64,000 nucleotides of DNA, taken from the IMG/VR virus record IMGVR_UViG_3300029305_004206; one strand, given 5' to 3'. The notes beneath the pieces were generated by a model, which searched no databases, was not told where the DNA came from, and worked only from the letters and a program-made list of their open reading frames with translations. Of this stretch, positions 1 through 64,000 are shown piece by piece; within the stretch, counting starts at the first letter, position 1, and each line of letters starts with the position of its first letter. Source of the stretch: an uncultured virus (IMG/VR IMGVR_UViG_3300029305_004206) (taxonomy: Duplodnaviria > Heunggongvirae > Uroviricota > Caudoviricetes). The position numbers and the translations under genes are program-made.

Positions 1-1
1 T

Positions 2-1363
2 GGATTTCTTGGAAGATGTATTGATTTTCCTTCTATGGAATTTCATTATTCAGGAGCAGCAAAACTTAAATCTGAAGAAATTCCAGCTACAGATTATCTA
101 TATGGAAAGAAATTATCTGATATTTTGTCAGTAACAATAGTTCCATTAGTAGATGATATTACAATAGACATTAAGATTTCTATTGTAGATGAAGATTTAA
201 AGGATACTGTTAAGTATATGAATGTTAAGAACCAAGATGTATCATTAACAGATGGAATTATCCCATTTGCTAATCATACAATTCGAGGATTTTCTCTTCT
301 TATGAATAAACAGTCGAATGTCACTGTTACATTTTATGATGAAAATCAGAATGAAATTGGTGAATATTATCTATTTAAAGAGACTTGGAAATTAATGGGT
401 AATAAAGTTTATCCTTCTACTGTAAATAAACAGTATACTGACATAATGCACTTATCTATTAATGAAAGTCTAAATTTACTCTCAGATACTTCAAGTTTCT
501 CACTTGACTTTTGTTCACCTTTATTAATAAATAAATATTCAGAATTACCTATATCTTCATTAAATAAAAATGTAGATACTTCTGTATATGACTTATCAGG
601 AAACTATAATCAAGGTGAATGGTTATATAATTATACTCCTAAATATAGTTATGATGGTGGTGGGTGCTACCATTGGACAAATACTGATTGTGGATACTTA
701 CAACCATGTGAAAATATATACTTTGAACCTGATAAAGATATGGCTTGTTTCTGGTTTAAAGCTCCACATAATCCAAATCAAGATTGTGTATTCTTAGAAA
801 TTGGTAAAACTGGTTCATATGTTCTTAAGGTAAGAGTTAAATATAAAGACTTTATCGGAGAAGTGTATAATAAGAACGGAGAGTTTGTAACAAGTCTAAA
901 AATGGAAAATGCTTTCCAACCTGATGTCTGGAACTTGGTTGTATTGGATAAAATGTATATATGGGTAAATGACAAATTATTTGATTTTGGTACTGTTGTA
1001 AGAACAGCAGTTTCAGTAGGAATAGATTATCTTAACTATGTAAAGATTGGTCTAACAACTGAACCTTTAGGTCAAGATATTGATTTTAAGATAACTGAAA
1101 TGAAACTTGTTCATTCATTTAGAGGAATGACATTTATGAAGGAACACGCACAGTTCTTATATGACGAGAAAGTTGTTCCGAGATTTGATAATTTAGGTCA
1201 TATATCTGGATATACATTTGTCGAAGAAGAAAATTCTGTTGGTGTAACTCCTTATGGTGGATTTATTGCGAACAGTTTTGAAGAAAAAGAAGACAATACA
1301 AATGAAGATATAAAAATATCTTTAGGTAAAAACATTGTAAGTACAGAGATTATAGAGAGATAA
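2..1363 (+). CDS. Virion/tail protein with LamG (concanavalin A-like) domain; 5'-truncated by the window
   Basis: Frame is open upstream of ATG 35 to the window edge. LamG-like motifs (VYDLSGNYNQG, ACFWFK, DVWNLVVL, IWVND). Lies next to the tail fibre gene. Confidence 0.6.
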   Translation, partial: GFLGRCIDFPSMEFHYSGAAKLKSEEIPATDYLYGKKLSDILSVTIVPLVDDITIDIKISIVDEDLKDTVKYMNVKNQDVSLTDGIIPFANHTIRGFSLLMNKQSNVTVTFYDENQNEIGEYYLFKETWKLMGNKVYPSTVNKQYTDIMHLSINESLNLLSDTSSFSLDFCSPLLINKYSELPISSLNKNVDTSVYDLSGNYNQGEWLYNYTPKYSYDGGGCYHWTNTDCGYLQPCENIYFEPDKDMACFWFKAPHNPNQDCVFLEIGKTGSYVLKVRVKYKDFIGEVYNKNGEFVTSLKMENAFQPDVWNLVVLDKMYIWVNDKLFDFGTVVRTAVSVGIDYLNYVKIGLTTEPLGQDIDFKITEMKLVHSFRGMTFMKEHAQFLYDEKVVPRFDNLGHISGYTFVEEENSVGVTPYGGFIANSFEEKEDNTNEDIKISLGKNIVSTEIIER

Positions 1364-1397
1364 GGGTATGATAAGAGATATACCCTTATCTCTTATC
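1356..1397. terminator. Intergenic hairpin (14-bp stem) with an alternative overlapping hairpin
   Basis: AGAGATAAGGGTAT 1356-1369 pairs with ATACCCTTATCTCT 1380-1393. Confidence 0.55.
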
Positions 1398-1435
1398 TGC
1401 TCTGACAAAATATAACGAAAGGAAGTGTATTTACA

Positions 1436-4400
1436 TTGGCTCTTTTTAATAATATGACAGTAAGAGGAAGAGTTAATATTGAGTCCAATCAGCTCTTTCT
1501 CAATGGTAAACATATAAGAGACTATTTCTTGCCAGCAGGTACTACAGAAATTGATCATGCTTTGAAAGCAACAAAACTTGATAACGATATGACTGTTGCT
1601 GCTGTAAGATTCGGTGATAAAACCGAGAATTTTTTAAATGCAGAAAAGACATCTTTTGCATGGAATGAAAAATCTAAAAATTATCAATTAAGTTTGGTAA
1701 TTAAAAGTATTCCATCATCTGCAGTTAGCTATGTGTATAATGATTTAATAAATACTATTGGTGTCTCATCTACAGAAAGAGTTGGTCTCAATAGTAAAGC
1801 TATGAATCATGCTATCATAAATACTCTTGGTTATAAATGGAGTGATTATAGAACTCTTAGTTCTATAACACACCTACCAAGAATCATTGATATTGCATAT
1901 GGAGATAGAAAATTTATTGCTATTGGTCCCGAATATTCGAACTATATGGGTACATATAGTAATACTACTAAAATTGTATCATCTAATGATGGTAAAAACT
2001 GGGTAAATGAATTTGCAGGACAAGAAATTTTAAATTATGATCTATCTGCTATTGCCTATGCAAATAATACATTTATAGTATTTGCTAATGACAGTTTAGG
2101 AGAAAATGTTGTTTTCTATTTAAATGAAAATACAGGTGGTACTTTTATCAGAGGTAATATTAATAAAGATGGAAGTACTGAAACAAGTAAAATTTACAAA
2201 GTTGTATCTGGTGATGACGGAACTATTATTGCAGTAGGTGGAAAATTAATTTTCAAATCTACAGATGGTATAAACTGGGTTAGAGTTCCATTTTCTACTA
2301 TCAGCGGTGATGATAATATCAGTACACCTATAGGTTATCATATTACAGATGTAGCATATGGGGATGGAAAGTTTGTATTTATTGATGGATATAAACATCC
2401 TTCTAATATTGAATGTAAAATTGGTGTAATTAGTAAGCACGATGATTATTTATATGCTTCTTGGTTAACCGATAAAACTAAATTAAATTCAATTCTTCCT
2501 GTTTCTACATCTGCAATTCCAAGAGAAATAGAATTCTGTAATGGAAGCTTTTACTTAACATATACTACAAGTTCAGTATCTGATGTTACATCTGGTGGTA
2601 GATATATATGTAATGGTATTGGAAAGATTAGAAGCACTACTATTGAAGGATTAATTAATCATAATATAATCCAAAATCAAACTTATATTGCTCCTGAATA
2701 TAAAACAATCAGTCCTACAAGAACACTTGTTGAAAAGAATGGTCTTGTATCTGCTAATAATATTCTATATATGAATCTCTACACAGGTGGAATGTTAGTT
2801 GTAGATAATGAAGTATTATGTAATTTATTCTTAGGTACAGATAAACTCGACTATTCTGTAAGTATGATTAAAGATACTTATACAAAGTTGGGTTTAAATA
2901 ATGTCTTTACAGGTATTATTAAGACAGAATCTTATATGATGAGATTATGTCAGACTACATCAACCGTAGTTGTTTATACGAGTGGTACTCCTGATAATGT
3001 ATACTTTAATCATACTCACAGTCAGTATGTTACATTAACATATATAGAAAATATGCTTAAATCATTTACAGGTAATACTACTGGAAATCTCTCAGATACT
3101 TATCTTACTAAGGCTGTTGCAGAAGACACTTATGCTAAAAAGAATCATAATCATGATGGTACTTATTCAAAAACAAGCCATAATCATGATACGTCTTATT
3201 CTAAAAAGGATCATACTCATGATTATATAGCGGCTATTGGAGAAGTTATATCATCATCTACAGATGGTCAGATTGGATTAGTTGATAGTAAATACCTTAA
3301 AAATGTAGATAAATCATACCATAAATTTGCAAATATTCTTAATCCTGAAAATATCATTAGAAAAGTCATTCAATATGTAGATGGCAGATCAGAAGAATTA
3401 TCGGTATCACAGATGAGAAGAATATGTAAAGGTGCAAGATATTATTTATTTGCTGACACAATAGCTAATAATGTTCGTCTTTATGGTTCTATAGATGGTA
3501 TACATTTCGCTTTATATAATACATATAGAATTTCTGGTATTACTGCTGATATTGAGCCTTATATTTATTACAGTCAAGGAAAGTACTTTATAACTTTAGC
3601 AGGGAAAAATAAAGTCTGTGATATAAATCATGAATCTTTTGATCTCTTAGTTATTGATGAATCTGACTATAGAAATTATTCTATAATTACAGATGGAAAT
3701 AATGGTCCTCTCGCTCCAAATTATACTGTTGATGAATCTGCCTATACAAGTATTATAAGAGTAATACCATCTACTTATAACCAACCGTATAATTATTTTT
3801 TAGTATTTAAAAAACAAGCTGATGATTCAAGTATTTTAGTATTAGAAATTGATCAAGAAAACAATTTTGCTACTTATAGTACTCGTTCATTAAAGGATTT
3901 ATCTTCTTCTAGTACAATAACAGATATTGATATCGACTTTATAAGAAACGAAAATAATGTTACATTTTTAAATGTAATATATAAAAATTCGTCATCATCT
4001 GTAGATAATAGAGTTATATGTCTTTATAATGTAAATGATGCAGGTACTCCTTTTGATCCATTTGATTTTTCTATACAAGATGCTATTGGTGGAACAAGTA
4101 GTTATAAAGTAAATATTTATGATGTTGCGTTTAATGAAGAAAGTAAAACTCTCGCTGTCATCTATGATATACCAGGACTTTTAAATCAGGTAAGACTTGA
4201 CTTAGTTGCTAATGATGAACTTGAATATTTTAGCGATTATAGACAGAGAATTCTTCATAGCTCTGGAAATTACATTTATGATCGTGTTTTCTTCCTTGAA
4301 ACATATAAAAATGGATTCAGAACTTATGATCTAATTCATAATGGAACTCAGTCATCATGTACAACTACTGTATACGAAGATGGTGTAACTATTTATGGTA

Positions 4401-7400
4401 ATGAAACTGTAAAGATTGATCCAGTGATGAATGACTCATATGATATCTTACCAAATACATTTAAAAAAGTAAATTTTGGTTATGAATTCATTACATCTAT
4501 ATACGAAACAGATTATGAGAAGATTTTATTTGTTCCGTTCCAGGATAAGGTAAGAGTATTTTCAGTAAATCATATCCTTGAAGAAAAATTTGATGGACTA
4601 AAGTTCTTATTAAATGGTCTTTTAAGAGGAAACATTAATGAATTTAATATTAATGATTATATCGAAGAATATGTAAATGAAAATTCTTCTGATTCTATGA
4701 CTGTTTCACAGATTACTGACATTGCTACTTATTATTATAATAAAACAGATATTACTAATCTTCTTAAGGGATATTCAAAATCAACTCATAAACATGACGT
4801 ATCAGCTATTTCTGGATTAGCGGATAATAATATACTAAATCGTTCATATTTAATAAATGGCAATTCAAGAGGAGAAGAATCAAGAACAACTATAACAAAT
4901 GTTGATGCTTTCATTCTTGGTGATAAAAATCTCTCTGATTATTTATTTAATAAACCTAATAGAGTTGTCACATATAGTGATTCTATTCTTCATGATATAG
5001 CTGTTGCTGAAGATGGAACATATATTGTATATGATAAAGTAAGAACATTTACAGATATTACAAATCAAACACCATATGTTGATTATCAAGTCTATGATAA
5101 GAATGATAATAGATTAATAACTGATAGGTATTATTTAATGAACGAAATTATTCCAGATGAAGCTCTTTCAGGTATAACCGTTAATACAAGAGTGGAAATA
5201 GTAAAGGATATAATTTTCTTCTTCTTTAAGATACAGAATCTTAGTAATGGTCTATATTCATATGCGATTACATTTAGAGTTCGTAATTTAGCAAATAGAA
5301 TAAATCCATATTTATTCAATTCAATCAATTATAATTTAACTATTCAGAACTTAGCTGATATAAGTGAAGACGAATTTAACTTATATAAAAATTATGGAAT
5401 TTTTTATATTAACATTGGTGATATTCAGGAATTTAAAGGTGTTTATGAATTTATAGATATAGAAAATCATCGAAGATTAAATATTCTTACTGGTGTTGGT
5501 TTGTTTACATTATATATAGATAATATTTATAATCTAAAAACCTTCAACAGTCTATCAGTAATATGTCCTTATGAACATTATTTATTTGAAGAAACATTTA
5601 ATGATAATTCTTCATTATATAATAGAGGGATAAATGCACTTACTTTCAATGATAATAATTATTATATAAATCAATATTATAATAATCCAGCTACTGACAA
5701 TACAGATGGTTATGCATCAATATCACTAAGCAGTGTTCCAGAAGATATAGATCTTGTAATTAATTCTTCTAATGCAAAATATATTGTATTTGGCACTGAA
5801 CATTATGTCTACTATTTAAATGACAATACAGGAAAGTACTCAATTACGAGTATAAAGTCTTCTCTGTCAACAAATCTCGTTGATCTTGCTATGGTAAATA
5901 AATCCGATTGCCGTATGATTTTCCATTCAAAGGATTGTATAGCTCTATTAGAAAAATCTGATGATACAGATTTTGTATTTAGAATGGTTATTATTAATAG
6001 AAATAAATCTTACCAAATTTTCTATTTAAATACTGATACAATTAAAGAATGGGTTACTACTGCATCAATGAGTTTACAAGAAACATATTGTGATATGACA
6101 TATGTAAATGGTAAATTATTCATTAATCATGATGGTGAAATTCTCACTATTAATGGTTTTATGGTAAATGACTTATCATCTTATGATAAATATCAGATGA
6201 ATAATGATAAAGCACAACTCTTAACAAAATCTGAATTACTTTCATTGAGAGGAAACAATCAGATTACTGTTAAAAAGACAAAGATAAATTCTGATTACCA
6301 TTCTTACGGTGGTGATTGTAAATTTGCTATTGGTGAAAAATCAATAGTTATATGGAACCATGACGCATCCAATCAGATGATTAATCAGATACTTATTCTA
6401 AACAGAGATTTCACTTCAAAGAATGTTACACTATCTCCCGATCAATTAATAAATTACCATAAAGAATCAGTAGATGATACAGAAACATCTATATGTGTGA
6501 TTGAAGATATAATTTTCTGTAAAGATCGATTTATTCTTAAAATGATAAGAACAAATACGAAGAATAGTGAAACTGATAATACACGTTACATCATTATAAT
6601 AAAGGATAAGCTTGGTCAAAATTATGAATATGGTGTAGACTATTATTTTAATAAAACATCTTATCTAAATGATTATTATGAAGATAAGTATCCTGTTTAT
6701 ACTATTGGTGATTCATATATAGGTAAAATAGATTTATTATATAATGAATTAAAAGATGAATTCTTTGTATTTTCGGGTAATCTTGGTTGTTATTCTTATG
6801 ATAGATGCAACTCATTCTTGAGTTCTAAAAACGTACTTATATCTGTGGCTACAGGCGAACAACCATATACAGCTGTTGCCTTATCTAAAACAAAGAGTAT
6901 GTTTATGAATCAAAGTACATTCCGTACTTATGGTTCATTAAATGATGATATTATAGAAATAACATTTAACAGTCAGTATGCATCAAATGATAATTTATGT
7001 GCAATTTGTTCTGATATTAATGAGAATGAAGTTATAACATTCCAAAGAGATGCTTCTAAATCCATACAGATAATTTACAATATAAATTTAAATGGTCCCG
7101 ACAATACATCATATGAAGATATAACAAATAATATTTTAGGATTTAGTCTATATCCTTCTCTTATGAGTTTAAGCGATTATAACTCAACAAATGATCTTAG
7201 AAATATTTGTATATATGATATGAAGTTTTGTAATGGAGATATTATTGTTAGCTGTGGACTAGAATTAGTTTCAGGTGCTTTCTATAACATTGTATACAGA
7301 GTATTTAATAAAATTCTTCAGATATCTTCTCATCCTATAGAAGAAATGTATCAAATAATCTATACTCGTTCTATGAATGAAATCGTTGGATATACGAAAA

Positions 7401-9211
7401 TTAGATTTGTTCCTACAGAGAATGGTTATGCAATAATTGATGAATCTGATGGAAATAATGGAGATATTATAGCTGCAGAAATTAACTTTGATAAGAAGAA
7501 GAAGTTATTTAATAATGAAGAAAATGATTATAAATATGAGTATAAATCAATAGCTCAAACGAATGTAATCGGAAGTTCAGAATTTGCACAACATAATAAT
7601 ATTCTCTTCAATTATGAAGAAGTATATGCTCCATTTGAAGAATTATTAAATTCTGTTACGGATGATATGCTATATTATAATGGTCTTTATGTAAGACATT
7701 TAATTAATGGTAATTATAATGGTAGTTCAGGTGATTTAATCTCCATATCAAATGATGGTTTAAATTGGAAGACTTTCTCATTATATTCTATTATAGGCGA
7801 TTCTATTTATTCGTCTCTTAATCAAAATGGTTATATAGATGGAATTTTCTTTATAAATGTAGGTGAAGATCTTCATATTTATAGTAGAACTGGTGAGAAT
7901 TATCATATAGAAATATATAATTTCTTTAATCCTGAAACTTATAATGAATTAGGAAATTCGTATATTGATTATAAGCTTAAAGCCGATTTCGTTACAACTC
8001 CATCATTATATGAATTAAATCTTAATGCTGCGATGACGAATGATAGTTCTTATAATGTACCAGAATTATTAAATGAATTAGGAATTGAATATAACGAAGC
8101 TTATTCATATAATATTCGAGCAATTAAACAAGCATTATATCTTGAAAGTAAGAATTGTATAGTTTATCTTTTGGAAACAGATAAATTTGTAAATACTGAT
8201 GGAGTTATGATAGAATTTATAGAAGAATCAGAACAATCAATGAATATTGTTATTATTAAGGATTTAGAGACGGAAAAATATTATCTACCTTTTATAAAGG
8301 ATTATTATAACTCTACCGAAGACTATCATCCATTAGTAGTTTCTTCAAAACTTATGGTAGATCAGGATAATGACAGCATTTCATTTATAATTCCTAGAAA
8401 TTTTGAAGAGCGTTACATTCTTATATCTTCTTCTATAACAAGAAAGTCTAATAATGAAGGATTTATTATGTCTTATCAAGGTATAAAAATGTTTGAATAT
8501 AATCAAGCTAATGATACTGAAAGACTATTAAAGACATCATTAAAATATTCAAATATTAGACCTCGTATTGGTAGATTAGTTGATGAAACAAACGGTTTAC
8601 TTACAGTTTTATGGATTGAAGGATTATGGGGTTCTATGATAAGCTTCATTAACACACCTAGAATTCCATTCTCATTGTTAGATAAATCATTCGAGTGGAT
8701 ATTGGATCAATATAATAATTCTTCTAAAAGATTAGCAGATTTTGAAAGTTCTCTATCTAATAATGGTGATGCAATATTTATTAAAATAATGAATAATAAA
8801 ATTATTACAATAAATGCATCTTCACCTAAAGATCCTAACAATGGATATTGTAATGAATTAGCAATATCTAAGAATTATATATCTATAAATGAATTTCTAC
8901 CATTAAATTCAGTACAGACAAGACAACTCAATAAGATGATTGATGTTCATTTACCTCTTTTAAATGGAGATTTCATGTATGATGAAGATGAAGGATGTAT
9001 AAGTTATATGAAACCTCATTCTCAAAGTTTATTGGATGATGCAGTTTTACTACCATATACATATACTTATAAAATACATGAAACAAAGAATGGTTTTATG
9101 ATGTCAGTATTTAATTTAAGAACTATCTTTAATGATAACAGACAACTTAAATATAAAGATATTGCAGAACGTATAAAATTCGGAGATTATGATCTTGAGA
9201 AGGATAAGTAA
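1436..9211 (+). CDS. Giant tail fibre/receptor-binding protein with several beta-propeller (Asp-box) modules
   Basis: 2591 aa, TTG start after AAAGGAAG. Asp-box motifs SNDGKNW, STDGINW, SIDGIHF, SNDGLNW. IAYGDRKF/VAYGDGKF blades. Phage fibre His repeats HNHDGTY/HNHDTSY/HTHDY and HKHDVSAISGL. Confidence 0.7.
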   Translation: MALFNNMTVRGRVNIESNQLFLNGKHIRDYFLPAGTTEIDHALKATKLDNDMTVAAVRFGDKTENFLNAEKTSFAWNEKSKNYQLSLVIKSIPSSAVSYVYNDLINTIGVSSTERVGLNSKAMNHAIINTLGYKWSDYRTLSSITHLPRIIDIAYGDRKFIAIGPEYSNYMGTYSNTTKIVSSNDGKNWVNEFAGQEILNYDLSAIAYANNTFIVFANDSLGENVVFYLNENTGGTFIRGNINKDGSTETSKIYKVVSGDDGTIIAVGGKLIFKSTDGINWVRVPFSTISGDDNISTPIGYHITDVAYGDGKFVFIDGYKHPSNIECKIGVISKHDDYLYASWLTDKTKLNSILPVSTSAIPREIEFCNGSFYLTYTTSSVSDVTSGGRYICNGIGKIRSTTIEGLINHNIIQNQTYIAPEYKTISPTRTLVEKNGLVSANNILYMNLYTGGMLVVDNEVLCNLFLGTDKLDYSVSMIKDTYTKLGLNNVFTGIIKTESYMMRLCQTTSTVVVYTSGTPDNVYFNHTHSQYVTLTYIENMLKSFTGNTTGNLSDTYLTKAVAEDTYAKKNHNHDGTYSKTSHNHDTSYSKKDHTHDYIAAIGEVISSSTDGQIGLVDSKYLKNVDKSYHKFANILNPENIIRKVIQYVDGRSEELSVSQMRRICKGARYYLFADTIANNVRLYGSIDGIHFALYNTYRISGITADIEPYIYYSQGKYFITLAGKNKVCDINHESFDLLVIDESDYRNYSIITDGNNGPLAPNYTVDESAYTSIIRVIPSTYNQPYNYFLVFKKQADDSSILVLEIDQENNFATYSTRSLKDLSSSSTITDIDIDFIRNENNVTFLNVIYKNSSSSVDNRVICLYNVNDAGTPFDPFDFSIQDAIGGTSSYKVNIYDVAFNEESKTLAVIYDIPGLLNQVRLDLVANDELEYFSDYRQRILHSSGNYIYDRVFFLETYKNGFRTYDLIHNGTQSSCTTTVYEDGVTIYGNETVKIDPVMNDSYDILPNTFKKVNFGYEFITSIYETDYEKILFVPFQDKVRVFSVNHILEEKFDGLKFLLNGLLRGNINEFNINDYIEEYVNENSSDSMTVSQITDIATYYYNKTDITNLLKGYSKSTHKHDVSAISGLADNNILNRSYLINGNSRGEESRTTITNVDAFILGDKNLSDYLFNKPNRVVTYSDSILHDIAVAEDGTYIVYDKVRTFTDITNQTPYVDYQVYDKNDNRLITDRYYLMNEIIPDEALSGITVNTRVEIVKDIIFFFFKIQNLSNGLYSYAITFRVRNLANRINPYLFNSINYNLTIQNLADISEDEFNLYKNYGIFYINIGDIQEFKGVYEFIDIENHRRLNILTGVGLFTLYIDNIYNLKTFNSLSVICPYEHYLFEETFNDNSSLYNRGINALTFNDNNYYINQYYNNPATDNTDGYASISLSSVPEDIDLVINSSNAKYIVFGTEHYVYYLNDNTGKYSITSIKSSLSTNLVDLAMVNKSDCRMIFHSKDCIALLEKSDDTDFVFRMVIINRNKSYQIFYLNTDTIKEWVTTASMSLQETYCDMTYVNGKLFINHDGEILTINGFMVNDLSSYDKYQMNNDKAQLLTKSELLSLRGNNQITVKKTKINSDYHSYGGDCKFAIGEKSIVIWNHDASNQMINQILILNRDFTSKNVTLSPDQLINYHKESVDDTETSICVIEDIIFCKDRFILKMIRTNTKNSETDNTRYIIIIKDKLGQNYEYGVDYYFNKTSYLNDYYEDKYPVYTIGDSYIGKIDLLYNELKDEFFVFSGNLGCYSYDRCNSFLSSKNVLISVATGEQPYTAVALSKTKSMFMNQSTFRTYGSLNDDIIEITFNSQYASNDNLCAICSDINENEVITFQRDASKSIQIIYNINLNGPDNTSYEDITNNILGFSLYPSLMSLSDYNSTNDLRNICIYDMKFCNGDIIVSCGLELVSGAFYNIVYRVFNKILQISSHPIEEMYQIIYTRSMNEIVGYTKIRFVPTENGYAIIDESDGNNGDIIAAEINFDKKKKLFNNEENDYKYEYKSIAQTNVIGSSEFAQHNNILFNYEEVYAPFEELLNSVTDDMLYYNGLYVRHLINGNYNGSSGDLISISNDGLNWKTFSLYSIIGDSIYSSLNQNGYIDGIFFINVGEDLHIYSRTGENYHIEIYNFFNPETYNELGNSYIDYKLKADFVTTPSLYELNLNAAMTNDSSYNVPELLNELGIEYNEAYSYNIRAIKQALYLESKNCIVYLLETDKFVNTDGVMIEFIEESEQSMNIVIIKDLETEKYYLPFIKDYYNSTEDYHPLVVSSKLMVDQDNDSISFIIPRNFEERYILISSSITRKSNNEGFIMSYQGIKMFEYNQANDTERLLKTSLKYSNIRPRIGRLVDETNGLLTVLWIEGLWGSMISFINTPRIPFSLLDKSFEWILDQYNNSSKRLADFESSLSNNGDAIFIKIMNNKIITINASSPKDPNNGYCNELAISKNYISINEFLPLNSVQTRQLNKMIDVHLPLLNGDFMYDEDEGCISYMKPHSQSLLDDAVLLPYTYTYKIHETKNGFMMSVFNLRTIFNDNRQLKYKDIAERIKFGDYDLEKDK

Positions 9212-9223
9212 AACTATCCATTA
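9212..9223 (+). promoter_or_regulatory. Putative late promoter AACT-N6-TA
   Basis: AACT ATCCAT TA, intergenic, upstream of 9290. Confidence 0.45.
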
Positions 9224-9232
9224 ATGTAATTA

Positions 9233-9262
9233 ATATGGGGATGACTAAGATCATCCCCATAT
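9233..9262. terminator. 12-bp perfect hairpin (terminator or 5' stem-loop)
   Basis: ATATGGGGATGA 9233-9244 / TCATCCCCATAT 9251-9262. Confidence 0.55.
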
Positions 9263-9289
9263 GATTTATAAATAAATAATGAAAGGAAA

Positions 9290-11737
9290 GTGAAATATAC
9301 TATGAATTATAGAATAGCTTTTTCAGGGAATAAACCTATTTTCGGAATGTATGAAATAGTTTGGAATGAAACAGTTCTTGACAGAGAGTCTTTTGACGAG
9401 TATATGTTCAAGAAACAGATATATTTAGATGCTGTTGCATATCAGGATGAGATTAATGCTAAATTCGGTGATAATGAAGTTATCATTGAAGATGGTGTTG
9501 AAATTCAGAGACCTGTTGTTGAAATTCCTGAAGCTCCTGAAAATATGGAATTAACACCAGAAAACTTTACTAAAGAGATTGAAAAGAGAATTACAATCTA
9601 TTCTGAAGTTGAAAAAGATAGAATTGAAGCTTCTATTAAAGAAAGAGGTATTGACGACTACACTGTTAATATTCTCGAAACTCCATCTGATTATGCTCTT
9701 TATATGATTAATAAAAAGGCATTTATTAGACCTACAGAAACAGATGTACTTAACTATATTGCATCTGTAGAGGGAATTTCTGCTGCTTATTTAATCGAAC
9801 AGAAATTAATTGAATTGAGAGACTTCTGTCAGAATGAAATCTTTAAAGGATTTAAAGCTGATGTATTGGGAGAAGGAGCTGAAAGAACATATGAACTTAA
9901 GATCTTCGACCAGATTAACTACAATTCCCAGATTCAGAAATTTACCATTGATCCAACATTAGAAGGTGTTGTATGGTCATCTAATGAAGGACCTGCTTAT
10001 TATACAAAAGAACAGTTCTATTCATTAATTCCTCTTATTGATGTAACTCTTAACTATAACTGGAATATTTTCTATGTAGTGAGAGCTAATCTTGAGAAGA
10101 TGACTGATAGAATTGCGATTGATTCTATTAATCTTGCAAGTGCTTGGGCAACTGCTAAAGCATATGTAGATGGATTAGAAAAATCTGAGGATGAGAATTT
10201 CAGAGCAGAAGAAATTCCTGAAGTAGAACTCCCATCTGAAGATAAAGGAGACTTGGTTCCTGAACAACCTGAAGATGTTACTGTACCTGAAGTTAAATAT
10301 TGTACTGTAAATGGTGAAGTAAGAACTGATGATCTTAATACTATCTTTTCTACATTAAAAGAACCTGCTAAGATTTCGCTTATGACAGATTGTACTGTAA
10401 ATAGTCCTCTTATGGTTAACACTGATGTAGAGATTGATCTTAATGGATATAATATTACAGGTAATAATTGTACAGTATTTGATGTTGCTGGAAATCTTAC
10501 TATTAATGATACATCTGAAGATGGTATGGGTGTAGTAAGAGGAGGAACTGGTGATTCTTATTGTTGTATTATTGTAAGAGATGGTTCTGCAACTCTTAAT
10601 GCTGGTATCTACGAAGTAGGTGCTGACGGTGAAGGACTCGGAAATTCAACTATTTATCTTGCTGGTAGTGGTAAGATAGATATTAATGGCGGTATCTATT
10701 CTTCAGATGCTCCATATAAAGATCTTTACTATGTAGTTAATAAGAAAAATTCTTCTACTGGTTCGATTAATATTACAGGCGGTACATTCGTAAACTATAA
10801 TCCTGGTTCTGGAGATGATGCTACAGAAGGAGATACATTTATAGCGGATGGTTGTGAAGTATCTGTAGATGATTCTCTTGAATCAAGAATTACTTATACA
10901 GTAATTGCAAAAGAACCTGAAGACGTTATAGAAGAAGACGAAACTGTAACTGATGAAAAAGTCATTCTCTTAACAATAAATGGAGTTGAAAGTGAAAAGA
11001 CTCTTGCAGAAGCCTATGCAGAGATCGAAGCTCAAGAAGATCCTCAGCCTGCTATGAATACAATCGTATTAATGTCAAATCAGGAACTTGAGACAAAATT
11101 AGATGTTAAAGTTAATTTAACTATTGATCTTAATGGTCATAATATTACTGCTAAAGAAACCGCATTTAATGTATATGCAGAAGAATTTGTAATTACAGGT
11201 AATGGTTGTGTTTCTGGTGGTTCTGGTGGTTCTTACTGTGCTGTTATTGTTAGAGCAGGTCATACTACACTTGAGTCTGGTACATATACAGTTGGTGGAG
11301 ATGAGAATAACGAAGGAAACTCAACCATCTATATGATTGGTGATGAAGGATCTGTTCTTGACATTAAGGGTGGTTCTTACTCCACTGAAGTACCTTATGC
11401 TGGTAAATACTTCGTTATCAATAAAAATGATAAGAAGAAAGGTACAATCAATATTACAGGTGGTACATTCTATAAATTTGATCCATCTGTTAATGATGGA
11501 CATGACGGTTCATTCGTTGCAGAAGGTTATGAAGTTGTAACTACACAGACTGATGAAGATTTCTGGTTTACATCTATTTATGAAAAAGCACCAGAAGATA
11601 AAGTTTATATCAATAATGAATCTACAGATGAGAATGTAGAAGAAACTCCATCAGAAGAAGTAGTAGAAAATACAGAGGAAGAAGTTCTTGCTTCTAAACC
11701 AAAGAAGAAAGCTACAAGAAAGAAAGCTTCTAAATAA
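9290..11737 (+). CDS. Tail-associated protein: DUF4376-like domain plus two tandem beta-helix (pectin-lyase-like) repeats
   Basis: CQNEIFKGF...DQINYN resembles DUF4376, a tail fibre assembly-associated domain. Two ~200-aa repeats share IDLNG(Y/H)NIT, GG(T/S)G(D/G)SYC, GNSTIY and INITGGTF. Basic C-terminal tail. Confidence 0.55.
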   Translation: MKYTMNYRIAFSGNKPIFGMYEIVWNETVLDRESFDEYMFKKQIYLDAVAYQDEINAKFGDNEVIIEDGVEIQRPVVEIPEAPENMELTPENFTKEIEKRITIYSEVEKDRIEASIKERGIDDYTVNILETPSDYALYMINKKAFIRPTETDVLNYIASVEGISAAYLIEQKLIELRDFCQNEIFKGFKADVLGEGAERTYELKIFDQINYNSQIQKFTIDPTLEGVVWSSNEGPAYYTKEQFYSLIPLIDVTLNYNWNIFYVVRANLEKMTDRIAIDSINLASAWATAKAYVDGLEKSEDENFRAEEIPEVELPSEDKGDLVPEQPEDVTVPEVKYCTVNGEVRTDDLNTIFSTLKEPAKISLMTDCTVNSPLMVNTDVEIDLNGYNITGNNCTVFDVAGNLTINDTSEDGMGVVRGGTGDSYCCIIVRDGSATLNAGIYEVGADGEGLGNSTIYLAGSGKIDINGGIYSSDAPYKDLYYVVNKKNSSTGSINITGGTFVNYNPGSGDDATEGDTFIADGCEVSVDDSLESRITYTVIAKEPEDVIEEDETVTDEKVILLTINGVESEKTLAEAYAEIEAQEDPQPAMNTIVLMSNQELETKLDVKVNLTIDLNGHNITAKETAFNVYAEEFVITGNGCVSGGSGGSYCAVIVRAGHTTLESGTYTVGGDENNEGNSTIYMIGDEGSVLDIKGGSYSTEVPYAGKYFVINKNDKKKGTINITGGTFYKFDPSVNDGHDGSFVAEGYEVVTTQTDEDFWFTSIYEKAPEDKVYINNESTDENVEETPSEEVVENTEEEVLASKPKKKATRKKASK

Positions 11738-11757
11738 TTAAGATAGGTGGGATTAAA

Positions 11758-12213
11758 ATGAAGGTAAATCCATATGACATAGTTCTTGTCAAATGTGATG
11801 GTACTTTCTTTGCTAATCTTATCAGTTTCTTTACTAAGGATGAATATGTTCACTGCTTTATCGTTGATAAGAATGGTAGAGCAGTGGATATTGATCCAAG
11901 GAATCATCCTGATGTAAAGCATGTTGATATATCAAAGTGGGATGAGCATCTACTAGAAGTTTATTCTATTGACGAAAATTTATTAACAGATGAAAGAAAG
12001 TACAGAATTGATGAATTTATATCCACCCATAGAAATGCAAAATATGATTGGTTTGATTGCATATTACTATGCTTAAATATGCCACCTGATAGAGATAATC
12101 ATTATAATTGTCAGAGTTTTCTATCAAATTGCTTGAGATATTCTCGATTATCTTGTCATGCTATTAAGATTAAGGATTTCAAGAGATTGAATTATCTTAA
12201 AAGAAAGTGGTGA
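11758..12213 (+). CDS. Permuted papain-like amidase (YaeF/YiiX, permuted NlpC/P60)
   Basis: PYDIVLV...ISFFTKDEYVHC (His first), then KYDW and YNCQSF (Cys last): the circularly permuted order. Confidence 0.7.
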   Translation: MKVNPYDIVLVKCDGTFFANLISFFTKDEYVHCFIVDKNGRAVDIDPRNHPDVKHVDISKWDEHLLEVYSIDENLLTDERKYRIDEFISTHRNAKYDWFDCILLCLNMPPDRDNHYNCQSFLSNCLRYSRLSCHAIKIKDFKRLNYLKRKW

Positions 12214-12219
12214 ATAAAA

Positions 12220-13134
12220 ATGAGTAAATTTGGTTCTTTATTAGATTTAGGAGATATTCGAAATTATTTATATAAGAATTTTCCTCATAAATCTAAAGAT
12301 GTTTTACCTAAAGAATATAAAGTAAAGAATACAGTTTTAAATATTAAAGATCAAAAAGAGTTTAATGCATGTGTAGGATTCGCATGTTCATCTCTTATTG
12401 AGATTTTTAATAGATTAGAATTCGGAAATACTGTGGCTATGTCTCCATTCTATATTTATGGAAAGCATAGAAATTACAAGGATGAAGGTATGTATCTCGG
12501 AAGGACTCTTCACTATTTAATGAGTGAAGGAACAGTTTCATCTGTAGATTTCTCAGATGAAGGTGAAATGCCTGAAATTCAGGATAAAGTTAAGAAGTAT
12601 GTAGAAATACATCCTGAGATGATTGAAATCGCTAAAAAGTTTAAAATTGGAGGATATGTCGATTTAATCTCCAATGATGAAAAAAATAAAAAAGAGAATA
12701 TAAAGAGATCATTGTTTGATTTTGATTATCCTATTATAGCAGTTACAGACCATTTCGGTGGTTATCATTGTGTATTAATAGATGGGTGGAAGGATGATAT
12801 TTTCTATGTGCCTAATAGCTGGGGATATGATAACGGAGATAACGGATATGATGAAATATCCCAAGATTCTATTGTTGAAGCATATCTTGTAATAGATGAA
12901 AAATCTGCTAATCTCGACTTTGAAGATTTAACAGAAAATCATCCGCTATTTAAAGAGATTAAATCTCTTTATTTTACAGGTGTATTAGAACCTGATAGCG
13001 AAAAATTATTCAATCCTGATAGAGAGATGACTAAAGCAGAAGTTGCTAAAGCCATCTACAATAATAATAAAATTATTCAAGGCAAGATAGATAAAATCTT
13101 TGAATTGATTAGTTCTATCAGACCTTCCGAATAA
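12220..13134 (+). CDS. Papain-family (C1) cysteine protease with C-terminal S-layer homology (SLH) domain
   Basis: DQKEFNACVGFA (oxyanion Q, catalytic C), SPFYIY, HCVLIDGW and PNSWG. C-terminal FEDLTENHPLFKEIKSL..GVL....FNPDREMTKAEVA matches the SLH pattern. Confidence 0.85.
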   Translation: MSKFGSLLDLGDIRNYLYKNFPHKSKDVLPKEYKVKNTVLNIKDQKEFNACVGFACSSLIEIFNRLEFGNTVAMSPFYIYGKHRNYKDEGMYLGRTLHYLMSEGTVSSVDFSDEGEMPEIQDKVKKYVEIHPEMIEIAKKFKIGGYVDLISNDEKNKKENIKRSLFDFDYPIIAVTDHFGGYHCVLIDGWKDDIFYVPNSWGYDNGDNGYDEISQDSIVEAYLVIDEKSANLDFEDLTENHPLFKEIKSLYFTGVLEPDSEKLFNPDREMTKAEVAKAIYNNNKIIQGKIDKIFELISSIRPSE

Positions 13135-13145
13135 TATATACAATT

Positions 13146-13182
13146 TTAGCGATAAGGTTGGCTGTATCTTCCTTATCGCTAA
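13146..13182. terminator. Hairpin, probable terminator
   Basis: TTAGCGATAAGG 13146-13157 / CCTTATCGCTAA 13171-13182. Confidence 0.6.
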
Positions 13183-13200
13183 TCTTAACATAAATGAGTG

Positions 13201-13212
13201 AACATCTAATTA
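13201..13212 (+). promoter_or_regulatory. Putative late promoter AACA-N6-TA
   Basis: AACA TCTAAT TA upstream of the holin-like cluster. Confidence 0.5.
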
Positions 13213-13259
13213 TTATAGTAAGTAAATAATTTCTGTATTTTGATGAAAGGTTAGGTGGT

Positions 13260-13544
13260 TTGCTTATGGAACAAGGATTAGAAATTCTTAAGTTTTGTGT
13301 TGAGAACTTTGGTTTGGTTGCTACTTTAGCAGCAATAGTGATGATTTTCCCTATTTTTGTTTCTATTGCTATGTGGAGAATGGCTGTATCATCTCAAAAA
13401 GCATTGAACAATGAAATCAAAGAGATCAAAGAAAATGAAAAAGAATTAGACGGATTAGTGAGAGGTTTGCTTTCTATCGTTAAGTTATTTGTACAGGATA
13501 AAATTAATATTCCTGACATAGATTTGGATGGAAAGGAGGACTAG
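13260..13544 (+). CDS. Small single-pass membrane protein, holin-like
   Basis: One N-terminal hydrophobic helix followed by a coiled coil; late-gene context. Confidence 0.45.
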   Translation: MLMEQGLEILKFCVENFGLVATLAAIVMIFPIFVSIAMWRMAVSSQKALNNEIKEIKENEKELDGLVRGLLSIVKLFVQDKINIPDIDLDGKED

Positions 13545-13884
13545 TCTTATGACTGGACATAATATGGAACTCTATCTCGTTGCCATCCTTGCATCAGTGT
13601 TTTTTATTCTGATGGTTCTCTGTATTTTAATGATTCTGACATTTGAATGTCGGAGGAATTTAAAGAAGAGTCAAAAAGAGATGGATAAACATAGAAAAGA
13701 AAGAAGAAAGTCTTTAGACAATTTGAAAAAAGAAGTCGAATGTGTACATACATTAATTTATGTATCTGGTGTTGTTAACAAACTATGTGTTAATGATGAA
13801 AATAGTAAGATATGTTTAGAATGTGGAGAATGTAAACCAACGCAAGATGAAATAAACAAGAAAAACAAAGCTGAAGCATTTTAA
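13528..13884 (+). CDS. Small membrane protein with coiled coil and Cys-rich C-terminus
   Basis: TM helix LYLVAILASVFFILMVLCILMIL and CLECGEC. True start is probably ATG 13549 after AAGGAGG. Confidence 0.5.
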   Translation: MERRTSLMTGHNMELYLVAILASVFFILMVLCILMILTFECRRNLKKSQKEMDKHRKERRKSLDNLKKEVECVHTLIYVSGVVNKLCVNDENSKICLECGECKPTQDEINKKNKAEAF

Positions 13885-13954
13885 TGTTTCTTTATAAATA
13901 ATTTTAAGAACGTCAACCGAAAATTCAAGAGAAAGGAGATTATCGAGTTCAGAA

Positions 13955-14584
13955 ATGATTACATTAGATTTACTTCTGAAGATCCCCCTTATTGGATGGA
14001 TGGCTGGATTTTTAAATTGTTATACTTATTACAGTCAAACAGACTATAATAGAATCAAATTTAAGTCTTGGACTATTATTTCTTTCTTATCTATGCTTGT
14101 TATTATTATAAATACAATAAAGTTTAATTTATGTAGTGATCCTACAGAATGTTTGTATTTTAGACACGCAATAGAGTTATGTGATATTGTAATTTATATA
14201 TTCTATTCACATTTTATATTTACTACTAACTATTCTTTAGATGAAAAGAATTATAAGATAAAGAGATATGTAGATATATTCTTAGAGATTACTGTATATT
14301 TTATTATTTTATTAACTCATCTTTTAGATATAGTATATCTTAATGGTATAGCATTATTAATAATGCTTATCATATCTAGTAGAAAGAAAATGAAATATAT
14401 GTGTTATATTACGACTTTCTACATATTTATAGAATTCTCAAAATACTTTTTCGTTTATAATGGCATTGCACAGATGATAATTTTCATCATTTGTAATATT
14501 GGCATTTGTCTGGTTGCATTGAACCATATGAACAACCTAAAAAAGATAGAAATGCAGAAAATGAAAACTATAAAACATATCTAA
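13955..14584 (+). CDS. Polytopic membrane protein
   Basis: About 6-7 hydrophobic segments; GAAAGGAG upstream. Confidence 0.55.
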   Translation: MITLDLLLKIPLIGWMAGFLNCYTYYSQTDYNRIKFKSWTIISFLSMLVIIINTIKFNLCSDPTECLYFRHAIELCDIVIYIFYSHFIFTTNYSLDEKNYKIKRYVDIFLEITVYFIILLTHLLDIVYLNGIALLIMLIISSRKKMKYMCYITTFYIFIEFSKYFFVYNGIAQMIIFIICNIGICLVALNHMNNLKKIEMQKMKTIKHI

Positions 14585-14646
14585 AGAAAAACAAAAAATA
14601 AAAAGTAGAATACGCAATTTAATAATGAAAGAAGGTTATTTAAATT

Positions 14647-15042
14647 ATGGAAGCAATTATGTTTGTTGTTGTTTGTGTCGCTGCTCTTGTTATTATGGGT
14701 ACTTATATCTATTCTTTAATGAAAGATAAGACTACAATCGCTTCATTTATGTCTATGATGACTGAAATGACTCCTAAAATTATTGAGTTATTCAATAATT
14801 TTGTAGCTTATAATGAAGATTTCAATAAAGAAGGAACAACTATTGAAGAAAAAGTAGAAATAAGTACTGTATTTGTAGTTGAAAATATTATGACTACAAT
14901 TAATGAACTTGAGATTAGCGATGAAATTAAGAAAATTACAACTGCAGAAAACCTCACACCACTTATCAAACCTATTATAACCAAACTTTGTAACGATTTA
15001 GAAGAAAATGCTGTTTTAGCATCTAAAGTTGCAAATAATTAA
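14647..15042 (+). CDS. Holin-like membrane protein
   Basis: N-terminal TM helix plus helical soluble domain; last gene before a convergent terminator. Confidence 0.4.
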   Translation: MEAIMFVVVCVAALVIMGTYIYSLMKDKTTIASFMSMMTEMTPKIIELFNNFVAYNEDFNKEGTTIEEKVEISTVFVVENIMTTINELEISDEIKKITTAENLTPLIKPIITKLCNDLEENAVLASKVANN

Positions 15043-15056
15043 AAAAAAAATAAAAT

Positions 15057-15089
15057 TCCCCTATGAGTCGTTGAATAACTCATAGGGGA
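15057..15089. terminator. Bidirectional terminator hairpin (copy 1 of a repeated element)
   Basis: TCCCCTATGAGT / ACTCATAGGGGA between convergent genes; A-run on the left, T-rich on the right. Confidence 0.75.
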
Positions 15090-15101
15090 TATTTTGTTCT
15101 C

Positions 15102-15866
15102 TTATAATGAATAATCGATAAGAGGTCTTAAATAAAAATTATAATTAAAACCAATATCAATATTTGTTAGACTATCAATAGTCTCTAAACCTACTGTATG
15201 ATTCATCAATCCATCTTTAATTCTAAATAGATTTGCTTCATTCATCTCTCTATAGGTTTCTGCTTCTAGCTGTTTTTCTAAGTATTGAGTTCTATATCTT
15301 CTTAATTTTGCTATATAACGAGATTGGGTTTCTTTTTCCATACTTCTCATTAGTATCTGAAGATCATTTATAAAATAATCTTTTTGATACTCTAATGTCT
15401 CTTTGGATAAACCCTTTATAGTAAGACCATTTCCATTCAGATAAAATTCTTTACCATTTATATAGAAATAACTTGAATATATGTTTTTTGGTGCGAATTC
15501 TATATTCCCTATCTTAAGATGATGACACGCCTTGCCTATTATAAATAAAGCATCTTTCTTAATAGATAAGATATTATCCTCATCTAAACCATTCATTTCT
15601 ATAAAATCTATTCTTTTTTCAGTAAAACATTCAGTAAAGACTTTAGCTAATTCACTGTCATTTCCAACTAATTTACCAATAAAAACATTCTTAGATTTCT
15701 TATCAAGAGTCTCAATGAAGGATATTGTTTTCTTATCTAATAATTTATATTCTTTTATTAGAGAGAAACCAGCATCCTTCATATCATACTCTGTAATCTT
15801 AGTATTTACCAAGAACGGAATAGTCTTATCGAGATAGTTTGTTCTTGATAAAATACTTTCTTTCAA
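15102..15866 (-). CDS. DNA polymerase family B-like palm-domain protein (small or split polymerase piece)
   Basis: ITEYDMKDAGFSLI resembles motif A, SIKKDALFII resembles motif C, and LTIKGL resembles the KG motif. Only 254 aa. Confidence 0.55.
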   Translation of the reverse strand: MKESILSRTNYLDKTIPFLVNTKITEYDMKDAGFSLIKEYKLLDKKTISFIETLDKKSKNVFIGKLVGNDSELAKVFTECFTEKRIDFIEMNGLDEDNILSIKKDALFIIGKACHHLKIGNIEFAPKNIYSSYFYINGKEFYLNGNGLTIKGLSKETLEYQKDYFINDLQILMRSMEKETQSRYIAKLRRYRTQYLEKQLEAETYREMNEANLFRIKDGLMNHTVGLETIDSLTNIDIGFNYNFYLRPLIDYSL

Positions 15867-15867
15867 T

Positions 15868-16671
15868 TTATACCAATCCTACGATATTAAGAAGACAAGC
15901 TTCCAATAAATCAACTGGATAAATATTATAGTATCTGAAATCTGAACAATCTACTCGTTCTTCCTTTATAATTGGATGATTCTTACCATCTCTATCTGGA
16001 GATTTAATATCTACACATGCAAGTGTAGGATATAGATTACATACAGGAAGATTAATCTCTGCATCATATATAGCAATAACTGGAAGATCATAAGTTTCAT
16101 TTCCTAAATGTATCTCATGATTAAGTCTCATTAAATCAACTTCAGTTACATTGTTTAACTGTTCTGCTGATAAGAGTGGTTTACATATATAAGACACATT
16201 TGTAATGATAGATAAGTCAGTTCTATTTGGGAGCTTTATAACTTTTCCGATAAGTTCATCTTGAATCAAGCTTCTTAATTCAATAGTAATTTCTTTACCG
16301 AAATTAAATATAGCATCCTTTAATTGTCCTGACATTTCTATCTTCTTAACATTAGCAGTAAGATTACTCATCATTTTCTTCTGACTTAATCTTAATTTAA
16401 AGATATTATGATAAGTAACAAGTTCTGCATATTCTGGACTATTCATTATCTTACTTAAAAGTCCATTATCGGTTGGCTCTTTTCTTTTGCCATTTGGTTT
16501 AGGAAGTTCATGTTCATATGATTCCTTCAGCCAATCAGCTTTCTCAAGAACTTCATATATAGATGAAGTAAATATAGACTTTGTCTCATAGAAAATTCTC
16601 TGTTTTTCTTTAGGCTCCATACTCACTTCTACTACCTTAGATGTCTTTGGGGTTTCCTTCTTCTTTGCCAT
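15868..16671 (-). CDS. Hypothetical protein
   Basis: 267-aa ORF, AAGAAGG upstream, operonic. Confidence 0.6.
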   Translation of the reverse strand: MAKKKETPKTSKVVEVSMEPKEKQRIFYETKSIFTSSIYEVLEKADWLKESYEHELPKPNGKRKEPTDNGLLSKIMNSPEYAELVTYHNIFKLRLSQKKMMSNLTANVKKIEMSGQLKDAIFNFGKEITIELRSLIQDELIGKVIKLPNRTDLSIITNVSYICKPLLSAEQLNNVTEVDLMRLNHEIHLGNETYDLPVIAIYDAEINLPVCNLYPTLACVDIKSPDRDGKNHPIIKEERVDCSDFRYYNIYPVDLLEACLLNIVGLV

Positions 16672-16703
16672 AATTAGTATTTACCTTCTTTCATAGTATT
16701 TCA

Positions 16704-17294
16704 TTAATTAGAGAGTTCTTCATTGATTAAATACTTAAATAGTACATCTGATAAATCATTTACCATATCCTCATTTACATAAGTCTGAGGTTGTATATTG
16801 ATTGTAATATCAGATTTATTAAGTACATCAAATTCCATTTTGATCTGTTCTGCAGTTCTTCCTTCTCTTTCGTATGGAATATCTTCTTTTCTTAATCCTA
16901 CGATGACAATATCAAGATTCTTATATTTTTCTTCCTGAAGTTTCTTAACATCATCGATACCTTCAGAATTAACGATTGCAATATTAATTCTATAAGGATT
17001 AAGCTCATCAATAAGAGTTCCATAGAAATTTCCAGCAAATTCTGTTTTAAAGATCATATCTTTTTTGATTAACTCATAATCAGAAAGTTCTATGAAGTAA
17101 TAATCCTTTCCTGCAACTTCATAATCTCTCTTTGGACGAGTAGTACAAGCACAAGCATACTTGTATTTATTAGGATATTTCTTTATAAGATTATCCATTA
17201 ATGTAGTTTTACCAGTTTGAGAAGGTCCACATATAATGAGAATCTTATATCTTAATCTATCCTGATAGAATTGTCCTGTTTTGTATTTACTCAT
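16704..17294 (-). CDS. gmk: Guanylate kinase-family nucleotide monophosphate kinase
   Basis: P-loop GPSQTGKTT; TTRPKRDYEVAGKDYYF; GNFYGT. Confidence 0.85.
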   Translation of the reverse strand: MSKYKTGQFYQDRLRYKILIICGPSQTGKTTLMDNLIKKYPNKYKYACACTTRPKRDYEVAGKDYYFIELSDYELIKKDMIFKTEFAGNFYGTLIDELNPYRINIAIVNSEGIDDVKKLQEEKYKNLDIVIVGLRKEDIPYEREGRTAEQIKMEFDVLNKSDITINIQPQTYVNEDMVNDLSDVLFKYLINEELSN

Positions 17295-17829
17295 GGTTAG
17301 TTACCTCCTTATTACGAAAATACGTCATGATATTATACATATTCATAAGTTTTTCCTTTGTAACAGGATCGATAATTGAACTTTCCACTTCTTGCACGAC
17401 ATCCTTATCGAATATTTCATCTGAAAGATCAAATAATGAGTTTTCTTCTTTAGAATAAACTGAATGAGTTACTTCATCATAGGCTAATAAAGTCTTAAGG
17501 TATAAAAATATAAGATATATATCGCCATAAAGAAAATTATTAACATTAATTGTTTCACTAAATTCAAACTCAGATGTCTTTTCTAACTTATACTTAAGAC
17601 TAATAGAGAAAGGTAAACAATTAAGCATTGTATTTATCACAGCTAAGAACTTTGTTGAATGATTTTCATCTTGAGTTGAAATACTAAAGAATCTGTAATT
17701 CTCATTTGAATGAACTTTAATCGGTTTACTACATTCATAACCATATTTTATAAATGTATTTCTAAACATTTCTGTCATCTGGTCATTACAGAAATCTGTG
17801 CTAAAGTTAAGATAGATTTCTCCTATCAT
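17287..17829 (-). CDS. Hypothetical protein
   Basis: 180-aa ORF with GGGAGG RBS; overlaps the gmk start. Confidence 0.6.
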   Translation of the reverse strand: MIGEIYLNFSTDFCNDQMTEMFRNTFIKYGYECSKPIKVHSNENYRFFSISTQDENHSTKFLAVINTMLNCLPFSISLKYKLEKTSEFEFSETINVNNFLYGDIYLIFLYLKTLLAYDEVTHSVYSKEENSLFDLSDEIFDKDVVQEVESSIIDPVTKEKLMNMYNIMTYFRNKEVTNHE

Positions 17830-17843
17830 ATTGAGTTCCTCCC

Positions 17844-18368
17844 TTAATTTTTTGAATTCATTAAAGTATTATGAATGTATCTCTTATCATCAACAGACAT
17901 CATAACACTATAATTCTTTAATCTATTCCTTGCAGCTTCAAAAAGTGCGTTCTCTATCTCCTTCTCATTAAGAAGATGGATGTTATAATTTACACCTAAT
18001 TTAATGATATTGGAAGAAGGAAGAGTTTCGTCACTCACAACTGCAATATCAGGTGATACAAGTATCACTTTATCTTCTGCTTTAAGTGTATATGGGATTG
18101 TATTAATCATTGAAATGTATCTCTTAATCTCAATGAATAACTGATCCATTTTACTTCTCATGATTTTTGAATATGTAGATGATAATTCTGAAATTCTTTC
18201 AAAGAATTCTAAATTACCAGCAAAATTCTTATAATATTCAAATTCATTTGAGAAATAAAGAGATGTAAAAATTGAATCTTCACATTCTCTTAACATTGAT
18301 TTGATTACTTCCATTTCTTCTCTAAGCTCGTCATATTTCTTTCCTTTGATTTCGATTATTTGTTTCAT
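17844..18368 (-). CDS. Hypothetical protein
   Basis: 174-aa ORF with AAGGAG RBS. Confidence 0.6.
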   Translation of the reverse strand: MKQIIEIKGKKYDELREEMEVIKSMLRECEDSIFTSLYFSNEFEYYKNFAGNLEFFERISELSSTYSKIMRSKMDQLFIEIKRYISMINTIPYTLKAEDKVILVSPDIAVVSDETLPSSNIIKLGVNYNIHLLNEKEIENALFEAARNRLKNYSVMMSVDDKRYIHNTLMNSKN

Positions 18369-18404
18369 TTTTAGTATCTCCTTATCATTTATAGTATTTT
18401 TAAT

Positions 18405-18572
18405 TTAGTCTTCCAGAACCCATCTTAATGCGGATTCTTCTGCTTCAAGTTTGTCAGTTGCTTCAGTGTATACACCAAAACTAAGTTCTCCATTTGCTTG
18501 TCTTTTGTCAAGACTTTCTTTTTCTTCTGAAATTTTTTGAAGTCTTTCTTTGATTTGTTCAACAGTTTTCAT
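18405..18572 (-). CDS. Small hypothetical protein (55 aa), absent from the ORF track
   Basis: MKTVEQIKERLQKISEEKESLDKRQANGELSFGVYTEATDKLEAEESALRWVLED; AAAAGGAG RBS; fills the gap in the operon. Confidence 0.7.
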   Translation of the reverse strand: MKTVEQIKERLQKISEEKESLDKRQANGELSFGVYTEATDKLEAEESALRWVLED

Positions 18573-18598
18573 AAAAGTATCTCCTTTTCATTTAAGTA

Positions 18599-19114
18599 TT
18601 ATTTGTAACCATTTTCTTCTTTCCATTTTTTCATAATGGAAGTTGCTACTTCATCAACTTCGTTATTCATTTTACTAAAGAACGAATCGTCTGTCTGATG
18701 ACCTCTTGTATGCATTACTGAAAGATTTGGAATTTCTTTCTTATAACGCATAATTTCTTTCCAGACTTCTTTGTAGCTTACATCATCTCCAGATGAATTT
18801 CTGAATCCATTCTTTTCCCATTTTACTGAATATTCATTATAAGAACGAACTACATATGCTGAGTCAGAAACTATAATTTTTTCGACATTACACAATGTAG
18901 AATTTCTCTTATGAAGATATTTCAGGGCATTAAGAAAAGAATGTAACTCTGCATATGATATTGAATTATCTCCATAATCATATGCTTTCTTGAAAGTAAC
19001 TTCTTCATTTAATGTAACAACCATTCCACCAGTTGCATGTTGCGGTAAATCTGGTTTCTTATATCCATTATTGAATGAAGCACCATCAGTAAAAATTACA
19101 ACCTTATTAGCCAT
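18599..19114 (-). CDS. rnhA: Ribonuclease HI
   Basis: IFTDGAS, SYAELHS, VSDSAYV, HTRGH and NNEVDEVA. Start placed at MANKVV behind AAAGGAG. Confidence 0.9.
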   Translation of the reverse strand: MANKVVIFTDGASFNNGYKKPDLPQHATGGMVVTLNEEVTFKKAYDYGDNSISYAELHSFLNALKYLHKRNSTLCNVEKIIVSDSAYVVRSYNEYSVKWEKNGFRNSSGDDVSYKEVWKEIMRYKKEIPNLSVMHTRGHQTDDSFFSKMNNEVDEVATSIMKKWKEENGYK

Positions 19115-19179
19115 AAATAGATCATTCTCCTTTCTTATTAAATTTAGCATTAAGGTTTGATATATGATATATCAATAAG

Positions 19180-19187
19180 ATAATATA
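19180..19187 (-). promoter_or_regulatory. Putative early promoter motif TATATTAT
   Basis: Intergenic, ~65 nt upstream of rnhA; same motif at 52174(+), 56902-56909(-) and 24626-24633(-). Confidence 0.4.
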
Positions 19188-19222
19188 TATTCAGATATCT
19201 TTTCGTTTCAGGGGTAAGAATC

Positions 19223-19253
19223 CCCCAATGAGGTTCGACCTTCCTCATTGGGG
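19223..19253. terminator. Hairpin, probable terminator
   Basis: CCCCAATGAGG 19223-19233 / CCTCATTGGGG 19243-19253. Confidence 0.6.
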
Positions 19254-19507
19254 AGTTCCCACTTTTAGAAAAGAGGGTAAATTTAGAGATTATAAGATTA
19301 TTTTAAAAGTTTGGAGATTGTACAATGGATAACAATCAATATATCAATCATGATAAGAGGGTTTCCAAGATGGGTGTCCAAGAAAAATAATTACTCTTCT
19401 TTTCATAAAAGTGTAGATACAATAATTACACAACAGAAAGGAGCAATTCCTAATGAACAAAAGGAATCAGCTTATAATCTTATATCTCTCTATCAAATAA
19501 TAGGAAA

Positions 19508-20215
19508 TTAAGCTATATTAACTTGCTCTACTTCGATTGGTTTGGGAAGTTCCATACCATCTATATTTAAGTATGTAAACTTTCTTTGTAGAACATCTGG
19601 TTTATAATCATCATTAAATAATCTTGATGCTTCGATGACTTTTTCAAGTACACTTATCAATTCATTTTCTATATAAGGAGAATACATATTATAAAATTTC
19701 TTTATATTTCCATATACATATTGTATAGGAATAAATATATCTCCTGAATGGACTAATTTATGTACTGTTTCTGATAATGGGATTAAACCAACACATCCCA
19801 TATAATGCAATTCAGTAACCCTATTTGCTACTTGGAACATAGAAAAAAACTTACCTTTTTGTAGGTAATATTCCAAGACAATATTAGTAATATCAAATAA
19901 AGTAAATGGAGCATGATGAATTTCGACAGGTATTTCATACTCATCACTATTTAGATTTTTAAAAAAGGTACAAGAACTCATATTAAGATTGAATTTTAAG
20001 AAATTTATATATTCTTTATATTCACCTGATTGTCTTACAAAATTCTCAACTTTCTTTACATATTTTAATCTAAATTTATAATCTTCTTTTAGAAGAGTTG
20101 GAATATCACTATCATAATAATTAATATCTGGTATATCATCAATAACCACAGTTTGACTTATTATTTTATTACTATCAAAGTTAGGATTATTAACAGGTAA
20201 ACGCATAGTTTTCAC
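19508..20215 (-). CDS. Phage protein with HNH-like His-metal motif
   Basis: CTFF...EIHHAPFTLFDI...LHY...GLIPLSETVHKLVH. Confidence 0.45.
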   Translation of the reverse strand: MKTMRLPVNNPNFDSNKIISQTVVIDDIPDINYYDSDIPTLLKEDYKFRLKYVKKVENFVRQSGEYKEYINFLKFNLNMSSCTFFKNLNSDEYEIPVEIHHAPFTLFDITNIVLEYYLQKGKFFSMFQVANRVTELHYMGCVGLIPLSETVHKLVHSGDIFIPIQYVYGNIKKFYNMYSPYIENELISVLEKVIEASRLFNDDYKPDVLQRKFTYLNIDGMELPKPIEVEQVNIA

Positions 20216-20236
20216 ATCCTATCTATAGATTTTATT

Positions 20237-20248
20237 TAATAAATAGTT
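20237..20248 (-). promoter_or_regulatory. Putative late promoter AACT-N6-TA flanked by ATCTATAGAT palindromes
   Basis: Minus strand AACT ATTTAT TA upstream of GTG 20215. Confidence 0.4.
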
Positions 20249-20329
20249 ATCTATAGATGAACATTAAATTTACTAAACACCACCTATAATATCTCTGTTG
20301 CTCGGAGATTTTTAAACTGAGAGTATTAA

Positions 20330-20365
20330 ATGTCCTATCCAGCGATTACTTACTGGATAGGACAT
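20330..20365. terminator. Hairpin downstream of the RNAP beta gene
   Basis: ATGTCCTATCCAG / CTGGATAGGACAT. Confidence 0.65.
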
Positions 20366-20375
20366 CTCATTATTT

Positions 20376-23300
20376 TTACTTTTCTCCGTATATTTCACCG
20401 ATCTGTCGTTTAAGTTCAATTAAAACTTTATTCGACCACATCATATAGAATATACTATTTGTCATACGAGAAATAACAGAAAATGGTGTTAAAATAGCAT
20501 CAATAGGCTCTTCTTGTCTATATTCAGAGAATGGTGCTTCATCTGCTGGGATAACTGATCCAATTACACCCTTTAATGCAGTATAATAAGTAATCTTATC
20601 ACCGACACCCATTATATCCTTGTATTTAACATAGATTTCTATTAATACACCGTCACCAACATTTTTTCCTTTAATTTTTCCATTATTTTCAAGTTTATCT
20701 GAAGATGGAAGAATCAGATCATCAGTGTTTATACCATTTTCTTTAAGATACTTTTCTTTAGATTTAAGATTTTTCTTATATGATGAAATAAGTTTCTTTA
20801 ATGAATCAGACATTTCATCTTCTTCTACATTCCAATATATCTGTACATCTTCTATAACACCTGTATATTTGGAATGTAAAGTATTCTTACTCATATCTTC
20901 AATCTCTGATTTATATTCATCACCAAGTTTAGATAAAAGTAAGTTAATTTCCTTTTCATCAAAAGAATTCTCAAATTTAAGTAATGTATCTCCAGTTTTA
21001 ACTTCTTGACCTTTCTTAACGATATAATCAACATTAGAATTTGGTCCAAGGAATATTTCCTTTTTCATAGTTACATATGCAGTCATATCTTTAGAAAGAT
21101 TTTCTGTAATGGTAGTTGAATCTTCAAAAGTCCAAGCACCTGAAGTTAATGCAACTTTAGTTAATGTACCAACTGCATATTCGGCTTCAGACCCTTTGCC
21201 TTTAATATATTGCTCGTTACAAGCTAATACGTCACCTTCCTTAAAAGTACTACCTACTTTTAAGTTAGTAGAGAGTTTATTAGAATGGTAGAATCCTCCT
21301 CCACCATTCTTAGCAATCTTAGCATCTAAATCTACAAAATCTCTTGATTTGTCTTTATACTCAACTATCATCATATTATCTTTAATATCTACAACTTTAC
21401 CATCTTGTTTTGCTTTAAATGCAAAGTCATTAGAAATTAAATAAGGTAATGCTTTTTCTGCACCTGTACCCACAAGTAATTTATCAGTTTTCTCAACTGG
21501 AATTACGTGTTTATTTTGAGTTGTTGACATACCAATACGAGGAGCATCATCTTTAGATGCTACAAATGGAGAAACTATTTCACTTGGAGTAAGCATATTA
21601 GTAAACTCTAATTCTGATGTATCTTTATTATTACCAGCTTTCATATAACCTCTGGTGGAAATAATATTTGGATCAAAAGTTAGAGTTCTTACTGCACCCG
21701 TTTTTCCACTATCTGGAGTTGCTAATCCGAGATTTCCAAGCATTGTTGGATCATAAGAACGTTTTTCATTAGAGAAAGCTCTATCAAGGTTTAATCCACC
21801 AATACCTTTATAAGTAGTAGTGCTTAATTTTTCAGCTTCTAATACTGGATTAAGAATTGAGTATTCTTCTACTAAAGGACTCGCAACTAATCTCTTTATA
21901 AGAGCATCTTGAGGTACAGACATTGCTTTTCCTGTATTCTTATAAATATTATATGCTTCTATAAGTAACTCATTAAAATAAGCATTTATAACTTCATTAC
22001 TTCTACATCTATAGATATCCATATTATTTTCTCTTGAATAACTATTATCAGAAAGTAACATATTAGCATATAACATAAGTTCTGTAAATTCTGTAGGAAG
22101 ATCATAATCTTCTAATACTTCTTTTGTAATTGGATCGATCATACTTTCGATAATATTATCGAAACCTTTTGATACATTCATTGATCCATATACATTAAAG
22201 AAATATTCAAGATAAACTTCCTTATCATCAAATTTTTCATATTCATATGATTTTGTATCCATTTCATTAAAACAAGATAAGAGTAATGAATTAGATATTG
22301 GGAACATTTCGTAATATAGATAGCCATTTTTAAATGGAATCATAGAATACTTGTTTTTCTGTTCTGGAGATAATACTTTTCTTTTATCACTAAATTCTGT
22401 CTTTATCTTTGCTTTAGTTAATAAAGTAGATAAACCTTCGTGATAAGCTAGAAGAATACCTAAAGGTACATCTCTGGATAGAATTGAACATCTTGAGTAC
22501 ATAAATCTCTTACCTACAGAAACATCTGTTAATTTAGATTCTATCGCTGGATCACATTCTATCAAAGCATCTATAATAAAATCTAATAGATCTCTATTAA
22601 GATTTCTTCCACCATCTATCATTACATCATTTGTCTTTGTATTTAACTCTAAGATTTGATTTCCCATTTTTCCGATAGGAATAATTGTATTATCTCTTCC
22701 ATCCCAAGATAATTCATCTCTTGCTCTTTCTTGGTTAAAATATAGAATGATATTCTTATTATTATGAATTTCAAGACTAATGAATTGTGATGCTAATTCA
22801 TCATAATCAAGTGTAGTTAAATAAGCAGTATTTACATTTAAACAATCTCCTGGATTAACCTTAATCTTTGAACTTGCGATGGTTGGAAGAACTTTCTTTA
22901 ATCGCTCAATTTTAGGATTAACTTTAATACCATATCTGGAGATAAACATCTTACGATAGTTTCCTGTAACCTGAACTGTATCTGGTTTTAATTTAACTAC
23001 AGGTAAAAGTACTAACTGTTTAAGAATCATCTTTTTACTTCCGTTTACATAGATGTATCTATCATCTATCATTTTAGGGAAGTCTAATTTAATCGTATGC
23101 TTTTTATTATTTTCATCTACAAATAAAAATTCCTTTGTAACTTTCTTTGTAAATGTGTCACTTGATTCTACTTCATTATAATCCTTTAAGAATACTCTGA
23201 TTGTCTTACTTTCATCACTTAATTGATGAATAATCATCATCTGATCCTTTTGTGAAAGTTTCTGATTATAATTCTTTTCAAAATCTTTAAGAACAGATTT

Positions 23301-24476
23301 GGTAATCTTATTATTTACAGTTTTTACTTTGAATGGAACTGTATCAATTTCTTTCTCTCTATTCTCATTAATGATATCATCAAGAGTCTTATTATTTATC
23401 TTAACCTGTTTAGCTTGTTTCTGATATTGTTCGACTCTAGCATTTCTCTGATTATTCTTTTTAGCAGTGATTTTTTCTTTAGCTAAATCAGATACATAAT
23501 CTTTTAATACTTCATCTTGAGATAATTGATCTAATAATTCAAAATCATCTGTAAATCTTTCACTTGATTCTTCAATCTTATCTTCAATTTTTTCAAGTAA
23601 TTCACTTTCCGCACCAGTTAAGTACTTAGGTTTTACTGGAAAAATCTGATTAGTAATCTTTTCAGTAAGTTTCTGAGGAACTTTTCTTTTTTTCGTATCT
23701 AAAGATATGAAACCACTATCTATTTCTTTTTCATCTTCTTCAGATAATCCTTCTGCAGAATTATATTTAGCCAATAATTTGATATATCTTGCTAATTTAG
23801 GTAAATCTTTTTTAGTTATACTTGATAAGTCAACTCTAAAAAACATCTGAGCATCGACATTTACAATTATTAACTTAATATTCTTAACATAATCTGTTCC
23901 CATATTAAACATAATCATGTTATATAAAGATTGGATTAGAGAATTATTTTCAGTTAGATTGAAATATTTATTTGGTTCTTGAATTTCTTTAGATATAGGA
24001 ATAATAAGAAATTTATCCTCATAATTGTCATATTCACTTGAGTTAAATAATGTAAAATAAGTATCTGCAATTTTCTGCAGTTTCATCTTGTTATTCCATT
24101 TTGATTTTTCAGTGAATAAGTTTTCTGTATAAGGAGATAAATCTATCATAAGATTTTTTCTCTTATAATCAGAAACTTTCATCTTAAAATTATTAACTCG
24201 TTTATTAGTATCTCTTAATGAATCATATGAATCTTTTTGATTATTAAATACTCGTTTAGTAGTATTTCTATCATCCTTCATTATAATTCTTTTAGGGATA
24301 TAATAAGATTTAATAGTTAAAAGATGGAAACAACTTGATTTCATAATCTTCTGATTCTCTTCTTTAGTTCCTGCTAAGAATATAGCTGTTCCAGAAACTT
24401 TATCCTTTCCTTCGATAAAATTTAATTTCTGCTTTCTATATATCTTTAAGGGAACTAAACTACTATAATTTAACAT
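20376..24476 (-). CDS. rpoB: Phage multisubunit RNA polymerase beta subunit (probably virion RNAP; C-terminal beta segment absent)
   Basis: Beta motifs in order: YIYVNGSKKMILKQL, YKGIGGLN, TPDSGKTG, PFVASKDDAPRIGMSTTQ, LVGTGAE, WTFEDS, GVGDKIT...KGVI, DAILTPFSVISRM. About 450-aa N-terminal extension. Confidence 0.92.
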   Translation of the reverse strand: MLNYSSLVPLKIYRKQKLNFIEGKDKVSGTAIFLAGTKEENQKIMKSSCFHLLTIKSYYIPKRIIMKDDRNTTKRVFNNQKDSYDSLRDTNKRVNNFKMKVSDYKRKNLMIDLSPYTENLFTEKSKWNNKMKLQKIADTYFTLFNSSEYDNYEDKFLIIPISKEIQEPNKYFNLTENNSLIQSLYNMIMFNMGTDYVKNIKLIIVNVDAQMFFRVDLSSITKKDLPKLARYIKLLAKYNSAEGLSEEDEKEIDSGFISLDTKKRKVPQKLTEKITNQIFPVKPKYLTGAESELLEKIEDKIEESSERFTDDFELLDQLSQDEVLKDYVSDLAKEKITAKKNNQRNARVEQYQKQAKQVKINNKTLDDIINENREKEIDTVPFKVKTVNNKITKSVLKDFEKNYNQKLSQKDQMMIIHQLSDESKTIRVFLKDYNEVESSDTFTKKVTKEFLFVDENNKKHTIKLDFPKMIDDRYIYVNGSKKMILKQLVLLPVVKLKPDTVQVTGNYRKMFISRYGIKVNPKIERLKKVLPTIASSKIKVNPGDCLNVNTAYLTTLDYDELASQFISLEIHNNKNIILYFNQERARDELSWDGRDNTIIPIGKMGNQILELNTKTNDVMIDGGRNLNRDLLDFIIDALIECDPAIESKLTDVSVGKRFMYSRCSILSRDVPLGILLAYHEGLSTLLTKAKIKTEFSDKRKVLSPEQKNKYSMIPFKNGYLYYEMFPISNSLLLSCFNEMDTKSYEYEKFDDKEVYLEYFFNVYGSMNVSKGFDNIIESMIDPITKEVLEDYDLPTEFTELMLYANMLLSDNSYSRENNMDIYRCRSNEVINAYFNELLIEAYNIYKNTGKAMSVPQDALIKRLVASPLVEEYSILNPVLEAEKLSTTTYKGIGGLNLDRAFSNEKRSYDPTMLGNLGLATPDSGKTGAVRTLTFDPNIISTRGYMKAGNNKDTSELEFTNMLTPSEIVSPFVASKDDAPRIGMSTTQNKHVIPVEKTDKLLVGTGAEKALPYLISNDFAFKAKQDGKVVDIKDNMMIVEYKDKSRDFVDLDAKIAKNGGGGFYHSNKLSTNLKVGSTFKEGDVLACNEQYIKGKGSEAEYAVGTLTKVALTSGAWTFEDSTTITENLSKDMTAYVTMKKEIFLGPNSNVDYIVKKGQEVKTGDTLLKFENSFDEKEINLLLSKLGDEYKSEIEDMSKNTLHSKYTGVIEDVQIYWNVEEDEMSDSLKKLISSYKKNLKSKEKYLKENGINTDDLILPSSDKLENNGKIKGKNVGDGVLIEIYVKYKDIMGVGDKITYYTALKGVIGSVIPADEAPFSEYRQEEPIDAILTPFSVISRMTNSIFYMMWSNKVLIELKRQIGEIYGEK

Positions 24477-24516
24477 CTTTCGGTCTCCCTTCTTTTGATT
24501 ATTTCTATTAAGAATT

Positions 24517-24528
24517 TAATGTTCTGTT
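24517..24528 (-). promoter_or_regulatory. Putative late promoter AACA-N6-TA for RNAP beta
   Basis: Minus strand AACA GAACAT TA ~40 nt upstream of the ATG. Confidence 0.5.
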
Positions 24529-24756
24529 GCCTGAAAGGATTTTTAATCTGAATATAATTAAAAAGAAAATACTCTATAACACATGATTACAGTTATACAA
24601 AATTTAACTGTTAAATCAAGTATATATAATATATGTGATTAGATGATTAATATGATTATCTAATCGATATAATTATATCATAATCCTCAAATGATATAAT
24701 TATAAATATATTTATAATTATATAAAAAATTTAAAAACAGAAAGGAGTCATGTAAA

Positions 24757-25788
24757 ATGGCTAACAAGAAAGTAAACACAAAGGGCAAGAAGAACAAGAT
24801 GGAAGATTTCGAAGATGAAGAAGAAATCATGGACGAAGACGAAGAGTTCGAAGATGATGAAGAATTCGAAGATGTAGAGGACGATTTCGAAGACGAAGAC
24901 ATCGAAGAGGACGATGAAGAATCTGAAGATGATGAAGACGAAGATCTCGATGAGGACGAGGACGAGGATGAAGAATCTGAAGATGACGATGATGAAGACG
25001 AAGACTTCGAAGACGATGAAGAAGAATTCGAAGATGATGAAGATGATGACGAGGAAGAGGACGAAGAACCTGCTCCTAAGAAAGCATCTGCAAAGAAAGC
25101 TCCTGCTAAGAAGACAACTAAGAAAGTTGTAGAAGAAGACGATGACGAGGAAGAGGAAGAAGAACCTGCTCCTAAGAAGTCAACTAAGAAATCAGCTCCA
25201 GCTAAATCTACAGCAAAGAAAGCACCAGCTAAATCTACAAAGAAAGCATCTAAAGATGAAGATGACGAAGAAGAAGCAGAATCTAAAGTTAAGACAAGAA
25301 CAGCAGAAGATGTATTTGCTAAGATCGAAGAGAGAGTTGATCTTAACAAGGCTGGTAAACCAATTTCTTCTACGATCCTTTCTAAAGATGACACAGACAC
25401 AGTTCTTACATCTTTCGTAAATGATCCTGAAGTTCTTGAAGAACTTGGTTTTGAATCTAAGCTTACAAAGAAACAGGTAGGTATTCTTAAGGTTGCTATC
25501 TTCAAAGGTCTTTATGAGATCTGTAATCATGGTGGCGGCTTCAGACTTGCTGATGGTATCACTATTCGTGGTTCTTACACAGAAGAAAAGATCTGGAATA
25601 ATATTCCTGGCAAACCTGCATCTAAAGTTGGTTCTTACCTCAAAGTATTTGCTAACAGTCCTGCACCTGCTTCTGTTAAAGAAACTGGCTCAATCGTTAA
25701 AGGTAAATTCGTAGCTGATAAAACATCTGCAAAGACAACTGGTTCAGCTAAGAAAGCACCTGCAAAGAAAGCTACAAAGAAGAAATAA
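24757..25788 (+). CDS. HU/IHF-like DNA-binding protein with long Asp/Glu tract and histone H1-like PAKK repeats
   Basis: About 90-aa D/E tract; PAPKK/APAKK repeats; C-terminal LTKKQVGILKVAIFKGLYEICNHGGGFRLADGITIRGSYTEEKIWNNIPG resembles the HU fold. AAAGGAG RBS. Codon bias (TTC, ATC, GAC, AAG) typical of highly expressed genes. Confidence 0.6.
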   Translation: MANKKVNTKGKKNKMEDFEDEEEIMDEDEEFEDDEEFEDVEDDFEDEDIEEDDEESEDDEDEDLDEDEDEDEESEDDDDEDEDFEDDEEEFEDDEDDDEEEDEEPAPKKASAKKAPAKKTTKKVVEEDDDEEEEEEPAPKKSTKKSAPAKSTAKKAPAKSTKKASKDEDDEEEAESKVKTRTAEDVFAKIEERVDLNKAGKPISSTILSKDDTDTVLTSFVNDPEVLEELGFESKLTKKQVGILKVAIFKGLYEICNHGGGFRLADGITIRGSYTEEKIWNNIPGKPASKVGSYLKVFANSPAPASVKETGSIVKGKFVADKTSAKTTGSAKKAPAKKATKKK

Positions 25789-25822
25789 TTAAAGGATAAA
25801 GTGTTATAAATACTTATCCGAG

Positions 25823-25863
25823 GATAGAGTACAGCGAATTAAAAGGTGTACTCTATCTTTTTT
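25823..25863 (+). terminator. Rho-independent terminator
   Basis: GATAGAGTACA / TGTACTCTATC followed by a T-run. Confidence 0.8.
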
Positions 25864-25890
25864 GTCTTTAAATGAAAGGAGTGCATAAAA

Positions 25891-27132
25891 ATGATAATTT
25901 TTACTTACGGACCTGTGGGAATTGAAAGGTTTTTGGAAGATCATAAAAATTACATTACACCAAGAAATTTATTTAAAGATACTTCATTAATGAATGTATC
26001 AGAAATTACTGAAGAAGACATTCAAAATAAGATTATTATCAGACCTTGGTATGATATGTATCATTTTGCTGAAAATGGTTTGCTTAATTATATTAATATT
26101 TCATCTATCTTGTTATATAGAACTGAAGATGGAATGAATGAATATTTTAAACTCTATAAAAGTATTCATAACGATTATGATGATGAAAAGATTAGAGAAA
26201 TTGTTAATACAACTCTAATTGGACTATCTCAAACAAGTATGCCATTTAGACTTTGGAAAATGGCAATTACAGAACCAATATCATTAGATGATTTCTTTAA
26301 ACAGTTTTTAAATGATGAAGAAATAGATTTAAATGAAATTGGAGACTTTATAGATGTTGTAAATTTTATTCAGCAGTTTTATAACCAAGAAAAAAAGATA
26401 GATAAATATCTTAAGAAGGTTATGGACAATAAAGATAAATTAGTTGATAAAGAAATCATTGATTTTAGAAATGACTACTTTACGATTGATTTAAAATCAT
26501 TAATAGATAGACAGAAATTTATCTGGTTGAGATATGAATCTTCAGATGTCTATAATCTTAAGAAAAATAATGCAACTACATTTATAAAAGAACTTGATAA
26601 GTACCTATTCAATATCACAGAAGAAATTATTGAAACTTTAGATGTACAGGTTGACTGTGATGACAATAAGTTTAACGAAAGATCAGAATTTGATATAAAC
26701 GAGTTGATTGAAGAAATAATTGATGTATTTAATTATTCTGCAACAACTCTTTCAATCCTTCATACTGCATATAACTGTATTGAAAAAGAAGATGATGTAA
26801 TCGGAATTTTAGCTTCTAATGATTTCGAAAAAGTTCATCTTTCTGATGCTGATTATATGAAAGATATGTTGTATAAAGATTTACTTTTAGTTCTTCATAA
26901 TGTAGTGTCAATCAGAAGATTATTCGGTGAGAGGAAATGGCACAAACCTCATCCGAAGGATAATCTTGAGATGAATAAAGAAAGACTTATTTTATCTATG
27001 CATTATATGATAAACTGTCTTAAAGCAGCAGCAAGAATTTTATACGCAATAACCAAGGATTTTGATAAAGTTAATGCTGTTATGAATGAAAAATTTAAAT
27101 TTATCGTTGAGTTACCTGATGTGACTGAATGA
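25891..27132 (+). CDS. Protein with C-terminal all-alpha NTP pyrophosphatase (MazG/dimeric dUTPase/dCTPase-like) domain
   Basis: FNITEEIIETLD...NELIEEIIDVFNY (ExxE...ExxD) and RRLFGERKWHK. Confidence 0.45.
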   Translation: MIIFTYGPVGIERFLEDHKNYITPRNLFKDTSLMNVSEITEEDIQNKIIIRPWYDMYHFAENGLLNYINISSILLYRTEDGMNEYFKLYKSIHNDYDDEKIREIVNTTLIGLSQTSMPFRLWKMAITEPISLDDFFKQFLNDEEIDLNEIGDFIDVVNFIQQFYNQEKKIDKYLKKVMDNKDKLVDKEIIDFRNDYFTIDLKSLIDRQKFIWLRYESSDVYNLKKNNATTFIKELDKYLFNITEEIIETLDVQVDCDDNKFNERSEFDINELIEEIIDVFNYSATTLSILHTAYNCIEKEDDVIGILASNDFEKVHLSDADYMKDMLYKDLLLVLHNVVSIRRLFGERKWHKPHPKDNLEMNKERLILSMHYMINCLKAAARILYAITKDFDKVNAVMNEKFKFIVELPDVTE

Positions 27133-27139
27133 TAGGAAG

Positions 27140-27181
27140 ATCCGTAACGAGTAAATTATTCTCGTTACGGATTTTTTTTTT
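27140..27181 (+). terminator. Rho-independent terminator
   Basis: ATCCGTAACGAG / CTCGTTACGGAT followed by a T-run. Confidence 0.85.
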
Positions 27182-27210
27182 GTCATTTTCTTAATCTTTA
27201 GATAAATCTC

Positions 27211-27222
27211 AACAATAAAATA
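27211..27222 (+). promoter_or_regulatory. Putative late promoter AACA-N6-TA
   Basis: AACA ATAAAA TA between a terminator and the giant tail gene. Confidence 0.55.
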
Positions 27223-27278
27223 AGGCGAATTAATTATTCGCTAATAAAAAATTTATAAAGAAAGGAGAAAATCTTATT

Positions 27279-30200
27279 ATGGCTAAGAAAAAGAGAAAAT
27301 TTAATTCTGGTAATGCATTTAAGAATTATGTAAAGAACCTTGGTAAGTCTGCTTTAGATCTCGGAAAAGATGTGCTTTTTGAAGATGACCTTATGGGTGG
27401 AATAAAAGAATTAATAGACGAGAATAAAGAATTAGCTGAACAGGGTTTACAAGCATATAAAGATAGAGAAAATATCTTTAAAATGGTTAAAGATACTGTT
27501 AATAAACAGGTATTTTCACAAGTTAAAGACCTCAAGAAGAATGTTTTATCAGATATTAAATCAGGTAGAATCTACAACTCTGAAAGAGCTGATAAGGAGT
27601 TCATGGAAGGTTTCGGTGCTGATGATATATTAGGCGATGACTTCTTTGATGAAATGGACGATTTCGGTGAAGATTTGAAATCTGGTATTAGTGATTCTTT
27701 GGATGACTTTGCAGATGATTTATCAAGCAATTTTAGTTCTACAATGTCTGATTTCAGTAATGATATAGTAAAATCTAATACTAAATCTACATTAGCAGGA
27801 ATTAATGCTGATATCAAGATGCATAAGCAGTCTATGGAAGGAATGTCAGTAGTCAATTCTTCTATCGGTGCTTTAGCTTCATTTAATGAATCAAGAGTTA
27901 GTCCATTTTTAGATAAAGCTATGGAATATTATGATAAATCCATAGAACAGAGAGAACGTACAAATCAACTTCTTGAAGAGATGGTTGGTTTTCAGAAAGA
28001 AACTGAAATAGCTGATACTTCTACTGTTGCTGAAAAAGTTTTAGGAATGTCATATTCTACATTTAATATTAAGGAATATGCTAAAGCTGTAACTCAGACA
28101 ACTTCTAATATCATAGCTGAGACGTTTGGTATTGACTTAGGTGACTCTGGTGGTACTTTTGGTGCTGGTAATATGGTTAAGAATATCGTTAATAACCCTA
28201 TCGGTGTATTAATGAAAGGATTAATAACTAAAGCATTACCTCAGACATTTAAAGATGCTTCTAAAATGTTATCACAGTCAATTACTTCATTCTTCCCATC
28301 ATTAATGCTTAAATTTAATGATATGGCAGATCAGCATTTTGGTACATTAAAGGGTTATATTGGTCAGATATTCGGCATTGATATGAAGGCATCTGCTTCT
28401 GCTAATCTTGGTTTTGAAAAAGGTAAAGTTAATTTTGATGGTATTACAAGAAAGACAATTATAGATGTAATCCCTACATATTTAAGAAAGATTTTGGCTG
28501 CTATTACAAAATCAGATGAAATTGTCTTCGATAGATCATCAGGTAAATTTACCACTATGAGAGCTGCACAGAAAGCTGCAGAAGAATTAGATACTCCATC
28601 TGTATTTGACTATTATGATTCTAAATCAAAAATAGTAGGTCATGCTGAATCATCTTATAATATGACAGCCGAACAATCAAAGAATTTCCAGAAATTAGTA
28701 GATGATGTATTTGAAAATATCTCTAAAAATGTTTCTGGTCTCGTTCATCGTGATATAGACTTTACAAAACTAAAAGGCTTAGATATCACAAAAGCTGAAG
28801 CTGAGATGATGAGTAGAGCTTTCCAAGCATTTAGTAATGAAGATTTTCTAAAATTACAAAGCGAACATGCTGCTTCTAAAAAATCAAGAGCACAAAAAAT
28901 GAAAGACTTCAATGCAAATATTGATGATAGTATTGCTACTCAATATTTAATGGTTGCAGATCTTAATAATCCTGAATATATGAAAAAATTAAGACAATCT
29001 GCTTCTAAGAGAGGTAAATTCTCTGATAGAGATGCTAGTTCTTTCCAATTCTCATCAGGATTAAAAGTAAATGATGATGCTCGTAAAAGACTTGCAAGAC
29101 AAGATGCATTTAGAAGAGCAAAAGCAGAAAATCCTAATCTTAAGGAAGCAGATTTCTATAAGGATTATGATGAAAAACAAAGAGTTTCATCTATGGGAAA
29201 AGGTAAAGGTTCAGAATTTCTTGATAGAGTTGTTGGTGAAGAAGTTAAAGGTTTCTTTGCTAATGCTAAGAAAATTATGTCTAAACCTTTTGATATTCTT
29301 TCTAAACAATTCCAGAAATTTGATAATTTCTTATATAAGATAATCTTTGATTCAGATGTAACCAAAAATGCTAAAGAAAAGATCGGTGGATTATTCAAAG
29401 ATCTTAAACTCAAAATATTTGGCAAAAGGTTAGGCTGGGGAGCTTCTGCAATGGGTTGGGAAGTAAATGGATTACTTTCTGGCACATTTGATATATTCAG
29501 AGATTTTGGTTTAGGTTTTGGTAATTTCTTATTTGGTAAAGGTTATATCAATAGAAAAGGTGAACTTAAAACCAATGATAAACCTTTATTTGGAACTATT
29601 AAAACTAAATTTACTGACCTTTATGGAAAAGCAAAGAATTATCTCTTTGGTGAGAAAGATGAAGACGGAAACGTAACTAAAGATGGATTCTTTACAAGAG
29701 CTAAAGATAAGATGTTTGATTTAGTCGAAAGGACTAAATTATATCTCTTTGGTGAGAAAGATGAAGACGGAAATGTTCTTGATGGAAAAGCAGGTGTAAT
29801 ACCTCAAAAATATCAAGACTTATTTAAGAAATATGCTCCTCATGCTGCCACAGGTGCTGGAATAGGTGCTGTTGCTTCTATATTTTTACCTTTTGGTGGA
29901 ATGATAGGAACATTAGGTGGAGCAGTTGCAGGAACTGTTCTTGAGATGGATAAAGTCAAAGATTGGCTTTGGGGTCCAGAAAATGATGAAGGTAAAAGAG
30001 AAAATGGTGTCCTTACAAGAACCAAGAATAAACTTTATGAACAGATCGGAAGATTAGATAAATATCTATTCGGAGATAATGTAGAAGGTAAACTTGGCAA
30101 ACTTGGCATGACTAAACAGAAGTTCGGTATGGGAACAGGTATAGGTGCTGGATTAGGATTACTTGGCTCATTTATCCTTCCTGGTGGATCTATCCTTGGT

Positions 30201-33200
30201 ACTCTCGTAGGTGCTGCTGCTGGTTTTGCTTCACAAACAGATAAATTTCAAAAATTCTTATTTGGAGATGACCAGGCTGCTGCTGACAGTTGGAGGAAAG
30301 ATGGTTTACTACCCACAGCAAAAGAATTCTTAACTGATAAAGTTCTTAATCCAATAAGAGATTATACAGTTGGTACATTTAGATATGTAAAAGATTTCGT
30401 TAATGCTAAGATGGTAGTTCCATTCAATCTTGCATTTAAACCAATAGCAGTTGAAGCTGGACTTCAAATTAAGAAAACCTTTAAAAATATAACTCAATTT
30501 ACTCAGAACTTATGGCATGGATTTATGGATTCAATGTCAGAGAAGATGGACAATCTTTTCGGTGCTGGTGCAAAGAAATTCATCCTTGCTCCATTAGGAG
30601 AATACTTTAAGGATAGAATAGAAAATCTTGGTTCTATGATATCTAAAGGTATGAAGAAGCCTATGGATAAAATCCAAGATTATGCATCAAGACTTCGTAT
30701 GAAACATCAGGCTCAAGGTAATGATGGTTATATGAGAGGTACTAAATACGGTGATTTAGTAGATGACTGGAGAAACCGTAATGTAAATGATAATTGGAAT
30801 AAGAGAACACAAATGAAGGGTTCTCATGCTGATTATGTTGCTCAAGCAACTGCAGATCGTATAAAGAAACGTGAAGAGTGGTTAGCTAAAAATGGTGGTT
30901 TTAATCCATTTTCTAAAGATTATAAACTTCCAAGAAATAAAAAAGGTGAAGTTCTTTCTGGAGATGAATTAGGAAATACTGCTATTATTGCAAACTTATC
31001 TGAAGATCAAATTGGTGAAGGTATTGCTAAAGAAACTGAATTCGTTTCTGAAGGTCAGATTGCTGAAAGGAGAGCATTAAGACTTAAGCATTTTAAAGGT
31101 CTTTCTAAAGGTAATGCAAATGCTATCAGAGATATATCTAAAGACCCTTCAGCTTCTCGTGGCGAAAGAATATCTGCATTTATCTCAGAAAAAGTATCTT
31201 CTATTGGAAGTACTTTAACTGGTATATACGAGCATATTAAAGTTATTTCAAAAGGAGTTGGAAAATCTTCTCTTGGAATGGACGATGATGCTTTTAAGAA
31301 ATTTGATGATGATACAAATACGTCAATGCAGAATCTTTTAGATGAAGATCGTGGTATAGATAAAGATGAAATCTATAATAAGAATAAGATGGCTATTGCT
31401 AAAGCTATGGAAAAGAAATCTTTCAAAGCAAGAAAAGCAATGCAAGATGCTGGTTATTCTGATGATCAGATACAAGATTTAGCTACACAGCAAAGAAATA
31501 AAAATTATCTTGATGCAACCAGAGAAACAAAAATTGCTGGTGCAAGAAAGGCATATCAAGAAGCAATCGCATCTGGAGATACTAAGAAAGCAGCTGCTAT
31601 TGAAAGTGCAACTAAGAAGAAATATGGTGATGGTATTACATTAGGTGATGCTCATAATGCACTACCAGTTGCTAAGAATCCAGTCGCAAGTGTAGTTTCT
31701 GATGCTAATCAAACTAAAGCTGAACTATCTAAGGGTGGTTTAGATTCATCTGAACAGAAACAACTTGCATTAAGACAAGCTGAGATGGAACAGAAAGAAC
31801 AAGATTCTGAGAATATAGCTAAAACTGCCGAAAATACTTCTTTATTTAAGCAAGTATTTGAAAAAGGTAAGGGTTGGTTGTGGGGATTTGCTTCTAAAGC
31901 ACTCAAATGGGGTGCATTAGTTCTTCCTTTATTAGCTGCTGGAAAGAAAGTTTCAGAAACTATTAAGAATATAATTAATAGTGGTGATAAAGGACAACAG
32001 TTCATGGATGCATTAGGAAATATCCAAACTATTGCAAATGGTAAGGGTGCAAGAATTGCTGAATTAGGATATGATTTAGCAAGAATTCCTATTAATCCAT
32101 TAGTAAATCCTAAATTAAATAAGAAATTTGCTCAAGGTACAGTTAAATTAGCTGGAAGTACCGCAGATCATTTAAAAGGATTTATGGGTAAATCTCCATT
32201 TATAGATGCATTAAAAACATCATTTAATCCTGCAAGTTATACTAAAACAGGTAGAGCTTTAGGTGGAAGTTTTATGGATGATACTGTAAAAGCTTTCACT
32301 GGTGGATTAGCAGATGATGCTATCGGTGCATATGCAGATAAAATGGTTGCTAGACAATTAGGAGAAAAATTAGGTAGTGAAGCTATGAGTGCATATGCTA
32401 CTAAACAGTCTTCTAAATTAGCTTCTCAACTTACATTAAAGAATAAAGCTATTAAAATGGCTGGTGGTGAATTATCTGAAGCAGCTTTGGCTAAGTACTC
32501 ACCAAATTTCTTTGCAAAATCTCTTAACAAGATAGCAAACTCTGGTTTGTTAAATAAATATTTAGGTGGAACTAAATTAGGTTCTAAAGCTATTAGTGAG
32601 ATATCTCAGGCTGCTGCAAAATCAGCAAGTAAAGCAATGGCTAAAGAAGGAACAGAAAGAGTTGGTATGGCATTAGCTACAAAACTCGCTGGTCCATTAG
32701 TTAATGGTGCTTTATTTGGTGTTGATATGGCAAGAGGTTATAATGAAGCAAATCGTATATTTAATTTACCTGCTGATTATGAACCTACTTTTGGCATGAA
32801 AGCATCAGCTGCTGTAGGTAAAGGTATTTCTGAATTATTGCTTGGTTTAGTCAACCCTGGATGGATTTCTGAAAGAATTTATAATGTTATTGGTTCAAAT
32901 GAGGATAAAGAGATCCTTAAGAAACAACAAGAAGCATTAGCATTACAGGCTGGTGTATCTTTAGAAGCATTATATTCTGATGATGCAGAAATCAGTAAAA
33001 TGGCAAAATCACAGTTAAAGGCATATAGTGAGACTGTTAATAAAACAGCATTTACTAAATTAGGTGAATGGTCAAAAACAGATGGTGCTAAGACAATGGG
33101 TACTATCGCAAAGGCTGTTGCTAACTGGAAAATTCCTGGCGTATCTGGTGCTGTGTCATTTGCAGTTGGTGCTGCTGATGGTAAAACAGCAAGACAAGAC

Positions 33201-36200
33201 TTAGGTCTATTAGCAGATGCTTCATTGGGAGTTACTGGTAGAATTGCTGGTGGTTTTGCAAGACAATTAGAAACACTTACATTTGGTGTATTTAAATATT
33301 CAAATACTATTCATGGTATGCATGGTATATTCCTTATGGTTAAGGATGGATTAATTAAAGTCAAAGATGGTATCGTTAATGTATGTAAATGGTTTGGAAA
33401 TCTTCCTGAGAATCTTGCTAATTTAGTAGAAAATTGGGAAAGTGCTATTTCTGGTGCATTATCAGGTACAAGATTTGAAATGTTAACTCAACCTATTATA
33501 TCTGCTATCAATGGTATTAAGAATATCTTTACATTTGCTTATGAATCACTTGAATATGTATTTGGTGGTTTTGCTAAGATGTTAGGTTTAGATAACTTGT
33601 GGAATAAAGCTAAGGCAAGATCAGCACAAGAAGTATCTAAAAATAACCTTGAAGCACTTAAGAACAGAATGTCAACTGAAGTTACATTAGGTTCTAATAA
33701 GATGGCTGGATTTGATATAAATTCTGCTGTCGGTCAAGCAAATAATTTGGATGCTGCACAGAAGGCTAATTTAGCAAACTATGCATCTCAATATACAGAA
33801 GGTGTAGACGTCATATCTGCAAATACATTAGATGCTTCTTATGGATTAACTGCAGAGACAATAAGAAATGTTGTATCTACATCTAAATCATATAATGAAG
33901 CGAATGGAATTACTGATAACTCACAACTCAATATAGATTCTTTATCTTCAGATCAGATTCAAACAGCATATGCTATTGAAGCAGAACGTGCTAAGATGTA
34001 TGAAGCTATAGCACAAGGCGACAATGGTAAAGTTCAAGAATTAGCTGGTTCTGATGTAGGTAAGTTATTAATGGAAAATGATGAAGCCTATAAGAAGTTG
34101 GTTGATTCTTCAGCAGCTATGTTGGGATCAATGGGTGGAGAGAAAGATCCAATGTCTCTTGGCGAGAAAATTGGTAAGGGTGTTGTTGGTGGTGTATTAG
34201 CATTACCTATTGCTAAGATGTTTATACCTATTGGTAAATCATTAATGTCTTCATTTAAACTTTTACTTTCACCTATTAATATCATCTTAAAAACATTTGG
34301 TATTGGAAAGAAAGCTAAAGCTAAGATTGATAATTCTCCTCTTGGACAAGTTAAAAATGCTTTTATTGGTCCTGATGGTGTTGTTCCTACAATGAAGAAA
34401 GTTTTAGAGGAAACTGGAGAAGCACTTATTAATAAGATTGCTAAAATGCAAGGATATGATGATGGTGGTATTACAGGAAACTATAAAAGTTCTCCTGTTA
34501 AAGATGCAACCACTAATAAAGGTCAGTTATTATTAGGTGCAGGATCTTCTAATGGTATGTCTCAGGAAGAATATGAAACAAGAAAGAGATCTATTAAATA
34601 TAATAGAAATCAATCTGCGAAACAGTTACAGGCTGATTGGCAGAATAAGAAAATTTCAGATGAAGTTTATAATAATGAACTTCGTAAAGTCAATGAGCAG
34701 TATAAAAAAGATATGGATGCTCTTTCTAAGAGTGTTGCTAAAGCGACAAATGATGTATCTGACGATATCAAAAAATCAGGAACTACTGTATCAAATTCTG
34801 TAAAAGATGCTGGTAAGAAGATTAAAAAGGGTTCTACTAATGCTAAAACAGATATTGATAAAGGAGCAAATGAAGTTTCTTCTACAACTAAGAAGAAAGG
34901 TCAAACTATCAAAGAAGCATGTACTAATATGAAGAATAAGGTAACACAGGGGGTTAATGATCTTAAAAATAAAGTAACTCAGAGTGCTACTGATCTTAAG
35001 AACAAAGTTAAAAATTCTGGTCATAAGGTTTCTTCAGAAATTAAAGAGTCTGGAACTAAGATTTCTAATTCTGCACAGAAAACATCAGTACAAGTTGATA
35101 ATGCTGGTGATAGAGTATCTAAAGAACTTATCGAACTTGGAACAGACGTTCAAAATGCTGGAACAAAATCAACAGCTCTTATTAATTCTACATCTACTGG
35201 TGGTGGTTCTACAGTTGCAAAGGCTGGACTATTTAGTAAATTAGGTTCAGGAATTAAGAAACTTGCATCTACTAAAGGTGGAAAAGCTGGATTAATAGTT
35301 GGTGGTATAGCTCTCGTTGGTGGTATTACTGCTTCTATCATTAATAAAAAGAAGAAAGCTTCTGATGTTAAGATGTCAGATTTAACAGCTGAAGAAAAGG
35401 CAGCTGCAAAGAGACTTCTTAATTCATTAAATAATGGTGAAATAACTACTGCTGATTTATCTGATGCCGAGATAGCACTTTTACAAGGTTATCAATCTGC
35501 ATTGTCTAAATCTGGTTCGTCTACTATTAGCAAAGTTGCGAATGTTGCTTCTACTGGTGCATTAGGATATACCGCTTCTGGTATTGCTGATGTATATAAT
35601 GCATCTGGAGTTGGCTCTAACGAAGAATTAGCTCAATTAGAGGGTTATTTAAGTGAAGCTGATATAGAAACTGCAACACAATCATCTGGTTCTGGAATTG
35701 GTTCTACATTATTAAATGTAGGTACAACTGCTGTTCCTTTATTAATGATGGGAACAACTGGAGATAAAATTAAGGGCGGACTTAAGAAAGGACTAAAGGC
35801 TGTTACTGGTAAATTTGGTAAGAAAGCTGCATCTAATGTTGCTAAAAAGACAGTTACAAAAACTGCTGGTAAAGGTTTATTATCTAAAATTGGCGGTTTA
35901 TTTGCTAAGAAAGGTGCAACTAAAGCTGTTACATCTGGAGTTGCTAAAGGTGCTGGTAGTGTTGCAGCAAAAGCTGGATTAGGTGGAGCTTTGAAGGGTG
36001 TATTAGGTGTTGCATCAAAAGCTGCTCCTTGGGCAGCATTAGCTTATGGTGGTTATAAAGCCATTAAAGGTGCTGTAAAAGCTAATGATACATTCGGTGT
36101 TGGTGAAGACTTTAAAACTACTGGTGGTATGAGAGCTGCATCTGCAGTTACAAATTTAATACCATTCCTTAGTGACAAAAATAAATCTAAAGTATCAACA

Positions 36201-39200
36201 TGGTTATATTCTACATTTGGTGGAGATAAGAAGAATGTTGAGAAGATTAAAGCAGCTCAATCAGGATATTCAGATGCTGAAGCATCAGAGTATGTTGAAA
36301 ATATGGATCGTTTAGAAACTGAACAGACTAAAAAGACATTCGAACTTCAGGCTAAAATGCAAGAAGTTATGAACGAGAGAACTTTATCATCTATGGATGA
36401 TATCAAACAACTTGATTCAATGAAACAAATGGATGATGAAACTCGCAATATGTTATTAGAAGTTTCTAAAGGTACTGTAAATGAAGCAGTTACTACTGCT
36501 TGGGTTACTGCAAGTAATAATGCTATGACTGAATTTAAGAAAGCTTTAGGACTTGACACCAAGACAAATATTTGGAATGGTCTCAAATCTACTCTTAAAG
36601 CAGGAGCAGCTGGAGCTGGTACTGGTGCTTTAATAGGTGCTAAATTCGGTGGTGCTGGCGGTGCATGGATAGGTGCTGGAATTGGTGCTGGTGTTGGTGT
36701 TATCGCTAATGTATGGCAAAAAATGAATAAAGCAACTGCTGTTGATGATAGAGTTGCTACTGTTGTTTCTGAAGTATCTATTAAATTAATGGATGCTTGG
36801 ATTGAGAAATTCAGATGGGTTTCTGGTGGTTCTTTTGAAGGTAAAGATTATGGTGAAGGATGGGTTAAGAAAATTATTACTGATGATCCTAACTTCCTTT
36901 CAAGTTCTAAAATTCCTGATACTCTTAAAAAGGTATCTCAAGAAGGAATGGGAGAAACTATTAGTCTTTTATGGAAAGAATCCAATAAGATTGCTGCTCA
37001 AGGTTTTAAAGAAGCAATTCAGAATGAAACACAATCTGAATGGTGGGATAAAGTATTACATTCTCCTATTACTAAAGGTATTCTCACAGTTGGTGGTGGA
37101 CTTTTAGGTGGAGTTACTGGTGCATCATTGACATATATGTTATTAGATGCTACTGATAAGAGAGGAAATCTTATTGAAGGTATCGCTGAAACAGCACAAC
37201 CTATAATTGCTTCTATTTCGGCACAGTTATCTGGTGCATGGATGGATAAATTTAGATGGATTGCTGGTGGAGATGGTTACGGAGAAGGATGGGTTCATAA
37301 GCTTATAACATCTGATGACAACTTCTTATCAGGTTCATCAATACCAGATGATCTTAAGAAGATTTCTCAAGAATCTATGGGCAAATCCATAAGCAGATTA
37401 TGGAAAGAATCTAATAAAATAGCAGAAGAAGGCTTTAAAGAAGCAATTCAGAATGAAACACAAACTGAATGGTGGGATAAAGTATTACATTCTCCTATTA
37501 CTAAAGGTATTCTCACAGTTGGTGCAACATTACTTGGTGGTTCATTAGGTGGAGCTACTGCTGCTTACTTACTTGATGCTACTGATAAAAGAGGTTCATT
37601 AGTTGAAGGTATTAAAGAAACCGCACAACCTGTTATATCAAGTATTTCTGCACAGTTGTCTGCTGCATGGATGGATAAATTCCAGTGGATTGCTGGTGGA
37701 GATGGATATGGTAATGGTTGGGTTAAACAACTTATCACTGATGATACTTCATTCTTATCGGGAACTTCATTACCAGATGACCTTAAGAAACTTTCACAAG
37801 AATCTATGTCATCTGCAGTTACTCGTATGTGGAAAGAATCTAACCTTATAGCTAAAGAAGGATTTACAGAAGCTATTCAGAATGAAACACAATCTGAATG
37901 GTGGGATAAAGTATTACATTCTCCTATTACTAAAGGAATCTTATCATTTAGTGCAGGTGCATTAACTACTGTTGCTACTGGAGGAAATGCCGTTGCAGGT
38001 GCTATGGTTGCAACTACTGCACAATCATTATTAGATGCTACTGATAGAAGAGGTTCTTTAGTTGAAGGTATTAAAGAAACTGCACAACCTATAATTGGAA
38101 GTGTCGTTGCTCAATTATCTGCTGCATGGATGGATAAATTCCAGTGGATTGCTGGTGGAGATGGATATGGTAATGGATGGGTTGGAAAACTCATAACAGA
38201 AGACCCCTCATTCTTAAAAGATTCACAGAAAGGCTTAGTTGATACGTCTAAATCTGCTATGTCAGAAGTAGTAAAGAAGATGTGGAAAGAATCTAATGAT
38301 ATCACTAAACGTGCGTTTAATGAAGCATTAGAAGACGAAACTGGTGGAACTTGGTGGGATAAAGTTTGTGCTTGGTTTGGCGGACTTGACGGAGACCATT
38401 CTGATAATGCAAATGCTACTTCCCAATTAATCACTGATATTCAAAATGACATTCAGCCTATTATTGGCTCAATTACTGACCAAATAAAAGATGCATGGAT
38501 TAATAAGTTCAAATGGATTGCTGGAGGAACTGAATATAGAAGACGTGGTGGAGATATCTCATATGGAGATGGTTGGGTTAAACAACTTATCACTAATGAT
38601 ACATCATTCTTATCAGGTTCTCAAGAAGGATTTATTAAATCTGCTAAAGACAGTATGTCAACTGCTCTAACCAAAGCTTTAAATATTTCTCATAATATTA
38701 ATAATAAGATTTGGGGTAGTGTATTTGCTACTGTTGCATCTAAAGAAGGATTAGGTAATTATGCTACTGACGTTGTTAATCTTGGTATGGGTGATGGAAA
38801 TTACTATTATCCATTAACTGAAGAACAACAGACTGCAAATAGTGACTCAATTCAGGCTGCTGAATCTATCGTTAAAGCTATTAAAGGACTCTGGGCAACT
38901 AAATTACTTCAGATGAGCAATGTTATTAATGCAGGTACTGCTGGATCTGATGCTTTCTCATCTTCAGATGTAGAAAATGCATTTAGTTCTATTAGTACTG
39001 AAGTTAATGACTTAAGTGACTTTATGTCATCTTCATCTGTAGATATAGATAATGCAAAAACATTATCATCACACTTCCAGTTTACTGATAATGGTGGAAA
39101 GTATGGTGGATTCAAGAAGTTCATATTCTTTACAAAGAGAATTGCAACTATGGCTCCTGTTATTGCTAAAATAACATCTGATGAAATTAAAGATGATTAT

Positions 39201-41348
39201 TCAAGTATAGGAACTAGTCTTTCTAAAGTTGGTTCTAAGATGGATTCATCATTAAGTTCAGCTAAAAGGTCAATTAGTAATGCAAGTAAGAGTTCTTCAG
39301 CTTCATCATTCTTTAGTGGAAGACCATCTACTTATGGTATGTGGGGTGGATTAGAAACTGCTGCTTACTATATGGGTAAAATATTCTTATATCCTAAGTA
39401 CTTAATAAGTGTTCTTAATAAGAAACTTCAGGGTGAATATAGTAACCTATCTGTATCTTGGCTGAAAGTTAATACATCTGAAGAAAGAGGTTCAAACTCT
39501 GGCTCAAGAGAAATGGGTGCTGGATCTCCAGATACATCATCTGTTTCAAGCTTCTTAAATTCCGCTGCTGGAACATCTGCAGTTGAATTTGGTCCAGCTT
39601 CAGGAACACAGTGTGTTGAATTGCCAAACTACTATGCTAACTATGTACTTGGTGCAAAACAGCAAGGTGGTAATGGTAATGGTAATGAATATGCACAGAC
39701 TATTGCTAATAGATTCCCATCTGTATTTACATATCATAATGCGAATGAGACACCACAAGCAGGAGATATTATATCTCTCGTTGGTACTCAAACTCAGTAT
39801 GGTCATGCTGCTGTCGTTAAAGATGTTTCTAACGGTCAGTTAACTCTTCTTGAGCAATGGGCAGGTTCAGGTGACATTAAAGAATCTACTTATAGTATTC
39901 CTGGTTCTGGAAAGAGAAAATTATTAGGTATTGCAAGACCTAATAATCTTGAAGGAGTAAATCTTAACGAAGATAGTTCTTCATCTTCAGATAGTAGTAG
40001 TGATTCTTCGTCATCTTCTGGTGGAAGAAGAATGGCTAACTTTATATCTCAACTCTCTGAATCTACTTCAAATATTTCTAAGACTTATTTGAAAGAAATG
40101 TTTGGTGTTGAAGATTTAAGTCAGTTCTTGACATCTGCTGGTGATGTATTCCTTAATATTGCAGATCCAGAAGTTGCATCTGCAGTTAAGAGTGCTATTA
40201 CATCTGGCTCTGATGGAAATGGAGATTATATAGGAGACTATGTAAAACACTTTGAATCAGGTTCTGCTGGTTCTTCTATGATTTCCAAAGGTACAGGAGA
40301 TTATGGCGGTGTATCTTTCGGTACTTATCAGTTCCCAACTTATGGAAAATCAACTGCAGATAGTAGTTCTATGCTTTCACAATTCTGGAATACTTATTAT
40401 AAATCTAAGTATGGTGGAACTCCTGGTAACAATCAGGACTTCAAGAATAAGTGGTTACAAGCAGTTAATGATGATCCAGAAGGATTTAGAAAGAACGAAC
40501 ATGCTTTCATCAAAGCTCATTATTATGATCCTCAAGTTAACAGACTTTCTGGTATTCTTAATCCTAATACACACTCAAGAGCTGCACAAGAAATGACTTG
40601 GTCAACTGCAGTTCAGTTCGGATCAGCTACAAATGTTATTAAAAATGCACTTGGCAATAAAAATAGTCAGAATCTGTCTGCAGCAGATCTTGTTAACAAG
40701 GTTTCTGACTATAAAACCAATAATAATGCATCACTTTTCAGTTCTTCATCTGCAGATGTTAGAGCAAGTGTTAAAAATAGACATAATGTAACTGAAAGAA
40801 ACATCTTACTTGGATTAGGAGATAAAGGTCCTATAGGTGGATCTGCAGAAATGGGTAGTAATTCAGGTGGTTCAGTTCATTTCCAGAAATTCTCTGGTTT
40901 TGGACCATCAGCACTTGCAAATTCTACACCTACTGTTAAGATGAATGATTATAGAACGGAAATATCTGATGATATTAATAAAACTCTTTCAGCAATTAAG
41001 GTTGCTAATGAGTCAGGTGGAAATGTAACTACTGCTTACATTGATACTATTATTGCTTATCTCAAAGCAATCGAAGAAAATACAAGAAATACATCTTCTA
41101 ATACAGAAGCATCTAATAAGAATGAAAATTCTATTATTTCAGCATTAGAAGAGATACTTAATTTAAAATCATCTGGTGATGCGAATGTTGTAGTTGTTGG
41201 CGGCGACAATTCATCTTCAAACAACCAGTTGCATACTAAAGAAGTCGCAAACATCTTTGCAAATCATGGGATACAAGATGAAAATGAGGCTCAAAAAGTT
41301 AATGATAAATTAAGGAAAATTGCAGATTTGATTGCAAAAGGTAAGTAA
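27279..41348 (+). CDS. Giant tape-measure-like tail protein with C-terminal CHAP and lysozyme-like (VgrG3-C-type) peptidoglycan hydrolase domains
   Basis: 4689 aa, Ala/Gly/Lys-rich and helical with glycine-zipper hydrophobic segments. CHAP: QCVELP...GNGNEY...AGDII...YGHAAVV...EQ. Muramidase-like: FESG...DYGGVSFGTYQF...HYYDP...WSTAVQFG. Confidence 0.8.
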   Translation: MAKKKRKFNSGNAFKNYVKNLGKSALDLGKDVLFEDDLMGGIKELIDENKELAEQGLQAYKDRENIFKMVKDTVNKQVFSQVKDLKKNVLSDIKSGRIYNSERADKEFMEGFGADDILGDDFFDEMDDFGEDLKSGISDSLDDFADDLSSNFSSTMSDFSNDIVKSNTKSTLAGINADIKMHKQSMEGMSVVNSSIGALASFNESRVSPFLDKAMEYYDKSIEQRERTNQLLEEMVGFQKETEIADTSTVAEKVLGMSYSTFNIKEYAKAVTQTTSNIIAETFGIDLGDSGGTFGAGNMVKNIVNNPIGVLMKGLITKALPQTFKDASKMLSQSITSFFPSLMLKFNDMADQHFGTLKGYIGQIFGIDMKASASANLGFEKGKVNFDGITRKTIIDVIPTYLRKILAAITKSDEIVFDRSSGKFTTMRAAQKAAEELDTPSVFDYYDSKSKIVGHAESSYNMTAEQSKNFQKLVDDVFENISKNVSGLVHRDIDFTKLKGLDITKAEAEMMSRAFQAFSNEDFLKLQSEHAASKKSRAQKMKDFNANIDDSIATQYLMVADLNNPEYMKKLRQSASKRGKFSDRDASSFQFSSGLKVNDDARKRLARQDAFRRAKAENPNLKEADFYKDYDEKQRVSSMGKGKGSEFLDRVVGEEVKGFFANAKKIMSKPFDILSKQFQKFDNFLYKIIFDSDVTKNAKEKIGGLFKDLKLKIFGKRLGWGASAMGWEVNGLLSGTFDIFRDFGLGFGNFLFGKGYINRKGELKTNDKPLFGTIKTKFTDLYGKAKNYLFGEKDEDGNVTKDGFFTRAKDKMFDLVERTKLYLFGEKDEDGNVLDGKAGVIPQKYQDLFKKYAPHAATGAGIGAVASIFLPFGGMIGTLGGAVAGTVLEMDKVKDWLWGPENDEGKRENGVLTRTKNKLYEQIGRLDKYLFGDNVEGKLGKLGMTKQKFGMGTGIGAGLGLLGSFILPGGSILGTLVGAAAGFASQTDKFQKFLFGDDQAAADSWRKDGLLPTAKEFLTDKVLNPIRDYTVGTFRYVKDFVNAKMVVPFNLAFKPIAVEAGLQIKKTFKNITQFTQNLWHGFMDSMSEKMDNLFGAGAKKFILAPLGEYFKDRIENLGSMISKGMKKPMDKIQDYASRLRMKHQAQGNDGYMRGTKYGDLVDDWRNRNVNDNWNKRTQMKGSHADYVAQATADRIKKREEWLAKNGGFNPFSKDYKLPRNKKGEVLSGDELGNTAIIANLSEDQIGEGIAKETEFVSEGQIAERRALRLKHFKGLSKGNANAIRDISKDPSASRGERISAFISEKVSSIGSTLTGIYEHIKVISKGVGKSSLGMDDDAFKKFDDDTNTSMQNLLDEDRGIDKDEIYNKNKMAIAKAMEKKSFKARKAMQDAGYSDDQIQDLATQQRNKNYLDATRETKIAGARKAYQEAIASGDTKKAAAIESATKKKYGDGITLGDAHNALPVAKNPVASVVSDANQTKAELSKGGLDSSEQKQLALRQAEMEQKEQDSENIAKTAENTSLFKQVFEKGKGWLWGFASKALKWGALVLPLLAAGKKVSETIKNIINSGDKGQQFMDALGNIQTIANGKGARIAELGYDLARIPINPLVNPKLNKKFAQGTVKLAGSTADHLKGFMGKSPFIDALKTSFNPASYTKTGRALGGSFMDDTVKAFTGGLADDAIGAYADKMVARQLGEKLGSEAMSAYATKQSSKLASQLTLKNKAIKMAGGELSEAALAKYSPNFFAKSLNKIANSGLLNKYLGGTKLGSKAISEISQAAAKSASKAMAKEGTERVGMALATKLAGPLVNGALFGVDMARGYNEANRIFNLPADYEPTFGMKASAAVGKGISELLLGLVNPGWISERIYNVIGSNEDKEILKKQQEALALQAGVSLEALYSDDAEISKMAKSQLKAYSETVNKTAFTKLGEWSKTDGAKTMGTIAKAVANWKIPGVSGAVSFAVGAADGKTARQDLGLLADASLGVTGRIAGGFARQLETLTFGVFKYSNTIHGMHGIFLMVKDGLIKVKDGIVNVCKWFGNLPENLANLVENWESAISGALSGTRFEMLTQPIISAINGIKNIFTFAYESLEYVFGGFAKMLGLDNLWNKAKARSAQEVSKNNLEALKNRMSTEVTLGSNKMAGFDINSAVGQANNLDAAQKANLANYASQYTEGVDVISANTLDASYGLTAETIRNVVSTSKSYNEANGITDNSQLNIDSLSSDQIQTAYAIEAERAKMYEAIAQGDNGKVQELAGSDVGKLLMENDEAYKKLVDSSAAMLGSMGGEKDPMSLGEKIGKGVVGGVLALPIAKMFIPIGKSLMSSFKLLLSPINIILKTFGIGKKAKAKIDNSPLGQVKNAFIGPDGVVPTMKKVLEETGEALINKIAKMQGYDDGGITGNYKSSPVKDATTNKGQLLLGAGSSNGMSQEEYETRKRSIKYNRNQSAKQLQADWQNKKISDEVYNNELRKVNEQYKKDMDALSKSVAKATNDVSDDIKKSGTTVSNSVKDAGKKIKKGSTNAKTDIDKGANEVSSTTKKKGQTIKEACTNMKNKVTQGVNDLKNKVTQSATDLKNKVKNSGHKVSSEIKESGTKISNSAQKTSVQVDNAGDRVSKELIELGTDVQNAGTKSTALINSTSTGGGSTVAKAGLFSKLGSGIKKLASTKGGKAGLIVGGIALVGGITASIINKKKKASDVKMSDLTAEEKAAAKRLLNSLNNGEITTADLSDAEIALLQGYQSALSKSGSSTISKVANVASTGALGYTASGIADVYNASGVGSNEELAQLEGYLSEADIETATQSSGSGIGSTLLNVGTTAVPLLMMGTTGDKIKGGLKKGLKAVTGKFGKKAASNVAKKTVTKTAGKGLLSKIGGLFAKKGATKAVTSGVAKGAGSVAAKAGLGGALKGVLGVASKAAPWAALAYGGYKAIKGAVKANDTFGVGEDFKTTGGMRAASAVTNLIPFLSDKNKSKVSTWLYSTFGGDKKNVEKIKAAQSGYSDAEASEYVENMDRLETEQTKKTFELQAKMQEVMNERTLSSMDDIKQLDSMKQMDDETRNMLLEVSKGTVNEAVTTAWVTASNNAMTEFKKALGLDTKTNIWNGLKSTLKAGAAGAGTGALIGAKFGGAGGAWIGAGIGAGVGVIANVWQKMNKATAVDDRVATVVSEVSIKLMDAWIEKFRWVSGGSFEGKDYGEGWVKKIITDDPNFLSSSKIPDTLKKVSQEGMGETISLLWKESNKIAAQGFKEAIQNETQSEWWDKVLHSPITKGILTVGGGLLGGVTGASLTYMLLDATDKRGNLIEGIAETAQPIIASISAQLSGAWMDKFRWIAGGDGYGEGWVHKLITSDDNFLSGSSIPDDLKKISQESMGKSISRLWKESNKIAEEGFKEAIQNETQTEWWDKVLHSPITKGILTVGATLLGGSLGGATAAYLLDATDKRGSLVEGIKETAQPVISSISAQLSAAWMDKFQWIAGGDGYGNGWVKQLITDDTSFLSGTSLPDDLKKLSQESMSSAVTRMWKESNLIAKEGFTEAIQNETQSEWWDKVLHSPITKGILSFSAGALTTVATGGNAVAGAMVATTAQSLLDATDRRGSLVEGIKETAQPIIGSVVAQLSAAWMDKFQWIAGGDGYGNGWVGKLITEDPSFLKDSQKGLVDTSKSAMSEVVKKMWKESNDITKRAFNEALEDETGGTWWDKVCAWFGGLDGDHSDNANATSQLITDIQNDIQPIIGSITDQIKDAWINKFKWIAGGTEYRRRGGDISYGDGWVKQLITNDTSFLSGSQEGFIKSAKDSMSTALTKALNISHNINNKIWGSVFATVASKEGLGNYATDVVNLGMGDGNYYYPLTEEQQTANSDSIQAAESIVKAIKGLWATKLLQMSNVINAGTAGSDAFSSSDVENAFSSISTEVNDLSDFMSSSSVDIDNAKTLSSHFQFTDNGGKYGGFKKFIFFTKRIATMAPVIAKITSDEIKDDYSSIGTSLSKVGSKMDSSLSSAKRSISNASKSSSASSFFSGRPSTYGMWGGLETAAYYMGKIFLYPKYLISVLNKKLQGEYSNLSVSWLKVNTSEERGSNSGSREMGAGSPDTSSVSSFLNSAAGTSAVEFGPASGTQCVELPNYYANYVLGAKQQGGNGNGNEYAQTIANRFPSVFTYHNANETPQAGDIISLVGTQTQYGHAAVVKDVSNGQLTLLEQWAGSGDIKESTYSIPGSGKRKLLGIARPNNLEGVNLNEDSSSSSDSSSDSSSSSGGRRMANFISQLSESTSNISKTYLKEMFGVEDLSQFLTSAGDVFLNIADPEVASAVKSAITSGSDGNGDYIGDYVKHFESGSAGSSMISKGTGDYGGVSFGTYQFPTYGKSTADSSSMLSQFWNTYYKSKYGGTPGNNQDFKNKWLQAVNDDPEGFRKNEHAFIKAHYYDPQVNRLSGILNPNTHSRAAQEMTWSTAVQFGSATNVIKNALGNKNSQNLSAADLVNKVSDYKTNNNASLFSSSSADVRASVKNRHNVTERNILLGLGDKGPIGGSAEMGSNSGGSVHFQKFSGFGPSALANSTPTVKMNDYRTEISDDINKTLSAIKVANESGGNVTTAYIDTIIAYLKAIEENTRNTSSNTEASNKNENSIISALEEILNLKSSGDANVVVVGGDNSSSNNQLHTKEVANIFANHGIQDENEAQKVNDKLRKIADLIAKGK
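36780..38620 (+). repeat. Intragenic tandem ~143-aa (429-bp) repeats in the tape-measure-like gene
   Basis: Near-identical DNA blocks (...CAGAATGAAACACAA.CTGAATGGTGGGATAAAGTATTACATTCTCCTATTACTAAAGG) at ~37011, 37440 and 37869; W..KF.W..GG...YG.GW occurs five times. Confidence 0.85.
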
Positions 41349-41349
41349 G

Positions 41350-41361
41350 AACATATAGATA
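41350..41361 (+). promoter_or_regulatory. Putative late promoter AACA-N6-TA
   Basis: AACA TATAGA TA immediately after the tape-measure stop codon. Confidence 0.5.
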
Positions 41362-41394
41362 AGAGATAACGTTGTTTAATGACGTTATCTCTTA
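41360..41394. terminator. Hairpin (terminator or 5' stem-loop)
   Basis: TAAGAGATAACGTT / GACGTTATCTCTTA. Confidence 0.55.
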
Positions 41395-41441
41395 TTTAGT
41401 TCTCTTTAGTGAAAATTATAGGAAAGGAGAGTGAATGTAAA

Positions 41442-43340
41442 TTGGCTGAAAATATAAGAAATGCTGAAGGTAAAAATATACGAACCAATCATACTTTAGT
41501 TGGTAATTATAATATAAGATCTGCTCCATCTATGGATGGACAAATTAAAACAACTTTACCTAAAGGCACTACTGTATCTGTATATATGACAGAAGGAAAT
41601 TGGAGTAAATTATATTCTCCATCTGATTATAAAGATTGCTGGGTTTCTTCTCAAGGTTTATCTGCTTCTACTGGGAGCGAAATAATGGAAACCTCACAAC
41701 CTGCACCAACAACATCCGAACCATCTTTTGATAGAGCTTCAGCTCAATCATATGTAAATCAGCAATATGCTAATCTTGGTAAAGATAGTTTTGATGCTTT
41801 TAATGCTGATGTATATGATACATATACAAGACTTAATCAATACGCAGATGATAGTGAAAAATTTGATGTAAATAGTGACGACTATGTAAGACTGCAACAA
41901 TCAATGTTTCAAGAGTATAATGCAAGTATGTCATTAATAGATCAATTAGTTAGTGGTTTTGATAGTTATTTTTCATCAGATATCCAACTGCATATGATTT
42001 CTGGTATGCCACCTCAGTTTAATGAAATGGCTGATCCTCGTATAATGGATACAAATGAAAAGCCTATGTATACTTCTCTTCATGCATATGGAGATGGTAT
42101 AGGAAGAATGTTTCAGCATTATATAGCTGAAGACATTCCTCTTGTTTTAATAAAGCCAGGAAAACCCAAATTTATGCCTTCTGTATCTATATTTGATAGA
42201 ACTAAAATTACAAAAGCAGTAAGACAGAAATTATGGGATCAGGATGAGGAAGAAGGATTTTCTTCATCTATTAAAGGAAAATCATTACAAGAAGTTCTTG
42301 CTGAATATAACGGAGATTATAATGACACAAGATATTATGGTTTCCAAGCAGATTATGACACATATTGTAAGTATGTAAATACAATGTGTAGACATACTGC
42401 TGTTAAAATGGGATTATCTGATTATACAAACTTTAATATTTCATCTAATGATGGTTATGGTTTAAAAAACTTTATTATGAGAAATTCATTAGGATTCTTC
42501 TTTGATAAAGAATCAACTTCAGAATCAGATAGTGCATCAACATCAGTTGGTGAATCACAATTAGCAGGAACACTAAAAAGTGCTGGATCTGTAGTTAGAG
42601 AAGCACAATTTATATTCGGTGCTGGTGAAGCTGCTAACAGAGGAACTGAAGCACAAGAAAAGTACCAAGCAGAGATGGAAAATTTAATGGGAACTGTAAA
42701 AACGGATCCTTCATCTTTCTTCGGTAGAATTAAAAATTCAGGTAAGACATTATTTACAGGTGGTAATCTATTATTCCCTGAAATATGGCAAGATTCTTCA
42801 TATAGTAAGTCCTATACATTAGGATTTAATTTATTTACTCCTTATGGAGATAAAGAAGCTATATTTAGAGATATTTATGTGCCATTCTATTCATTATTAG
42901 CATTAACACTTCCAAGACAGATAACTGCACAAGGTTATACTGCTCCATTTGTATTAAAGGTTGCAACACAAGGTTGGTTTAGTTCTGATATGTGCATGAT
43001 TTCATCATTCTCCTTTGATAAAGGAGAAAATGATGGATGGACTAAAGATGGTTATCCGTTATCAATAAAAGTAAATATGTCATTAACAGATTTATATCCT
43101 GTTTTAATGATGAGTACAGATAAACATACAAGAATTCTATCTAACAATACTGGTTTGATAGAATTTATGGATGCTATGGCTGGTATTACTTTTAATGATT
43201 ACGATCCTTGGAGACAACTTGAGATGGCTTTAGCTGCAAGATGGAATGTTATTGGAGATATCCCTTATTCTATTCAGAACAAGATGATTTCATCTATGGA
43301 TAGTGTTGCTAATAAAGTAAATAAATTCTTATTTAGATAA
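41442..43340 (+). CDS. Baseplate/tail structural protein with N-terminal SH3b domain
   Basis: YNIRSAPSMDGQIKTTLPKGTTVSVYMTEGNWSKL is SH3b-like. C-terminal FPEIWQDSSYSKSY...YTAPF...PLSIKVNMSLTDLY is tube/baseplate-like. Start placed at TTG 41442 behind AAGGAG (ORF track gives 41409). Confidence 0.6.
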   Translation: MAENIRNAEGKNIRTNHTLVGNYNIRSAPSMDGQIKTTLPKGTTVSVYMTEGNWSKLYSPSDYKDCWVSSQGLSASTGSEIMETSQPAPTTSEPSFDRASAQSYVNQQYANLGKDSFDAFNADVYDTYTRLNQYADDSEKFDVNSDDYVRLQQSMFQEYNASMSLIDQLVSGFDSYFSSDIQLHMISGMPPQFNEMADPRIMDTNEKPMYTSLHAYGDGIGRMFQHYIAEDIPLVLIKPGKPKFMPSVSIFDRTKITKAVRQKLWDQDEEEGFSSSIKGKSLQEVLAEYNGDYNDTRYYGFQADYDTYCKYVNTMCRHTAVKMGLSDYTNFNISSNDGYGLKNFIMRNSLGFFFDKESTSESDSASTSVGESQLAGTLKSAGSVVREAQFIFGAGEAANRGTEAQEKYQAEMENLMGTVKTDPSSFFGRIKNSGKTLFTGGNLLFPEIWQDSSYSKSYTLGFNLFTPYGDKEAIFRDIYVPFYSLLALTLPRQITAQGYTAPFVLKVATQGWFSSDMCMISSFSFDKGENDGWTKDGYPLSIKVNMSLTDLYPVLMMSTDKHTRILSNNTGLIEFMDAMAGITFNDYDPWRQLEMALAARWNVIGDIPYSIQNKMISSMDSVANKVNKFLFR

Positions 43341-43372
43341 ACAAAGAAAAACAAAAAGAAGGTTAAGCAAAA

Positions 43373-43909
43373 ATGAAAGAACTTGATACAAGAACAAAAA
43401 ATGCTTTAACAAAGAAACTTCTTGAAATAAAGGAAAGAGGATTAAATAAATGGAAAAAAATGTCTTTTTATATAGATTGTGAACCTATTCCTATGGCAAG
43501 ACCAAGAACAGGAAAGTTTGGTAATATTTATGTACCAAAAGCACAAGCTAATAAAAAAACTATAAGAAAATTTATAAATCTTCCAGAAAATTTCAAAAAA
43601 ATAAAGACACCTATTAAAATGAAGGTTACATATTATTTTCCATATTTCTATGGAATTTCAAAGATAGATAAAGCATTAATAGATGAAGATTTAATTCATC
43701 ATATAACGAAACCAGATATAGATAATGTAACCAAAACATTATTGGATGCATTAAATGATTATGTATGGTTAGATGATTGCTTTGTCTTTAAGATGATAAT
43801 CGAAAAGAAATATTCAGATCATCCTCATATAGAAGTAAAGTTAAAGTATCAAAAAGAGATCTTATCAAATAAACAAAAAACAATGGTAAAACATAGAAAG
43901 GACGATTAA
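43373..43909 (+). CDS. rusA: RusA-family Holliday junction resolvase
   Basis: PIPMARPR; KPDIDNVTKTLLDALN..VWLDD. Confidence 0.88.
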   Translation: MKELDTRTKNALTKKLLEIKERGLNKWKKMSFYIDCEPIPMARPRTGKFGNIYVPKAQANKKTIRKFINLPENFKKIKTPIKMKVTYYFPYFYGISKIDKALIDEDLIHHITKPDIDNVTKTLLDALNDYVWLDDCFVFKMIIEKKYSDHPHIEVKLKYQKEILSNKQKTMVKHRKDD

Positions 43910-43914
43910 ACGAT

Positions 43915-44412
43915 ATGGTTATGCAAAATATTGCCAAAAACGATAGTTCTGAAATGATGACAGAAAATGATAAGAAGTTTTTTAAATTTCTATCTGATTT
44001 GAACTATCGTATCAATGGTTTCTTGAAAATTGAAACCATTATTGATATTATTAAAAATGCGATTGAGGGTTCAGAAGTATTTGAATTTTCATCTCGCTAT
44101 GTAAGAATCAGTAAATCTAAACCTGTGTTTAGCTTGAAATATAATATACCTGATAAATTAGGTAATGATACTAATGAAAAGATTCGTTATATTAATAGAA
44201 AAATAAGCGAAGAAATCATTACAGTATTATCTAATAAGGTAAATAAACTTTTAAGGGAAAATAAAGATTTGAAAGAATATATGAATAGTGCATCAGACTT
44301 TGGTATTGAACTGCCAGAGAATTTTGATATAACAAGATATATGTTTTCATCTATCTTTGGAATTAACCATGCTCCTAATATGGATATGGTTATTTTAGAG
44401 TACCTTAAATAA
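43915..44412 (+). CDS. Hypothetical protein
   Basis: 165-aa ORF with AAAGGA RBS. Confidence 0.6.
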   Translation: MVMQNIAKNDSSEMMTENDKKFFKFLSDLNYRINGFLKIETIIDIIKNAIEGSEVFEFSSRYVRISKSKPVFSLKYNIPDKLGNDTNEKIRYINRKISEEIITVLSNKVNKLLRENKDLKEYMNSASDFGIELPENFDITRYMFSSIFGINHAPNMDMVILEYLK

Positions 44413-44423
44413 AGAGAGCAAAA

Positions 44424-44460
44424 ATCCCCTAATGAGACATTTAGCATCTCATTAGGGGAT
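44424..44460. terminator. Bidirectional terminator hairpin
   Basis: ATCCCCTAATGAGA / TCTCATTAGGGGAT between convergent genes. Confidence 0.75.
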
Positions 44461-44471
44461 ATAATAACTCT

Positions 44472-45686
44472 TTATTTCATAATAAAGTCAATAACTTTAG
44501 TTCTTGCTTTCATTGGATCCATAGAATACAATTTAGTAGTATTCAAAGATTCAATTAAAGTGTAAACTATAATAGATTCAGCAAATACTAAATCCATATT
44601 GAAATCAGGTGTAATGTCTACACCTTCCTGAATCATCTTGGCATTTTCAGAGATAAATGCCTTTCCAGTATTAATAACAATAGACTGGAATAAAGAAGGT
44701 GTTCTACCTGTTCTCTTTGCATGGTGAGATATATTAAATGACTCACTGATTTTTCTCTGAGGACCATTACCAATTTCGGTAGGAGTCTTAACTGTAGATT
44801 TCTTTGCAGCTTCAACATCACCGATTGATCCACCCTTAAGGTCTAATTCAGTTTGTGATTCATAATCTACACTATCTTCAGCAGGTGTTGATGTATTAAC
44901 AGTTGAAATAATCTGCTCTCTTAAGTCTCTTTCAACTTCTTCAGCATCCTTTTCAGATTTAATTACATCTACTACTTTGTCTTTAATTACAGAATATACA
45001 TCTTTTAATACATCATCAACATATAATCTGTAATCACCCTTAACATAATCAGGTACATTTACATATCCTTTTGATCCATTTATTATAGAATCATTATCTA
45101 CAGTATCTTCTGATACAGGCTCACCTTCAGCTTTAGGTTCAGTACTACCCTGAAGTAATTCTTCACCATTCTTAGCCACATCTTCTTTTGAAGCTTTTAG
45201 TACCTCATCCTTTGCAGCGATAGCTGTTTCTTCACATACTTTGTAAAGATCTTTGATACACTGTGCTGATTCATCGATGTTAAGTTCACCATTCTCAGCA
45301 AGTTTCTCAATCTGTGTTCTAAAATATCCTTTGATATCTTCCATCTGTTCATTCTTAAAATCAGAGTCTAATACAAGAGAATTGAAACACATATCTACTA
45401 ATGCTTCATTGAAAAGCTGTTTAGTAGCAAGTTCTTTATATTTATATGCTTCTTTTAAGAGTTTTCCTCTCTTATGTCTTGCACTATGAGCAGGTGCAAA
45501 TTTAGCACTTTCAGAAATAATATTCTTACGAGTTTCAAACTTTGCTTCTTCAGTTAAGAGTCTGTCATAACTCTTATTCTCAAGAATAGCATCTCTCTTT
45601 TGAGCAAATTCACGATTCTTCTGACTCTTCTTTGAAGAACGGAAGTTCATAGAATCATTCTGCATTTCTAACAGAGATTTTCCCAT
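44472..45686 (-). CDS. Putative virion (internal head) protein
   Basis: 404 aa, helical; repeated hydrophobic-x-E motifs (LLTEE, IISES, LLKEA, KISES, FISEN). Confidence 0.4.
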   Translation of the reverse strand: MGKSLLEMQNDSMNFRSSKKSQKNREFAQKRDAILENKSYDRLLTEEAKFETRKNIISESAKFAPAHSARHKRGKLLKEAYKYKELATKQLFNEALVDMCFNSLVLDSDFKNEQMEDIKGYFRTQIEKLAENGELNIDESAQCIKDLYKVCEETAIAAKDEVLKASKEDVAKNGEELLQGSTEPKAEGEPVSEDTVDNDSIINGSKGYVNVPDYVKGDYRLYVDDVLKDVYSVIKDKVVDVIKSEKDAEEVERDLREQIISTVNTSTPAEDSVDYESQTELDLKGGSIGDVEAAKKSTVKTPTEIGNGPQRKISESFNISHHAKRTGRTPSLFQSIVINTGKAFISENAKMIQEGVDITPDFNMDLVFAESIIVYTLIESLNTTKLYSMDPMKARTKVIDFIMK

Positions 45687-45719
45687 ATTTAATTCATTCC
45701 TTTCTAATATAATTTAATT

Positions 45720-48455
45720 TTATAGGTAGTTGATAATAATATTAGGAACAAGTTCCGTAGGATTATTTTCATTTGTCTTCCTATCTATAGTTAGATATTC
45801 AGGTATAATATCTTGTTCCGTAGTAATATCATTAGATGAATAAGTTATAAGCTGATAGTTAGGAATTGTAAGTTCAGATATAGGTTTAGATGAAATTACC
45901 GTATTATCATCTATAACTTCACTAATATATTGACCTTCTACAAGGTTAGTCATACCATTGTACTGCATATAAACAATATTTGTATATTTAGCTTGTAAAG
46001 AACTAATAAGCTGATAAATGTAAAAACTTACTTCTCTTACAGAATTACATTTATTAACATAATCCACTATTTCATTCTTAAATGATGTTTCATCTAATAC
46101 AGTACCAGTTTCCACTTTAATAGAGAATGATAAAGCAATATTAGTCTTCGAAATATTATATGCTTTATTATTTTTATTAGTCTGAAGTAATTTAGCTGGT
46201 CCATAACTATTATAAAACTTCATATCAACATCAAAGTTTCCTTCAATAGCATCAAGATTGTCTTTAATAGACGAATAGTGATTATAAAGTACACTCTCTA
46301 TATATGACTGGTTTGTATCTGATTTATTATAAAATTCAGAACCAACTACAGGTACAGATTCTATGATAAGATAATTTTGATCAGCTAATGCTGCTTTCTT
46401 ATATGTATTATACTGCTCTTCAGTTAATAATTCATTAGCTTCATAAGAATCTTTTAATAATTCTTTAATTACACTTTCTCTTTTTTGTATATTAGAATCA
46501 TTTTTTTTCGGTGCAACTGTATCTAAGAATTCGATATATTTATTATAGTCATTTTCAGATACACAGTCAGCTGCATACTTATGAGAAGTATAATTATTCT
46601 TAACGATAACATTTGAATGTAAGAGTTCATTAAGAGATCTAAATAATCTTACTTCTTTAGATGTCTGGAAAGTATTAGTCAAACAATAATAACATGGATT
46701 AATCATCTCATAATCACTATTTGAATCTGGCATTAACAATGTTCCCAAATAATTTATTTTGTTATTATCAGTCCGAATATAATTTGTCCGTCCATCTATA
46801 CCATTAATAGAAATAACATTTTCGTTGGCTAAATCAAAACCACAGTCAAACGCAGAATAATTCCTATACCAAGTATAATAGTTATAGAGATTTGTTCTTC
46901 TTTCTTTTCTTGAACTTTCCTTATCAGCATCAGTTCCCATATCATCAGGAATAATGGTAAGAATTCTTTTATACGATTTAACATCTATATTTATAGTCTT
47001 TCCACTTTCAGAGGTATAAGAATATGGTTCTATTAACTCTTTAGTTAGTGTAGTTGTAGTCATCATCTGTTGATTATAAGCTAACTCATTATCAAGCATT
47101 AAACCAAGAATAAAGTGAAGACCATCTTCTGGTAATGCAATGCTAAACTTCCACTCCTCAGAATTATTTACTTTTGCAACTTCCATATCATTTTTGTTAT
47201 TATAATATGAGTAATAGTTATCCGTAGATGCTAATAACGTATCAGAAATGATATTCTGTTCAGCTTTAGGTTGTTTAATTCTATGAATACCATAAGAAAA
47301 TTCAAGATTACCATTAGCATCAAAAGATTCCAATGTTTCAATACAACCTTGGAAGTTAAAAATTTCATCTGAGTTATTATAAGATACTAAATCAAGATCT
47401 ATAAATCCTTGAATCTTTCTTGCAGAATCTGAACCATCTACAGATGTAGTGATTACAGCTTTGAATGTAATTGCTGGAACATAAGATACAAAACTTTTAT
47501 CAAGATTTCGAGCAAATACAAAACCATTTTCTGTTGTTTCTCTGAAGTCATGAGACCATTCTATAATATAATTATAAATAGGATATAAAACATTAGTAGA
47601 GAAGTCTATTCTATCTTCATATAGATCTGTGATTAAATCTCCATAAAAATATCGTTCAAAGAATAACTGTGTGTTCATAAATGAGTTAAACTCTTTAAGA
47701 CAAGCATTTTTCATATCTACATTGAAGAATTCTTTATCTAATTCATCATCTGTTGATGATAGAAGAGTAACTGTATTTGCAGATAACTTACTAAAGATTT
47801 CATTTTTTCCATTTCCATAAATAATTCTTGCGTATTCCACAGCATTATTATTGATTTCATTTCCTGAACCAGATAAGAAGTTATTTTGAAGGTTCATAAA
47901 TGGAATAATATTATCTTTAAATAAATTTCTTACATTTATAAGTTCTTCAGTTCTATCTATATTTGTACCTTCATTATTAATATATGTACTATTTAAAGTA
48001 ATAAATGACTCAATTAAGAAAAGATAGAAATCTTCTTTATTTGGGAAAAGATGAGGAATTTTACTTGTTTCACTTTCACCTTCTTCAAATGTAGATGGGT
48101 TCATTATCTCTTGATAGTCACTTTCAGTTATAACTAGAGAATGTAATCCCATATCACCCTCTTCAGGTCTACCCATCAAAGTATTATCAAGCAATGTTGT
48201 ATTGAGAGATGTAGAAATTAGATAATAACTCTTATAGAGTGCTTTATTGAATTTCTTTTCTACATTTATCTTATTTATAATAAACTCTGAAGATACATAT
48301 TTATTTGGTTCTTCTTCGAAGTTCATTATATTATCTTCTTTTATACCTGTAATGTAATAAGAAGCAGTCAGAAATCTATCACTAGTTTTCTGAATATTTA
48401 ATAGGAAAGGAGAACTATAAATATATTCTCTCAATCCAGAAAGTTTTTCAGCCAT
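45720..48455 (-). CDS. Baseplate wedge-like structural protein (C-terminal part)
   Basis: 911 aa; follows the wedge N-part; YIYSSPFLL, DMKFYNSYGP and IIPEYLTI motifs; AAAGGAG RBS. Confidence 0.5.
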   Translation of the reverse strand: MAEKLSGLREYIYSSPFLLNIQKTSDRFLTASYYITGIKEDNIMNFEEEPNKYVSSEFIINKINVEKKFNKALYKSYYLISTSLNTTLLDNTLMGRPEEGDMGLHSLVITESDYQEIMNPSTFEEGESETSKIPHLFPNKEDFYLFLIESFITLNSTYINNEGTNIDRTEELINVRNLFKDNIIPFMNLQNNFLSGSGNEINNNAVEYARIIYGNGKNEIFSKLSANTVTLLSSTDDELDKEFFNVDMKNACLKEFNSFMNTQLFFERYFYGDLITDLYEDRIDFSTNVLYPIYNYIIEWSHDFRETTENGFVFARNLDKSFVSYVPAITFKAVITTSVDGSDSARKIQGFIDLDLVSYNNSDEIFNFQGCIETLESFDANGNLEFSYGIHRIKQPKAEQNIISDTLLASTDNYYSYYNNKNDMEVAKVNNSEEWKFSIALPEDGLHFILGLMLDNELAYNQQMMTTTTLTKELIEPYSYTSESGKTINIDVKSYKRILTIIPDDMGTDADKESSRKERRTNLYNYYTWYRNYSAFDCGFDLANENVISINGIDGRTNYIRTDNNKINYLGTLLMPDSNSDYEMINPCYYCLTNTFQTSKEVRLFRSLNELLHSNVIVKNNYTSHKYAADCVSENDYNKYIEFLDTVAPKKNDSNIQKRESVIKELLKDSYEANELLTEEQYNTYKKAALADQNYLIIESVPVVGSEFYNKSDTNQSYIESVLYNHYSSIKDNLDAIEGNFDVDMKFYNSYGPAKLLQTNKNNKAYNISKTNIALSFSIKVETGTVLDETSFKNEIVDYVNKCNSVREVSFYIYQLISSLQAKYTNIVYMQYNGMTNLVEGQYISEVIDDNTVISSKPISELTIPNYQLITYSSNDITTEQDIIPEYLTIDRKTNENNPTELVPNIIINYL

Positions 48456-48473
48456 TATAGTATTCTCCTTTCA

Positions 48474-50207
48474 TTATTCTTTATTTTCTTCATTAGTTTC
48501 ATCTTTAGATGAACCATAAGAATTATTAACGATAGAAGTTTCATTAAGCGGTGAATTTGTACTACTAATAGAACTATCAAAGATAGTAGTTGTAAAGTCG
48601 TTAAATCCAACTTCTTTCTTAGCAGTAACATAACTTACATGTTTAGATAATCCACCTGCTTCTGCATCTTTAGATAACTCTGTAAGTTCTTCATCGTAAA
48701 TGTACTTACCATCTTCTACATTTATTATTAATTTCTCATCTGCAGATATATTCTGTGGTTGAGCCTTAATAATAGTAAACTGAGTATTTGACTTAATATT
48801 GATATTAAATGTATTCAAAGCAAAGTTAAGATTCTCTTTATCTGGATCTCGTAAGTTTATCGCAGCATTTTTACTATTTAACTTAAGGTTTACAGTATTA
48901 GTTGGGATACACTGTTTATCATTATCAAATAGCACAAAATAAGCTGCATATAATCTTTCAAGAATATCATCTACTTTTTTGAAGAATCTTAAGATCGTTC
49001 CGTTTTTATTATTTTGCTCTATAATAGAGTTAAAATAAGAGTTAAGGTTTATTTCTGTAGTAATAGTACTACGAGTTGAACTTTCTGTAATAGTTTTTTG
49101 ACGAATTTCATCTAAGGATAACTTATTTACACCGCCTTTGCACCCACCATTGATAGAGAATAAAAGCGGTAATTGGTTATCTTGATATGAATATTTCTGT
49201 CTAATTGGATCGTCATTATCAATTTGATAATCTATAGATTCATTATTATAACTATCAAAGTTTCCATCTTCGCCTAAAGTAGTAAACATTTCAATGTTTA
49301 ATGTTGTATTATAAGATGGTCTAAAATCTTCTGGTAAACCAGAGAAGTATATCTGAAGTTTATTATCTCCATCATATTTATAATAACAGAAATCATCATC
49401 AAGATTCTGTACATTATATCCATTAAATATCTTGGTTAGACGAGTTGTCTTATTATCTGATTCTATATAATTTACATTAAAGCTTGATAATTGTCCAGAA
49501 TATTCAGCTTCAAAGTTGATTAAATCAACTGTATTTTCTGAATATACAATAAAGTTTTTAACTTCCTTCTGAACCTGATATAAAGTAATATTTATAACCA
49601 GATATTCTGTGTTTGCAATATTAACTTTAAATGACTTTAGATAAGGAGATGAAAGTTCTCCAAGTTCATTACTGTCATTAACAAGATATCTAACAGAGAA
49701 TGAATAATTTTCTGAATTATATTTATTTTCTTCAGTTATTTTACTTACAACTGGTCTTATCTGAATCTGTATTGTATTATTTTGCATAAATGGAATTGTA
49801 CCATCAACCCAATATATCGCATTTTTAGAAAATTCAAAGTAACTTATATTAGATGTATCTTCATCATCCACTTTATACATAATCATTTCCTTAATTGGAA
49901 CATACATAACAAGATCAACAGTTCCAGGAGTTGCGTTTATATCAGTAATATTGTATCTATTAGCATATTCATAAATCGCTTTTGCTGTTCTTGCAGTTGA
50001 AAGCATAGTTTCATTTGCTAAGAAATTAGTTCTGAAATAGTCATCTTCTATTGCAGTTCCCATAATTTCATTTATGTAGCCAAATAAACCTACACGAAGA
50101 ACAGATAAGTCAACACCAGGAAAATATTTAGGAGCGATTTCATTTAACCACTTTTCCTGAAGATCATAAGAAGAACCTGAAATCGTCTTATTTGTATTTT
50201 CGGACAT
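48474..50207 (-). CDS. Baseplate wedge protein (T4 gp6/baseplate J-like, N-terminal part)
   Basis: GLFGYINEIMG...NETMLSTART..AIYEYA, FTTLGEDGNF and GGVNKLSLDEIR. Confidence 0.65.
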   Translation of the reverse strand: MSENTNKTISGSSYDLQEKWLNEIAPKYFPGVDLSVLRVGLFGYINEIMGTAIEDDYFRTNFLANETMLSTARTAKAIYEYANRYNITDINATPGTVDLVMYVPIKEMIMYKVDDEDTSNISYFEFSKNAIYWVDGTIPFMQNNTIQIQIRPVVSKITEENKYNSENYSFSVRYLVNDSNELGELSSPYLKSFKVNIANTEYLVINITLYQVQKEVKNFIVYSENTVDLINFEAEYSGQLSSFNVNYIESDNKTTRLTKIFNGYNVQNLDDDFCYYKYDGDNKLQIYFSGLPEDFRPSYNTTLNIEMFTTLGEDGNFDSYNNESIDYQIDNDDPIRQKYSYQDNQLPLLFSINGGCKGGVNKLSLDEIRQKTITESSTRSTITTEINLNSYFNSIIEQNNKNGTILRFFKKVDDILERLYAAYFVLFDNDKQCIPTNTVNLKLNSKNAAINLRDPDKENLNFALNTFNINIKSNTQFTIIKAQPQNISADEKLIINVEDGKYIYDEELTELSKDAEAGGLSKHVSYVTAKKEVGFNDFTTTIFDSSISSTNSPLNETSIVNNSYGSSKDETNEENKE

Positions 50208-50226
50208 TTATCTCACCTTCCTTTCT

Positions 50227-52083
50227 TTAATATGATTTATCATAGAATAATAATTTAGCAGTTCCATCAAAGTACATTTTGCTATTACCATCTTCATCAA
50301 TCCATCTTTTAATAGTAGTTCCATCACCTTTAGGAAATACTCTATAAATACCAACACTATTTTTCCAAGTATTTTTAGGATTCTTATCAAGATTTCCACT
50401 CATGTATTGATTGTATTCTTCTGCTATTGTATCTGGGTTTGTATTATAACTTCCAAATATTGTATTAAATTCTTTGATAATTGTCGGTTCCATATCTTCT
50501 TTAAATGAGAACGCATACTGGATTGGAACGTTAATCATATTTGCAGTTCCTTTATTCCAAGATAATGCAGAGTATGGAACATTTATAGGATAAATTCCTG
50601 TATATTTAGCAAAGTATTTAATAGTACAACCATCTTCACCTACTAAAAAGTAATATAAAGATGCAACATAATCTATATATCTTTGCTTTAATGAAATTTC
50701 TGATGGTTTAAAATAACCGTATCTTACATTTGTAATATAATCTACCCATGCTTTATGCATTAATGTAACTGATAGATATTGGTCTTCTTCATATGTTATT
50801 GTAAAGCTACCATTTGTAACTGAAGATGCTTCAGAACCAGGAAGAGAATATTTATAATTCTTAATAGTAGAAACAGTTATATCCTGATTGAGAGTTACAT
50901 CTTGACAATCAAAGTTAGTTGCTTTATTAGTCAATAATCTAATAATTCCTGGCGGTGAACTTGGAATAGGATCTGTATCTGAAGTTCCATATGTCAAGTT
51001 TGTCATTATATTTTTACCTTTAATAGTTGCAGCCAAGTTTGCAAAATATCTTTGAGATGCAAGATTTTCAGATGAGAAATTACATTTAGGTTTAGTAATG
51101 AATATATATGCTCTACCATTTGTGGCTCTATCTATATATTCAGCAGTTTTCCACCTATTATAATATGTAAATTCCTTTTCATCTTGTAAAGTAGGTATAT
51201 AAATGCCTAAATCTTTATGAATCTCTTTAATATCGAAATCTATTTCATTCTCAGGTTTAACTGGTTCACCAGAAGCAGAGACAGTATAATTTAAAACATC
51301 AACTTTATATCTGTGAATGAAATTTTTAATAAACTTTGCGACTTTACCACCATCTGCCCATCCTTGAGACAACATAACACCTGGACCAAATGTTTCGCCA
51401 GCATTACCAGTTTGCATTTCTGCCCAGTAACCAGTATCATCTATAATTCCCTTTGCTTGATGGAAATATATATTTGAATTGTAAGTATCAGTTCCAGATC
51501 CTAATACTCGACCAAATCTATTAAAGAGTTCTCTAATTAAATCAGTATCATCTGCTTCTACACCATTACCAGCATAATTAGCAAGATAATCATCTTCATA
51601 TGAGTTAATTAGACCTTCTTGTAGTAAAAAAGTTCTTTCAGCACTTATATAAGCACCACCACGAGCTTTATTAGCAGATTCGCCAAATATTGCTTTGTGC
51701 ATTGAATCTCTAAATCTTATAAATAATACTGCGACATATTCTGGATTAAAACCGCCATCATTATCTTTTCTTTGTTCAATATTATACCAATATTCTTTGG
51801 GATTTAATTTTAATTCTTTGGAACAAGCTTCTACCCAATCATGATAGTTATCATAATTAGGATCGTCAGATGGATTATTTGCACCTACATAAACTGCAGT
51901 ATAACCTTTATTATTAAACTTTGTAGCAATAGCTCTAAATAAATACCATACCATATCTGTAGATATAGGATTATCACTTTTCACCCAGTTAGTCCAGTCA
52001 TTAGGGCTGTTAATACACTTTTCATAAGTAGAACTAGCAAGTTCAGATATCGCTGTAACACCAGCTGATCTATTATCTGCCAT
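50227..52083 (-). CDS. Baseplate/tail-tube-fold protein (T4 gp19/gp48/gp54-like) with ~310-aa N-terminal extra domain
   Basis: YIFITKP, GSFTITYEE...LMHKAWVDYI, DYVASLY...KYTGIYPINVP. Confidence 0.6.
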   Translation of the reverse strand: MADNRSAGVTAISELASSTYEKCINSPNDWTNWVKSDNPISTDMVWYLFRAIATKFNNKGYTAVYVGANNPSDDPNYDNYHDWVEACSKELKLNPKEYWYNIEQRKDNDGGFNPEYVAVLFIRFRDSMHKAIFGESANKARGGAYISAERTFLLQEGLINSYEDDYLANYAGNGVEADDTDLIRELFNRFGRVLGSGTDTYNSNIYFHQAKGIIDDTGYWAEMQTGNAGETFGPGVMLSQGWADGGKVAKFIKNFIHRYKVDVLNYTVSASGEPVKPENEIDFDIKEIHKDLGIYIPTLQDEKEFTYYNRWKTAEYIDRATNGRAYIFITKPKCNFSSENLASQRYFANLAATIKGKNIMTNLTYGTSDTDPIPSSPPGIIRLLTNKATNFDCQDVTLNQDITVSTIKNYKYSLPGSEASSVTNGSFTITYEEDQYLSVTLMHKAWVDYITNVRYGYFKPSEISLKQRYIDYVASLYYFLVGEDGCTIKYFAKYTGIYPINVPYSALSWNKGTANMINVPIQYAFSFKEDMEPTIIKEFNTIFGSYNTNPDTIAEEYNQYMSGNLDKNPKNTWKNSVGIYRVFPKGDGTTIKRWIDEDGNSKMYFDGTAKLLFYDKSY

Positions 52084-52131
52084 AAATTATTTCACCTACC
52101 TTTTATATAATTTGTTTTCTGTTAATACAGT

Positions 52132-52143
52132 TATTATATTGTT
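52132..52143 (-). promoter_or_regulatory. Putative late promoter AACA-N6-TA for the baseplate operon
   Basis: Minus strand AACA ATATAA TA ~50 nt upstream of ATG 52083. Confidence 0.55.
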
Positions 52144-52173
52144 GGGATGACAATTTTATGGAAATTTAAAGTA

Positions 52174-52181
52174 TATATTAT
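52174..52181 (+). promoter_or_regulatory. Putative early promoter TATATTAT
   Basis: Directly precedes the structured non-coding segment. Confidence 0.4.
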
Positions 52182-52185
52182 ATTT

Positions 52186-52658
52186 TTGCAAAATAATTTA
52201 CTAATGACAATATAGGAATTAGTTTATTTTGCAAGGCGAGACATGAGTTGCTTTCCTTTCATAGATAGATGCATATGTCTATGATAAACATGATTCTTTT
52301 ATTCGACCATAGTTATTTGGGAATATCTGTGAAATATTCTATTCCTATATTTAATTAAGTGATAATATAATTGTCTATTAAAGTATAGGAAGGAATGATG
52401 TAATGATAAGTGATGATGTAATTGACATTCTCTTACCATTCGTAGTTCAAACAGAAACCAACCGAAAAGGACAATGTGCAGAAGATTCATTTATTAATGA
52501 AGATAAAAACTTCAGAAATGCATACTCCCTCAACCGAAAATCTTCCTTTGATAACGAAATGGACAAAAGAAAGAAAATGAACGAAATTACGTAGGAAAGG
52601 CAACTCGTAATGGGGAAACGATGAAAGTGAAAAGTCGTTTCCCTAATATTTTTTTTTT
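52186..52658 (+). ncRNA. Candidate large structured non-coding RNA (~470 nt)
   Basis: 5' hairpin 52186-52234; long-range helix GAGTTGCTTTCCT 52245-52257 / AGGAAAGGCAACTC 52593-52606 enclosing several hairpins; ends in a terminator. Confidence 0.5.
52613..52658 (+). terminator. Rho-independent terminator
   Basis: GGGAAACGAT / GTCGTTTCCC followed by a T-run. Confidence 0.7.
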
Positions 52659-52678
52659 CTATGTTCCTATGATAAACA

Positions 52679-52690
52679 AACACTAAATTA
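52679..52690 (+). promoter_or_regulatory. Putative late promoter AACA-N6-TA
   Basis: AACA CTAAAT TA 30 nt upstream of ATG 52721. Confidence 0.55.
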
Positions 52691-52720
52691 ACTTTATTAA
52701 GAAAAGGAAGTGAAATAATA

Positions 52721-54019
52721 ATGGGTTTAATCAGTGAACTTATCGATCTGACAAAGCTTGTTAAAGATTCTAATATCAATACTGAAGAATTGATGTCAAG
52801 AATGGCAAGTAAACAGTCTATTGCAAAAATGACTAAAGATGCTATCCTTCAGTTCCCTGTTCTTGTGTCAAATACTTTATCTTTAGATACAGTTACTACA
52901 CTAAATAAAGCATTAGAAAGACAGTATTCATCTTTTGTTATGGTTGCAACTGATTTAATTTCAGTTCAGAAAAATGGTCGTGATGCTACAGCCTTCTTAA
53001 GATTTATTCATCAGAATACTATGCCTGGGTCACCTGCTAATTATCATATTGAGAAGACAGGAATTCAGCAGACATTCTATAATTCTGTGATGAAAGAAGA
53101 TATGCAGTTATGTGAAGATATGAATGATTTTAAATATAAATCATTAGGTCTTAGACAAGAATCTGCTAATAGTGCTTCTTTAAAAACACGAATGAATATT
53201 CTCACTGAAGCAAAGGACGAAGAAGACAAGAACTTTGAAAGAGAAAAGATTCAAACAAAGTTCGAAAATGATGTTGAATTAGCAAGAATGAAATCAACTG
53301 CAGATTTAGCATCCTCTAAAATGAAAGAAAACTATAAGAAAGCAACCAATCAAGACTTCACAGCAAAGTTAAAGGATAATGATGTTAAGAAGTCTAACGA
53401 ATTAGTTCCGACTCTTCTTGAAGTTACTCTTCAATTTAGAGATCCTGGTTCTGATGCTGTTATTAAACAGACATTTACTATTGGTATTAAAACTGTATGT
53501 CATCCTGTATCTTCAGATGATATTATTTACAATGTATCACAAGCATTTACAGGTAAGAAGTTATTCTTAAAGTTTATTAGATGGACAACTGGAGAAATTA
53601 AGTTCTTCAGAGATTTCTTATTTAATATTGATACTATTAAGAAGAACATTATGCAGGAAAGAAAACAGGTTCCTTGGTGGTCTGCATTAAGAAATCGTGC
53701 AACTTATAATAGAACTATTGCTAATCTATTTAAAGATTCAAAATTATTACCTAATGCTACGATTGTTTTAACTACAGATGAAGCTGAAGTTATTAAATCT
53801 ACAACTGGTATTGATATTTTTAAAGATTCAGGAAGAGTTCAAAAGGTTATGCAAGATTTATCATTACTTGGTTTAGTTATCGTAAATGAATCATCTGAAG
53901 TTGCTTGGTTTAAATTTGATGGTGATACTAAATGGTATAACTATGGATTTAATTCTCTTGAAAGAGAAAATAAAAACCCAAATAATGATGTAAAAGCTTT
54001 GTTATCATTATTAAAATAA
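52721..54019 (+). CDS. Putative virion structural (head) protein
   Basis: 432 aa; late promoter motif; LQFPVLVS and KKSNELVPTLL; internal xxE motifs (RQESA, ILTEA). Confidence 0.45.
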   Translation: MGLISELIDLTKLVKDSNINTEELMSRMASKQSIAKMTKDAILQFPVLVSNTLSLDTVTTLNKALERQYSSFVMVATDLISVQKNGRDATAFLRFIHQNTMPGSPANYHIEKTGIQQTFYNSVMKEDMQLCEDMNDFKYKSLGLRQESANSASLKTRMNILTEAKDEEDKNFEREKIQTKFENDVELARMKSTADLASSKMKENYKKATNQDFTAKLKDNDVKKSNELVPTLLEVTLQFRDPGSDAVIKQTFTIGIKTVCHPVSSDDIIYNVSQAFTGKKLFLKFIRWTTGEIKFFRDFLFNIDTIKKNIMQERKQVPWWSALRNRATYNRTIANLFKDSKLLPNATIVLTTDEAEVIKSTTGIDIFKDSGRVQKVMQDLSLLGLVIVNESSEVAWFKFDGDTKWYNYGFNSLERENKNPNNDVKALLSLLK

Positions 54020-54034
54020 TAAGGAGATAGTATT

Positions 54035-55012
54035 ATGGATAGAAATGTTGAAATGTTTTTAGAAAGCTATCTCGTTAAAGATGGTTCAGATGTATTAAAG
54101 TACAATAAACTATCTGAAGATAGCAAAGAACAGATTACCAAAGATATTGTTACATCTGTTTATAAGTCATTAAGAGATAAATCTCTTGAAATTGATTACA
54201 CAATGATTACAGCAACTAAAGGTGATATTACAAGATTAAAAGATTATCTTACTTTAGTTAACTGTATAAAATTCCTTGAAGGAATGGCTAAACAGTCAGG
54301 TATCGTTGTAAAAGAACTTTCTACTATTAGATTAGCTCATGATAATTTAGTAGCAAAGAAAAGTGTATTCATCGATGCATATAGAACTGAAAATGAAATG
54401 GTTGTTATGTTATATAACAATATCGTTATGGCTTTAGTTTATGCAGTTTCTATTGTAGTTTTAACTATGATTGATTATAGCAAACAGCCTAATGGTAGTT
54501 ATGAAATTAGTTTTAAATCTTTAGATGAAGGAAGAAAAGCTAATAATTACATACAGGCATTAGAAGACTTTAACAAGATGGTTGTTAGCGGAAGATTAGC
54601 TAAAGCTGCAACTATTAATCCTAATAAGAAGAATTTAACTGGTGGAGTTATGACTCTTACAGGTATACTTCTTCTTATGACAATGATTATTCCAATCATT
54701 AGAGCAATAATTCATTGCTTCTATCAATCCAGAGTTAATATTGCAGAAAATCTTAAAACTCAAGCTTATTTCCTTGAAATTAATATGAATGATCCTACAA
54801 AGGTTATGAATAAAGCAACAAGAGATAAGCAAGAAAAGACAATTAAGAAACTATTAGCTTTATCTGATAAAATTGATTTAAAAGAGAAAGTTACTGACCG
54901 TAATGTTAAATCTGAAATTAAAGATGAAGATAATGAATTCACTAAACAAAAAATTAGTAATAATCAGGTCGTTACTGGTGGAAATGCACCTTCTGATGAC
55001 TTGCTTATATAA
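54035..55012 (+). CDS. Putative virion protein with hydrophobic segments
   Basis: 325 aa; TKGDITRL; two hydrophobic stretches; AAGGAG RBS. Confidence 0.45.
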   Translation: MDRNVEMFLESYLVKDGSDVLKYNKLSEDSKEQITKDIVTSVYKSLRDKSLEIDYTMITATKGDITRLKDYLTLVNCIKFLEGMAKQSGIVVKELSTIRLAHDNLVAKKSVFIDAYRTENEMVVMLYNNIVMALVYAVSIVVLTMIDYSKQPNGSYEISFKSLDEGRKANNYIQALEDFNKMVVSGRLAKAATINPNKKNLTGGVMTLTGILLLMTMIIPIIRAIIHCFYQSRVNIAENLKTQAYFLEINMNDPTKVMNKATRDKQEKTIKKLLALSDKIDLKEKVTDRNVKSEIKDEDNEFTKQKISNNQVVTGGNAPSDDLLI

Positions 55013-55022
55013 CTAAATATTA
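55011..55022 (+). promoter_or_regulatory. Putative late promoter AACT-N6-TA
   Basis: AACT AAATAT TA upstream of 55039/55048. Confidence 0.45.
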
Positions 55023-55038
55023 AAATTATTATAAGGAG

Positions 55039-56076
55039 ATGAAAATTATGTTTTTAAACGAAAACGTAAATCCAAAAGTTGAAAACTTCTTCAACGAGTC
55101 AGAAGACTTTGGCGGTTACGCATTTGGTGAAGCAGGTATTATGTCTCTTAACTATCAGCTTTCTGAAGAATATCACGGAACAGTTGAAGCTATGATCGCT
55201 GCTGAACATAGTGCAATCGTAAATGAAGATGCTAACCTTTTAAGCGAAGCTGGTAATGCTTTCTTTGCAAAAGTTGCTGAACTTTTCAAAAAGATGGCTG
55301 AAGGTCTTCAGAAGATCTGGAACCAGGTTGCTAAATTCTTTGCTGATAAAGTTGCTGCTTGTCAGAAGAAACTTAAAGAATGGAGACTTGGTAAGAATGA
55401 TTTAACTGGCATAACAGTTACTCTTAAAACAAAGATTACTGAGTTTACAGGTCCTGCAATCAATGATGCTGCAAAGGCTTATGCAGCAAAGGCTCTTAGC
55501 GTAGCAGAAGATTATGTTAAGGAAGCTCAGGCTGGAAACACACCAAATAAAATCGGTGCTATGAATGATGGCGATGTTAGAGAAGCTCTTCAGGTTGAAA
55601 AATCTGTAGCTGATGATACAGGCGAATTCAGAAAAGTACTTAAAGAAAAATTTGGTATCGTTGAAAGTGAAAAGGGCGAAGCATCATTTACTATTGATGG
55701 TAAAATGATTGAATTCGTTATGAACTATGAAGCTATCGTTAAGGGTATCAGAGAAGCATTTAAAAATGCTATTAATAAATACAAACAGTTTGAAAAAATG
55801 TGCAAAGTTTATAGAGGACAGGATAAGAGAGCACAGGGTTCTGATTATGATAAAGAAACCAATGCAAATGCTGTTTCTATAAGAACCGCAAGATACATTG
55901 CTTCAAAACTTAATGTTGCTCTTGGTGTTGCAGTTTCTGGTGTTAGAGCAAATAATAGCCTTGCATGGGCAGTTATTTCTAAAGCAAAAGCTTCTGCAAA
56001 GAAAGATGCTAAAGATCAGAAGAAGCTTGATAAATTAGCTTCTGAATCTACAATTCTTGATAGATTCGCTCTTTAA
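55039..56076 (+). CDS. Putative abundant internal head protein
   Basis: Acidic N-terminal propeptide-like region with FLNEN, FFNES, IVNED, LLSEA, then a helical Ala/Lys-rich body. Highly-expressed codon bias. True start is probably ATG 55048. Confidence 0.5.
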   Translation: MKIMFLNENVNPKVENFFNESEDFGGYAFGEAGIMSLNYQLSEEYHGTVEAMIAAEHSAIVNEDANLLSEAGNAFFAKVAELFKKMAEGLQKIWNQVAKFFADKVAACQKKLKEWRLGKNDLTGITVTLKTKITEFTGPAINDAAKAYAAKALSVAEDYVKEAQAGNTPNKIGAMNDGDVREALQVEKSVADDTGEFRKVLKEKFGIVESEKGEASFTIDGKMIEFVMNYEAIVKGIREAFKNAINKYKQFEKMCKVYRGQDKRAQGSDYDKETNANAVSIRTARYIASKLNVALGVAVSGVRANNSLAWAVISKAKASAKKDAKDQKKLDKLASESTILDRFAL

Positions 56077-56103
56077 TTTAGTAGTATAAATTAAAAAAAA
56101 AAT

Positions 56104-56141
56104 AATCCCATAGGAAGATAATTGATTCTTCCTATGGGATT
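56104..56141. terminator. Bidirectional terminator hairpin
   Basis: AATCCCATAGGAAGA / TCTTCCTATGGGATT between convergent genes. Confidence 0.8.
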
Positions 56142-56152
56142 TTAACCGTCAA

Positions 56153-56812
56153 TTAGTTATTAACAGTTTGCTGTACATATACAGATGAATTTACCTGTAT
56201 AATTGGATAAATATGAAAAGTATAGAATGTAGGTTTAAATATGATACTGCCATTAGAATACACTGCAATTCTATTTGAATTAGAACTGAAAGCATTTGCT
56301 AATACAATACCATGATCATTTGGAAGAGTTTTGAAGAATTCTTCGTTTTCTTTAACCATATTAATGGTTGGAAGAACTGCAAACCCTTCAAAGCTTTCGT
56401 TACCTTCAACTTTTTCATTTTCCGATGTAGTCAAATCAATATTAATTGGGAACATTAAATCAGCAAATGACTCAGGATTAAGTTTATTAAAGAGATCCCT
56501 ACAAACTGAGTTTGCATTGCTAATTTCATAATTAGTGCTATTATTTTTAGGACTACTAAATGTTCCATCAATCGCATTTTTGACAATCAAAGTTACTTTT
56601 TCATTATCCTTTTTCATAACGATAAATTCTGTGCCATCTAAAATAACTGTTTCATTTACATTAACATTACCGAGTTCTACTTCTTTAATTTGGTTCATAA
56701 CAATTTCCTCCTCATTAATAATATTTAAAATTCTTCTTTCCTTAGAACTATTAAGTTCTACCTTTTGACCGTTCTTTAAAATTTCAATACTCATTTTTAT
56801 CTTTCCTTTCAT
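56153..56812 (-). CDS. Hypothetical protein, DUF6273-like
   Basis: ELGNVNVNETVILDGTEFIVM...YEISN...IDLTT...LPTI resembles DUF6273 proteins of Firmicute phages; start uncertain. Confidence 0.4.
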   Translation of the reverse strand: MKGKIKMSIEILKNGQKVELNSSKERRILNIINEEEIVMNQIKEVELGNVNVNETVILDGTEFIVMKKDNEKVTLIVKNAIDGTFSSPKNNSTNYEISNANSVCRDLFNKLNPESFADLMFPINIDLTTSENEKVEGNESFEGFAVLPTINMVKENEEFFKTLPNDHGIVLANAFSSNSNRIAVYSNGSIIFKPTFYTFHIYPIIQVNSSVYVQQTVNN

Positions 56813-56901
56813 TTTTTTTTTACTAAAGAATTATTTAAGATTGATTTTATTAATCATCCTTTCATTATAATCTTTAAATGACACTTATATTTATCAAGAA
56901 T

Positions 56902-56909
56902 ATAATATA
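56902..56909 (-). promoter_or_regulatory. Putative early promoter TATATTAT
   Basis: Lies between a terminator and the 56153-56812 gene. Confidence 0.4.
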
Positions 56910-56954
56910 GGATTAATATATCATTCGTTTCGGTTTTATAAAGTGAGCTTAAAA

Positions 56955-56987
56955 TCCCTTATGAGTCGTTGAGTAACTCATAAGGGA
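56955..56987. terminator. Terminator hairpin (copy 2 of the repeated element)
   Basis: TCCCTTATGAGT / ACTCATAAGGGA; near-identical to 15057-15089. Confidence 0.7.
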
Positions 56988-56991
56988 ATAT

Positions 56992-58365
56992 TTAATTAAA
57001 TTTTACTTGTTGCATAGTTTGTGTTGTAACATTTGCATCATCTCTACCTGATGATCTGAAGATACATCTACCGAAATAACTAAATAAATCTTGTTCGCCA
57101 GTATTCTTATTAAATATAGCAACATTTCTTTCTAATCTATATCTTCCATTGAATTCTTTCATATTATCACTTTCAAATTCAAAGAAATATCTTCGATTAG
57201 GAGTAAATATTTCATAATCAAAATCTTGGAAGTTAGCTGTTAAAGAAATAGTATTCTGAATCTCAGCCTTCAACTCTTCTACGATATATTGATTGTCATA
57301 TTTATTATAATAATATTTAGTCTTATCGTGATCTTCGTTTCCACCCATATCTATAAATGAATCTTCATATCCAGTTCCTATATTAAATGAACCATTACTA
57401 TAATTAAATGCTTTTTTAATTCCTTGTATAGATAATACCTTTATATCATTACCATAAATTTCTTTATTTAATTGATCTTCTGGTATTATCGTAACATCAT
57501 TATTTAAACGAATGACATATCTCTTATTATCATGATCAGTATAACAACCAAGATTAAATGGAGTATCGTTTGCAGCATCAGCTATATTAATTAATACATT
57601 TTCATATTCTTTATTAGATACATTTACAGTAGTTAAATCTTTAGATAAGATATAAAGATAATTAAAATCTTGATACAATCTTAATCCCAACTTGTATATA
57701 CCATAAACATTTTGTAAATAATAAATAGAACTTGCAAACTGTAATGGTGGAATTACAATTTGTCGATAAGCAGTTGAATTATTTGGATTATCTATAATTA
57801 CAGAATCACAACCTATTTTATTTAATATATACCCGATTGCATTATAAATATCTACATTATTTAATACTGTATTTACGATAGTTTTACTTTTATCAAAGTG
57901 AGATGTATTAAATAAGTAAACATCTGTAGTCCTTGAGTATTCATTAGATTCATTAGTTTTATCTTCATCTACTCTTGATGGATGATTTTCTAATTCTTCT
58001 AATGGATTTTTTGTACAATCAATATAAATTGGTTGGAATACCATATCTGTTATTATATCTTCACCAAATGTATCAAAAGATGAGAAATATGTTTTATCTG
58101 GATCTCTATCTTCTAAAAATTCAACCTTATTTATAGATATTTTAAATTTAACTTTTGTTTTTTGTTCTTGTAACTTAATCATTTCTTTATTAGTAAGAGA
58201 AATAGATAATTTAGTTACAGGTAAAAAGTTTTCTTCATACTTATTATCAATAACTAAAGCAGCAACTTGTGGAGCATCTAAAGTTACAATTTCATCAGTA
58301 AAGAGAATTGATACACTAATCATATACTTATATTGAGATATAAGATTTAATGATTCTTCAGTCAT
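56992..58365 (-). CDS. Putative baseplate hub/tail structural protein
   Basis: 457 aa, beta-rich; IDNKYEENFLP, QIVIPPL..YLQNVYGIY, IFTPNRRY..FNGRYRL resemble hub-type architecture. Confidence 0.4.
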   Translation of the reverse strand: MTEESLNLISQYKYMISVSILFTDEIVTLDAPQVAALVIDNKYEENFLPVTKLSISLTNKEMIKLQEQKTKVKFKISINKVEFLEDRDPDKTYFSSFDTFGEDIITDMVFQPIYIDCTKNPLEELENHPSRVDEDKTNESNEYSRTTDVYLFNTSHFDKSKTIVNTVLNNVDIYNAIGYILNKIGCDSVIIDNPNNSTAYRQIVIPPLQFASSIYYLQNVYGIYKLGLRLYQDFNYLYILSKDLTTVNVSNKEYENVLINIADAANDTPFNLGCYTDHDNKRYVIRLNNDVTIIPEDQLNKEIYGNDIKVLSIQGIKKAFNYSNGSFNIGTGYEDSFIDMGGNEDHDKTKYYYNKYDNQYIVEELKAEIQNTISLTANFQDFDYEIFTPNRRYFFEFESDNMKEFNGRYRLERNVAIFNKNTGEQDLFSYFGRCIFRSSGRDDANVTTQTMQQVKFN

Positions 58366-58699
58366 AGTGAATTTCTCCTTTCACTGCATTTAAACCATAT
58401 TTCTTATTGATGTAATTAACACATAAACAATATCCATCTGGTGTTCTCATGCAATATTCAGGACAGTAATTTTCTAATATTGGATAACATTTTCGAACAG
58501 TTCTCTGACCGCATATATGCATACCATTCGGAGGATCAATGTCAAAACCTGTTCCTTTGTAATTATTATATGCAGATACATATTCTGTAATGTATTTACA
58601 TGAAAAGCTACCCATTTTTTCAAATACTTCCTTATCAAGATGTTTACAGTATATTACGGAGAGTTCATCTCTAGATACCATAGATATTTTTTCACTCAT
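58358..58699 (-). CDS. Cys-rich hypothetical protein
   Basis: 113 aa with 8 Cys; overlaps the next start. Confidence 0.5.
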   Translation of the reverse strand: MSEKISMVSRDELSVIYCKHLDKEVFEKMGSFSCKYITEYVSAYNNYKGTGFDIDPPNGMHICGQRTVRKCYPILENYCPEYCMRTPDGYCLCVNYINKKYGLNAVKGEIHYD

Positions 58700-58701
58700 A
58701 A

Positions 58702-59817
58702 TTATACCCCCTCAATAAGTTCCTGAGTCATCAATGGAGAGTTCTTAAAATAAACTTCATTTACTTCCATTACACTCTGCCAGTTATTAATATCCTTTAC
58801 TTGCTTCATTATATTATAATATTCTTTCTCTGTCATACTATTCTTTATAGTTTCATAATCAAACATCTTAAAATTATTTCTGATAAAACCTTTATCATCA
58901 TCAGATAAATTTTCTATATTATCTAAAATAATATCTATATCTGAATATGGAATATTTGAGATTTTACCAGAATCAATTAACTTCTCTAATGCTGTTATAG
59001 AACGAGAATAGCCAAATCCTTTTTTACCTTCAAGATTATATTTTTTATAACCTGACATAGCTAAAATTATACGATAAAAGCTGCTATCTAAAGATGATTT
59101 ATCTTTACTTTTAGTTTTAGTTAAAAGTGAATTAATTAACTCATCTTCATATATAATCTTACTATTATCAGATCTCATACTCATTACATAAGTCTTCTCA
59201 AGATTGCAACATTGATACTGAACTGTATCATTTGTCATAATAAGATTAATATAATTCTCATTACCAGAATAATCTATCATATCAGATATAGCAAAATATG
59301 GAAATACAGTATAATTGAAGGATTTAGTATTAAAGAAATATACATTTGGAATATAATCAATAATTAATTTAGCAAGTTTTATATTTTTCTTTATAATTCC
59401 GTTAAGAGCATAATGTTCACTATTTACATCTTCATATAAAATCTTATTATAGAAATCTCTTCTATAAGTATCATTAAGAGATGTATTAAATTCTGCTTCT
59501 TTATCAGAATAATAGTAATAGAAATATGTTCTTATTCCATAACGAGACCAAAAGAAATGACGATAGTGAGCAGCGATATTTATTAACTCTGCACATATCT
59601 TATATTTTTCATTTACAGATATATTCTTAAAAGAATCCTGTAATGTTGATTGATAGAAGTTTGATAGAACAGAGTGAACATCTATGAATATATTCACTTC
59701 TGTAATATCACCCTGAAAGGTTTTATTTATCATCTCTTGAAATATTTTATATTTTACTTTCTTGAGATTCATAATAGGTTGAATTAAACCTATGTTTGGA
59801 TTAATATCTTTATCCAC
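58702..59817 (-). CDS. 5'-3' exonuclease/FEN (PIN)-fold protein, degenerate
   Basis: NIFIDVHS, LIMTNDTVQYQ, and H3TH-like SGYKKYNLEGKKGFG. Confidence 0.5.
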   Translation of the reverse strand: MDKDINPNIGLIQPIMNLKKVKYKIFQEMINKTFQGDITEVNIFIDVHSVLSNFYQSTLQDSFKNISVNEKYKICAELINIAAHYRHFFWSRYGIRTYFYYYYSDKEAEFNTSLNDTYRRDFYNKILYEDVNSEHYALNGIIKKNIKLAKLIIDYIPNVYFFNTKSFNYTVFPYFAISDMIDYSGNENYINLIMTNDTVQYQCCNLEKTYVMSMRSDNSKIIYEDELINSLLTKTKSKDKSSLDSSFYRIILAMSGYKKYNLEGKKGFGYSRSITALEKLIDSGKISNIPYSDIDIILDNIENLSDDDKGFIRNNFKMFDYETIKNSMTEKEYYNIMKQVKDINNWQSVMEVNEVYFKNSPLMTQELIEGV

Positions 59818-59837
59818 AGATGAATCACTCCTTTCTT

Positions 59838-60245
59838 TTATAAATTATTAGCAGATCTAATCATCTTCATAAGACGATTTAATATCTTATGTCGTTTTTC
59901 CATTAATATAGAAAAATATGTATTACCTTCTTCTTCATTAAATGTAGTAATGGTTACTAAAGACCAGTTTGGTTGATTAGATTTAGTAGATATTCGTTTA
60001 AATACAAAAACGAAACTATGATAAAATCTAAATGATTCATCTTTATAATCACCTAACCATTTACTCTTCTTAAGATGAATAAGAATATCTTTTTTTGCTC
60101 TCTTAATAGGAACATTGGATATTCTTTCTCTATATCTTTGAATAGCATGATTTGTTAAGATAAACTTTCCAATATCTTTTCCGAATTTATTTCTTTCATT
60201 AATCATCTTCAGATAATTAATATATGTTTTATATGCTTTAGACAT
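59838..60245 (-). CDS. RelE/DUF4258-like small RNase-fold protein
   Basis: ILTNHAIQRYRERI...LVTIT pattern. Confidence 0.4.
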   Translation of the reverse strand: MSKAYKTYINYLKMINERNKFGKDIGKFILTNHAIQRYRERISNVPIKRAKKDILIHLKKSKWLGDYKDESFRFYHSFVFVFKRISTKSNQPNWSLVTITTFNEEEGNTYFSILMEKRHKILNRLMKMIRSANNL

Positions 60246-60630
60246 TAAAGACCTCTATAAAACAATTTGGAATTTCTTGAGGATTATTTAACAAATCTTC
60301 ATATTCAGAATATAAGAATGAAAATGGTCTAAAGTTAGATGAAATATACTTTACACCATCAACCACAAATTCACAATTTAATAATTGTGATATAATTAGA
60401 CAGTCTTCATCTTTCCTATACTTTAATGGTAATACACTTTCTTTGATTTTTACAAGAAGAATAAGTCTATCTCCTTCGCCCATATTTTTGTATGGAAGAG
60501 CATGAAATTCTATATCTTTCTTCATATCAAATGGAAAACTAAGATTTCTATTTTTATGACGATATCTCATAATACCATCATTTAACTCGAAATCCTTTGG
60601 AAAAATAATATTTTCTTTTTTTACTAACAT
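60238..60630 (-). CDS. Hypothetical protein
   Basis: 130-aa ORF with GAAGGTG RBS. Confidence 0.55.
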   Translation of the reverse strand: MLVKKENIIFPKDFELNDGIMRYRHKNRNLSFPFDMKKDIEFHALPYKNMGEGDRLILLVKIKESVLPLKYRKDEDCLIISQLLNCEFVVDGVKYISSNFRPFSFLYSEYEDLLNNPQEIPNCFIEVFNV

Positions 60631-60712
60631 TTATTACACCTTCTTTACGTTTTTCTATTATCTCTAATAAGGATAATTAAAAAAATGTTTTTCGGTGTCT
60701 TAAAGGTTAAAG

Positions 60713-60749
60713 GTTCCATAAGGAGATGTATAATTTCTCCTTATGGAAC
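60713..60749. terminator. Hairpin, probable terminator
   Basis: GTTCCATAAGGAGA / TCTCCTTATGGAAC. Confidence 0.7.
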
Positions 60750-60760
60750 ACAGAAAATTA

Positions 60761-61057
60761 TTATTTCTTTTTCTTTTTAGTGTATAATCCCTGCTCTATC
60801 AAAGCATCACAAAGGTTAATCGCTTCTTCTCTTGTTAAAGAAACACCTTTACCAATACGAGGTTCATCTAAAGATCTATTCCAAGAACGAATATCAATCT
60901 TTGCGTTATCAATATCGTCAAGGTCTTTCTTACCTTTTTTATCACCCCATGTTAGTAAGTTAACTTCAAGAGTCCAGTCAGATTTTTCACTTTCGCTTAA
61001 TATAGCGATATGGTCATGAATTTTGTAAGATAATGGTTCAAATGCCATTGGATTCAT
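60761..61057 (-). CDS. PC4/YdbC-family single-stranded DNA-binding protein
   Basis: IAILSE...WTLEVNLLTW...KIDIRSW....IGKGVSLTREE. Confidence 0.85.
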   Translation of the reverse strand: MNPMAFEPLSYKIHDHIAILSESEKSDWTLEVNLLTWGDKKGKKDLDDIDNAKIDIRSWNRSLDEPRIGKGVSLTREEAINLCDALIEQGLYTKKKKK

Positions 61058-61083
61058 TCCTTTCCTAAATATTATTCATCTGT

Positions 61084-62964
61084 TTATGTCGCAGACTTAA
61101 GAACTTCTTTCTCTGCTAATTTCTCTGTTTCCTTTGTAATTGCATTGAAAATCTGTAGGATAATTAAATCCAAATTATTTATGTTAACATGAATAAGTGG
61201 TTTATTATATCTTTCACAGAGTTCTTTTGTATATCTGTACATCTTATGAGAAGCATGTTTAGTATGTGTAAATACATAATCACAATTTTTAACTTGTTCA
61301 GGTTTCAAATGTAGATAATCTTCCATAGAAACTAAAGCATATAAATTAGGAATTCTTTCATTAATCATTGAAATCATATTACTATGACCACCGATAAATA
61401 CTACTTTATGTTTGTCACATAAATCTCTTATTTGTTCATTAGTGATATATGTATTTTCTTCTTTAAGAACTTTCTCCTCATCTGGAACTTTCCTTTCCAG
61501 TTCAAATATTTTGTCCTTTAAGAAAATAACTTCATCTTCCAATGAAATAATTTCTTCAGATAATTTTTTATTCTCCGATTCAACTTTATGATTCTCAGAT
61601 GATAACTTCTTAACCTGTTCTTTATTATAATTATCTACAGAAACACCTTTCTCATATTCCTTGATTTTGTCGTTTAGTTCTTTGATCTCTTCATCTTTAT
61701 CATCAACAACCTGTATCAAAAGTTGACTAAAATGACATCCCATGTGATGACGGAAAATTGCATTATTACAGAATAAATAATAATCTAAATTACTTCTTCC
61801 TGTAATCTGCACTTTCAAAGCTGCTTGATAGTCTATATAACAGCTATTAATAAAGGCAACTATATCTTTCTTTCCAGACTTTTTAAAGAATACATTTTTC
61901 TTAATCTTTGCAATACTAATTTCTCTTCCCAAAGGTTGAATATGGTAAGATATAATTGCTTCTATAATCTGCACTAAATCAAATGCAGTAGGAAGCACTT
62001 TCTTATTACTCAATACAAATGACTTTACAAGAATATTGAATAGGAGATTATACCAACTATCAACCATTAGTTCAGCACAAGAATAAAATATATTAGAAGA
62101 TGCATTATCTGAAAGTAAAGTTTGATAAGAAGATTGAATATTTTGTCTTATATTAGCAAAAATTGACATATGACGATTTAATTCTTTCTTAGGAATAAAA
62201 TCATCTGGAGATATATAACCATAAATATGATGATTTAATTCTCCCCATTGATTTAACTGCATAAATTCCATTGCTTCTTTAGCATACTTATCAATAAATT
62301 TCTTACTCTCTTCTCTCAGTTCTATGTATTGATGTGTAGCTTCTTTTACAAATTTATCTGTATTTTTATCTACATTTTTCATTTCTGCATCTGTTAATGA
62401 AGGAATCTTAGCAATACATTTATAAAGAGCAGAACTCACTTCTTCTTGCATTGCATTAACTTTATCACTTGGTCTTATTGAGAATAAGCTTCCATCTAAT
62501 GATCTATCTTTATCTCTCTGGAACCTTGCTAATAAATATATATCAATATCAGAAGAATTCATTCTTTCAGAAAATAAATCTGCCATAAAATCAAATTCAT
62601 CATCTTCAGTTGCTTTTCCTATAAATTCACATACAATATTCATATTATCTCTTGCATGTTTATCTGTTAGGAAACCACCTTCTAAATATAAAGAAATCAT
62701 TCTTTTGAAGTAGTCATTTATTGCTAAACCAAGATTTGTTATCTTTGCTTCATATTTTCCTATGAGTTTAAGTTCACCTTCATAATTAAAGAACTTTTTC
62801 ATAAGTTTAATAACTTCTTCATTGACGCAATCTTTATTACAATTCTCAAGTAAATTTCTAAATTCAACAAGGTAAGATAAAGAATCAGATTTTGTTTGAA
62901 GTATTGTTAAGTATGGGATGAACTGATTATTTTTAAGAAATAAACTTTCAGGATCATTCTTCAC
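61084..62964 (-). CDS. Coiled-coil protein with C-terminal DUF2325 domain; probably begins at 63226 via a frameshift
   Basis: KVVFIGGH...DYVFTHTKHASHKMY...CERYNKPLIHVN. Frame is open up to 63042, and no RBS precedes GTG 62964. Confidence 0.65.
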   Translation of the reverse strand: MKNDPESLFLKNNQFIPYLTILQTKSDSLSYLVEFRNLLENCNKDCVNEEVIKLMKKFFNYEGELKLIGKYEAKITNLGLAINDYFKRMISLYLEGGFLTDKHARDNMNIVCEFIGKATEDDEFDFMADLFSERMNSSDIDIYLLARFQRDKDRSLDGSLFSIRPSDKVNAMQEEVSSALYKCIAKIPSLTDAEMKNVDKNTDKFVKEATHQYIELREESKKFIDKYAKEAMEFMQLNQWGELNHHIYGYISPDDFIPKKELNRHMSIFANIRQNIQSSYQTLLSDNASSNIFYSCAELMVDSWYNLLFNILVKSFVLSNKKVLPTAFDLVQIIEAIISYHIQPLGREISIAKIKKNVFFKKSGKKDIVAFINSCYIDYQAALKVQITGRSNLDYYLFCNNAIFRHHMGCHFSQLLIQVVDDKDEEIKELNDKIKEYEKGVSVDNYNKEQVKKLSSENHKVESENKKLSEEIISLEDEVIFLKDKIFELERKVPDEEKVLKEENTYITNEQIRDLCDKHKVVFIGGHSNMISMINERIPNLYALVSMEDYLHLKPEQVKNCDYVFTHTKHASHKMYRYTKELCERYNKPLIHVNINNLDLIILQIFNAITKETEKLAEKEVLKSAT

Positions 62965-63037
62965 TAAATTATTTAAATCATCAAGTTTTTCATCTTCATT
63001 TTTATTCTCTTGCTCTGATATAACCTTTACTATATTC

Positions 63038-63226
63038 TTAACTTAATTCCAAATCATCTTTGAATGTTTCATATGTACCATCTTCTATTAGGATCTTTGT
63101 AAGAATACATTCTAAAAGATTAGGATTTCCAAATATAAGATTATTAGATAAAGAACCTTGATAATTTGTAAGTATTGCTTTTTTAATAAATGTATGTCTC
63201 TTGAATTCTATTTTATTATTGCTCAC
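63038..63226 (-). CDS. 62-aa ORF, probable N-terminus of the DUF2325 gene
   Basis: GTG start with GAAAGGA RBS; its end overlaps the open frame of the downstream gene. Confidence 0.5.
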   Translation of the reverse strand: MSNNKIEFKRHTFIKKAILTNYQGSLSNNLIFGNPNLLECILTKILIEDGTYETFKDDLELS

Positions 63227-63242
63227 ACTTTATCAAATCCTT

Positions 63243-63353
63243 TCATAATATTTTATTTAATAGAATTAGTACAGCTGCTGTGATTGTTATAAATCCTTTA
63301 AAGTCATCTTGAGATAATCCAATAAAGAATAAAATTAAAGCAATCAAAATCAT
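63243..63353 (-). CDS. 36-aa membrane peptide, absent from the ORF track
   Basis: MILIALILFFIGLSQDDFKGFITITAAVLILLNKIL with AGGAGG RBS. Confidence 0.55.
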   Translation of the reverse strand: MILIALILFFIGLSQDDFKGFITITAAVLILLNKIL

Positions 63354-63395
63354 ATTATGTCTTTCCTCCTAATTCAATTAGTAATGGGAAGATGA

Positions 63396-63998
63396 TTAAT
63401 TCTTCCCATTACTTCTTAATTTATCTCTGTCAAATATTCTGACAATTCCGTATGGTTCTCTTAATGAGATGCGACCTTCTTTATGAGTTGTAACCCATAT
63501 AGTTCTGAAATGAGATGGTTTTACTGTAAGTTCAGATTCACCATAACCATCGGTTAGATATATCAAGATATCATTTTTAAGGTTATTCTTCTTAAGGTAC
63601 TCAAATACAGGACTAAATTCGGTTCCACCATTACCATTACGAGTTACCTTCTTAACATCTTTTGCAGATTTAAGAATCTCTATTGACTGGATATCAGCAT
63701 CACATTGAATTACAGTTATCTCTTTATTTTTAATTCCTTTTAATATAAAGAGAATTTCATTCAAAAATGCACTCATATCATCATCAGATATTGAACCTGA
63801 TACGTCAATGGCAACTACAATTTTAACCTCATGATTAGATAATCTTCCTTTGAGTTCTATTCTATGAGGTTGTCTTCTATCATTTCTCATAATAGATTTT
63901 TTATAAGGAACTGGAACTGAACCTGCAAACTTCTTAAGATAATCTTGCCACTCTAAAACAGGTTTCTCATTAAGTTGGTTAATAATTGTCATAATATG
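63396..63998 (-). CDS. vWA-like domain protein (DUF2201 type); 5'-truncated by the window
   Basis: MIDAS motif VAIDVSGS, GNGGTEFSPVF and YLTDGYG; frame is open to the window edge. Confidence 0.85.
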   Translation of the reverse strand, partial: HIMTIINQLNEKPVLEWQDYLKKFAGSVPVPYKKSIMRNDRRQPHRIELKGRLSNHEVKIVVAIDVSGSISDDDMSAFLNEILFILKGIKNKEITVIQCDADIQSIEILKSAKDVKKVTRNGNGGTEFSPVFEYLKKNNLKNDILIYLTDGYGESELTVKPSHFRTIWVTTHKEGRISLREPYGIVRIFDRDKLRSNGKN

Positions 63999-64000
63999 AC

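Follow-up and report, generated by a model that had tools for sequence, protein, structure and literature searches.

The segment at positions 52174-52660 (+ strand) of the window, the 64,000-nt stretch of DNA from an uncultured virus that we analysed, is probably an autonomous early gene whose compactly folded RNA is a structured messenger for a small protein. Its promoter, predicted start, terminator and borders support a transcription unit of the early type that stands alone and is not a leader of either flanking operon, and units of the same layout are found at the same locus in related jumbo phages.

Locus and genome setting

The candidate unit lies inside a 637-nt gap (52084-52720) between two divergent genes. 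The following genes define its surroundings.

50227-52083, - strand: left neighbour gene, with a match to a virion structural protein family
52721-54019, + strand: right neighbour gene, with a match to a virion structural protein family
20376-24476: gene for a multisubunit RNA polymerase beta-like subunit, encoded in the window

A search against PHROGs matched the flanking genes to phrog_21400 (6.1e-57) and phrog_23804 (9.8e-48), both of which are virion structural families. In tblastn searches, the nearest named relatives of the flanking proteins were those of the Bacillus phages AR9/PBS1, Staphylococcus jumbo phages, Listeria phage LPJP1 and Yersinia phage phiR1-37, with 24-35% identity; for AR9/PBS1, Staphylococcus, Listeria and metagenomic jumbo phages taken together, the identity is 27-40%. 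The AR9-related flanks and the RNA polymerase beta-like subunit therefore indicate that the window is a piece of an AT-rich, AR9-like jumbo phage.

Parts of the stretch are contained in 15 sequencing runs, and the contigs from the four runs examined showed no variants. One contig from an RNA-library run spans 52213-52594 with zero differences. Considering that DNA may have been present in this library and that the non-coverage of the flanks is uninformative, the contig is compatible with a transcript but is no proof of one.

Promoter, terminator and borders of the unit

The early promoter consensus of AR9 is AAATATATATTAT-(6N)-G+1 and its late consensus is AACA-(6N)-TA/G, as given in the AR9 study (PMC5312081). 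The signals found in and around the gap are listed below.

52169-52181, + strand: early promoter motif AAGTATATATTAT, of the virion RNA polymerase type
52174-52181, + strand: TATATTAT, within the early promoter motif
52188, + strand: predicted transcription start G52188, 6 nt behind the motif, placed by the AR9 rule (G+1)
52611-52658, + strand: terminator, a 12-pair hairpin (52611-52645, 11-nt loop), then AATA and T10 at 52649-52658
52132-52143, - strand: late motif AACAATATAATA of the left neighbour, fitting the late consensus; border of the unit
52679-52690, + strand: late motif AACACTAAATTA of the right neighbour; border of the unit

The original prediction had given the segment its own promoter, and this was borne out by a motif that agrees with the AR9 early consensus at 12 of 13 positions and has a G at +1. 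The exact promoter core TATATATTAT occurs only three times in the 64 kb, and one of the other occurrences precedes an RNase H-like gene. The early motif is also found in the syntenic gap of the relatives, and a Staphylococcus jumbo phage preprint describes TATATTAT as an early motif upstream of 29 MarsHill genes. The predicted hairpin and T-run at the 3' end are likewise present; a simple terminator scanner found nothing here because its loop limit is 8, while the hairpin loop has 11 nt. Both flanking operons have AACA-N6-TA motifs of their own, as had been claimed, and the RNA is not their leader. No late motif was found within 52188-52658 on either strand. A search of the - strand of this interval detected no early or late phage motif, and its weak sigma-70-like matches were at chance level.

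The AR9 counterpart

The AR9 record lists an early promoter in the corresponding gap (g213/g214). The supplementary tables of the AR9 study (PMC5312081) list an early start at 181724 under g214, with a TEX enrichment of 3.87 and the entry 'UTR 340'; this start, mapped by dRNA-seq, is in exactly the same register as G52188. The same tables give g214 a separate late start at 182012 and FPKM values of 0.69, 20.67 and 1426.72 at 5, 20 and 40 min, respectively (PMC5312081). Because g214 is silent at 5 min and has its own late start, the AR9 early RNA does not read into g214. We infer that this RNA ends at a T-run about 260 nt downstream of its start, near 181,980.

These data bear on the possibility that the segment is a plain long 5' leader of the downstream virion gene, giving that gene early or continuous expression. 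The listing of 181724 under g214 with 'UTR 340' agrees with such a role; however, the late start of g214 and its rise from an FPKM of 0.69 at 5 min to 1426.72 at 40 min argue against it, and in the window a hairpin and T10 stand between the RNA and the gene, which has its own late motif (52679-52690). We give the leader explanation hardly any credence.

The AR9 unit resembles that of the window in its promoter consensus, its start register, its slot between the same two divergent virion genes and its order of leader, Shine-Dalgarno (SD)-led small ORF and T-run. It differs in size, with an RNA of about 260 nt and a 15-codon frame compared with about 470 nt and 63 codons in the window, and the two have no sequence similarity beyond the promoter. 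The AR9 record has no gene annotated there. A full-text literature search returned no description of this unit, and the AR9 paper (PMC5312081) assigns the start only to the g214 leader.

Fold of the predicted RNA

Every motif and helix named in the original prediction is present in the sequence at the position given for it. The main elements of the fold are as follows.

52188-52232, + strand: 5'-terminal hairpin GCAAAATAA / TTATTTTGC, starting at the first transcribed base
52245-52257, + strand: 5' arm of the closing helix, GAGTTGCTTTCCT; the helix has 13 pairs and a single bulged G
52259-52284, + strand: leader hairpin TCATAGA...TCTATGA
52321-52339, + strand: internal hairpin GAATAT/ATATTC
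52342-52391, + strand: long leader hairpin; its 3' arm, TATAGGAA, extends over the first SD bases
52593-52606, + strand: 3' arm of the closing helix, AGGAAAGGCAACTC, overlapping the final two bases of the stop codon

In its full extent (52186-96/52224-34), the 5' hairpin is a perfect helix of 11 bp, and most of the relatives also have a paired 5' end in their minimum-energy folds. Through the 13-pair closing helix the leader pairs with the 3' end, so that the whole ORF lies in one closed domain. A helix of at least 13 pairs between leader and 3' end had a p value of ~0.01 in 200 shuffles of the trailer. The single-helix leader/trailer test was significant only for the window, Machias and AH12. 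An RNAduplex test of leader versus trailer, which gave p = 0.55 for the window, was dropped as unsuited because its statistic permits huge internal loops. A census of inverted repeats in the window (149 pairs) was uninformative.

The + strand of 52174-52660 folds with -119 kcal/mol, compared with -87.7 ± 5.2 for 100 dinucleotide shuffles (z -5.98, 0 of 100 as good). Folded from the predicted start, the RNA has -116.4 (z -6.08), and the - strand has z -4.58. Compared with 199 other 471-nt segments of the 64 kb, the fold energy was equalled or surpassed in 19, and its GC-adjusted residual in 8. By this genomic control the fold is therefore in the top 4-10% and is no outlier, and the shuffle z overstates how unusual it is within this genome. 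The claim of a large structured RNA is borne out in part, by the helices and the shuffle z, and has to be qualified by this rank. The duplicated A-rich motifs described earlier were found where they had been placed (CAACCGAAAA at 52459 and 52531; AACGAAAT at 52553 and 52580), but the duplicated 10-mer was rejected as a special feature, as repeats of at least 10 bases occurred in 24.6% of 1000 shuffles and are at chance level.

The unit might then be explained by chance helices of an AT-rich spacer behind an early promoter, with a spurious ORF and at most transcription through the gap. The genomic rank of the fold, the chance level of the duplicated motifs and the chance helices of 8-10 pairs that AT-rich untranslated regions yield fit this explanation. 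Against it stand the p value of the closing helix (~0.01), the retention of the layout over about nine lineages with flanking proteins only 24-40% identical, and the coding selection and compensatory changes in the relatives described below. We regard the chance explanation as very improbable.

The ribosome-binding site had been predicted to lie in a stem, and indeed the first bases of the SD are part of the hairpin 52342-52391. The mean unpaired probability from -14 to +5 around the start codon is 0.20 in this RNA, compared with 0.58 in the adjacent late gene.

A search of Rfam 15 with the window gave no match at E values up to 10, the best hits reaching 23.1 bits against a cut-off of 45, and the loci of 12 relatives gave 0 matches at the gathering score. 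The tRNA/tmRNA search of the stretch was also negative, in agreement with the earlier statement that it lacks tmRNA ends.

The 63-codon ORF

The RNA contains an SD-led frame.

52387-52394, + strand: Shine-Dalgarno sequence AGGAAGGA, 8 nt before the ATG at 52403
52403-52594, + strand: 63-codon ORF for an acidic, hydrophilic orphan protein

This ORF has a coding score of +0.24 per codon, a low value for a gene, at the 2.4th percentile of 289 true-frame chunks. The score exceeds all 578 wrong-frame chunks, a control that is biased by the stop codons in those chunks. The ORF outscores the three other ORFs in the gap, and the ORFs on the opposite strand score 0 or less. The encoded protein has a pI of 4.95 and a GRAVY of -0.87, with 12 acidic and 10 basic residues.

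Neither the RNA nor the protein of the window has a close relative, and the 63-aa ORF is an orphan. Searches of 5.8 billion and of 1.84 billion proteins with the 63-aa sequence retrieved only itself, a blastn search of phages with the RNA gave no match, and IMG/VR yielded no close relative when scanned with patterns from the small ORF and from the 618-aa neighbour. Structural look-alikes from the ESM Atlas scored below 0.9, with a pLDDT of 0.47 for the Atlas model, and provided nothing usable. When the 63-aa protein and its counterparts in the relatives (12 small proteins) were searched against Pfam and PHROGs, nothing was found below E 0.01, and an all-against-all BLASTP of the small proteins yielded within-clade pairs only. 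An N-terminal peptide motif shared across clades was considered and rejected: a profile of seven N-termini gave the window ORF 0.4 bits, outside the top 15 of 435 ORFs.

Occurrence of the layout in related phages

The layout was defined as an early motif with a G or A six bases on, a leader, an SD with a small open frame, and a T-run. Of the 16 annotated phage records, 14 have a unit of this kind; in the other two, Fusobacterium JD-Fnp4 and Yersinia phiR1-37, the gap is short and holds none. It was also found at 10 of 10 IMG/VR loci and at 5 of 9 metagenome loci, among which L016 is cut off, L021 has another gene order, and L013 and L014 were left out. The layout is thus common to about nine lineages, between which the flanking proteins are no more than 24-40% identical. 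All 27 units of the relatives contain an SD-led small ORF, of 6 to 81 codons (that of LPJP1 was read by eye), with the following lengths.

LPJP1: 6 codons
BpSp and AR9: 14-15 codons
L004 and L001: 26-29 codons
Staphylococcus phages: 43-52 codons (S6: 44)
L003, L005, L006 and L007: 75-81 codons

In some of the Staphylococcus records the frame is listed as a hypothetical protein; the AR9, Internexus, BpSp and LPJP1 records carry no annotation for it. The peptides of AR9 and BpSp are short and hydrophobic, and those of the Staphylococcus phages are hydrophilic and acidic. Two observations on these frames count against a messenger role: the range from 6 codons (LPJP1) through 14-15 (BpSp, AR9) to 81 is a poor fit to a conserved protein, and no homology was detected between the small proteins of different clades.

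The folds of 12 of 13 transcripts had z values from -3.3 to -6.1, and that of L001 had -1.7 (Machias and AH12 are outside this set). The 469-nt RNA of LPJP1, with a frame of only 6 codons, had z -5.31. A low unpaired probability at the SD was found in 6 of 14 units (the window and five others), and a high one in Machias and AH12. SD masking as a general rule is unsupported (Wilcoxon p = 0.14).

Selection on the small frames

The small frames are under purifying selection in three lineages. The L006/L019 frame shows 6 synonymous and 0 non-synonymous changes (pN/pS 0.00), five pairs from the L007 clade have pN/pS values of 0.09-0.15, and the S6/LY01 frame has 0.10. For other pairs the value is 0.5-1.3, and for the more distant Staphylococcus phages it is 0.7-1.3. 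The segment had originally been taken for a noncoding RNA of unknown class, and this assignment is not supported as it stands, in view of the purifying selection in three lineages and of the SD-led small ORF in every unit of the relatives.

In the distant Staphylococcus phages, the frame is 55-58% identical, and leader and trailer are 90-97% identical. A sliding profile of the neighbouring virion gene of these phages revealed blocks of 92-98% identity and hypervariable patches of its own. The Staphylococcus genomes are mosaic, with equally conserved coding blocks, and the view that the leaders are more conserved than the neighbouring genes was therefore withdrawn. These genomes thus have several hypervariable patches, of which the small frame is one, and conservation of the leader does not exceed that of coding DNA close by.

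Long-range helices in the relatives

Long-range helices that bracket the ORF and carry compensatory changes were found in three clades, and the evidence for them is direct but thin. Helix arms other than those from RNAalifold were located by patterns written after the pairs had been seen, with two to six distinct sequences per comparison, and chance helices of 8-10 pairs are common in AT-rich untranslated regions. The frame of the Staphylococcus phages is enclosed by two nested long-range helices. Helix A has 9 positions, of which 2 are compensatory and 1 is a non-pair (AH12); helix B has 14, of which 2 are compensatory, 4 are one-sided (wobble-compatible) and 0 are broken. RNAalifold identified in these phages a leader helix, TGTGAAC/GTTCACA versus TGTAGAC/GTCTACA, with two compensatory positions, and an additional 10-pair helix that is fully conserved. 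One Staphylococcus leader hairpin has a CCC in its loop that stays invariant over differing stems, and this is the sole lead to a base-pairing or protein-binding activity of the RNA apart from its frame.

The closing helix of L001/L004, located just before the T-run, has 10 positions with 1 compensatory and 2 one-sided changes, and an adjoining helix has 8 positions with 4 compensatory changes; RNAalifold recovered the outer part of the closing helix unaided. In AR9/BpSp, one compensatory pair each was found in the 5'-end helix and in the helix before the T-run, and RNAalifold gave a 13-pair, sequence-invariant helix around the frame. The latter crosses the helix before the T-run, so the two are alternatives or form a pseudoknot. 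No closing helix was evident in L003, L005, L006 and L007. The original prediction had asked whether the ORF is kept as a protein while the helices are not. Neither outcome was observed: within clades, the ORF and the helices are both kept.

An alternative to the messenger is that the RNA itself is the functional product, as a dual-function RNA, a riboregulator or a decoy for proteins or ribosomes, with the ORF as secondary or swappable cargo and the closed scaffold as the selected part. The layout is constant while the ORFs are entirely different from clade to clade and span 6 to 81 codons, LPJP1 makes a 469-nt RNA with only a 6-codon frame, the Staphylococcus leader and trailer are far better conserved than the ORF (90-97% versus 55-58%), the helices covary, and the CCC loop is invariant, all of which would suit such an RNA. 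However, a properly spaced SD before an open frame is kept everywhere, the frame is under purifying selection in three lineages, the Staphylococcus identities reflect mosaicism with a leader no more conserved than nearby coding DNA, and Rfam was negative for the window and the loci of 12 relatives. We consider a functional RNA product possible but unlikely, and the structured messenger remains our preferred explanation.

Comparison with known RNAs

RNAIII (hld) of S. aureus and SR1 of B. subtilis are dual-function small RNAs of Firmicutes. The RNA of the window resembles both as a long multi-helix RNA with long-range pairing that encodes a small peptide. It differs from them in that it matches no Rfam model, is encoded by a phage and is preceded by a promoter of the phage polymerase.

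The hok messenger has an architecture in which the 5' and 3' ends fold back on each other, a masked ribosome-binding site and a membrane peptide as its product. In the window, a fold-back helix (52245-57/52593-606) enclosing the frame and a masked ribosome-binding site are similar to those of hok/sok, and a type I toxin messenger of this kind, in which both features hold a toxic peptide untranslated until the RNA is processed, would explain why leader and 3' end are held together by the closing helix and why SD and AUG lie in stems. The short, hydrophobic peptides of AR9 and BpSp would also agree with it. However, the window protein is hydrophilic and acidic (GRAVY -0.87, pI 4.95) and no membrane peptide, and the Staphylococcus proteins are of the same character. 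An antisense promoter was not found: the opposite strand has no early or late motif inside the unit. The ORFs of that strand score 0 or less. A structural look-alike to the Hok cluster was below the tool's own bar. A hok-like toxin is thus highly unlikely.

A small RNA upstream of phiKZ gp182 and 201phi2-1 gp277 has been described from giant phages; according to that report, it is shorter than 250 nt, is derived from a 5' UTR and contains no ORF (PMC11512511). Like the RNA of the window, it is a small structured jumbo-phage RNA whose position beside a virion gene is kept. The two are not identical, as the gp182-linked RNA belongs to another locus: the gp182 homologue of the window is at 41409-43340 (E 2e-17), and the gene behind the RNA described here is unlike gp182.

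GOLLD and ROOL are large structured RNAs that often occur in phages of Firmicutes, and both are represented in Rfam. They share with the RNA of the window that they are large structured RNAs in phage genomes of low-GC hosts. In contrast to them, the RNA of the window is smaller and has an SD-led frame, and neither family was matched by the window (E up to 10) or by the 12 relatives' loci (gathering score).

A more speculative view, which we hold to be rather doubtful, is that the AR9-like jumbo phages of low-GC hosts have an undescribed class of early 'closed-loop' RNAs, of which the window RNA would be a deep-branching member. The injected virion polymerase would make a scaffold of long-range helices, which would act itself, either in riboregulation or by decoying a host nuclease, the ribosome or a defence sensor, and would carry a fast-evolving, interchangeable small ORF.

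Proposed mode of action and significance

For the structured messenger that we favour, the injected virion RNA polymerase would start at G52188 and stop at the hairpin and T10 (52611-52658), giving an RNA of about 470 nt, independent of both flanking late virion-protein operons. This RNA would be the messenger of the 63-aa acidic orphan protein (52403-52594). Its first bases would be locked in the 11-bp hairpin and its last bases in the terminator hairpin. In low-GC bacteria, exonucleases that attack from the 5' and 3' sides are slowed by paired 5' ends and by terminal hairpins, and translation is limited or delayed where initiation sites are masked. The fold may thus shield both RNA ends from exonucleases, and with SD and AUG in stems, translation may be throttled or gated. 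As the closing helix has its 3' arm starting within the stop codon, a ribosome that terminates there would have to melt it, and translated and untranslated copies would therefore fold differently. The small protein may act in host take-over or counter-defence.

We rate the unit as a small early phage gene with a structured messenger, in which the part worth following is the closed-loop layout that is conserved in position at the level of the family. Where a jumbo phage brings in its own RNA polymerase, functions in host take-over and counter-defence are expected among the early genes, of which small ones are routinely missed. This unit was mapped experimentally in AR9 and treated there as a leader; its position is kept across jumbo phages of Bacillus, Staphylococcus, Listeria and gut metagenomes. 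It is a well-defined and inexpensive object of study, since AR9 on B. subtilis and the Staphylococcus jumbo phages can be handled in the laboratory. The AR9 and PBS1 records have no gene at the locus, and their annotation should add one. The small frame is constrained in some lineages and hypervariable in others, and the RNA helices are conserved, which raises the question of whether these phages rely on structured early RNAs, on small proteins or on the two together.

Other early-promoter cores and genes in the window

Two further exact cores of the AR9-type early promoter lie on the minus strand of the window. The core at 13125-13140 (-), TATATATTAT, is followed by a G six bases further on and is directed antisense into the 3' end of a 304-aa peptidase-like gene at 12220-13134 (+). 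A hairpin, AGCGATAAGG...CCTTATCGCT, was found immediately upstream of it on the same strand. The third exact core of the window, at 19166-19189 (-), has a G at +1 and precedes an RNase H-like gene (18599-19150), from which a leader of some 50 nt separates it. Early expression in replication or nucleic-acid metabolism would suit such a gene. An HNH endonuclease-like ORF at 63396-63992 (-), which matches phrog_1314 (5.6e-45), closes the window.

In the stretch 27279-43340, one ORF of 4689 aa contains a segment resembling endolysins; behind it come a gap of 60 nt and then the following gene:

41409-43340, homologue of phiKZ gp182 (E 2e-17)

This gene order parallels that of phiKZ gp181-gp182. The gap itself (41349-41408) opens with a late-promoter motif at 41350-41361. 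A conserved sRNA of giant phages has been published upstream of phiKZ gp182 (PMC11512511), and the gap is the position where this sRNA would be expected.

Syntenic early RNAs in related phages

The syntenic early RNA of Listeria phage LPJP1 (L023 1318-1786) is 469 nt long, with a fold z of -5.31. It holds a frame of 6 codons only, behind a GGGGG Shine-Dalgarno-like run, and its 3' end is a perfect hairpin of 20 pairs. The LPJP1 record carries no annotation at these coordinates.

The genomes of the Staphylococcus jumbo phages S6, SA1, MarsHill and LY01 are mosaics. Their hypervariable patches include the small frame within the early RNA (positions 276-410 of the S6 RNA) and a block of about 500 nt in the virion gene downstream, which, counted from the start of the RNA, spans roughly +1020 to +1500. 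Identity is 24-67% in these patches and 92-98% in the surrounding DNA. A leader hairpin (S6 locus L012 3445-3480, with counterparts in loci L024 and L026) is shared by the RNAs of all ten Staphylococcus jumbo phages. CCC in its loop is invariant, but the S6-like group and the Machias-like group have different stem sequences. C-rich loops typically serve as seed regions in the regulatory RNAs of low-GC bacteria.

The AR9 early RNA (L011 2246-2467) contains two long-range helices, both conserved. The first, AGTATATAGACC/GGTTTATATACT, encloses the small frame, and the second, AACCACCT/AGGTGGTT, lies directly ahead of the T-run. The two helices cross each other and therefore represent either alternative folds or a pseudoknot. 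Alternative folds in AR9 might constitute a switch linked to termination.
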